In this document: piece by piece, positions 1 to 55,270 of the stretch | Numbering within the stretch: position 1 is the stretch's first letter | Layout of the letters: each line of letters begins with the position of its first letter | Source of the DNA: an uncultured Clostridia bacterium | GTDB lineage: Bacteria; Bacillota; Clostridia; TANB77; CAG-508 | Length of the DNA stretch: 55,270 bases | Assembly: GCA_947631145.1 (NCBI GenBank) | Contig: CANRKF010000002.1 | Coordinates: forward strand, 1 to 55,270 | Direction of reading: 5' to 3' | Made by a program: the position numbers and the translations under genes | The notes under the pieces: generated by a model | What the model saw: the letters and a program-made list of their open reading frames with translations, nothing else | Databases searched by the model: none | Told to the model about the DNA's origin: nothing

Positions 1-1
1 A

Positions 2-592
2 GTAACAAGTCAATTAGTAGATGGAAAAGCATGGGATAGAACAGTAGATTGGATTGCAACAAATAATGCAGACATAGAAAAAGATAGTAAAAGCAAAGGA
101 AATTATGCAGACAATTCTGAAATAACATTTAATAATACACAATATGCAGAGCATGTAGTTCAATTCGATACAACCGATGGTGGAAGTGTAGATAAAGGTT
201 GGAAATCAATAAAAGAATATAAATTTGGAACTTTTAAATCTGGTTGGAAATCTAGTTGGGGAAAGAGTGAAGGAGAAAACCCAAATCTATTTAATGTGCT
301 TAAGGAAGAAGGAAAAACTTATGCTTATAATCATTATGTAGAAATGGCAACAGGAGCAAGTGAAAATACGAAACTAAATAATATCTATGATTTAGCAGGA
401 AATATGAACGAGTGGACAACAGAAACAGGTTATCATGATGTTACTGAAAAGACTACAGAGTTCGCTGTCATTCGTGGTGGCGGCTTCAACTTCGAGAGTA
501 TAAACTGTCCCGTTTCTATTCGTCGTGGCCTCGGTTCTGCAGACACTGCCGTTCCTAGCACCGGCTTTCGTGTTGTACTTTATGTAAAGTAG
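2..592 (+). CDS. C-terminal part of an FGE-sulfatase (SUMF1)/C-type-lectin-fold domain protein; 5' end lies outside the window
   Basis: The frame of listed ORF 296..592 stays open back to nt 2. The tail AVIRGGGF..NC..R....GFRVVLYVK matches the RGG(S/G)(W/F)...GFRV signature of FGE-sulfatase/CLec domains. TAG at 590-592. Confidence 0.7.
   Translation, partial: VTSQLVDGKAWDRTVDWIATNNADIEKDSKSKGNYADNSEITFNNTQYAEHVVQFDTTDGGSVDKGWKSIKEYKFGTFKSGWKSSWGKSEGENPNLFNVLKEEGKTYAYNHYVEMATGASENTKLNNIYDLAGNMNEWTTETGYHDVTEKTTEFAVIRGGGFNFESINCPVSIRRGLGSADTAVPSTGFRVVLYVK
459..583 (+). other. Candidate DGR variable region (VR): adenine-depleted, GC-enriched last ~125 nt of the CLec-fold gene
   Basis: Hand count for nt 461-580: A 16/120, T 41/120, G+C 63/120. 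Nt 301-420 of the same ORF have about 55/120 A. The asymmetry is strand-specific. Confidence 0.45.
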
Positions 593-642
593 CACTACCT
601 ACTGATAGTAGTCCAAGGATATGAACTTAAATAAGAACCTCA

Positions 643-673
643 CCCACCATCACAATCAAAGATTGTGGGTGGG
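643..673 (+). other. GC-rich bulged hairpin 50 nt downstream of the CLec gene stop
   Basis: CCCACC-at-CACAATC aaa GATTGTG-GGTGGG (6+7 bp stem). Flanked by direct AGAACCT at 634-640 and 680-686. Confidence 0.6.
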
Positions 674-732
674 TACTCGAGAACCTTATTGTCTACAACA
701 ATAAAATTATAATGCAATGATAAAAAAGTAAC

Positions 733-770
733 AAAAACAGATAGAATATTACTATATTCTATCTGTTTTT
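733..770. terminator. Bidirectional rho-independent terminator between convergent genes
   Basis: AAAAACAGATAGAATAT tact ATATTCTATCTGTTTTT: 13-bp perfect stem with an A-run and a T-run on either side. Confidence 0.75.
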
Positions 771-809
771 GTAAAGTTTAAGCGATTCAGCGCTGAAATA
801 TTAAAATCT

Positions 810-1892
810 TTATTCATTCTCATTCTCTTTTTTCTCGAAAGAAAACAAATGCCTTAAAGCTTTAAATATATTAGCAAGTTTAGATTCTTTTACAACAGTT
901 AAAGCAGTATTATTAATAATTGCTTCGTATTTGTTTTCTAAATCAGACATTTTATCAACATAATAATTGTTAAAATCAAAGTAATTTTCTGTAATACCAA
1001 TATAATTTTGATAATTGTATAATTGAGTACGGTAAATATCAATTTCTTGTGTGGTACATAAATTATTAAATTCTTTATTAAAATAAGAAGAAAATATTAA
1101 ATCCTGTGTTTGCAAAAAAGTTTTTCTTAAATTAACTTTATAATTATAAATTTTCATACCAATTTTTTGAGTTTTAGAATTATCACAATCATCTTCTAAC
1201 ATTTGATTATTTAACTTTATAATTTTTTCTTCTGTATATAAAATTTTATCTAAATTATCTTGTATTTTTAAAAATTCTCTTCTACCTAAAAGCCTAATTG
1301 CCTCTAATTTAAAAGTATCTGTACTAAAAAATGTACTTTCAAATAAAGCATCTTCACCTATTAAATAAGTTAATTGTTTAACTAAATTACAAAGAAGAGG
1401 GTAATAGTTAGGGCTACTAGTAGGTAGTGAAATTTCATAATATTTTACTATGTCTTCAGGTTGTTGCAAAATTTTAGATGTAAATAATTGAACAGCGCCT
1501 TCATTTAATGCCATACCATAAGTTTTAAATTCACCATATTCACAAAGCCCCAAACGATACAAATTACCATTTTTATCTTTTATTTCTTGTAAGTGGTGAA
1601 TAAATTCATGAATAGCAAACTTTTCAAGCTCATCTAAAGGAACACCTTGTTTAAAATATATAGAAGAATTTTTATAAAAATAGTTTGCCTCTGCAAAGCC
1701 TTCAGGCATTTTGGCTAAATACATAGGAAGTCTAGAAAATTCTATAAATAATTCCTTAGAGCTAAAATGAGCCTTAGGAAAGGTTTTGCAAATTTTGTCA
1801 GATACATTTTTAGCAAGTGAATTAACACTTAATGTATCTAATCTTCCAACTATTTCAATTCCATCTTTTTTTAATTCTGCTTCAATATTCAT
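810..1892 (-). CDS. Hypothetical protein with HExxH zinc-metallopeptidase motif (HEFIHH ... NEG)
   Basis: 360-aa ORF with AIHEFIHHLQ and a downstream ALNEGAVQ (possible third ligand). No family recognised. Confidence 0.55.
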   Translation of the reverse strand: MNIEAELKKDGIEIVGRLDTLSVNSLAKNVSDKICKTFPKAHFSSKELFIEFSRLPMYLAKMPEGFAEANYFYKNSSIYFKQGVPLDELEKFAIHEFIHHLQEIKDKNGNLYRLGLCEYGEFKTYGMALNEGAVQLFTSKILQQPEDIVKYYEISLPTSSPNYYPLLCNLVKQLTYLIGEDALFESTFFSTDTFKLEAIRLLGRREFLKIQDNLDKILYTEEKIIKLNNQMLEDDCDNSKTQKIGMKIYNYKVNLRKTFLQTQDLIFSSYFNKEFNNLCTTQEIDIYRTQLYNYQNYIGITENYFDFNNYYVDKMSDLENKYEAIINNTALTVVKESKLANIFKALRHLFSFEKKENENE

Positions 1893-2076
1893 TAATTTCT
1901 CCTTAGTATTTTCTAGTCAATATTATACTACATAATATGACAAAATTGTATGTCAAAATGTTTACATTTATATTACAAATATGTAACATTCGTATAATAT
2001 ATAAAACAATATAATGGATTTTGGAAGCAACGTGCTAGCAATTAAGCGAGAGTACATGCAAGTAAAACAGCAAACC

Positions 2077-2153
2077 CATTATTTGATTGGCTGCAACAAA
2101 CAAAGTGTAAGAATCAATTATTTGATAGGCTACGGCAAACAAGGTGTAAGAAT
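2077..2153. repeat. 2 x 38/39-bp tandem repeat downstream of leuS
   Basis: cattatttgattggctgcaacaaacaaagtgtaagaat / caattatttgataggctacggcaaacaaggtgtaagaat. Confidence 0.8.
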
Positions 2154-2192
2154 TCCTTATATTTGTTTATATATTTTATGCATTTGTAATAA

Positions 2193-4619
2193 TTATTTTA
2201 CTACAATATTATAAATCTTGTTTTTTACATAAATTTCTTTAACAATTGTCTTGTCAGCAGTAGCATTTTGAATAGCAGAAGTATTATGAACTTTTTCCTT
2301 TACTGAAGCTTCATCTTCATCTACTGAAATTGCCACAGTAGCTTTTAATTTACCATTAACTTGAATTGGAATTTCAATTTCGCTATCTAAAGTTTTAGCT
2401 TCATCAAAGGTAGGCCAAGGAGTATTTGCTATAGTATTAGGCTCTCCAATTATTTCAAATAATTCTTCTGTAATATGTGGTACAAAAGGATTTAACAATT
2501 GAAGTAAAGTTTTAAATTCAGCCTTATTAATTCTTTTTACCCTGTAAAATTCATTTACCATTGTCATAAACGTACTAACTGCTGTATTAAATTTCATTTC
2601 TTCAATATCAGAAGAAACCTTTTTTATGGCTTTATGCATCATTTTTTCAAATTCAGGAGAATAGGTATCTCCATCAACCAAGAACTCTTGTAAATTCCAT
2701 ACACGGTCTAAAAATTTATTACATCCACGAATACTTTCCATAGACCAAGGTGCTGTTTGGTCAAATGGTCCCATAAACATTTCATAAATACGGAAAGTAT
2801 CTGCACCAAATTCATTAATAATATCATCTGGATTAATAACATTTCCCTTAGATTTAGACATTTTTTCACCATTTGAACCTAAAATCATACCATGTGAAGT
2901 ACGTTTTGCATAAGGTTCTTTAGTAGGAACAACTCCAATATCATATAAAAATTTATGCCAAAATCTAGAATATAGTAAGTGTAAAGTAGTATGCTCCATA
3001 CCACCATTATACCAGTCAACTGGTCCCCAGTAATTTAAGGCATCTTTAGATGCGAGCTCTTTTTTATTGTGTGGATCCATATAACGTAGATAATACCAAG
3101 AAGAACCAGCCCATTGAGGCATAGTATCAGTTTCACGCTTTGCAGTTTTTCCACAATGTGGACATTTAGTATTTACCCATTCTGTGTGCTTAGCAAGTGG
3201 AGATTCACCGTTTTCGCCGGGCTCATAATCGTCAATGTTAGGTAATTCTAAAGGAAGTTCACTTTCTGGAATAGGAACCCAACCACATTCTTCACAATAT
3301 ACCATAGGAATTGGCTCGCCCCAATAACGTTGTCTTGAAAATACCCAGTCACGAAGTTTATAATTTACTTTTCTAGTTCCAATGCCTTTTTCTTCTAAAT
3401 AATCAATAACTTTTTTCTTTGCGTCTTCTACAGATAATCCTGTTAAAAATCCTGAATTAATTAATTTCCCAGTGGCAACATCTGTAAAAGCTTCTTTTTC
3501 AATATCACAAATAACATCAGGAGAAGTAGATTCTATAACTTGTATCATAGGCAAATTAAATTTTTTGGCAAATTCCCAGTCTCTAGTATCATGAGAAGGA
3601 ACCGCCATAATAGCACCTGTGCCATAAGTAATTAAAACATAGTCTGAAACCCAAATAGGAATTTCTTCGTCTGTTAATGGGTTAACAGCTTTAATGCCTT
3701 TAATTTCAACACCAGTTTTTTCTTTATTAAGTTCTGCACGTTCAAAGTCAGATTTTAAAGCAGCTTTATTTTGGTATTCTTTTACTTCATTTAAATTTGT
3801 AATTTCATCTGCTAGTTCTGAAATAATAGGGTGCTCTGGAGCTACAACCATATAAGTTGCACCAAATAAAGTATCAGGTCTTGTAGTATAAACAATAAGT
3901 TCTTTATCATGCCCACTAATTTTAAATTTAACTTCAGCACCTTCGCTTCTACCAATCCAATTTTTTTGCTGTGTTTTAATTTTTTCTAAGTAATCAACAT
4001 CATCTAAGTCATCTATTAATCTTTGGGCATATTCTGTAATTTTTAGCATCCATTGACTTTTTTCTTTTTGCACAACAGGGCTTCCACATCTTTCACAAAC
4101 ACCATTAACAACTTCTTCGTTTGCTAAACCTACTTTGCAACCTGTACAAAAGTTGATAGGCATTGTAGTTTTATAGGCTAATCCATGTTTAAATAATTGA
4201 ATAAAAATCCATTGAGTCCATTTATAGTATTCTGGATCTGTAGTATTTACAACTCTAGACCAATCAAAAGAAAAACCTAAAGCCTTTAATTGATCAGTAA
4301 AATGTGCAACATTTTTTTCAGTTGTAATTTTAGGGTGAACGTGATTTTTAATTGCATAGTTTTCAGCTGGCAAACCAAATGCATCAAATCCAATTGGATA
4401 TAGAACATTGTAGCCTTCCATTCTTTTCTTCCTAGCAATAATATCTAATGCAGTGTAGCTTCTAGGATGCCCTACATGCAAACCTTGTCCAGAAGGATAA
4501 GGAAATTCAATTAATCCATACCACTTTTTTAAAGAAGGATTATCTTTTGCATAAAAAGTTCCTTCACTATACCATTTTTTTTGCCATTTTTTTTCTATTT
4601 CTTGAAAGTTATATGCCAT
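2193..4619 (-). CDS. leuS: Leucyl-tRNA synthetase
   Basis: Class I LeuRS hallmarks: HVGHPRSY (HIGH region) and KMSKSKGN (KMSKS loop). Start set to ATG 4619 ([12 protein letters not shown]) with AAAGGA 11 nt upstream; ATG 4631 overlaps that RBS. Confidence 0.95.
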
Positions 4620-4856
4620 ATTTACTATCATCCTTTCTTAAGGCACAAATTTGGTTGGAGAAGAATTAAGTTTTGGCTAGAAAAATGAGTTTGCCAACAC
4701 CAGAACTATAATTATTTTTCAACCTTTTCGCTCTTAAATACTACTATAGATATATTTTACTAAAAATATAGTAGCTTAAATCAATACTTATAGAGCATAT
4801 TATATAATAAAACTGGCTTAAAATAAAGTAGAAAGCTTAAAAAATATAAAAATATT

Positions 4857-5035
4857 TAATAAAAATGCATTTATTTAATTATATTTTCGGAATTTTTAAA
4901 AAATGTGGCAATTATCTTTAAATAAATTAATTATATTTTCTAAGTTCTTAAAAAATGCATTAATTATTTTTATAATAATAATATTAGAAGCTCTTTAAAA
5001 AATGTAATTATCTTTAAGAATAATTTTCGAATTTC
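4857..5035. repeat. Degenerate ~55-bp AT-rich tandem repeats in the leuS/adhE divergent spacer
   Basis: Recurring ...ttaaaaaatg(nnn)aattat(c)ttta... units, at least 3 copies. Confidence 0.55.
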
Positions 5036-5157
5036 TTTACAATAAAAATTTATTAGTATATAATAACAAAAAATGGTAAATACTAAGGAAGAAGCAAACC
5101 AAACAATATTTATTAAAGGTTAGCGTTATATATTTAAGAAAAATGGAGGATATGAAA

Positions 5158-7761
5158 ATGGCAAAAGAATTAAGTGAAGAAGAAAAAACACAAATAGAAA
5201 AAATGATAGATGACTTAGTTCAAAAAGCAAAACAAGCATCTAAAGAATATATGAAGTTAGATCAAGATCAAGTAGATCATATTGTAAAACAAATGGCTAT
5301 GGCAGGTTTGGAACATCATATGGAACTTGCAAAAATGGCTGTAGAAGAAACTGGAAGAGGTATTTACGAAGACAAAATTACTAAGAACATGTTTGCTACA
5401 GAATATATTTATCATAGCATTAAGTATGATAAAACTGTAGGAGTAATATCAGAAAATGAAGAAGAAGGATATGAAGAAATAGCAGAACCCATAGGAATTA
5501 TTGCAGGTGTAACGCCGGTAACAAACCCAACTTCTACTACAATGTTTAAATCCTTAATAGCAGCAAAAACAAGAAATGTTATAATATTTGGTTTTCATCC
5601 AAATTCACAAAAATGTAGCGTTGCAGCAGCAACATATTTAAGAGATGCAGCCATAAAAGCTGGAGCACCTGAAAACTGTATTTTATGGATAGAAGAACCA
5701 TCAATAGATGCAACTAGAGCCTTAATGAACCATCCAGATGTTAATTTAATTTTAGCAACAGGAGGGGCTGGAATGGTAAGGTCTGCATATTCTTGTGGAA
5801 AACCTGCTTTAGGAGTAGGACCTGGAAATGTACCTTGCTATATAGATAAAACAGCTAATTTAAAAACATCTGTAAATGATTTAGTGCTATCAAAATCATT
5901 TGATAATGGAATGATTTGTGCATCAGAACAGTCAGTTATTGTAGATAAAGAAATTTCAAAAGAATTTGAAAAATTAATGAAAGAAGCAGGTTGCTATTTT
6001 TTAAGCGCAGAAGAAACACAAAAATTAAGAGATAGTATGTTTATACAAGAAAAAGGCTGTAGCCTAAATGCAGATATAGTAGGAAAAAGCCCATACATTA
6101 TTGCCAAAGGCGCTGGAATAGAAGTACCACAAGATACAAAGGTATTAGTATTAAAAGAAAATGGTGTAGGTATTGAATATCCATTTTCAAAAGAAAAATT
6201 AAGCCCTGTACTTGCATATTATGTAGTAAAAAATTCAGAAGAAGGAATTGACCTAGCTGAAAAATTAATTGAATTTGGAGGACTTGGTCATTCAGCAGTT
6301 ATTCATTCTGAAGATGAAGACACAATTCAAAAATTTTCGGAAAAAGTAAAAGTAGGAAGAATTATAGTAAATTCTCCATCTACACATGGAGCAATTGGCG
6401 ATATTTATAACACTAATATGCCATCACTAACTTTAGGGTGTGGAACCTTTGGAGGAAATTCAACAACTGCAAATGTTTCATCAGTAAATTTAATAAATAT
6501 AAAAAGAGTAGCAAAAAGAAGAGTTAATATGCAATGGTTTAAAGTTCCAGAAAAAATATATTTTGAAGCCGGCTCTATTGGATATTTAGAAAAAATGCCG
6601 GATATAACAAGAGCATTTATAGTAACAGACGAATCAATGGTAAAACTAGGATATGTAGAAAAAATATTATATTATTTAAGAAAAAGAAAAGAATATGTAC
6701 ATTCTGAAATATTTTCAGATGTAGAATCAGATCCTTCATTTGACACTATATACAAAGGCGTAGAAATAATGAGAGAATTTAAGCCAGATGTAATTATTGC
6801 ACTTGGTGGGGGAAGCCCAATAGATGCTGCAAAGGGAATGTGGCTATTTTATGAACATCCAGAAGCAGATGCAGAAGGAATGAAACTAAAGTTTATGGAT
6901 ATTCGTAAACGTACTTACAAATTTCCAAAACTAGGAACCAAAGCTAAATTAGTAGCAATTCCAACAACTTCTGGAACAGGATCTGAAGTAACATCTTTTG
7001 CAGTTATTACAGATAAAAAGCAAAACAAAAAATATCCTTTAGCAGATTATGAGTTAACACCAGACGTTGCAATTGTAGATCCAGAATTAGTAATGAGCTT
7101 GCCAAAATCAATTACTGCAGATACAGGAATGGATGTATTAACACACGCAATAGAAGCTTATGTTTCTAATATGGCATCAGATTTCACAGATGGCTTAGCA
7201 GAAAAAGCAGTTGAATTAGTATTTAAAAATATTAGAGAAGCATATAATAATGGAAGTAATAGATTAGCTAGAGAAAAAATGCATAATGCAAGCACAATTG
7301 CAGGAATGGCATTTACTAATGCATTTTTAGGCGTAAACCATTCACTTGCTCACAAAATAGGAGCAGAGTTCCATTTGCCACATGGCAGAATTAATGCAAT
7401 TTTACTTCCTTATGTAATTAGATATAATAGCCAAAAACCAACAAAATTTGTATCATTCCCAAAATATGAATATTTTATAGCAGATCAAAAATATGCAGAT
7501 TTATCTAGAAGAATGAATTTCCCTGCTTATGGAAATGAAGAAGGTGTAAATTCTTTAATAGAAGAAATTAAAAAGTTAAATAATGACTTAAATATTCCTA
7601 AGTCTTTTAAAGAAGCAGGAATTGATGAGCAAGAATTTTTAAGTAAAGTTGATATGCTAGCAGAAAGAAGCTTTGAAGATCAATGCACAACATCAAATCC
7701 AAGACTTCCACTTGTAGAAGAGCTAAAGCAAATTTTGTTAGATAGCTATTATGGAAGATAA
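5158..7761 (+). CDS. adhE: Bifunctional acetaldehyde-CoA/alcohol dehydrogenase
   Basis: N-terminal ALDH half (MICASEQS catalytic Cys) plus C-terminal Fe-ADH half (GGGSPIDAAK, HSLAHKIGAEFHLPHG). GGAGGA lies 7 nt before ATG 5158; in-frame ATGs at 5143 and 5152 are also possible. Confidence 0.93.
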   Translation: MAKELSEEEKTQIEKMIDDLVQKAKQASKEYMKLDQDQVDHIVKQMAMAGLEHHMELAKMAVEETGRGIYEDKITKNMFATEYIYHSIKYDKTVGVISENEEEGYEEIAEPIGIIAGVTPVTNPTSTTMFKSLIAAKTRNVIIFGFHPNSQKCSVAAATYLRDAAIKAGAPENCILWIEEPSIDATRALMNHPDVNLILATGGAGMVRSAYSCGKPALGVGPGNVPCYIDKTANLKTSVNDLVLSKSFDNGMICASEQSVIVDKEISKEFEKLMKEAGCYFLSAEETQKLRDSMFIQEKGCSLNADIVGKSPYIIAKGAGIEVPQDTKVLVLKENGVGIEYPFSKEKLSPVLAYYVVKNSEEGIDLAEKLIEFGGLGHSAVIHSEDEDTIQKFSEKVKVGRIIVNSPSTHGAIGDIYNTNMPSLTLGCGTFGGNSTTANVSSVNLINIKRVAKRRVNMQWFKVPEKIYFEAGSIGYLEKMPDITRAFIVTDESMVKLGYVEKILYYLRKRKEYVHSEIFSDVESDPSFDTIYKGVEIMREFKPDVIIALGGGSPIDAAKGMWLFYEHPEADAEGMKLKFMDIRKRTYKFPKLGTKAKLVAIPTTSGTGSEVTSFAVITDKKQNKKYPLADYELTPDVAIVDPELVMSLPKSITADTGMDVLTHAIEAYVSNMASDFTDGLAEKAVELVFKNIREAYNNGSNRLAREKMHNASTIAGMAFTNAFLGVNHSLAHKIGAEFHLPHGRINAILLPYVIRYNSQKPTKFVSFPKYEYFIADQKYADLSRRMNFPAYGNEEGVNSLIEEIKKLNNDLNIPKSFKEAGIDEQEFLSKVDMLAERSFEDQCTTSNPRLPLVEELKQILLDSYYGR

Positions 7762-7936
7762 AAGCAATATTTACTTTTGAAGGCATAAAAAAGTTATAAA
7801 AGAGATATAAAATGGAAGCAATAAAGAAGCAACGAAAAAGATATAAAATGAAGTCATAAAAGGATGCAATTGTCAAGTAAAAAGTTAAATGCAATTCTGT
7901 AAGGTAAGTGTAATTAAAGAAAGCTATAAAAGCAAT

Positions 7937-7965
7937 TTGACATAAAATGGAAAAAGCAGTATAAT
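7937..7965 (+). promoter_or_regulatory. Consensus sigma-A type promoter for the Spo0A-C gene
   Basis: TTGACA (7937-7942), 17 nt spacer, TATAAT (7960-7965). Confidence 0.6.
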
Positions 7966-8014
7966 ATTGTACATCAACTTAAAGTTGAAATATTTTTTAG
8001 GAGAAAATTGCAAG

Positions 8015-8512
8015 ATGACCAAAACAGAGAAAGCAGTGAACTTTCTTCGGAAAATGCGAGAAGACGGGTTAACCCTAGACGACTTGATCGACGCTATCGA
8101 GGAGGTGGCAAAGTCTAAGCCTGTAAGCGGTGATTCTGATAAAATCAAAATTAAAAGAGATGAGAATTTAGAACAAATAATTACCGAAATAATACACGAG
8201 ATTGGAATTCCTGCTAAAGTTAATGGACATGAGTACATTCGGCGCAGCATTGAACTAATATATATAAATTCTGAGGTTAAGCATAATATTGTCAAAAAAG
8301 TATATTTTGTTCTTGCAGAAGAATTTGACACAACAGCATATAACATTGAACGTTGTATTAGGCGTGCAATTGAAATTGCATGGGATCGTGGCAATACTGA
8401 AATATTAGAAAAGTATTTCGGATATACAGTAAGCAAATTCAAAGGTAGACCAACTAATTTAGAGTTCCTTGCTATGATTGCAGATTATATTCGTATGCAA
8501 TATAATTTATAA
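8015..8512 (+). CDS. Stand-alone Spo0A C-terminal (DNA-binding) domain protein without receiver domain
   Basis: HEIGIPAKVNGHEYIRRSIELIY ... ERCIRRAIEIAWDRGN ... FGYTVSKFKGRPTNLEFLAMIADYI aligns with the B. subtilis Spo0A effector domain. TAGGAGA RBS lies 10 nt before ATG 8015. Codon usage is atypical (CGG, CGC, CGT Arg codons). Confidence 0.85.
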   Translation: MTKTEKAVNFLRKMREDGLTLDDLIDAIEEVAKSKPVSGDSDKIKIKRDENLEQIITEIIHEIGIPAKVNGHEYIRRSIELIYINSEVKHNIVKKVYFVLAEEFDTTAYNIERCIRRAIEIAWDRGNTEILEKYFGYTVSKFKGRPTNLEFLAMIADYIRMQYNL

Positions 8513-8676
8513 GTTCTCCAGAGGGAATCTAGAATAGAAACCCAAAAAAAGAATGTTCCTAATATGAGAAGGCAAAAAAGTGTGTCTTAAAGCAGAAAGC
8601 AAAATACAAAAAAAGAAGGTATCATAAAATAGAAAGCAAAGGACCAAAAAGCAGCTCTAAAAAAGGAACAAAAATC

Positions 8677-8709
8677 AAAAATTCCAGTGAGAAATCGCTG
8701 GAATTTTTG
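8677..8709 (+). terminator. Rho-independent terminator
   Basis: AAAAATTCCAG tgagaaatcg CTGGAATTTTT. Confidence 0.65.
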
Positions 8710-8983
8710 TATGTGTAAAAATATTCACTTTTTTAGCTACTATAAATAATTTTAAAGAAAAAATAGGGTAAGCTGAAAAATAAACTTCTAAAAGTAAAAA
8801 TAAAGTAAGCTCAAAAAGCAAATTCAAAAAATAATGTCAAGTGAAAGTTAAAATTCAGGTGGTATAAGTAGAAATAAGTGTAAAGAAAAATAACGTTTTT
8901 TAAGTAAGAAGCTTGTAATTTCAAGTAAAAATAGATATAATATGAAACAGAGAAAATCACAAAACATAAGGAGGCAAAAAATA

Positions 8984-9271
8984 ATGAAAGTATCCAGAGA
9001 AGAACTTTTACATATTGCAAAATTAGCCAATTTAAATTTAAAAGAAGAAGAAATTGACACTTATTTAATTCATTTACAAGATATTTTAAATTTTGCTAAT
9101 ATTGTAAATAGCGCACCAGTAGATGGTTTAAATGAAGCTATTGGAGCAAACGACACATACAATGTATTTAGAAAAGATGAAGTAAAAGTATTTGAAAACA
9201 ATGAAGCTTTACTACAAAATGCACCAGAAAAAGAAAGAAATATGTTTAAAATACCAAAAGTAATACAATAA
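8984..9271 (+). CDS. gatC: Asp/Glu-tRNA amidotransferase subunit C
   Basis: MKVSREELLHIAKLANLNLKEEE is a typical GatC start. AAGGAGG RBS precedes ATG 8984. Followed by gatA and gatB. Confidence 0.9.
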   Translation: MKVSREELLHIAKLANLNLKEEEIDTYLIHLQDILNFANIVNSAPVDGLNEAIGANDTYNVFRKDEVKVFENNEALLQNAPEKERNMFKIPKVIQ

Positions 9272-9420
9272 AATTTCAGGAAGCTAAAAAATGTCTAAAA
9301 ATAATTAAAAAATAAGTTAAAAATATCTTAATAATAAGCTGAGAATATCTTAATAATAGCTAAAAATAGTTTGAAAAATAGCTTAAATAATAGTAATTTA
9401 GGCAAACTTTTAGAAAAAAC
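9272..9420. repeat. Degenerate ~20-bp AT-rich tandem repeats in the gatC-gatA spacer
   Basis: aagctaaaaaatgtctaaaaataat / aagctgagaatatcttaataat / agctaaaaatagtttgaaaaat / agcttaaataatag. Confidence 0.55.
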
Positions 9421-9437
9421 AAGAAAGGAAGGTCATA

Positions 9438-10910
9438 ATGGATATTACAAAATTAACTGTACATGAAATTCAAGAAAAGCTAAAATCAAAAGAACTTACA
9501 ATAACACAAATAACTAAAGCTTATGTAGAAAATATAGAAAATAAAGAAAAAGATGTACAAGCCTTTATTACACCACTAAAGAAAGAAGCATTAAAACAAG
9601 CTGAAGAAATTCAGAAAAAAGTTGAGAAAAAAGAAATAACAAATTCTTTAGCAGGAATTCCTATAGGAATAAAAGACAATATTTGTACTAAAGGACTAAA
9701 AACAACTTGTGCATCTAAAATGTTGGAAAATTTTGTTGCACCTTATGATGCAACAGTAATGGAAAAAATAAATAACGAAAATATGATAAACTTAGGAAAA
9801 CTTAACATGGACGAATTCGCAATGGGGGGCTCTACAGAATATTCATATTTTCAAAAAACTAGAAATCCATGGGATTTAAATAGAGTACCGGGAGGATCTT
9901 CAGGAGGAAGTGCTGCAGCAGTTGCAGCCAATATGGTACCTTGGGCGCTTGGCTCAGATACAGGAGGATCAATTCGTCAGCCAGCATCATTTTGTGGAGT
10001 AGTAGGGCTAAAGCCAACCTATGGCTTAGTATCTAGATATGGGCTAGTAGCATTTGCATCATCGTTAGATCAAATAGGTCCAATTACAAAAGACGTACAA
10101 GATTCAGCAATATTATTAAATGTAATAGCAGGACATGACGAAAAAGATACAACATCTGTAAAAAAAGAAAAAATAGATTATACAAAAGCATTAAAAAATG
10201 ATGTTAAAGGACTAAAAATAGGCATACCAAAAGAATATTTTGGAGAAGGTATTAATGCCGAAGTAAAGCAAAGTTTAGAAGAAGCAATAGAAACTTATAA
10301 AAAACTTGGAGCAACAGTAGAAGAATTCTCATTAAACATTGCAGATTATGCCCTAGCTACTTATTACATTATAGCTTGTGCAGAAGCAAGTTCAAATTTA
10401 GGAAGATTTGATGGAATTCGTTATGGATACAGAGCAGAAAATTATGAAAATTTAAAAGAGCTTTATCGTAACTCTAGAAGTGAAGGCTTTGGACCAGAAG
10501 TAAAAAGAAGAATAATATTAGGTACTTATGTACTTTCTTCAGGATACTATGATGCTTATTATAAAAAAGCACAGCAAGTAAGAACCTTAGTAAAAGAAGA
10601 ATTTGATAAAGCATTTGAAAAATATGATGTACTTTTAACACCAACTGCACCAACCGTTGCATTTGAAATAGGTACAAGATCAAATAATCCATTAGAAATG
10701 TATTTAGCAGATATTTGCACAGTTTCTGTTAATATTGCAGGTTTACCAGCAATTTCTATACCTTGTGGCATAGATAGTCAGGGTATGCCAATAGGAATGC
10801 AGTTAATAGGAAATAAGTTCCAAGAAGAAACTATTTTAAATTCTGCATATACTTATGAGCAAAATTGTCGCGTTAGGGACGTTTCTAAAAGCGACAAAAT
10901 GTCGCACTAG
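9438..10910 (+). CDS. gatA: Asp/Glu-tRNA amidotransferase subunit A
   Basis: Amidase signature [12 protein letters not shown]. The last ~13 codons ([14 protein letters not shown]) and the stop codon are supplied by the GC-rich repeat element. Confidence 0.93.
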
Positions 10911-11014
10911 TGCCACATCTTAAAGGACATATGTCCCAAAGGCGACAAAGTGTCGCGTAAAGAAACGTCCCCGAGGCGACAAAGTGTCGCATAAAGAAAC
11001 GTCCCCAACGCGAC
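10867..11014. repeat. GC-rich composite palindromic element inserted at the gatA/gatB junction (copy 1; copy 2 at 35202-35259)
   Basis: GTCGC(10867) GGGACGTTTCT(10876) GCGAC(10891) GTCGC(10901), then GGACATATGTCC(10925). Two inverted units follow: GCGAC-aaagt-GTCGC-n4-AGAAACGTCCC (10942-10971, 10976-11005) plus GCGAC(11010). Confidence 0.85.
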
Positions 11015-11030
11015 AAAATGGAGGTAAAAA

Positions 11031-12470
11031 ATGTTAAGAGAAGATTATGAAGTAGTAATAGGATTGGAAGTGCACGCAGAACTTTCAACAAAAACAAAAA
11101 TATTTTGTAGCTGCCCTACAGAATTTGGAGCAGCACCAAATACACATACTTGCCCAGTTTGTATGGCAATGCCGGGAGCACTTCCTGTTTTAAATGAAAA
11201 AGTTGTAGAATATGCAGTAAAAGCAGGACTTGCAACCAATTGCTCTATTACAAAAGAAAGCAAAAATGATAGAAAAAATTATTTTTATCCAGATCTTCCG
11301 AAATCTTACCAAATATCACAATTTGATAAGCCACTTTGCACAAATGGAAGAGTAGATATTGAAGAAGATGGAAAAACTAAAACAATAGGAATTACTAGAA
11401 TTCATATTGAAGAAGATGCTGGAAAATTAAATCATAATGAATTTGGAAGCGGAAGCTTGGTAGATTTAAATAGGGCAGGAGTTCCGTTAATAGAAATTGT
11501 ATCTGAGCCAGACATGCGTTCAAGCAAAGATGCAGAAAACTATTTAAGAAAAATAAAATCAATTTTAGAATATATAGAAGTATCAGATTGTAAAATGCAA
11601 GAAGGTTCTTTAAGAGCTGATGTCAATGTTTCTGTTAGAAAAAAGGGAGCAAAAGAATTTGGCACACGTACAGAAATGAAAAATATGAACTCTTTTAGGT
11701 CAATAGTAAGAGCTATTGATTATGAAGCAGAAAGACAAATAGAAGTAATAGAAAATGGTGGAAAAATAGATCAAGAAACTTTAAGATGGGATGATGTATC
11801 TGGCAAAACATTTTCAATGAGAGATAAAGAAGATGCACAAGATTATAGGTATTTCCCAGAGCCAGACTTAGTAGCCATTCGTTTATCTAATGAATATATA
11901 GAAAATATTCGTAAAAACTTGCCAGAATTACCAGAAAGCAGAAAGAAAAGATATTTAGAAGAATATAAATTAACAGAAAAAGAAGCTAAAATGCTAACTG
12001 CATCAAAATATATGTCTAATTTATTTGAAGAAGCTTTAAAAATATGTGGAAATGCAAAAGCTGTTTCAAACTGGCTACTTTCAGATGTTTCTAGAATATT
12101 AAATGAAAAAGAAATAGAACCAGATCAAATACCTTTTACAGCCGAAAACTTAGCAAAAATGATTATGCTAATTGAAAAAGGAACAATTAGTTCTGCAATT
12201 GGTAAAAAGGTACTAGAGGAATTATTTGAAAATCCAAAAGATCCAGAAAAAATAATAGAAGAAAAAGGCTGGATTCAAATTTCAGACGAAGGTGCTATTA
12301 AAGAAGTAGTAATGAAAATATTAGAAAATAACCCACAATCAATTGCAGACTTTAAAGCAGGAAAAGATAGAGCTTTAGGCTTTTTAGTAGGTCAAGCAAT
12401 GAAAGAAACAAAGGGAAAAGCAAACCCTAAAATGTTAAATGATATGTTCTTAGAAGAATTAAATAAATAA
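11031..12470 (+). CDS. gatB: Asp/Glu-tRNA amidotransferase subunit B
   Basis: 479 aa with YEVVIGLEVHAEL N-terminus and a C-terminal YqeY-like tail. GGAGG RBS. Confidence 0.93.
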   Translation: MLREDYEVVIGLEVHAELSTKTKIFCSCPTEFGAAPNTHTCPVCMAMPGALPVLNEKVVEYAVKAGLATNCSITKESKNDRKNYFYPDLPKSYQISQFDKPLCTNGRVDIEEDGKTKTIGITRIHIEEDAGKLNHNEFGSGSLVDLNRAGVPLIEIVSEPDMRSSKDAENYLRKIKSILEYIEVSDCKMQEGSLRADVNVSVRKKGAKEFGTRTEMKNMNSFRSIVRAIDYEAERQIEVIENGGKIDQETLRWDDVSGKTFSMRDKEDAQDYRYFPEPDLVAIRLSNEYIENIRKNLPELPESRKKRYLEEYKLTEKEAKMLTASKYMSNLFEEALKICGNAKAVSNWLLSDVSRILNEKEIEPDQIPFTAENLAKMIMLIEKGTISSAIGKKVLEELFENPKDPEKIIEEKGWIQISDEGAIKEVVMKILENNPQSIADFKAGKDRALGFLVGQAMKETKGKANPKMLNDMFLEELNK

Positions 12471-12474
12471 TTTT

Positions 12475-12516
12475 AAACACTGGAAATTAAATAATCCAGT
12501 GTTTATTTAATTTTTT
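12475..12516. terminator. Rho-independent terminator after gatB (shared with the convergent small gene)
   Basis: AAACACTGGA aattaaataa TCCAGTGTTT followed by atttaatttttt. Confidence 0.7.
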
Positions 12517-12758
12517 AAATCCAACTTAATTTTGTTAAAAGAAAATCCACAAATAATAAAGAAAGAAATAAAAAACAAACTAGCTCTAAATAATGAAATA
12601 CCAATATAATATGTAATAGGAGTAGTATATAAAAAATCGTATGTAAGTAGAATTAAGCTAGCTATAAGGCTAATATAAAAAGAAAACTTAATTCCTGATT
12701 TTATAATACTAATAATTTTAGCATCCATATTTTTAAATTCAATTAATAACTGTTTCAT
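12507..12758 (-). CDS. Small hydrophobic hypothetical protein (2-3 predicted TM segments)
   Basis: ORF with hydrophobic stretches. ATG 12758 preferred over TTG 12770, which abuts the AGGAAGGA RBS. Confidence 0.4.
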   Translation of the reverse strand: MKQLLIEFKNMDAKIISIIKSGIKFSFYISLIASLILLTYDFLYTTPITYYIGISLFRASLFFISFFIICGFSFNKIKLDLKN

Positions 12759-12979
12759 AAATAATACCAATCCTTCCTAAAACACAAATCTGGTTTTTAA
12801 CTTTAAAACCTCGCAATTCATTATATAAAAAATAAAGGTAAAAAAATAATATCAACTAATATAATGTTAACATAAAAACAAACAAAAAACAAAGGTAATT
12901 TATACCATAAAAATTAGTTGCTTTCCAAATACTTATAGTACAAAGAATAAATAAAATGAGAGCCTTCTAAGCAAAGCAA

Positions 12980-13014
12980 AAAATTCAAAAAAAAAGATGC
13001 TATTTCTAGCATCT
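12980..13014 (-). terminator. rpsT terminator
   Basis: AGATGCTA tttc TAGCATCT hairpin, followed on the minus strand by a 9-nt T-run. Confidence 0.7.
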
Positions 13015-13141
13015 ATGTTTTAAAGAACATATTTTAAAAAACTGTGCACAATTTTTTAAAACTTAAGAAATTTATTAAGCTAAGAATTTCTTAAACTTTA
13101 AATATTTTTAAGCTTAGTATTCTAAACTAAAAAATTAAAAC

Positions 13142-13408
13142 TTAAGCATTCATAGCATTTAACTTTTTAGCCATATTAGATTTCTTTCTAGCTGCTGTGT
13201 TTTTAACAATAACACCTTTACTGCAAGCTTGATCTACCTTTTTAGTAGCTGCAGATAATAATTTTGTAGCTTCTTCTTTATTACCAGCTTCAACAGCTTG
13301 GTCAAATTTCTTTATAGCTGATTTATATCCAGTTTTAATCATATTATTTCTTGCTGTTTTAGTTTCAATAACTTTTACACGTTTAATAGCTGATTTAATA
13401 TTTGGCAT
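13142..13408 (-). CDS. rpsT: 30S ribosomal protein S20
   Basis: [13 protein letters not shown]... GGAGG RBS before ATG 13408. The listed ORF start at 13462 is an upstream extension. Confidence 0.93.
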
Positions 13409-13509
13409 GTAATAGCACCTCCTCTTTGATGTATTCAAAATTAACAGAATATATTTTAACATGTTTTTTATTAAATATCAAGTAATTTGTGCATATTTTC
13501 AAAAATACC

Positions 13510-13538
13510 TTGAAAAATTAAACGAAAACATATATAAT
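13510..13538 (+). promoter_or_regulatory. Sigma-A type promoter upstream of hpf
   Basis: TTGAAA (13510-13515), 17 nt spacer, TATAAT (13533-13538). Confidence 0.45.
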
Positions 13539-13584
13539 AAATTTACTCTAAGAAACATACAAAAAATTGGAAGGAGAGATTTAT

Positions 13585-14118
13585 ATGAACATTAAAATAG
13601 TAGGAAAAGAACTAAAAGCTACAGAAGCTATTAAAGACTACATAAATAAAAAATCAGAAAGACTAATAAAATATTTTGGAGAAAACTTTGATGTAACATC
13701 AACAATTAAAACAGAAGGAGGATTCCAAGTAGCAGAAATGGATGTAAAAACTCCAACAGATAGGTTTAGAGCAGTAACAGCACACAAAGATTTATATGCT
13801 TCTATTGATAAAGATATAGACATTTTAGAAGGTCAAGTTAGAAAAATGAAAACTAAAAAAGATCAACAAAACATGACAGAATCTATTAGAAATAAAGAAA
13901 TATCAAGAGTTTTTGAAGAGCATCCAATGGAAAATGAAATTATAAAAACATTATATTATGATATTAAACCATTAGCACCAGAAGATGCTAAATTAAAATT
14001 AGAAGAAAGACCACAAGATAGATTTTTAACATTTATTAATCTAGAAACAGGAAAAGTAAATGTAATTTATCGTTTAAAAGATAATAGAAACTATGGCCTA
14101 GTAGAACCAGAAGCTTAA
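13585..14118 (+). CDS. hpf: Ribosome hibernation promoting factor (long form, YvyD-like)
   Basis: MNIKIVGKELKATEAIKDYINKK... plus a C-terminal dimerisation-type tail. GGAAGGAGA RBS before ATG 13585. Confidence 0.88.
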   Translation: MNIKIVGKELKATEAIKDYINKKSERLIKYFGENFDVTSTIKTEGGFQVAEMDVKTPTDRFRAVTAHKDLYASIDKDIDILEGQVRKMKTKKDQQNMTESIRNKEISRVFEEHPMENEIIKTLYYDIKPLAPEDAKLKLEERPQDRFLTFINLETGKVNVIYRLKDNRNYGLVEPEA

Positions 14119-14250
14119 AGTATACATGGAAAATTATGATTTGATAAAGCTACAGGCTTAAAGTGTGCAATAAAGGCTATGGTCTAGCAAAGCCAGAAGC
14201 TTAAAACAGATAATAAAAACTATGATTTTAAAAAGCAAAAACTTAAAAAT

Positions 14251-14281
14251 AAAAGACTTCAAAGAAATTTGAGGTCTTTTT
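14251..14281 (+). terminator. hpf terminator
   Basis: AAAAGACTTCAAA gaa ATTTGAGGTCTTTT. Confidence 0.65.
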
Positions 14282-14309
14282 AAGTAATTATAATAGGAGC
14301 GATTAAAAA

Positions 14310-15191
14310 ATGTATGAATTAAATAAATTAGGGGAAAAAACCTACTATATAAAAAGCCCAAATAATGTTGGAATATACAAAACTAATGAAAATGAAGTAT
14401 ATTTAATAGACTCAGGAAGTGATAAAGATAATGGAAAGAAAATGCTAAAAATAGTAGAAGAACAAGGCTGGAAAGTAAAAGGAATTATCAATACACATTC
14501 AAATGCTGACCACATTGGAGGCAATAAAGTAATTCAAGAAAGAACTGGTTGTGAAATATTAGCCAACAAAATAGAAAAAGTAATTACAGAATATCCAATT
14601 TTAGAGCCATCATTTATATATGGAGGCTATCCATTCAAAGAATTGAACAATAAATTTTTACTAGCAAAGCCATCACAAAATGTGAAAGAAATAGAGCAAA
14701 ATCTACCAAAGGGCTTAGAAATAATAAACCTTCCGGGCCACTTCTTTGATATGGTAGGAATAAAAACTTGTGATAATGTTTACTTTTTGGCAGATTGTTT
14801 ATTTAGTAAAGAAACAATTGAAAAATATCACATATTTTTTATATATGATGTAAAAGCTTATTTAGAAACTTTAGAAATGCTAAAAACTCTAGAAGGAAAA
14901 GCATATGTACCTTCACACAACGAAATGATAACAGATTTAACAGAATTAATTGAAATAAACAAAAATAAAATAAATGAAATTTGTACCAACATTATACAAA
15001 TACTAGAAAAACCAATGACCTTTGAAAAACTCTTAAAAGAAATATTTAATACATACTCATTAGTTATGAATTTAAATCAATATGTATTAGTAGGAAGTAC
15101 CATACGTTCATATTTAGCTTATTTAAAAGACATAAATAAAATAGATTATGAAATAATAAATAATGAAATGATTTGGAAAATAATAAAATAA
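14310..15191 (+). CDS. MBL-fold metallo-hydrolase
   Basis: INTHSNADHIGG (HxHxDH-type motif), 293 aa. Confidence 0.75.
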   Translation: MYELNKLGEKTYYIKSPNNVGIYKTNENEVYLIDSGSDKDNGKKMLKIVEEQGWKVKGIINTHSNADHIGGNKVIQERTGCEILANKIEKVITEYPILEPSFIYGGYPFKELNNKFLLAKPSQNVKEIEQNLPKGLEIINLPGHFFDMVGIKTCDNVYFLADCLFSKETIEKYHIFFIYDVKAYLETLEMLKTLEGKAYVPSHNEMITDLTELIEINKNKINEICTNIIQILEKPMTFEKLLKEIFNTYSLVMNLNQYVLVGSTIRSYLAYLKDINKIDYEIINNEMIWKIIK

Positions 15192-15263
15192 AAATTAAAA
15201 GAATTTAATTATAAATATATTTTATTTAGATGAAAGATTACAAGTTCCTTCAGCATATTTTGA

Positions 15264-15527
15264 ACTTATAATTACAACTATATAAACACACTAAAAAAAT
15301 ATTATACGGAAAAAGAGCATGTTGCTAAAATGTACCCAGAAATTATAAAAGATTTTGAAAAATGGCTAAAAATGTATTGGAACGGCGAAAGACATGAAAT
15401 TTACAAAAATAAAAATATTTTTAATATGGAAAATGAAAAAGATTTTTCTCAAGCAATTATATACTATATATCTGGTATGACTGATAACTATGCAATAGAT
15501 ATGTATAATAAAATAATAAGTTTTTAA
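15264..15527 (+). pseudogene. 3' remnant of a dGTPase-like HD-domain triphosphohydrolase gene
   Basis: Only the C-terminal ~85 codons are open (in-frame stop at 15261). The tail IYYISGMTDNYAIDMYNKI matches the conserved (D/Y)YI(S/A)GMTD-YA end of dGTPase family proteins. No N-terminal HD region is present. Confidence 0.55.
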
Positions 15528-15542
15528 AGAGAAAATTGAAAA

Positions 15543-15598
15543 ATATAGCCAATAAACTTATTTCATATTGTTTTCAGTTTGTCAAATTATTTTTTTTG
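15543..15598. repeat. Left direct repeat: decayed duplicate of the SASP gene 3' end (att-like)
   Basis: atatagcCaataaacttatttcatattgttttcagTttgtCAAatTattttttt compared with 29372-29427. The 27-bp core aataaacttatttcatattgttttcag is identical (15551-15577 = 29380-29406). Confidence 0.8.
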
Positions 15599-15693
15599 AC
15601 TAATTTGCAATAAAACACCTGACTTTTTTGCAATAAAATATTTGACTAATTTGCAGTATAACTATTGACTTTTTTGCAATAAAAAATTAAAAT
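15596..15693 (+). promoter_or_regulatory. Four 23-bp phased direct repeats (iteron/operator-like); the last one provides a -35 for a promoter
   Basis: TTGACT(aa/tt)TTTGCA(a/g)TA(a/t)AA units start at 15596, 15619, 15642 and 15665, exactly 23 bp apart. TTGACT 15665, 17 nt spacer, TAAAAT 15688-15693. Confidence 0.6.
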
Positions 15694-15728
15694 ATAAATA
15701 AGTATATTTTTGTGGGGGGAATTGAAAA

Positions 15729-16934
15729 ATGTATGAAAGAGAAGTTAAAGAAAGAATAAAAAAAATCAATGATACATTTAGAGTATTAGTAGTAACAGGA
15801 CCAAGACAAGTTGGAAAAACTACTTTACTTGAAAGTGTAATGCCAAAAAATATGATAAAAGTTTCGTTAGATGATGAAGTTTTGCGAAAAGAAGCAAAGG
15901 AAAATCCAAAAATATTTTTAGATTCATATCCTACGCCACTTTTTATTGATGAAGTACAATATGCTCCGGAGTTATTTCCATATATAAAGATGAAGGTAGA
16001 TAAAGATAAAACAAGAGGTCAATATTGGCTATCAGGCTCTCAATTATTTGACCTTATGAAAAATGTTACAGAATCACTTGCAGGTAGAGCAGGAATAGTT
16101 AAAATGAATAGCTTTACTTATAGTGAAATTGTGAGAAATACTGAAAAAGAAGTATTTGATCCAGATAACCTAAAACAACATGAATATATAAATGTAAATG
16201 AAATATTTGAAAGAATTTTTAATGGAGGAATGCCAGAGTTATATGATATAGAAGATATGGACCGAAATGATTTTTATTATTCGTACATAAATACCTATAT
16301 AGAAAAAGACATTAAGAAAATAAAAAATATAGGTAATGTAGAAGCATTTAAAAAATTTATGAGAGATGTAGCTATAAGAACTGGTACTACGTTAAATTAT
16401 TCTGATATTGCAAACGATGTGGGCGTTTCAGTAAATACAATTAAAGACTGGTTCTCAATATTAGTAAACACAGGACTTGTATATTTATTAGAACCATATT
16501 CGTCAAATAGAATAAAAAGGCTTACTCATATGCCTAAAATAATATTTATGGATTTAGGCTTAGCGTGTTATTTAGCTAATTGGGAAAGTGCTAAAGCATT
16601 GCAATTAAGCGATTTATCGGGGCATTTTTTTGAATCATATGTGATTTCTGAACTTATAAAAACTTATGATAATAAAGGAATACGTTTGGATATATCACAT
16701 TTTAGAAATAAAGAAACAGAAGAAATTGATTTAATTATATTTAAAAACAATACATTATATCCATTAGAAATAAAGAAAACAGCAAATCCAAGAAAAGATA
16801 TGATGAAAAACTTTAAGTATCTTGAAAAAACAAATATGAAAATAGGGCAAGGTGGAATTATTTGTTTATATGATAAGTTAATGAAATTAGATGAAAATAA
16901 TTATATTATACCAGTTTCTAGTGTAATAAAATAA
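15729..16934 (+). CDS. AAA+ ATPase of the COG1373 type (AAA_14 N-domain plus DUF4143-like C-domain)
   Basis: Walker A VVTGPRQVGKTTLL, Walker B LFIDEVQY, and LAGRA motif typical of this family. Confidence 0.8.
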   Translation: MYEREVKERIKKINDTFRVLVVTGPRQVGKTTLLESVMPKNMIKVSLDDEVLRKEAKENPKIFLDSYPTPLFIDEVQYAPELFPYIKMKVDKDKTRGQYWLSGSQLFDLMKNVTESLAGRAGIVKMNSFTYSEIVRNTEKEVFDPDNLKQHEYINVNEIFERIFNGGMPELYDIEDMDRNDFYYSYINTYIEKDIKKIKNIGNVEAFKKFMRDVAIRTGTTLNYSDIANDVGVSVNTIKDWFSILVNTGLVYLLEPYSSNRIKRLTHMPKIIFMDLGLACYLANWESAKALQLSDLSGHFFESYVISELIKTYDNKGIRLDISHFRNKETEEIDLIIFKNNTLYPLEIKKTANPRKDMMKNFKYLEKTNMKIGQGGIICLYDKLMKLDENNYIIPVSSVIK

Positions 16935-16985
16935 AATTAAAATATAAATTAAATAGTAATAATAGTAGAAAAAGAGGATATAAAG

Positions 16986-18056
16986 ATGGATGAAAAAAGA
17001 TGTATATTATGTAATAAACCATATAATTATAAATATGTAATGTTTGGAAGAAGCTGTTTAGATAACCTATATGATTTATTGGGATTTTCTAAATCACCAA
17101 GAATAATTTGGAATAAAGAATTATACTTATGTACAAGAATAGCTTGGAAAAATCATAAGTTTTTTCTTAATAAAAAGAAAAAATATGCATTAGCACAAAA
17201 ATATATAGCTTTAACTTATCTAAATACGATGAATTATGAAGCACTAGAAGATATAAAAGAAAAAATTTTAAATGATATAAAAAATATTAAAACATTTTCG
17301 AAAAATATAATAGAGACAATTTCTTTTTCATTAAATGAAGTATATAAATTGGTTAACTATGTACATAAATTTAATGAAATTTTAGAAGAAATAAAAGAAT
17401 TTAATTGGGAAGAAGCAGATGAAGAGATTGCAGAAAAATTCATAAAAAACATGAGCTTCATTTTTGATTTAACCAAAAAGACAAATCCAATTTCATATGC
17501 AGTATTTTATTCAATGCAATATATATTTTGGCAAGTTGTAGTTGTAGGAGGAATATTAGCTAATATGAAATTGTCTGCTAGATTATTATCTAATTCATTA
17601 TCCATATTTGGACAGCAACCACAGGATTTAGTAATAGACGATGATGAAATAACGAAATTAATAATAGAAAATAAAAGCTTTAAAGAAAAAATAGATCAGT
17701 TAATAAAAAAATATGGACAAGATAGAGAAGATTTTATTGTAAATAATGAGGCACCAAAGGAAGATATTTTAATTAGATTTAATGGAGGAGATTTGTTATA
17801 TGCACTACATGATGCTACAATGCTTGTTAATGCCAAAAAAGACCAAGACAACAAATGGAAATTTGAAATAGAGATAAATGATATTTATGATTTTACAGAT
17901 TTCAAAGATTTAAAGGAATATGCAGATGCAGAAGAAAAGATCAGAGATATATTTTCAAGTACATTAAATAATTTGGGAGTTGTATCAAGTGAATATGGAG
18001 TTATCCAAAAATTTAACTTAAAAATTAAATTTGAAACAAAAGAAGGAGAATTTTAA
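16986..18056 (+). CDS. Hypothetical protein with an N-terminal Cys pair motif and a central hydrophobic segment
   Basis: 356-aa ORF with GAGGA RBS, CILCN...GRSC near the N-terminus, and VVVVGGILANM as a hydrophobic stretch. No family recognised. Confidence 0.6.
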   Translation: MDEKRCILCNKPYNYKYVMFGRSCLDNLYDLLGFSKSPRIIWNKELYLCTRIAWKNHKFFLNKKKKYALAQKYIALTYLNTMNYEALEDIKEKILNDIKNIKTFSKNIIETISFSLNEVYKLVNYVHKFNEILEEIKEFNWEEADEEIAEKFIKNMSFIFDLTKKTNPISYAVFYSMQYIFWQVVVVGGILANMKLSARLLSNSLSIFGQQPQDLVIDDDEITKLIIENKSFKEKIDQLIKKYGQDREDFIVNNEAPKEDILIRFNGGDLLYALHDATMLVNAKKDQDNKWKFEIEINDIYDFTDFKDLKEYADAEEKIRDIFSSTLNNLGVVSSEYGVIQKFNLKIKFETKEGEF

Positions 18057-18077
18057 ATTTTATAGGAGATGTTCTTA

Positions 18078-18893
18078 TTGAAAAAAGAAAAGCTAAAAAC
18101 AATTGCATTAGTTATAGCTATAATTATTATATGGTCATTAATTATATATATTTTTATATTAAAATATTTAAAAATGGATGATGATTACAAAAAATTTGGA
18201 CTAGACATTGAGTATCATGACGTAAAATATTGTACCATATTTGAAGATGATATATTTGAAAAATACAAAGTATATAAAATAAGCAATAGTAGCATAAAAG
18301 AGTTGGAAAAACAATTAGAAAATAGTAAGTTATGGAGTAGAAAAAAATATTATGAATATGTAATGAATGAATTTTATGATATTAAAGAAAATGATAACAC
18401 AATTCCAATAGATAGAGAGGATATATATTATTATGAAAATGGATATGCAATATTTGATGTAAAAAATGCAAAACTATATTATCTTGAAAGTAATCCTTAT
18501 AAACATCATAAAGATTACAGTGAAATTTTAGGAGTAAAAACAAAAAACTATGAAGCAAGAGAAATATATAGTGTAAGAGGTGGTCCGCAAAATGATGGTA
18601 CGGATTATTATACATACCAATTTACAGAAGAACAAGGAAAAGAGATAATTAATACATTAGAGAAAAGTCCAAAATGGAATAAAAGTAGATTAGAAGATGA
18701 TAAACTAGATGATTTTGAATATAATAAAGAAATACTTTCAATAGAAAATGGATATTATCACTATGAAAAAGTATGTAGAACAAGTGATGAAAACAAAAAA
18801 CATAATTTTACAGATGAAGAAGCAACAGGTTGGGAAATAGGTGTTTATGATGTTGATAAAAATATTTTATATTATTATTGGACAAGTTATTAA
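18078..18893 (+). CDS. Hypothetical membrane-anchored protein
   Basis: N-terminal TM segment TIALVIAIIIIWSLIIYIFIL and a recurring ENGY..(Y/F) motif. AGGAG abuts ATG 18069, so in-frame TTG 18078 is the likelier start. Confidence 0.55.
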   Translation: MKKEKLKTIALVIAIIIIWSLIIYIFILKYLKMDDDYKKFGLDIEYHDVKYCTIFEDDIFEKYKVYKISNSSIKELEKQLENSKLWSRKKYYEYVMNEFYDIKENDNTIPIDREDIYYYENGYAIFDVKNAKLYYLESNPYKHHKDYSEILGVKTKNYEAREIYSVRGGPQNDGTDYYTYQFTEEQGKEIINTLEKSPKWNKSRLEDDKLDDFEYNKEILSIENGYYHYEKVCRTSDENKKHNFTDEEATGWEIGVYDVDKNILYYYWTSY

Positions 18894-18960
18894 TGCAATA
18901 AAGATAAATATTTACAGTTAAATCAGTTGAACTCTACTAATAAGTGAAAGCTGTAAAATC

Positions 18961-18992
18961 AAAAAGGTAAAGAATCTGCTCTTTACCTTTTA
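18961..18992 (+). terminator. Rho-independent terminator ending island unit A
   Basis: AAAAAGGTAAAGA atctgc TCTTTACCTTTT. Confidence 0.7.
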
Positions 18993-19014
18993 AAACATTT
19001 TATGACCAAACTTA

Positions 19015-19043
19015 TTGAAAAGAAATAAGAAAAATGATATATT
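19015..19043 (+). promoter_or_regulatory. Extended -10 promoter for island unit B
   Basis: TTGAAA (19015-19020), 17 nt spacer, TGaTATATT (19035-19043). Confidence 0.45.
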
Positions 19044-19079
19044 TTATAAAACAATATTAGAAAAAAGGAAGTGTATTTA

Positions 19080-20291
19080 TTGCAAATAAAAATTAATAGA
19101 GGAACTAATCAAATAGGAGGTTGTATTACTGAAATTGCATCAAGTAAAGGTACAAAAATAATTATAGATATAGGTACCAATTTACCAGATTCAGAAGGTA
19201 GAAAAAAGCCAGAAATTGAACTAGAAGGCTTGACGAAAGGTTCCCATAATTATAAAGCAATATTTATTACTCATTATCATGGAGATCATATAGGATTATA
19301 TAATAAGGTATTGCCTGACATACCAATTTATATTGGAGAAATTTCAAAAGAAATTTATAATATAGTACAAACTAGGCTTAGTAAAGCAAATCTTGTGTCA
19401 AAAGAAAATCTAGAGAAAATATCTAAATTTAAAACTTTTAATATTAAGAATAAAATCATAATTGATGATATAAAAATAGCTCCTATAGCAGTTGACCATT
19501 CAGCTTTTGATAGTTATATGTTTTTAATAGAAACAGATGGAAAAAAGGTTTTACATACAGGAGATTTTAGAACACACGGACAAAGAGGTAAGGCAGTTTT
19601 AGAAGCTATAAAAAAATATGTTGGAAAAATAGATTGCTTAATTTGTGAAGGAACTACCTTAACCAGAGATAATAGTAAAATATTAACAGAATTCGAGTTA
19701 CAAAAAGATGCAGAGAAAATTTTTAGTGAGAATAAATATAATTTTGTATTGTGTAGCAGTACCAATATAGATAGGATAGCAGCTATTCACAAAGCAGCAT
19801 TAAAAAATCACAAAATGTTTATTTGTGATGACTATCAATGTGATCTTTTAGAATATATTAATACAATTTCAAGAAGTAACTTATATAAATTTAATGATAC
19901 TAATAACATTAAAGCCACCAAAGTCTATCGTTACGCACCAAATATGTTAGAAAAGATGAAGCAATATGGCTTCGTAATGTTAGTTAGGCCAAATGCAAAA
20001 TTTGCAAAATTTTTAGAAATGTTTGAAAATAATACTTTTATATATTCTGAATGGAAAGGATATTTAACAGGAACAAATGAAGATTATAAAAGAATTCAAG
20101 ATTTTGTTCCAAAAGATAATATATATTTACACACTAGTGGACATGCAACACCAGAAGCAATTAAAGAAGTTATTAATATTACTAATCCAAAATATGTAAT
20201 ACCTATACATACAGAAAATAAAGAAAAAATAAAAGAACTAACTGATAAAGCCGTTATATTAGAAGATGGAGAAGAATTTATTTTAAAATAA
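19080..20291 (+). CDS. RNase J-like beta-CASP metallo-beta-lactamase-fold nuclease, lacking the RNase J C-terminal domain
   Basis: HYHGDHIG (HxHxDH) and HTSGHATPEAIKEVINITNPKYVIPIHTE (beta-CASP motif C region as in RNase J). Listed GTG 19071 overlaps the AAGGAAG RBS; in-frame TTG 19080 preferred. Confidence 0.7.
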   Translation: MQIKINRGTNQIGGCITEIASSKGTKIIIDIGTNLPDSEGRKKPEIELEGLTKGSHNYKAIFITHYHGDHIGLYNKVLPDIPIYIGEISKEIYNIVQTRLSKANLVSKENLEKISKFKTFNIKNKIIIDDIKIAPIAVDHSAFDSYMFLIETDGKKVLHTGDFRTHGQRGKAVLEAIKKYVGKIDCLICEGTTLTRDNSKILTEFELQKDAEKIFSENKYNFVLCSSTNIDRIAAIHKAALKNHKMFICDDYQCDLLEYINTISRSNLYKFNDTNNIKATKVYRYAPNMLEKMKQYGFVMLVRPNAKFAKFLEMFENNTFIYSEWKGYLTGTNEDYKRIQDFVPKDNIYLHTSGHATPEAIKEVINITNPKYVIPIHTENKEKIKELTDKAVILEDGEEFILK

Positions 20292-20304
20292 GGAGGAAAT
20301 GAAT

Positions 20305-21318
20305 ATGGAAGAAAAGGAATATCAAAAAATTAGTGATATACCACATTCTCAAGATGTTGAAATAGAGGAGAATAAAGATACTGTAAAGATAGTAATAAAA
20401 AAACCTACCGAAAATATGCAAACAGATATGGCAAATTTTGAGGCTTTGGCTATTATGTATAAGTGCATAAAGCCTAGTATAAATGTTATTATAGAATATA
20501 CTAAATATGAAAAATGGGATGCTCGTTTTGGAGATTTATCTAAAGAAAGTAGTATTTATTCAAGATTTTTATATAGATTAATTAAATTTAAAGAAGCTTT
20601 TCCGAATTGGGTAAAAATATCTAATAATAATATAGCTGAAATTAACTTTTTTGAGCAATTATTAAATGAAGCATTTATCAATAAAAAACTTAGCAATAAT
20701 ATTCCTGAATCTAAAGCAGGATTTAGTCTAAAAAAAGGAGAAGAACATCAAATAGAAAACAAATTAGCTAGAACAGAAAAGGGAAATAATTATTTAAAAA
20801 GCCTATATCATACTTTATATCCAAATAGTGAATTATTATTTGCATATAATCAATTACCTAATGGATTATTCAATGTAGGGCATGACGAAAGAGCAATAGA
20901 ATCCAAACGTGTATTTACAACTGGAATGTATGACATATGGGGAATTGATACACTAGGAAATCTTTGTATATTTGAATTAAAAAGGGATCAAGGAAATAGC
21001 CATTTAGGAGTTATATCAGAATTATTTTTCTATGCTATATATGCTAATGAAATACTATGCAACAAAGATTTAATACATATAAAAAAGAACAGAAATCATA
21101 GAGGATATGAAAAATTATATGACTATGTTCAAAGTGGAAAAATAAATGGAATTAATGCTATATTTCTTTTAGGGCAAGATATATACCCTGCTATAAAAGA
21201 GAGGCAAAAAGAATTAAAAATGCTTTTAGATACGAATAAATTTGGAATTAATTTTGATTTTTTAATTTATGATATTAATGAAGTAGAAAAAATAAATTAT
21301 AATGAAATTGAAAATTAA
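20305..21318 (+). CDS. Hypothetical protein with a PD-(D/E)xK nuclease-like core
   Basis: EEHQIENKLA ... YDIWGIDTLGNLCIFELKRD (D-x9-ExK). AGGAGG 20291-20296 favours ATG 20305 over 20299. Confidence 0.55.
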   Translation: MEEKEYQKISDIPHSQDVEIEENKDTVKIVIKKPTENMQTDMANFEALAIMYKCIKPSINVIIEYTKYEKWDARFGDLSKESSIYSRFLYRLIKFKEAFPNWVKISNNNIAEINFFEQLLNEAFINKKLSNNIPESKAGFSLKKGEEHQIENKLARTEKGNNYLKSLYHTLYPNSELLFAYNQLPNGLFNVGHDERAIESKRVFTTGMYDIWGIDTLGNLCIFELKRDQGNSHLGVISELFFYAIYANEILCNKDLIHIKKNRNHRGYEKLYDYVQSGKINGINAIFLLGQDIYPAIKERQKELKMLLDTNKFGINFDFLIYDINEVEKINYNEIEN

Positions 21319-21352
21319 ATTTCTTATTACAATTATTAACAAGGAGAAAATA

Positions 21353-21871
21353 ATGAAAAAAACAATAACTTATGAACAAATCGAGCAACGATTAAAAAAT
21401 AAACCTCAAGAACAATGGACAAAAGATGATGTATTTGATAGATATGTTGGGTACGGAAGTCCAGAAGAAATAGAAAATACAGAAGTGCAAAAGCTTTTTA
21501 TAAAGCATGATTTATATGATGAACTAATTAATTTAGTAAATAATGTTATTATAGATAAAGAAGTTGTAGAAAAGATACTTAACAGCAATATATTTGAAAA
21601 AAAAGAATTAAAAAAAGTAAGAGGAAAAATAAAAGATATAAAATTTTTTGAAATAGAAGATGATAAAATTGATGAATTAAAACAGATTTCAATTATATTT
21701 GAGGAAGAAAATAATGCAGAGCAATTATTAATAAAAGATTTTTGCCTTACATCAGAAATTGATAAGTATTTACAAGATAAAAATAAGTATAAAAATAAAA
21801 TGATAATTACTATAATAGAGAAAGATAAAAATGAATTAATCTTAAAATGCTTTTGTAATTTAATAGATTAA
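21353..21871 (+). CDS. Hypothetical protein (172 aa)
   Basis: AAGGAG RBS before ATG 21353. The listed start 21302 overlaps the upstream gene. Confidence 0.55.
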   Translation: MKKTITYEQIEQRLKNKPQEQWTKDDVFDRYVGYGSPEEIENTEVQKLFIKHDLYDELINLVNNVIIDKEVVEKILNSNIFEKKELKKVRGKIKDIKFFEIEDDKIDELKQISIIFEEENNAEQLLIKDFCLTSEIDKYLQDKNKYKNKMIITIIEKDKNELILKCFCNLID

Positions 21872-21977
21872 AAGGGAGCTTGAGTATGAAAAATAAAAAT
21901 GAAATAGAAGAAATTTTTGAAAAGAAGTAATATAAATTATAGGAATAGAAATTAAATAAAAAGAAGAGAGGCTTACA

Positions 21978-23462
21978 ATGAATAAAGTTAATCTATCAAA
22001 ATCGAAATATTGTAAAGCAAAACAATGTAATAAAATTTTGTGGCTAGACAAAAATAAACCAGAAGAAGCAATAGATATAGGAAATGAATCAATTTTAGAA
22101 AATGGAACAAGGGTAGGAGAATTAGCAAGAAGTTATTTTGGAAAATACACAAATATAGAATTTAATACAGATTTATCTAAAATGATTTCTGATACAGAAA
22201 AAGAACTAAAAAATGTTTCAAATATAATAACAGAAGCATCATTCAATTTCAATAATAATTTCTGTAGTGTTGATATATTAAAAAATGACATTGATGGAAT
22301 AGAAATATACGAAGTAAAAAGTTCTACAAGTATTCATGATATATATTTAGAAGATGTTTCATATCAATATTATGTGCTGCATAACTTAGGTTTTAATATA
22401 AAAAGAGTAAATATAATGTATATCAATAGCGAATATGTAAGGAACGGCGAATTAGAATTAGATAAACTTTTTAATATTAAAGATGTTACTGAAATAGCTA
22501 TTTCAAAGCAAAATGAAATACAGGAAAAAATAGAAGAAATAAATGAATATATGCAAAAATATGACAATAAAGAAAATGAACCAGAAAAAAAGGTTGGTAT
22601 GAATTGTTTTGACCCTTATGAATGTGCATACTGGAATTATTGTACTAAAGAATTACCAGAAAATAATATTTTTAAAATTAGATTAATGCATAAAGATAAA
22701 AAGTTTAAATTATACAATGAAGGTAAAATTAGTTTTGAAGATGTATTATATGAAGATATAAATGAAAAATATTTAGAACAAATAGACTTTGAACTAAATG
22801 AAAAGGAAACAAAAATTGAAAAAGAAAAGATACGAGATTTTTTAGACACTCTTTCATATCCATTGTACTTCTTGGATTTTGAAACTTTTCAGCAAGCAAT
22901 TCCCGAATATGATGGTGTAAGTCCTTATATTCAAATACCTTTTCAATACTCACTACATTATATTGAAAAAGAAGGTGGAAAACTAAAACATAAAGAATTT
23001 CTTGCTGAAGCTGGATTAGATCCTAGAAGAACTTTGGCAGAAAGATTAGTCCAAGATATTCCAAAAAATGTATGTGTTACTGCTTACAATATGAGTTTTG
23101 AGAAAAGTGTAATAAAGAAATTAGCTGAAACTTATCCAGATTTAAGTGAACATCTATTAAATATAAGAGAAAACATAAAAGATTTAATGATTCCATTTAA
23201 AGAAAGGTATTATTATTGCAAAGCAATGCAAGGCTCATATTCAATAAAATATGTATTACCTGCATTATTTCCAAATGACCCAGAACTTGATTATCATAAT
23301 TTGCCAGTGGTACATAATGGTGGAGAAGCAAGTTTTGCTTATAGTGATTTGGTAAATCATACAAAAGAGGAACAGGAAAAAATAAGAAATGGATTATTAG
23401 TTTATTGTGGCTTAGATACTTTAGCAATGGTTAAAGTATGGGAGAAATTAAAAGAAGTTTAG
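21978..23462 (+). CDS. DUF2779-type protein: Cas4/RecB-like PD-(D/E)xK nuclease with Cys cluster, plus a C-terminal DEDDy-like exonuclease
   Basis: N-terminus LSKSKYCKAKQCNKILWL. DGIEIYEVKS (D..ExK). C-x6-C-x5-C (CFDPYECAYWNYC). FLDFETF, YNMSFEKS and YCGLDTLA resemble Exo I/II/III motifs. Confidence 0.75.
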   Translation: MNKVNLSKSKYCKAKQCNKILWLDKNKPEEAIDIGNESILENGTRVGELARSYFGKYTNIEFNTDLSKMISDTEKELKNVSNIITEASFNFNNNFCSVDILKNDIDGIEIYEVKSSTSIHDIYLEDVSYQYYVLHNLGFNIKRVNIMYINSEYVRNGELELDKLFNIKDVTEIAISKQNEIQEKIEEINEYMQKYDNKENEPEKKVGMNCFDPYECAYWNYCTKELPENNIFKIRLMHKDKKFKLYNEGKISFEDVLYEDINEKYLEQIDFELNEKETKIEKEKIRDFLDTLSYPLYFLDFETFQQAIPEYDGVSPYIQIPFQYSLHYIEKEGGKLKHKEFLAEAGLDPRRTLAERLVQDIPKNVCVTAYNMSFEKSVIKKLAETYPDLSEHLLNIRENIKDLMIPFKERYYYCKAMQGSYSIKYVLPALFPNDPELDYHNLPVVHNGGEASFAYSDLVNHTKEEQEKIRNGLLVYCGLDTLAMVKVWEKLKEV

Positions 23463-23488
23463 AAAAATAAAAGTAGGGAGAAATAAAA

Positions 23489-24481
23489 ATGGAACTATAC
23501 GAAAAAAATGGAAATATATTATACATATTAAATGTATTAAAAAAATATAGTGATGAAGAACATAAGTTATCTATATCAGAACTAAAAGAAAAAATAAATG
23601 AAATATATGATGAAGATATAGATCCAAGAACTATAAGAAGAAATATCAATTTACTTAAAGAAAAATTTGGCTATGATATAAGTACATATAATGACAATAA
23701 AATTGGATATTATATTAGCAATGATCCAGAAACAGATTTTGAACCGGGAGAAATCAGAGCAATTATAGACACTTTTAGTTATTCAACATTTATAGAAGAT
23801 AGGATAGCAAAAGGAATAATAAAAAAGTGTAAAAATCTTCAAAACATATATGAAAATGAAAAAGTAAAAAATTATAAAGTATATTCTCAAAAAGGTAAAA
23901 CTAGCAATGTTGAAGTAATAAAAAATATAGAAGACATTTCAAATAGTATTACCAATAAACATAAAGTTAAATTTGAATATTGGAAATATTATATAAATGG
24001 AGATAAAATAGAAAAGAAAATAGTAAGTGAACCTATTGTTTCTCCTTATGCAATTTTATATGATAATCAACAGTTTTATATGCTTGGAATAAAAGATGGC
24101 AATGATAAATTTTTTCATTATAGATTAGATAGAATAAGAAATTTACAAGAAACAAATGAAAAAATAACTATAAAGAAAACAGAAAAGGAAATAGAAGAAT
24201 ATACAGATGCGTCAGTTGAAATATTTAGTGGTGATAAAATAAAAATAGAGGCTAAATGCAATGAAGTGCTACTAGGAGAAGTTATAGAAAAGTTTGGAAA
24301 AAACGTAAAAATAAGTCCAATAAATAATAAAGAATTTAAAATGAGTTTGCATGCAAATCCACAAGGCTTCAAACTATGGGCAATGAGAAATTTAGATGTA
24401 GTAACAGTAACCAGTCCTCAAAGTTTTATAAATGAAATACAATTATTGTTAGAAGATGCTGTAAAAAGATATAAAAAATAA
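23489..24481 (+). CDS. WYL-domain transcriptional regulator (N-terminal wHTH plus WYL)
   Basis: ILYILNVLKKYSDEEHKLSISELKEKI (HTH), and PYAILYDNQQFYMLG...FFHYRLDRIRNL (WYL core). Confidence 0.85.
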   Translation: MELYEKNGNILYILNVLKKYSDEEHKLSISELKEKINEIYDEDIDPRTIRRNINLLKEKFGYDISTYNDNKIGYYISNDPETDFEPGEIRAIIDTFSYSTFIEDRIAKGIIKKCKNLQNIYENEKVKNYKVYSQKGKTSNVEVIKNIEDISNSITNKHKVKFEYWKYYINGDKIEKKIVSEPIVSPYAILYDNQQFYMLGIKDGNDKFFHYRLDRIRNLQETNEKITIKKTEKEIEEYTDASVEIFSGDKIKIEAKCNEVLLGEVIEKFGKNVKISPINNKEFKMSLHANPQGFKLWAMRNLDVVTVTSPQSFINEIQLLLEDAVKRYKK

Positions 24482-24516
24482 AGAGACATAGAAATGTTTT
24501 TCTGTGCCTCTTTTTG
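24482..24516 (+). terminator. Rho-independent terminator ending island unit B
   Basis: AGAGACATAGAAA tgtt TTTCTGTGCCTCT TTTT: 13-bp stem with one mismatch and one G-U pair. Confidence 0.7.
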
Positions 24517-24527
24517 TTATCTAACTC

Positions 24528-24598
24528 CCTTGCTCGGCTAAGTGTTTTATAAATTTAGATAATACCTTGCTTGACCAAGAACATTGCAGTTTTAAAAT
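24528..24598 (+). promoter_or_regulatory. Two 15-bp GC-richer direct repeats; the second overlaps the -35 of a putative promoter for island unit C
   Basis: CCTTGCTCGGCTAAG (24528-24542) and CCTTGCTTGACCAAG (24565-24579). TTGACC 24571-24576, 16 nt spacer, TAAAAT 24593-24598. Confidence 0.45.
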
Positions 24599-24640
24599 AA
24601 TTTTTATATAATTTTATTATAAAAAAAGGGGGAATATTTA

Positions 24641-25474
24641 ATGAAAATCTATTTTTTACAGGTAATGTGCCATTTCAATAAAGAAAATCATTATCATTAT
24701 GAAAATGTATATTCAAAAAAACATTTAGCAATTCAACAAGGACGTATAATGTTAGAAAAAATGTTTAGAGAAGAATATGAAAGTATGTTTGAACAAAATG
24801 AAGCTCCTAAAATAAGTCGTAAAAAATTGTTTGAATTAGATGCACTTTATGATTTTAAGATAACTGAATATAATCCAGAATATGTAGATAATTTAAATGA
24901 TTTAAATAAATTACCAATCATAGAAAAATATGATATATATGATTTATATTGTGCTGATTTAAAACCTGCAAAAATACAGTATTTTTATGATTATAACGGA
25001 AAAGAAAATTATATATCTGGTGTATACATTTTCAATTATAAAGGAAAAAGAAAAGAAAAAACTATAATGGTGCCTTATGAAGATTATAAAGATCCCTTGG
25101 CAGGCACTAAATTCAAAAAAGGTGATATAGTTAAAATAAAGGATACTAACTATCCTTTTTCTGAGATGCTTCATGTTGTAACAGAAGTACCACACAAAAA
25201 GGAAAATCAAAAATTTTTTAATAATTATTATAAGGTAATTACTAATCATAATAGTTTTGATGAAGGATGTTATGCTGATGCTTTTGATGAAAGAGATTTA
25301 GAACTATACACAGGAAAGCTACCAAAAGATTCTCCAATTATATTTTTAAGTAAATATTTTAAAGGAGAAATAAAATTAAAAAATATAAGCTGGATGGATA
25401 TAGAATGTGGTAATATAACTTTAAATGAGAATAAAAGTTTTAGAGACATTCCTGAAATAATGAAACAATTATAA
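24641..25474 (+). CDS. Hypothetical protein; its C-terminal half shows motif-level similarity to the C-termini of the next two gene products
   Basis: 277 aa with AGGGGGA RBS. Shared motifs: F(K/N)KGDI(V/L), D..D(L/F)E(L/Y)Y.G, (I/F)L(K/S)..S.(Y/F)(L/F)KG(E/K)(I/L). Confidence 0.6.
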   Translation: MKIYFLQVMCHFNKENHYHYENVYSKKHLAIQQGRIMLEKMFREEYESMFEQNEAPKISRKKLFELDALYDFKITEYNPEYVDNLNDLNKLPIIEKYDIYDLYCADLKPAKIQYFYDYNGKENYISGVYIFNYKGKRKEKTIMVPYEDYKDPLAGTKFKKGDIVKIKDTNYPFSEMLHVVTEVPHKKENQKFFNNYYKVITNHNSFDEGCYADAFDERDLELYTGKLPKDSPIIFLSKYFKGEIKLKNISWMDIECGNITLNENKSFRDIPEIMKQL

Positions 25475-25491
25475 ATAGAAGGAGGTAAACT

Positions 25492-27876
25492 ATGAAAACC
25501 GGTTCAAAATATATAAAAGAAAAATGTTATAGCAAGGCTAAAAAAATATATGGAGAAAATTTACCTCATGATGTAGAAGAAAGATTAAAACTTGAACTTG
25601 ATTCTATAATAAAGAATAATTTTGAAATAAAATATTTAGTAACATCAGAAGTAGCAAAAAGATCAAAAGAAATGGGATATTTATCATATACAAGAGGTAG
25701 TGTAGGAAATTCTTTTGTAGCATTTTTACTAGAAATTACAGACTTTAATCCTATAAAATATAATCTACCTTTTGAGATGTTTGCAGGAATAAAATATGAT
25801 AAGGAACCTGACATAGAAATATATATTTCAGAAGAAATAATAGATAAAATACTTGAAGAAATAAAAGATGAAGAAAAAGATGAAGAAAAAGATGAAGAAA
25901 AAGATAAAGAAAAAGATGAAGAAAAAGATGAAAAAATAAAAGATATAGAAATAAAAGATGTAAAAGGAGAAATTAAAATTCATAAATCAAATTTACCTAC
26001 ATTTTTGAAAAAATTACAAGATGAAACACAAATTAACCCACAAGATATTGATTTAGCTGACAAAGATACTTTAAAATTATTTGCAGAAGCAGATACCAGA
26101 GGAATATTTGATTTTACATCGGATTTTATGATCAATATGCTAAAACAAGCAAAAGTCAGAAATTTTAATGATTTAGTTTGTGTATCAGCTTTAAGTCATG
26201 GAACTGGAACATGGACTAATAACGCAGAATATATGATTAAAAAATTTGACATATCTATAGATATGCTAGTTTCTAACAGAGCAGATGTTATGAACTATTT
26301 AATGGAAAAAAATATTGATAAAGAAAAAGCTTATGAAATAACTGAATTTATTAAAAAAGGAAGAGCCTATATGGCAAATGATATATTTAGCTATAGTGTT
26401 TTACAAGAAGAATCTCAAACAAAGTGGGAAGAATATAAAAAAATATTAGAAGACCACAATGTTCCACAATACTTCATAGAATCTTGTGAGCAAATAAAGT
26501 ATTTATTTCCAAAAGCTCATTCTATAGTTGCAGTAGAAAATTCTTTTAGAATTGCTTGGTATAAAGTACATTATCCAGAAGCATTTTATAAAACATATTT
26601 TGAAACAAATAAAACAATAAATATTAATTGCTATGCTACACAAAAAGAAGTAGAAAGAAAATTAAAAAGACTTTATGATGAACAATTAGGAATTTGGAAA
26701 AAGGGATATACAGAAGAAAAAAAGCTAAAAGACCAAATCTGTGAATTTGAAGTATTGCTTGAAATGTTTAATAGAGGAATAAAAAAAGACACAAAAAGAA
26801 AAGAAGATATTTATGATCTAATAAATTCAAAAGCAATAGGAGATTATTGTAGAGAAATAGGATATAAATTCAATACTGAGGAACTTGCTGTTTTAGTGTA
26901 TAGAAACAAAAAAATGGATATATTTGAAAAAATTTCTAAATATCAAGATTTGATAGATAATTATCCAGATATGGAAGTGGTAGAAAGGTTTAATTGTGAA
27001 CATTATGACAGTGTAAAAGAAATGATAAAAAATGAAATAAATAGAATTACAAAATTATATCAAGATTTCATAGATGAAGATGATTGTATATATGGATGGA
27101 GCGATTGGAAGAAAAACGGTTATTCTAATTATGAAATTGATAATGCAAAGAGAACATACAAAGAAATAGAAAATGAAATAAAGAATTTAATAAATGAGTA
27201 TAATGACCTTGATTATTTTAGTATTACAAAAAAATATTTTGATGGACCAGAAGTCATTTTTAGAGATAAAGAGAAAAAGATAGTTGTAAATTGTAAAGTT
27301 ATAAAAAAGCTTCCTAAGATTATAGAAATAATGGAAATTGGCGAAGCAATGTCAGATTTAGAAGGAATTTTTGTAAATATACCTGTTCCATTTAAGAAAG
27401 GTGATATTTTAATTAGTGGTAATAATACTCCTTATAATAATTTAGTAAATGATGAAAAAGACTGCATATTTGTTTTAGATAGCTTAACTATTTGGAATAA
27501 AAGAATAAATGATGAAGATTTTATCAGAAATTTGGACATGACTGATATGATGGGAAATGGATATTATTTAGTTGATGGTAGCGAAAACTTTGTTTTAGAT
27601 CATATTTTTGATTATGATTCTTTCGAGTATTTTGAAGAAGAGTTAGAAGGAACAAATCGCATTTTAAAGTTAATAAGTAGCTTTTTAAAAGGAAAACTTA
27701 ATAACTTAGAATTATTTATAAAAGCATATGAATCATTTAAATCAGATTATGAAGGAAAAATGCCAGACATTTTTATAGATGAAGATTTAAAATTGGCAGG
27801 TTTTAGTGATTTGGAAGTTTCAAAAATAAAAAGACAGCATGAAAAAATATATGCGAGCGATGAAAAAAAGATATAA
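25492..27876 (+). CDS. Degenerate PolC (DNA polymerase III alpha, Gram-positive type) fragment fused to a ~355-aa domain of unknown function
   Basis: IYGENLP..VEERLKLELDSII, GYLSYTRGSVGNSFVAFLLEITDFNP, LPFEMFAGIKYDKEPDIEI, SALSHGTGTW and IKYLFPKAHS track PolC palm/fingers motifs. The zinc-finger insert and the core between PDID and LDILGHDD are missing, replaced by a (KDEE)n tract. Residues ~438-794 are paralogous to ORF 27988. Confidence 0.7.
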   Translation: MKTGSKYIKEKCYSKAKKIYGENLPHDVEERLKLELDSIIKNNFEIKYLVTSEVAKRSKEMGYLSYTRGSVGNSFVAFLLEITDFNPIKYNLPFEMFAGIKYDKEPDIEIYISEEIIDKILEEIKDEEKDEEKDEEKDKEKDEEKDEKIKDIEIKDVKGEIKIHKSNLPTFLKKLQDETQINPQDIDLADKDTLKLFAEADTRGIFDFTSDFMINMLKQAKVRNFNDLVCVSALSHGTGTWTNNAEYMIKKFDISIDMLVSNRADVMNYLMEKNIDKEKAYEITEFIKKGRAYMANDIFSYSVLQEESQTKWEEYKKILEDHNVPQYFIESCEQIKYLFPKAHSIVAVENSFRIAWYKVHYPEAFYKTYFETNKTININCYATQKEVERKLKRLYDEQLGIWKKGYTEEKKLKDQICEFEVLLEMFNRGIKKDTKRKEDIYDLINSKAIGDYCREIGYKFNTEELAVLVYRNKKMDIFEKISKYQDLIDNYPDMEVVERFNCEHYDSVKEMIKNEINRITKLYQDFIDEDDCIYGWSDWKKNGYSNYEIDNAKRTYKEIENEIKNLINEYNDLDYFSITKKYFDGPEVIFRDKEKKIVVNCKVIKKLPKIIEIMEIGEAMSDLEGIFVNIPVPFKKGDILISGNNTPYNNLVNDEKDCIFVLDSLTIWNKRINDEDFIRNLDMTDMMGNGYYLVDGSENFVLDHIFDYDSFEYFEEELEGTNRILKLISSFLKGKLNNLELFIKAYESFKSDYEGKMPDIFIDEDLKLAGFSDLEVSKIKRQHEKIYASDEKKI
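25864..25935 (+). repeat. In-frame 12-bp tandem repeat x6 encoding (KDEE)n
   Basis: aaagatgaagaa x3, aaagataaagaa, aaagatgaagaa, aaagatgaaaaa. Confidence 0.9.
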
Positions 27877-27906
27877 TACAAACATACTAAAAGGAATTTT
27901 TGACTA

Positions 27907-27990
27907 TGGTTAAAGTATGTAAGAAATTAAAAGTATGGAAAAAATTGAAAGAAGTTTAAAAAAATAAAAGTAAGGAAAAATAAAAATATG
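27907..27990 (+). repeat. Duplicate of the DUF2779 3' end, spacer and WYL RBS (23427-23491), placed in front of ORF 27988
   Basis: atggttaaagtatg(gg/ta)agaaattaaaag...aagttta(g/a)aaaaataaaagta(g/a)gga(g/a)aaataaaaat. The copy at 27907 also has an internal ~19-bp duplication. Confidence 0.8.
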
Positions 27991-29073
27991 AAAAAAGAAA
28001 GAAAATTAGATGATTATGATTTAATTAACTCTAAAGCAATAAAAAATCACTGTAGAAAAATAAAATATCAATTTAATACAGAAGAACTTGCTGTTTTAGT
28101 ATATAGAAATAAGACAATGAATATAGAAGAAAAAATAGTTAAATATCAAGACTTAATTGATAATTATCCAGATATGGAAGTTATAGAAAGAATAAATTGT
28201 AAGCATTATGATAGTGTAAAGACTTTAATACAAGAAGAAATTAATAGATTAAAAAATTTATTTGAAGCTTTTATAAAAGAAAATGAAAGATGTGCTTATA
28301 CATGGTATGAATATAATAAAACAACCAAAAAAGAAGATACTAGCCCTTATCATATATCAAAAAGTCTAAAAGGAACATATAAAGAAGTATATGAAGATGT
28401 AGCAAGCTATGTGAATGAATATGATGATACAATTTCATTTACTATTATAAAAAAAATTTTTGAAGAAAAAGATAAAATAATTTATGCTAAATACAATGTT
28501 ATAAATAAAAATCCAAAGCTAATAAATATATATGAAGATGAAGAAGGATACTTAGATGAAGGGGATTTAGATATAAATAATATTTTTGTATATATGCCTA
28601 CCCCATTTAATAAAGGCGATATCTTAATTTCTGAAAATCCATCAAGATGCAATTATGGAGATAATGGAGATATATTTGTTTTAGATTATATGTCTACTTG
28701 GAGAGAAAATATAAAGGAGTATTTAGCAAAGGGAAACTCTGATTCGTCAGATATGGTAGGATATGGATATTATTTATATGATGATGGTCCAGATTTTGTA
28801 TTTGATAATAAGTGGGACTATGATAGCTTTGAATATTACGAAGGAAAAATAGAAGGCAATAATAGAATCTTAAAAGCAATTAGTAGTTATTTAAAAGGAG
28901 AAATAGATTTTGAACTTCTAATACATGCTTATGATGTATTTAAAATTGAAAGCATAAACAAAGCCATGCCAGATTTTTATACAGAAGAAGGATTAAAAAA
29001 AGCAGGCTTTACTGATATAGATATTCAAAATGAAAAAAATAATTGGAAAAATATAGATATGAAGGAGGAGTAA
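27988..29073 (+). CDS. Hypothetical protein, stand-alone paralog of the C-terminal domain of the PolC-like fusion
   Basis: YDLINSKAIKNHCRKIKYQFNTEELAVLVYRNK..KYQDLIDNYPDMEVIER.NCKHYDSVK is near-identical in pattern to residues ~440-520 of ORF 25492. Similarity continues to the C-terminus. Confidence 0.7.
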   Translation: MKKERKLDDYDLINSKAIKNHCRKIKYQFNTEELAVLVYRNKTMNIEEKIVKYQDLIDNYPDMEVIERINCKHYDSVKTLIQEEINRLKNLFEAFIKENERCAYTWYEYNKTTKKEDTSPYHISKSLKGTYKEVYEDVASYVNEYDDTISFTIIKKIFEEKDKIIYAKYNVINKNPKLINIYEDEEGYLDEGDLDINNIFVYMPTPFNKGDILISENPSRCNYGDNGDIFVLDYMSTWRENIKEYLAKGNSDSSDMVGYGYYLYDDGPDFVFDNKWDYDSFEYYEGKIEGNNRILKAISSYLKGEIDFELLIHAYDVFKIESINKAMPDFYTEEGLKKAGFTDIDIQNEKNNWKNIDMKEE

Positions 29074-29084
29074 TAGTTTGAAAG

Positions 29085-29286
29085 AAATCAATCTTTCATT
29101 TCTATGTGTGCCTTTGAGCGAAGCAAGAAAGGCATGATTTTTAATTTAAAAAAATCAATCTTTCATATTTCTATGTGTTTGCGCGAAGCAAGAAAGGCAT
29201 GATTTTTAATTTGAAAAAAATCAATCTTCCAATTTTTATGTGTTTGCGCGAAGCAAGAAAAAAATGAAATTTAATTTAATTTGAAA
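29085..29286. repeat. 3 x 66/67-bp tandem repeat just inside the right island end
   Basis: tcaatc units start at 29088, 29155 and 29221. Each carries GCGAAGC. Unit 1 forms TGCCTTT-n12-AAAGGCA followed by a T-run. Confidence 0.85.
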
Positions 29287-29312
29287 TAATAAAAGAGAAA
29301 ATTTTATTCAGT

Positions 29313-29359
29313 AAAAAAAGAAACCTACTTAAATATGTATCTAAATAGGTTTCTTTTTT
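29313..29359. terminator. Bidirectional terminator downstream of the SASP gene
   Basis: AAAAAAGAAACCTA ... TAGGTTTCTTTTTT. Confidence 0.7.
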
Positions 29360-29371
29360 GCCATAAAACTA

Positions 29372-29427
29372 ATATAGCAAATAAACTTATTTCATATTGT
29401 TTTCAGCTTGTTGGATCATTTTTTTAA
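29372..29427. repeat. Right direct repeat (att-like), overlapping the last 13 codons and stop of the SASP gene
   Basis: Partner of 15543-15598; see that entry. Confidence 0.8.
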
Positions 29428-29587
29428 CCATTTGTCCACCGATTCTACCAGCATCTCTTGAAGATAAATCACCGTTATAACCTTCTTTTAAATTAACACC
29501 AACTTCGCTAGCTACTTCATATTTGAATTTGTTAAGAGCTTCTTTAGCTTCTGGAACTACAGAATAATTGCTGTTATTGCTTGCCAT
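29387..29587 (-). CDS. Alpha/beta-type small acid-soluble spore protein
   Basis: MASNNSN..VVPEAKEALNKFKYEVASEVGV ... RDAGRIGGQMVKKMI. GGAGG lies 7-8 nt before ATG 29587; the listed GTG 29596 overlaps the RBS. Confidence 0.9.
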   Translation of the reverse strand: MASNNSNYSVVPEAKEALNKFKYEVASEVGVNLKEGYNGDLSSRDAGRIGGQMVKKMIQQAENNMK

Positions 29588-29718
29588 ATCTTTCACCTCC
29601 TAGAACGTGATTGTTTTCTTTCTTGAAAAAACTATCTTGCTTTTTCAGTATTTATCTTGCACAATTAATAAATTTTTAAACTGGCAAATTTTAGAATAAA
29701 ATATAGTAAAAAAATACA

Positions 29719-29748
29719 TTGACATTTTTCTACAAAAAAGCTTATAAT
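29719..29748 (+). promoter_or_regulatory. Sigma-A type promoter for the Tim44-like gene
   Basis: TTGACA (29719-29724), 18 nt spacer, TATAAT (29743-29748). Confidence 0.5.
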
Positions 29749-29775
29749 ATTTTTATAAACTATTAACTTTTTATT

Positions 29776-29871
29776 TTAAATGCAACAAAGAATCAAAAGT
29801 TAAGTGCAACAATAAGTTAAAAGCTAAATGTAACATAAGTCAAAAATCTAAATGTAACAATAAATCAAAAG
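29776..29871. repeat. 4 x 24-bp tandem repeat in the 5' leader of the Tim44-like gene
   Basis: ttaaatgcaacaaagaatcaaaag / ttaagtgcaacaataagttaaaag / ctaaatgtaacataagtcaaaaat / ctaaatgtaacaataaatcaaaag. Confidence 0.85.
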
Positions 29872-29899
29872 AAGGTAATATTATATTAGGAGATAACCT

Positions 29900-30817
29900 A
29901 TGAAAAAATTTAAAAAAATTTTATTTTCAATAATTTTATTCATTTTAATTTCCTCAACAGTAGTATTTGCAGATGTAGGAAGCTTCGAAGATTATGGTAG
30001 TGGAGGTTCATCATATGACTATGGCTATGATTATGGTTACGATTATGATTATGGCTATTCATCAGGAGGAGACTTAGGACTATTTTTATTTTTTTTAGAT
30101 CCACATGTTGCACCATTTATTATTATTGTGATAATAATTTCAATAATTATTGCAAAGAAAAACAAAGGGAAAAATATACCAAATTATTATACTCAAACAA
30201 GACCACAAAAAGTTGATTCTCTGCAAGACATGAATAGCTTAAATGCCAGAGAATTACAAATAGAAAATAAAATTCAAGTTAATGATCCAAATTTTAACAA
30301 AGAAGAATTTATATCAAACAGCAAAAATTTATTTATAAGGTTACAACAAGCTTGGACAGAAAGAGACTGGGAAACAATAAGAGCTTTTGAAACAGAAAGT
30401 TTATTTGAACAACATAAAAATCAGCTACAAGGTTATATTAATAATAATCAAATAAATGTAATGGATAGAATTTGTGTAAATTATGCACATTTATATGGTT
30501 ATAGGCAAGAAGGAGATAAAGAAATATTAACAGTAAGGCTTAACTCAAGAATGCAGGACTATATTATAGATGCTACAACCAAAGAAGTTTTAAGGGGAAA
30601 TAAATTTGAAGAAAAAGTAAATACATATTTATTAACCTTTATTAGAAAGAATGGTGTAAAAACAAGAGAAGGAACTGCAGAGATTAATACAACTAATTGT
30701 CCAAACTGCGGTGCTCCAACTAAAATTACGTCATCAGGTAGATGTGAATATTGTGGAAGTATAATTACTACTGGTGAATATAACTGGGTACTTTCAAATT
30801 TACAAAGAGAGAATTAA
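29900..30817 (+). CDS. Membrane protein with a Tim44-like domain and a C-terminal zinc ribbon
   Basis: Signal/TM segments, a (YDYG)n tract, LQQAWTERDWETIRAFETESLFEQH (Tim44-like core), and CPNCGAP...CEYCGS. Confidence 0.55.
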   Translation: MKKFKKILFSIILFILISSTVVFADVGSFEDYGSGGSSYDYGYDYGYDYDYGYSSGGDLGLFLFFLDPHVAPFIIIVIIISIIIAKKNKGKNIPNYYTQTRPQKVDSLQDMNSLNARELQIENKIQVNDPNFNKEEFISNSKNLFIRLQQAWTERDWETIRAFETESLFEQHKNQLQGYINNNQINVMDRICVNYAHLYGYRQEGDKEILTVRLNSRMQDYIIDATTKEVLRGNKFEEKVNTYLLTFIRKNGVKTREGTAEINTTNCPNCGAPTKITSSGRCEYCGSIITTGEYNWVLSNLQREN

Positions 30818-31000
30818 TTAATGAAACAAAAAGTAAAGAATTATAGTTAATGAAAAGAAAACATAGCAGGAAGCAAAGAAAATATAGTTAATGAAAAGAA
30901 AATATAGTAGGAAGTAAATATAGTTAATGCAAATAAGTCATAGCAGAAAATAAATTATAGTTATTGAAAATAAAATGTAGCAGTAAGTAAAAAACATTTT
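30813..31000. repeat. 4-5 degenerate 36-41-bp tandem repeats
   Basis: (t/a)tatagttaatgaaaagaaaa(c/t)atagcaggaag(c/t)aa... units. Confidence 0.75.
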
Positions 31001-31077
31001 AATAAAACAAATTACAAGAGTAAAATAAATTTAATAAAAATAATAAACGTGTTTAAAAAACACAAAAGGAGGATTTT

Positions 31078-32370
31078 ATGGGATTAATTAAAGCTGCTAA
31101 AGAAGCAATAAAAGGAACTCTTGCAGATCAATGGAAGGAAGCAATACGCTGCGATAACTTAGATAACAATACATTAATGGTTAAAAAAACAACACCAAAT
31201 GGTGTTATTAGCAACAAAAGTACAATAATTGTAGCACCGGGGCAATGTGCTGTTATTTATGATAATGGTAGAGTAATAGACGCAACAGCAGAAGAAGGAT
31301 TATATCACTTTGATAGTTCTGCAACTCCATCTTTTTTTGCAGGAGATTTTGGAGCAACCTTTAAAGAAATGTGGGAAAGATTTACATACAATGGAGCAAG
31401 TGCAAAACAACAGGCAGTATTCTTTTTCAACACAAAAGAAATTATAGACAATAAATTTGGAACACCGCTGCCAATTCCATTTCAAGATTGGTCACATCCA
31501 ATTCCAAACCAAATGACAAACACAATAAGTCCAATGAGAGTAGAAATAAAATGTTTTGGAAAATATACATTTAAAATTTCAAATCCAGCATTATTCATGC
31601 AAGAACAAGCTGGAACAGCAGAAATTTATAGAAAAGATCAATTAATAGAACAAATTAGAGCAGAAGTTATTGCAGTATTTCAAAATTTAGTAAATGAGCT
31701 AGGTTCTGAAAAACATAAAGTTCCAGTATTAGAAATGCCAAGTAAAACAGATGAAATAAGAGAAATGATGAGTGAAATGTCATTTGATGATCCAGTAAAA
31801 AAGAGAGGGCTTTCTATAGTATGCTTTGCAGTAGAATCAGTAACACTAGATGAAGAATCAGAAATGAAAATTGATCAATACGAATTAAGTTCAAATACAT
31901 ATATGCAACAAGGCAGATTAGTAGATGCCTATGCTGAAGCGGTACAAAGTGCAGCTGAAAATAAAGCAGGTTCTTTAAATGGATTTATGGGAATTGGCAT
32001 GATGAATATGGCAACCAATGGTGTTGTTGGTGGAGCTGTAAACTCAGCTTGGCAAAATACACAAGGAAGTCAAATCGACTTGAGTAATAAACAATCTAAT
32101 GCCTCAAACAACCAACAAGAAGCAAATAGTATTGCAAATACTCCAAACAACCAACAAGAAATAAATAATACTGCAAATACTCAGGACGAACAAAAAAATA
32201 ATGTAAATAAAACTGAAGAATGGTCTTGTAAATGTGGTACTAAAAATTCAGGAAAATTCTGCAGTAACTGTGGTAGCCCAAAACCAGTAGGAAAGCAATG
32301 CAAAAACTGTAAAGCAATGAATGATGAAAATAGTAAATATTGCAGTGAATGTGGAACAAAATTAGAATAG
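31078..32370 (+). CDS. SPFH/band-7-like 'virion core protein-like' (COG4260, YdjI-like) protein with a Q/N-rich linker and double zinc ribbon
   Basis: MGLIKAAKEAIKGTLADQWKE is the typical family N-terminus. C-terminus has CKCG...CSNCG and CKNC...CSECG. Confidence 0.65.
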   Translation: MGLIKAAKEAIKGTLADQWKEAIRCDNLDNNTLMVKKTTPNGVISNKSTIIVAPGQCAVIYDNGRVIDATAEEGLYHFDSSATPSFFAGDFGATFKEMWERFTYNGASAKQQAVFFFNTKEIIDNKFGTPLPIPFQDWSHPIPNQMTNTISPMRVEIKCFGKYTFKISNPALFMQEQAGTAEIYRKDQLIEQIRAEVIAVFQNLVNELGSEKHKVPVLEMPSKTDEIREMMSEMSFDDPVKKRGLSIVCFAVESVTLDEESEMKIDQYELSSNTYMQQGRLVDAYAEAVQSAAENKAGSLNGFMGIGMMNMATNGVVGGAVNSAWQNTQGSQIDLSNKQSNASNNQQEANSIANTPNNQQEINNTANTQDEQKNNVNKTEEWSCKCGTKNSGKFCSNCGSPKPVGKQCKNCKAMNDENSKYCSECGTKLE

Positions 32371-32374
32371 AAAA

Positions 32375-32460
32375 TATTCGAATAAATAAAAATTGAAAGG
32401 TTACTATAATAAAAATTAATTCGAATAATTAAAAATCAAAAGGTTACTATAAAAATAAAT
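32375..32460. repeat. 2 x ~40-bp tandem repeat
   Basis: attcgaataaataaaaattgaaaggttactataataaaaat / attcgaataattaaaaatcaaaaggttactataaaaataaat. Confidence 0.75.
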
Positions 32461-32512
32461 TTATAAAAAAGAAAGAATATGTTAAAAAACATATTATGCG
32501 AGGAAAAAAAGC

Positions 32513-33385
32513 ATGTACAAACTTTTAGCAATAGATTTAGATGGAACTTTGCTAAACTCTTATGGACAGATTTCAGAAGAAAACAAAAATGCAATAAAAA
32601 AAGCACTAGAACAAAATGTAGAAGTTGTATTAGCATCAGGAAGAAGCAATATGTCTGTAAAAAATTTAGCAGATGAAGTAAATGCGAATAATTATATAAT
32701 ATGTGGAAATGGCGCAATAGTATATGATTTAAAAAAAGAAGAAATAATATATAGTAATCTTTTAAATAAAAATAAAGTTTTGCAATTAGTAAAAATATGT
32801 GATGAAAATAGTATATACTATAGTGTCTACACAAAAGATACAATCATTACCAAAAATTTAAATTATAATGTTCTTTTTTATCATCAAGAAAATGCAAGCA
32901 AGCCAGATAATAAAAAAACTAATATTCAAATAGTACAAGATATATATAACTATATATTAAATAGTCCTGAAGAAGAATATATAAAAATAGTAATTTGTGA
33001 TGATAGTAGCATTATTTTTAATAGTATAATAAAAAAAATGAAAACAATAAAAGGTGTAGATGTATTAGATGTAGGTCATATGTCTAGAAAAATAATAAAA
33101 TCTGGAACAGAAGAATTTAGTATAGAATATTTTTATACTGAAATAAATAACAAAAATGTAGATAAATGGACAGCACTTTCCTATTTAATAGAAAAACTAG
33201 GCATAAAAAAGGAAGAGGTAATAACAATAGGAGATAATGTAAATGACAAAATTATGATAGAAAATGCAGGCTTAGGTGTTGCTATGGAAAATAGCGCACC
33301 AGATATAAAGCAAATAGCTGATGTTGTAACAAGCACTAATAATGAAAATGGCGTTGCAAAAATAATAGAAGAAGTAATGCTTTAA
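32513..33385 (+). CDS. Cof-type HAD-IIB family hydrolase
   Basis: MYKLLAIDLDGTLLNS (DxDGT motif I), SGR (motif II) and GDNVNDKIM (motif IV). Confidence 0.85.
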   Translation: MYKLLAIDLDGTLLNSYGQISEENKNAIKKALEQNVEVVLASGRSNMSVKNLADEVNANNYIICGNGAIVYDLKKEEIIYSNLLNKNKVLQLVKICDENSIYYSVYTKDTIITKNLNYNVLFYHQENASKPDNKKTNIQIVQDIYNYILNSPEEEYIKIVICDDSSIIFNSIIKKMKTIKGVDVLDVGHMSRKIIKSGTEEFSIEYFYTEINNKNVDKWTALSYLIEKLGIKKEEVITIGDNVNDKIMIENAGLGVAMENSAPDIKQIADVVTSTNNENGVAKIIEEVML

Positions 33386-33456
33386 ATTTATTTAAAACTG
33401 AATAGAAATTTAAAAAAATGCACATAACTATTAAAGAATAGGAGTGTGTATTTTTT

Positions 33457-33720
33457 ATGAATAAAAAAGATATGGGAAGCAATTCAAAGTCAAGTAAAAA
33501 TGTATCTAAGGATACAGAATTAAGTAAAAAAATAGAAATGGAAAATAACAAAAAAGCAATGACAGGAAGAGTAAAAGAAGAAATAGGAAGTATGGAAGAA
33601 TTAGAAGATACTACAAAATATGGAGAATTTGTATCTTCTTATTTTGCATGGCTAACCTTAGAAGGTCAGAAGAGGAGGGCAGAACATTTAGAAGAAATGA
33701 CTAATAAGGATAAAAATTAG
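33457..33720 (+). CDS. Small hypothetical protein (87 aa, charged)
   Basis: ORF with AGGAG RBS 9 nt upstream. No family recognised. Confidence 0.4.
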   Translation: MNKKDMGSNSKSSKNVSKDTELSKKIEMENNKKAMTGRVKEEIGSMEELEDTTKYGEFVSSYFAWLTLEGQKRRAEHLEEMTNKDKN

Positions 33721-33807
33721 TTTTATAAAAATAAAAATTTATAATTTTATAATGAAAAATAGGCTAGTAACTAAAAAATAGTTCACAAAATATTCACAAA
33801 CAACATA

Positions 33808-33835
33808 TTGACAAAATATAAAAAGGTAGTATAAT
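33808..33835 (+). promoter_or_regulatory. Sigma-A promoter of the ctsR operon
   Basis: TTGACA (33808-33813), 16 nt spacer, TATAAT (33830-33835). Confidence 0.65.
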
Positions 33836-33844
33836 AATATTGTA

Positions 33845-33864
33845 GGTCAAAGAAAGTCAAAGTC
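33845..33864 (+). promoter_or_regulatory. CtsR operator (tandem heptad repeat)
   Basis: GGTCAAAgaaAGTCAAAGTC fits the (A/G)GTCAAAnAn(A/G)GTCAAA consensus, immediately downstream of the -10. Confidence 0.75.
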
Positions 33865-34008
33865 TAAAATAAAGAAAAATATAATAAAACAATATAGTAA
33901 TTAACTAGAAAATAAATAATAGAGCCAATTATAAAAATAGCGAATTATAAAAAATAAAGTATAAAGAATGAAGTATAAAAAATATAAAACTAAGGAAGTG
34001 ATGAAATT

Positions 34009-34461
34009 ATGAGAATGTCTGATATGATAGAAGATTTTATAAAAGAACTATTTACAGAAGATGAAGACTTTATAGAAATTCAAAGAAACGATTTAGCGGA
34101 ACATTTTAAATGTGTACCATCACAAATAAATTACGTTATATCAACACGTTTTAATCCATCACAAGGATATTATGTAGAAAGTAAGCGTGGTGGAGGAGGT
34201 CATATTAGAATAAAAAAAGTAAATATAACAAAAGGAAACTACTTAATGCATGCAATAAATAGCATAGGAAATAAAATAACATCACAGGAAGTAGACATAT
34301 TTATTAGTAATTTCCTATCACAAAATATTATTTCAGAAACAGAAGCAAAACTTTTAAAAGTAGCAACAAGCGATAATGTATTAACAATACCACAAGAATA
34401 CAAAGACTTCTTAAGAGCTAATATTTTTAAGAATATGCTTATTAATTTAGTGGAAGACTAA
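34009..34461 (+). CDS. ctsR: Class III stress gene repressor CtsR
   Basis: FKCVPSQINYVISTRF...YYVESKRGGGGHIRI is the conserved CtsR core. Confidence 0.93.
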   Translation: MRMSDMIEDFIKELFTEDEDFIEIQRNDLAEHFKCVPSQINYVISTRFNPSQGYYVESKRGGGGHIRIKKVNITKGNYLMHAINSIGNKITSQEVDIFISNFLSQNIISETEAKLLKVATSDNVLTIPQEYKDFLRANIFKNMLINLVED

Positions 34462-34620
34462 AAAATATAAAAGACAATACAAATATTAAAAAGAAAAAAT
34501 ATAAAAATAACAAAATACAAAAGACATAAATAAATTGTAAATATAATTTTACAAGACGTATAATTTACAAGACATATAATCTACAAGTAATTTAAAAAAT
34601 TAAATAGGAGGTAAAAAATT

Positions 34621-35211
34621 ATGTTATGTCAAAATTGTGGAAAAAACGAAGTAAATTTTCGTTATACTCAAATTATAAATGGAGTAAAAAAAGAAATGGC
34701 ACTTTGTGATAAATGTGCTAAAAGTTTAGGACTAGAAAGCTTAGATTTTAATATGCCAATTAACTTTTCTAACTTTTTTGGAGATTTCTTTGATGAAGTA
34801 GAAGAAACCAATTTCTTACCAAGTTTTACAAAAACAGAAACCTTAAAATGTAATAACTGTGGAACAACTTATGATGAATTTATAAAAACTGGAAAATTCG
34901 GATGCGGTAATTGTTATGATGTATTTTCACATGGCTTAGATAATGTATTAAAAAATATTCATAGTTCAAGCACACATGTAGGCAGAAGAAGTAAGTGGAT
35001 AAATAAAGCAAATGAAAATAGTGAATTAAAAAGTATTAAAGGCAGTAAAGAAATTAAAGATAGTAAAGAAAATAAAAATGAAGTTAAAAAAGAAAACTTA
35101 AAAGAAGACAAGTTAACAAAACTAAATGCAGATTTAAAACAAGCAATTAAAGAAGAAAGGTATGAGGATGCTGCTAAAATTAGAGACGAAATTAAAAAAA
35201 TGTCGCTTTAG
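34621..35211 (+). CDS. mcsA: McsA (zinc-finger and UVR-motif activator of McsB)
   Basis: CQNCG...CDKC and CNNCG...CGNC zinc knuckles, and EERYEDAAKIRDEIKK (UVR motif). The last 3 codons and stop lie in the GC-rich repeat element. Confidence 0.88.
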   Translation: MLCQNCGKNEVNFRYTQIINGVKKEMALCDKCAKSLGLESLDFNMPINFSNFFGDFFDEVEETNFLPSFTKTETLKCNNCGTTYDEFIKTGKFGCGNCYDVFSHGLDNVLKNIHSSSTHVGRRSKWINKANENSELKSIKGSKEIKDSKENKNEVKKENLKEDKLTKLNADLKQAIKEERYEDAAKIRDEIKKMSL

Positions 35212-35259
35212 GGACGTTTCTTGACGCGACAAAATGTCGCTTTTGTACCACATGTTAAC
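35202..35259. repeat. GC-rich palindromic element, copy 2, at the mcsA/mcsB junction
   Basis: GTCGC(35202) GGGACGTTTCT(35211) GCGAC(35226) GTCGC(35236) have offsets 0/9/24/34, identical to copy 1. Tail is GTACCACATGTTAAC. Confidence 0.85.
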
Positions 35260-35318
35260 TTAAACATAATAGCTTAGAAAATTTAATAAAAATAAACAAG
35301 AAAAATAGGAGGTAAAAT

Positions 35319-55270: not shown

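Follow-up and report, generated by a model that had tools for sequence, protein, structure and literature searches.

Among the described systems that come closest to the locus analysed here, ImuB carries a clamp-binding motif and forms part of a defined DNA-damage regulon, and WYL-domain regulators of the PafBC and DriD types control responses to DNA damage. Variants of PolC without the exonuclease occur in Clostridia and Negativicutes, according to the survey by Timinskas et al. 2014 (PMC3919608); the survey dropped fragments whose active site was not intact, and so the family described below was not covered. WYL repressors govern diverse defence systems, as set out in a further report (PMC13622015). 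Integrated decoys are described from plants (RRS1-WRKY), and in bacteria have been proposed only, for bNACHT11 (PMC11702601). Proteins with the DUF2779 domain are read as a Cas4-like nuclease joined to a predicted 3'-5' exonuclease (PMC13621843, PMC3985635).

Here we compare with these systems a unit at positions 24641-29073 of a window of 55,270 nt, the whole stretch of DNA that was analysed, from an uncultured Clostridia bacterium (GCA_947631145.1, contig CANRKF010000002.1). The coordinates and open reading frames originally predicted for its three genes, A, B and C, stand unchanged. Relatives of the unit all come from metagenome-assembled genomes, and counts of synteny and conservation refer to 76 related loci. 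Our comparisons indicate an undescribed family of accessory PolC paralogues, of which B is a member that has been truncated twice and is catalytically dead. B is part of what appears to be a widespread gene cassette, also undescribed, that time and again joins fragments of replication proteins to one domain (the C-domain), possibly as baits against viruses.

A WYL-associated cassette

The unit had been placed in a WYL-associated island, and a WYL regulator does stand directly upstream of it, the order in the window being DUF2779 - WYL - A - B - C (Table 1). The island is chromosomal, lies between housekeeping genes and is a recombination mosaic. The promoter-like hexamers between WYL and A are a mere candidate, since such sites are no more numerous in the region than in shuffles of it. 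An inverted repeat beyond C coincides with the end of the cassette and of a convergent SASP gene.

Table 1. Positions and principal properties of the features of the cassette, numbered from the first letter of the window.
Feature	Position	Strand	Properties
DUF2779 protein	21978..23462	+	Cas4-like nuclease and predicted 3'-5' exonuclease; Pfam DUF2779 E 5.6e-47
WYL-domain regulator	23489..24481	+	Pfam WYL E 3.9e-9; PADLOC WYL E 3e-19
Promoter-like hexamers (candidate)	24571..24598	+	TTGACC, 16-nt spacer, TAAAAT in the WYL-to-A spacer; consensus scan, 10/12 matches
ORF A	24641..25474	+	277 aa; unnamed family
Core common to A and the C-domain	25100..25381	+	A residues 154-247; beta-barrel and helix; hhalign, secondary structure
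Ribosome-binding site of B			AGGAGG, 8 nt upstream of B; B starts 17 nt past the stop of A
ORF B	25492..27876	+	794 aa; truncated PolC core fused to the C-domain
B residues 1-116	25492..25839	+	N-terminal half of PolC palm, with RGSVGNS motif and D107/E109 remnant (25810-25818)
B residues 117-166	25840..25989	+	Deletion scar in place of thumb and second palm half
B residues 167-435	25990..26796	+	PolC fingers and subsequent helices; LSHGTGTW, KYLFPKAHS and AWYKVHYP kept
B residues 436-794	26797..27876	+	C-domain copy 1, replacing the PolC clamp-binding/HhH region
ORF C	27988..29073	+	361 aa; stand-alone C-domain; pI 4.8 (acidic)
Inverted repeat I1	29314..29359	both	22 nt, terminator-like on both strands; 91% complementary, A/T runs at flanks

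In uncultured gut Clostridia the conserved cassette runs (MBL) - DUF2779 nuclease - variable nuclease/dGTPase - WYL - DnaB-like helicase - A - PolC core::C-domain - stand-alone C-domain - AAA+ ATPase, and of this order the window has a reduced, mosaic version, WYL - A - B - C. The WYL regulator was found in 39-40 of the 76 loci, the DnaB-like partner in 33, the AAA+ partner (PF00004 + AAA_lid_6) in 25 and the DUF2779 gene in 22-24, the last also beside a distant C-domain::cREC_REC gene. Representatives of the DnaB-like and AAA+ partners (c2, c3) had no copy in the window island by tblastn, the sole match being a ClpC AAA domain. The variable slot is filled in locus L077 by a PADLOC dGTPase (E 5e-51), and the same operon encodes a full-length DnaB of 438 aa with intact Walker motifs; the window itself has a dGTPase gene remnant (15201-15527). 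The neighbours also include PDDEXK_4, Macro and ADP-ribosylglycohydrolase-like genes.

What remains of PolC in ORF B

The claim that B follows PolC through the fingers agrees with both profile and PDB matches, which begin at the palm. Pfam places DNA_pol3_alpha over residues 6-126 (E 3.9e-28), reaching only profile positions 1-122 of 260, and DNA_pol3_finger over residues 170-290 (E 3.1e-20), the fingers domain being present. Among PDB sequences, the PolC of G. kaustophilus (3F2B) matches B with E 3.6e-52 (phmmer). PolC-type models head the NCBIfam ranking of B (300 bits, against about 70 for DnaE models), and the scores lie far below the cutoffs, at 300.5 bits against 873 for NF001688, the NCBIfam PolC equivalog, and 274.8 bits against 1043 for TIGR01405.

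In the alignment to the 3F2B chain, B 6-89 corresponds to 417-500, B 87-115 to 539-567 and B 167-431 to 689-944. The zinc-finger insert of PolC (~38 aa) is skipped, as had been claimed, and PolC 568-688 (121 aa) is reduced to B 116-166 (51 aa), the KDEE-rich stretch already described as a shorter substitute for the palm/thumb core. The KDEE run itself stems from a 12-nt repeat, AAAAGATGAAGA, in 6.2 copies at 25863-25936, and is missing in the closest relatives of B, such as L007. The motif PDIDLNF reads PDIEIYI, contributing D107 and E109, and the column of the third catalytic Asp, correctly suspected of being substituted, holds K162 (25975-25977), giving a triad of D107/E109/K162; the same columns are correctly aligned when the long-form relative L021 is set against 3F2B. 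This alignment, proposed with the original prediction as its check, finds the catalytic Asp residues not intact and the palm incomplete in B. The N-terminal domain, OB, PHP, Exo and clamp/HhH regions are all absent from B by Pfam and the 3F2B alignment, in keeping with the earlier remark on exonuclease, PHP, clamp-binding and HhH parts. A regular-expression scan of B found no canonical QLxLF clamp-binding motif, the sole similar match being QLGIW at residue 398, within the post-finger helices.

The features that would identify a functional PolC (catalytic triad, palm/thumb, PHP/Exo, clamp/HhH and equivalog score) are thus all wanting, and the fingers alone are present. With two of the three catalytic carboxylates gone, and the entire thumb and second palm half as well, B reads as the pseudo-polymerase that had been proposed. 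It is predicted to be unable to synthesise DNA, given a D/E/K triad and the loss of thumb, second palm half and PHP.

The C-domain and ORF A

The last 359 aa of B form the C-domain, which is acidic. As predicted, ORF C repeats it over its whole length, B 436-794 and C sharing 50% identity (E 8e-99) and the two copies 78% nucleotide identity over 289 nt. The family is large: 50%-identity representatives number 1,660 clusters at E<=1e-3, and 181 close clusters were found for ORF C. It was also said that the domain could not be named, and it has no significant match in Pfam, NCBIfam, PHROGs or PADLOC and nothing meaningful in a PDB profile search. Its AF2 model, computed for ORF C, is confident (pLDDT 86.5, pTM 0.85); Foldseek returned no fold neighbour for it, and neither Foldseek nor the PDB profile search gave any recognisable signalling, sensor or effector signature or fold. 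Some distant relatives lie near NikA-like genes or in phage-like settings, and some distant C-domain genes occur in mobile-element-like settings (L080, NikA-like; L084) or near RNA-repair genes (RtcB, cREC, TROVE).

ORF A belongs to a second family, of members of ~290 aa in 93 clusters, without a Pfam model. It is present in 17 of the 76 loci, nearly always alongside a PolC-core gene and, in long-form loci, upstream of it. The AF2 model of A has pLDDT 89, and a Foldseek search found no fold neighbour in the PDB (best E-value 0.023). The original prediction had the C-domain triplicated, which holds for the full copies in B and C but not for A, where only a beta-core of ~100-130 aa is shared. 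The recurrence of motifs claimed for the C-terminal half of A is borne out as a weak match of this core, and is the weakest part of the comparison: BLASTP aligns 43 aa with the C-domain (E 0.007), and hhalign aligns A 154-247 with C 203-309 (E 0.0023) at a probability of 12%. In the predicted structures, the order of strands and helices in A 111-241 is that of C 148-302 at the hhalign offsets, which suggests that A and the C-domain share the beta-core and not the entire domain.

A family of accessory PolC paralogues

Members of the PolC core::C-domain family, as we define it, have a palm and fingers of the PolC type with the C-domain immediately after them. B fits this definition, and the window has the synteny of the family (WYL, DUF2779 and an upstream A or stand-alone C-domain gene). 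A PolC-type piece adjoins or is fused to the C-domain in 35 of the 76 loci, the two being found also as separate neighbouring genes. Long forms, of ~1,113-1,339 aa, join the C-domain to PHP, thumb, fingers and a complete palm, and are without Exo, N-terminal domain and OB. About half of them retain all three Asp (L008, L009, L010, L018, L019, L021, L023, L025, L028, L032, L036, L043 and L063), for which reason the family probably includes real polymerases. In other full-length relatives the fold is kept and the triad substituted: N/V/E in L015, D/V/D in L031, D/Y/N in L037, D/S/N in L039 and L042, D/S/D in L040 and D/N/D in L066. Every short form has a substituted triad, with E, V or A at the second carboxylate position and sometimes E at the first. 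The finger motif is degenerate in L026, L027 and L032.

Comparison of these forms indicates that the gutted state of B is derived, its ancestors being long forms in which PHP, thumb, fingers and the whole palm are present. L026 and L027 lost PHP and thumb independently and retained the N-terminal palm half and the fingers; L002 keeps the C-domain of B with the entire PolC part deleted, and protein P0028 has in-frame internal deletions. B does not appear to be a pseudogene. All 794 codons of its frame can be read through in a genome with a GC content of ~25%; 8 loci have conserved the short form, at 56-78% identity and without a stop codon, and selection on it is purifying, with pairwise dN/dS of 0.22-0.41 (PolC part) and 0.23-0.52 (C-domain). 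Within the short-form clade, pN/pS is 0.22-0.46 in the palm half, 0.35-0.57 in the fingers part and 0.16-0.25 in the N-terminal helices of the C-domain, the most constrained region of B; at ~1.0, the deletion scar is the only part that evolves neutrally. ORF C has dN/dS of 0.18-0.23. Among the neighbours WYL, DUF2779 and MBL the value is 0.08-0.12 (WYL 0.08-0.09), and that of B is 3-4 times higher (~0.3). Catalytic residues were lost several times independently, with the reading frames still open and dN/dS at ~0.3.

Other fusions and truncated paralogues

The C-domain is fused, besides PolC fingers (P0029), to DnaB_C (P0018), to the DnaB N-terminal domain (P0045, P0046, P0048, P0053), to the DnaA AAA+ domain (P0244), to DnaA domain IV (P0231) and to FtsK with DnaB_C (P0255). 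Such fusions could stem from deletions between adjoining island genes, because the order DnaB_C - A - PolC - C-domain predicts exactly these products. Related islands also hold truncated paralogues of housekeeping proteins: a DnaB_C-only protein in 25 loci, with a degenerate form in 6 more, a protein consisting only of the FtsZ GTPase domain in 9 and a DnaJ_C fragment in 10. Most DnaB_C paralogues retain Walker A and B, and most FtsZ-like copies retain nucleotide-binding motifs.

Described systems and mobile elements

A, B and C match none of the families in PADLOC-DB v2, and their neighbours give only WYL and weak Cas4 matches; the long form and the partner proteins have no PADLOC match except the dGTPase. 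Nor was a system of this kind found in the literature searched, as the original prediction had supposed. Neither the window ORFs scanned nor the annotated recurrent neighbour families of the 76 loci showed an integrase, a relaxase or a phage structural or transfer gene. Searches by tblastn of 50,697 phage records with A and C, and of 72,556 plasmid records with C, found no relatives, and scans of IMG/VR were negative. We accordingly rejected a prophage, plasmid or ICE replication module, which would have hallmark genes or phage and plasmid relatives; the decaying prophage module without conservation elsewhere, which the original prediction had set against its own reading, also disagrees with the recurrence in 35 of 76 loci under purifying selection. 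An insertion of an intein or homing endonuclease was rejected as well, Pfam finding no Hint, LAGLIDADG or HNH domain, the polymerase sequence being one-sided and the protein ending within the C-domain. An ImuA-ImuB-DnaE2 mutasome was dismissed, with no such domains by Pfam in the window ORFs or the related-locus proteins scanned.

Discussion

Our tentative preference, which we would put at somewhat under an even chance, is that B may be a non-catalytic replisome look-alike in an anti-invader island. Selection would have preserved it for binding, as an N-terminal palm half and PolC fingers tethered to the C-domain, and the cassette would most likely be directed at phages or mobile elements: where invader proteins attach to the host replisome or recruit it, the replisome-derived pieces would serve as baits or competitors. 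These pieces would be coupled to one another and to the rest of the island, including the DUF2779 nuclease and, in relatives, the AAA+ ATPase, by a shared module, the C-domain with the related beta-core of A, and the WYL protein would control expression. We infer these roles (non-catalytic binding, action against invaders, coupling and control) from several features of the family. Full-length relatives with substituted triads suggest that catalysis is dispensable across it, fusion of the C-domain to parts of replication or segregation proteins has recurred, and related islands carry truncated FtsZ, DnaJ_C and DnaB_C paralogues. B evolves faster than its neighbours in a mosaic island, the locus has no mobile-element signs, and its setting of WYL, DUF2779 Cas4-like nuclease, dGTPase, PDDEXK_4, Macro and ADP-ribosylglycohydrolase-like genes resembles that of defence systems.

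Several observations count against the look-alike reading. No effector or sensor signature can be recognised in the C-domain, and A, B and C are absent from PADLOC; the mobile-element-like or RNA-repair settings of distant C-domain genes fit replisome baits poorly, and the window copy is without DnaB-like and AAA+ partners. The dN/dS of ~0.3, against ~0.1 for the neighbours, could mean simply relaxed constraint. Long forms with all three Asp and Walker-intact DnaB_C suggest, moreover, that the ancestral cassette may work enzymatically, as helicase and polymerase, and not through decoys. A stronger version seems doubtful, although conceivable: that the cassette is a bacterial integrated-decoy immune system, in which dead or truncated copies of PolC, DnaB, DnaA, FtsK, FtsZ and DnaJ, the replication and division hubs that phages commonly hijack, are each fused or paired with one adaptor fold. 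This adaptor, the C-domain or the beta-core of A, would report or neutralise invader proteins and hand over to the DUF2779 nuclease or AAA+ protein under WYL control.

The loci listed with an intact triad, and the presence of PHP, thumb, fingers and an entire palm in long forms, recall an accessory replication or repair module, in which a WYL-controlled, exonuclease-less and error-prone PolC-core polymerase would serve damage tolerance or break repair with the DnaB-like helicase, AAA+ ATPase and DUF2779 nuclease, and B would be an ImuB-like scaffold or a reduced leftover. The Walker-intact DnaB in the operon of L077, the part played by PafBC- and DriD-type regulators in DNA-damage responses and the position amid housekeeping genes agree with such a module. 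We consider it unlikely, however, since all short forms, and many long forms that are intact in other respects, have a substituted triad, every member is without the OB, clamp-binding and HhH elements required for processive synthesis, the truncated FtsZ and DnaJ_C paralogues and the dGTPase and Macro genes fit badly, and rapid shuffling and raised dN/dS are atypical for repair genes. Somewhat less probable again is a set of dominant-negative poisons, truncated PolC, DnaB and FtsZ that insert into or cap the replisome and divisome of host or phage and, once a WYL repressor is released on infection, arrest the cell, or replication of the invader, in abortive infection. It would account for truncated forms under a WYL regulator that keep oligomerisation or partner-binding parts and lose catalytic ones (DnaB_C-only, FtsZ GTPase domain alone, PolC fingers without the triad), but leaves the ubiquitous C-domain unexplained; most DnaB_C and FtsZ-like copies have their nucleotide-binding motifs, no antitoxin-like partner is evident, and purifying selection is merely moderate.

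Decay deserves little weight on the rates given above. If the locus were the remnant of a mobile-element replication module or of a duplicated host segment, with selection on the C-domain only and a functionless PolC part, the PolC remnants flanking the scar should approach a pN/pS of 1 and not lie at 0.22-0.57; the short form is retained in 8 loci down to 56% identity, stop-free in AT-rich DNA, the independent truncation of L026 and L027 spared the same two PolC pieces, and no integrase or other mobile-element hallmark was seen in the ORFs and neighbour families scanned. Stepwise loss from long form to short form to C-domain alone (L002), the deletions in P0028, the KDEE microsatellite in a neutrally evolving scar and the dGTPase remnant in a mosaic island are nonetheless what decay would produce. 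The constraint on RGSVGNS, D107, LSHGT and FPKAH, together with the recurrence of the dGTPase gene in the islands, would suit a nucleotide sensor, in which the GS motif, first carboxylate and finger motifs bind dNTPs or their analogues and B signals changes in the pool, caused for example by phage takeover or dGTPase action, to the C-domain. This we regard as very improbable: the second carboxylate varies (E, V, A) and the first can be E, the finger motif is degenerate in three relatives, and other partners of the C-domain, the DnaB N-terminal domain and DnaA domain IV, are not nucleotide binders.

If the preferred reading of B and its cassette as baits is true, this would be the first concrete bacterial case of domains of the cell's own replisome built into an immune locus, the integrated-decoy idea would become directly testable in bacteria, and PolC, DnaB, DnaA and FtsZ would be indicated as common phage targets in gut Firmicutes. 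Were the repair module true, the DnaE2 mutasome would have a counterpart derived from PolC in gut Clostridia, with a bearing on mutation supply in the gut microbiome. Regardless of function, there remain a large C-domain family (~1,660 clusters at 50% identity) without Pfam model or fold neighbour, a second unnamed family in A, and an unrecognised class of accessory C-family polymerase paralogues whose active site was lost repeatedly.

Compared with PolC itself, B aligns over the palm half and fingers and has the RGSVG(N/S)S, LSHGT, KYxFPKAH and WYK motifs, whereas its 359-aa C-terminal domain is absent from any PolC. The exonuclease-less variants (PMC3919608) resemble the C-domain family in having no Exo insertion and in being restricted to the same bacterial classes, but are described with an intact polymerase active site, unlike B, and were analysed together with other PolC polymerases. 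ImuB (named in PMC12926913) belongs to the Y fold family and not to C, and neither an ImuA nor a DnaE2 partner accompanies B; like B it derives from a polymerase and has lost catalysis, being kept beside active relatives as a partner or scaffold. In BrxR/CapW-type defence operons, too, a WYL-domain HTH protein stands beside variable cargo, although the cargo here, A, B and C, matches no PADLOC model and WYL control is putative. Integrated-decoy receptors, finally, differ in that B has no STAND/NACHT NTPase and the AAA+ protein of its relatives is a separate gene of the classical PF00004 + AAA_lid_6 type; at the hypothesis stage in bacteria, they share with the role proposed for B the fusion of a pathogen-targeted piece of host protein to an immune module.

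Results

Organization of the cassette

The three adjacent open reading frames designated A, B and C lie on the forward strand exactly where the original prediction had placed them, in a window that has a GC content of about 25% and no tRNA or Rfam match. Only 17 nt separate the stop codon of A from the start of B, which is preceded by an AGGAGG site, and the spacer between B and C measures 111 nt. An 18-nt tandem repeat fills most of this spacer and enters the start of C, while a 65-nt repeat stands directly past the stop codon of C. Each 65-nt unit contains a GCCTTTC...GAAAGGC hairpin followed by a T-run and is terminator-like; the repeat matches nothing in Rfam, its folding is no stronger than that of shuffled sequence (z = -1.8), and it occurs in none of the 78 related loci compared. 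The upstream part of the island encodes an AAA_14/DUF4143 ATPase, an RNase J-like MBL/beta-CASP protein with conserved counterparts in 7-8 related loci, and ORFs without assigned function (16986, 18069, 20299 and 21302). Beyond it, an HD/dGTPase gene survives as a 3' remnant of 108 aa that is 65% identical to the equivalent gene (c20) of related islands (tblastn E 3e-35); in those islands the gene is flanked by DUF2779 and WYL and is recognized by the dGTPase model of PADLOC (E 5e-51 in locus L077). Just a 65-aa ORF is left of it here, a sign of gene decay at the island's left edge.

Features of the window
Feature	Position	Strand	Detail
ORF A	24641-25474	+	277 aa
ORF B	25492-27876	+	794 aa
ORF C	27988-29073	+	361 aa
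HD/dGTPase 3' remnant	15201-15527		108 aa
Upstream part of island	15729-21871		ATPase, RNase J-like protein, other ORFs
12-nt tandem repeat	25863-25936		6.2 copies
18-nt tandem repeat	27912-27996		4.8 copies, 71% matches
65-nt tandem repeat	29081-29279		3 copies, 86% matches

The PolC-derived part of B

Pfam places DNA_pol3_alpha at residues 6-126 of B, with only profile positions 1-122 of 260 matched, and DNA_pol3_finger at residues 170-290. The best PDB match is PolC, the Gram-positive replicative polymerase, from G. kaustophilus (3F2B; phmmer E 3.6e-52), to which B aligns in three blocks (6-89 with 417-500, 87-115 with 539-567 and 167-431 with 689-944), and the top NCBIfam model is the PolC equivalog, for which B scores 300 bits where the cutoff is 873. 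Judged by these alignments, B is a derivative of PolC, and the losses first read from the sequence are all upheld. The zinc-finger insert is skipped (PolC about 500-539); the catalytic motif PDIDLNF has become PDIEIYI (D107, E109); PolC 568-688, comprising thumb and the palm strand that bears the third aspartate, is replaced by 51 aa, in which a 12-nt tandem repeat encodes the (KDEE)n stretch; K162 occupies the column of that third aspartate; and the PHP, Exo and clamp-binding/HhH regions are missing, with no clamp-binding motif found in B. Among the functional features of PolC, B has the fingers and lacks all others. The exact sequence of B is not on record, according to an exact-sequence look-up.

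Many relatives of B are long forms of 1,113-1,339 aa, in which PHP, complete palm, thumb and fingers precede the C-domain, the unnamed acidic domain that makes up the last 359 aa of B and the whole of C. Alignment of the L021 long form with 3F2B (E 4.5e-116) sets PDIDLNF and the aspartate of KFDLL on the catalytic residues of PolC; the Exo insertion is absent. All three aspartates are intact in 13-14 long forms in an alignment of 33 PolC-type relatives, and altered triads occur in otherwise intact long forms (L015 N/V/E, L016 D/D/E, L031 D/V/D, L037 D/Y/N, L039 and L042 D/S/N, L040 D/S/D, L066 D/N/D). Throughout the aligned long forms the HxH motif of the PolC PHP domain is CCH, VELHLHT having become VELCCHT (L008, L021, L025 and others) with a few variants, for example VEIGCYT. 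The short form seen in the window, without PHP or thumb, is present at eight loci, with E, V or A at the second carboxylate position and sometimes E at the first, and an independent truncation in L026 and L027 (PKINLYF) has retained the same two pieces of PolC. That B is a pseudo-polymerase is borne out, but these sequences indicate that its gutted state is not original and derives from long forms that were probably active.

Pairwise dN/dS within the short-form clade is 0.22-0.41 for the PolC part of B and 0.23-0.52 for its C-domain, compared with 0.18-0.23 for C and 0.08-0.12 for the adjacent WYL, DUF2779 and MBL genes; B evolves faster than adjacent genes. In sliding windows the deletion scar is neutral (about 1.0) and the region of the GS motif constrained (0.22), while constraint peaks in the first helices of the C-domain (0.16-0.25) and the middle of that domain evolves fast (0.6-0.8). 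B is therefore no pseudogene but a non-catalytic protein that is being maintained, a dead, truncated paralogue of PolC under purifying selection. Across the family, catalysis is dispensable and the protein itself is not.

The C-domain and its relationship to A

The C-domains of B (residues 436-794) and C share 50% identity (E 8e-99), with 78% of nucleotides identical over 289 nt. With a pI of 4.7-4.8 (family median 4.9) the domain is acidic, and it has no significant match in Pfam, NCBIfam, PHROG or PADLOC, and profile searches of the PDB returned nothing meaningful for it beyond a coiled-coil artefact. An AlphaFold2 model based on 56 homologues (pLDDT 86.5, pTM 0.85) has no fold neighbour, the best Foldseek matches being E 0.54 in the PDB and 0.05 in BFVD.

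Sequence likeness between A and the C-domain is weak (BLASTP 43 aa, E 0.007; hhalign A 154-247 with C 203-309, E 0.0023, probability 12%). The model of A (pLDDT 89) consists of three long strands, five short strands and a helix and has no PDB fold neighbour (Foldseek, nothing below E 0.02), and its strand and helix order is that of residues 148-302 in the model of C, at the hhalign offsets. From this matching order we infer that A shares a beta-core with the C-domain and is without the N-terminal helical part. Hence, the proposed triplication of one domain in tandem genes holds for B and C, with A contributing the beta-core only. The gene directly upstream of the PolC core is a stand-alone C-domain gene in short-form loci and A in long-form loci, an equivalence of position that fits a core common to both. 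Many C-domain proteins (L007 6937-9774; P0014, P0023, P0042, P0044) carry a C-terminal extension of ~170 aa (KIYNMS...KLYEN) without Pfam match, and the window's B ends exactly where this extension would start.

Family size, loci and neighbouring genes

The C-domain comprises 181 close clusters, and by profile 1,660 clusters at 50% identity (E<=1e-3; 1,057 at <=1e-10), the majority being stand-alone proteins of about 335 aa; the A family comprises 93 clusters. A scan using one genome per species yielded 76 related loci, all from MAGs of uncultured gut or rumen Bacillota, mostly labelled Clostridia. Neighbours at these loci include WYL (39-40), a PolC-type piece (35), an AAA+ ATPase (33), a DnaB_C-only gene (25, plus 6 of degenerate form), DUF2779 (22-24), A (17-18), a DnaJ_C fragment (10) and an FtsZ GTPase domain alone (9); the window has none of these DnaB-like, AAA+, FtsZ-like and DnaJ_C genes. 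The complete operon is found in L077, on a 539-kb contig with housekeeping genes on both sides, in the order DnaJ_C fragment, DUF2779, two unknown genes, HD/dGTPase, WYL, full DnaB (438 aa), A, Macro, PolC core fused to C-domain (1,122 aa) and AAA+ ATPase. The window cassette is a mosaic at the DNA level, A resembling that of L025 (89%), B those of L001 and L003 (88-94%) and C the gene upstream of B in L001 (91%), and L002 has kept the C-domain of B (86%) with the entire PolC part deleted. The locus belongs, in reduced form, to a large and conserved family in which shuffling, truncation and active-site loss are frequent. The island around it is chromosomal and conserved, and comprises a WYL regulator, a Cas4-like/exonuclease protein (as DUF2779 proteins are read; PMC13621843, PMC3985635), nucleases and a known defence dGTPase.

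Truncated housekeeping paralogues stand in a row downstream of WYL in L052 (about 7400-11000), L038 and L041: an FtsZ GTPase domain (about 200 aa), a DnaJ_C fragment (about 110 aa) and a DnaB_C-only gene (about 250 aa), followed by a C-domain gene and, in L052 and L038, an AAA+ gene. In L044, L046, L047 and L048 a paralogue of ribosomal protein S6 (Pfam E 4.9e-28; e.g. L046 12673-12957), possibly the organism's own rpsF, adjoins a stand-alone C-domain gene among small unknown ORFs, with no WYL nearby. A distant C-domain member, P0363 (L084 9001-9999, 231-kb contig), turns up on many contigs between 50 kb and 1 Mb in size; its surroundings in L084, with small same-strand unannotated ORFs, a TROVE/Ro-like gene and a NUMOD3 motif, look like a large phage or plasmid, yet the phage collection and IMG/VR were negative.

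Fusions and origin

The C-domain is a new acidic family whose members are, time and again, joined to or placed next to parts of replication and segregation proteins. Its fusion partners are DnaB_C (P0018), the DnaB N-terminal domain (P0045, P0046, P0048, P0053), PolC fingers (P0029, P0030), the AAA+ domain (P0244) or domain IV (P0231) of DnaA, FtsK plus DnaB_C (P0255), the N-terminal half of A (P0015) and the cREC receiver domain (P0283, P0286, P0339). PolC cores without a C-domain, among the matches listed in a census limited to 8,000 candidate homologues, measure 745-762 aa when PHP is present and 435-445 aa when it is absent, and have a separate C-domain gene nearby. L068 (12748-15912) encodes a 1,055-aa fusion of DnaB_C, PHP, palm and fingers without C-domain, in which the PolC zinc finger is present and PDIDLNF intact; two C-domain genes and another PolC-like piece lie upstream. 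A distant C-domain::cREC_REC gene adjoins DUF2779 in L082 and L083, and in L079 a PolC-like protein with Exo (985 aa) and RtcB adjoin a C-domain::DnaA-AAA+ fusion. The cREC fusions and the RtcB neighbour form a link to RNA-repair/cyclic-phosphate systems that our main explanation leaves unaccounted.

An intein or homing element in polC or dnaB was considered because DnaB and PolC pieces flank the C-domain, and was rejected: Hint and endonuclease domains are absent and the extein-like sequence is one-sided. Phage or plasmid origin was also rejected, with zero relatives of A or C among 50,697 phage records, zero of C among 72,556 plasmid records, no phage match for P0363 and negative results from two IMG/VR scans. 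Phage-record matches of B (30-37% identity) are confined to the PolC-derived part and belong to unannotated records, mostly short contigs; these are taken to be host PolC.

Discussion

The original prediction is confirmed as an observation, and the putative decoy or sensor role gains support at the level of the family. We tentatively suggest that the locus may be an anti-invader cassette, in which the replisome-derived pieces would mimic the host replisome towards invader proteins that bind it, all coupled through one common module, the C-domain/A core. Against this reading, the triad is intact in many long forms and Walker motifs are kept in most DnaB_C paralogues; a WYL-controlled accessory polymerase and helicase repair module, with B as an ImuB-like scaffold, is unlikely. 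Dominant-negative replisome poisons are somewhat less probable.

It also weighs against an anti-invader cassette that the fusions might be deletion by-products of island gene order. That the whole is a decaying remnant in which the C-domain alone matters is improbable, since selection maintains B, although the decay of the dGTPase gene and the absence of the PolC part from L002 would fit it. A role for B as nucleotide sensor, for which the retained fingers could be invoked, is the most doubtful. The RNA-repair or mobile-element contexts of distant C-domain members count further against the anti-invader cassette, which we nonetheless retain as the preferred, if provisional, reading.

In surveys of the C-family polymerases, DnaE1-3 and PolC are the types described, Exo-less PolC is noted for Clostridia, and fragments without an intact active site were dropped (PMC3919608, PMC12926913). 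Neither A, B and C nor the long form is covered by a PADLOC model, and the literature search returned nothing joining decoy, anti-phage and PolC, or WYL, pol III and defence island. Within the literature and databases searched, cREC/RtcB conflict-system papers excepted, the cassette and both its component families, the C-domain and A, are undescribed, and no known kind of system holds the parts of the A/B/C cassette. The anti-invader reading echoes the idea of integrated decoys, which in bacteria is so far a hypothesis only (PMC11702601).
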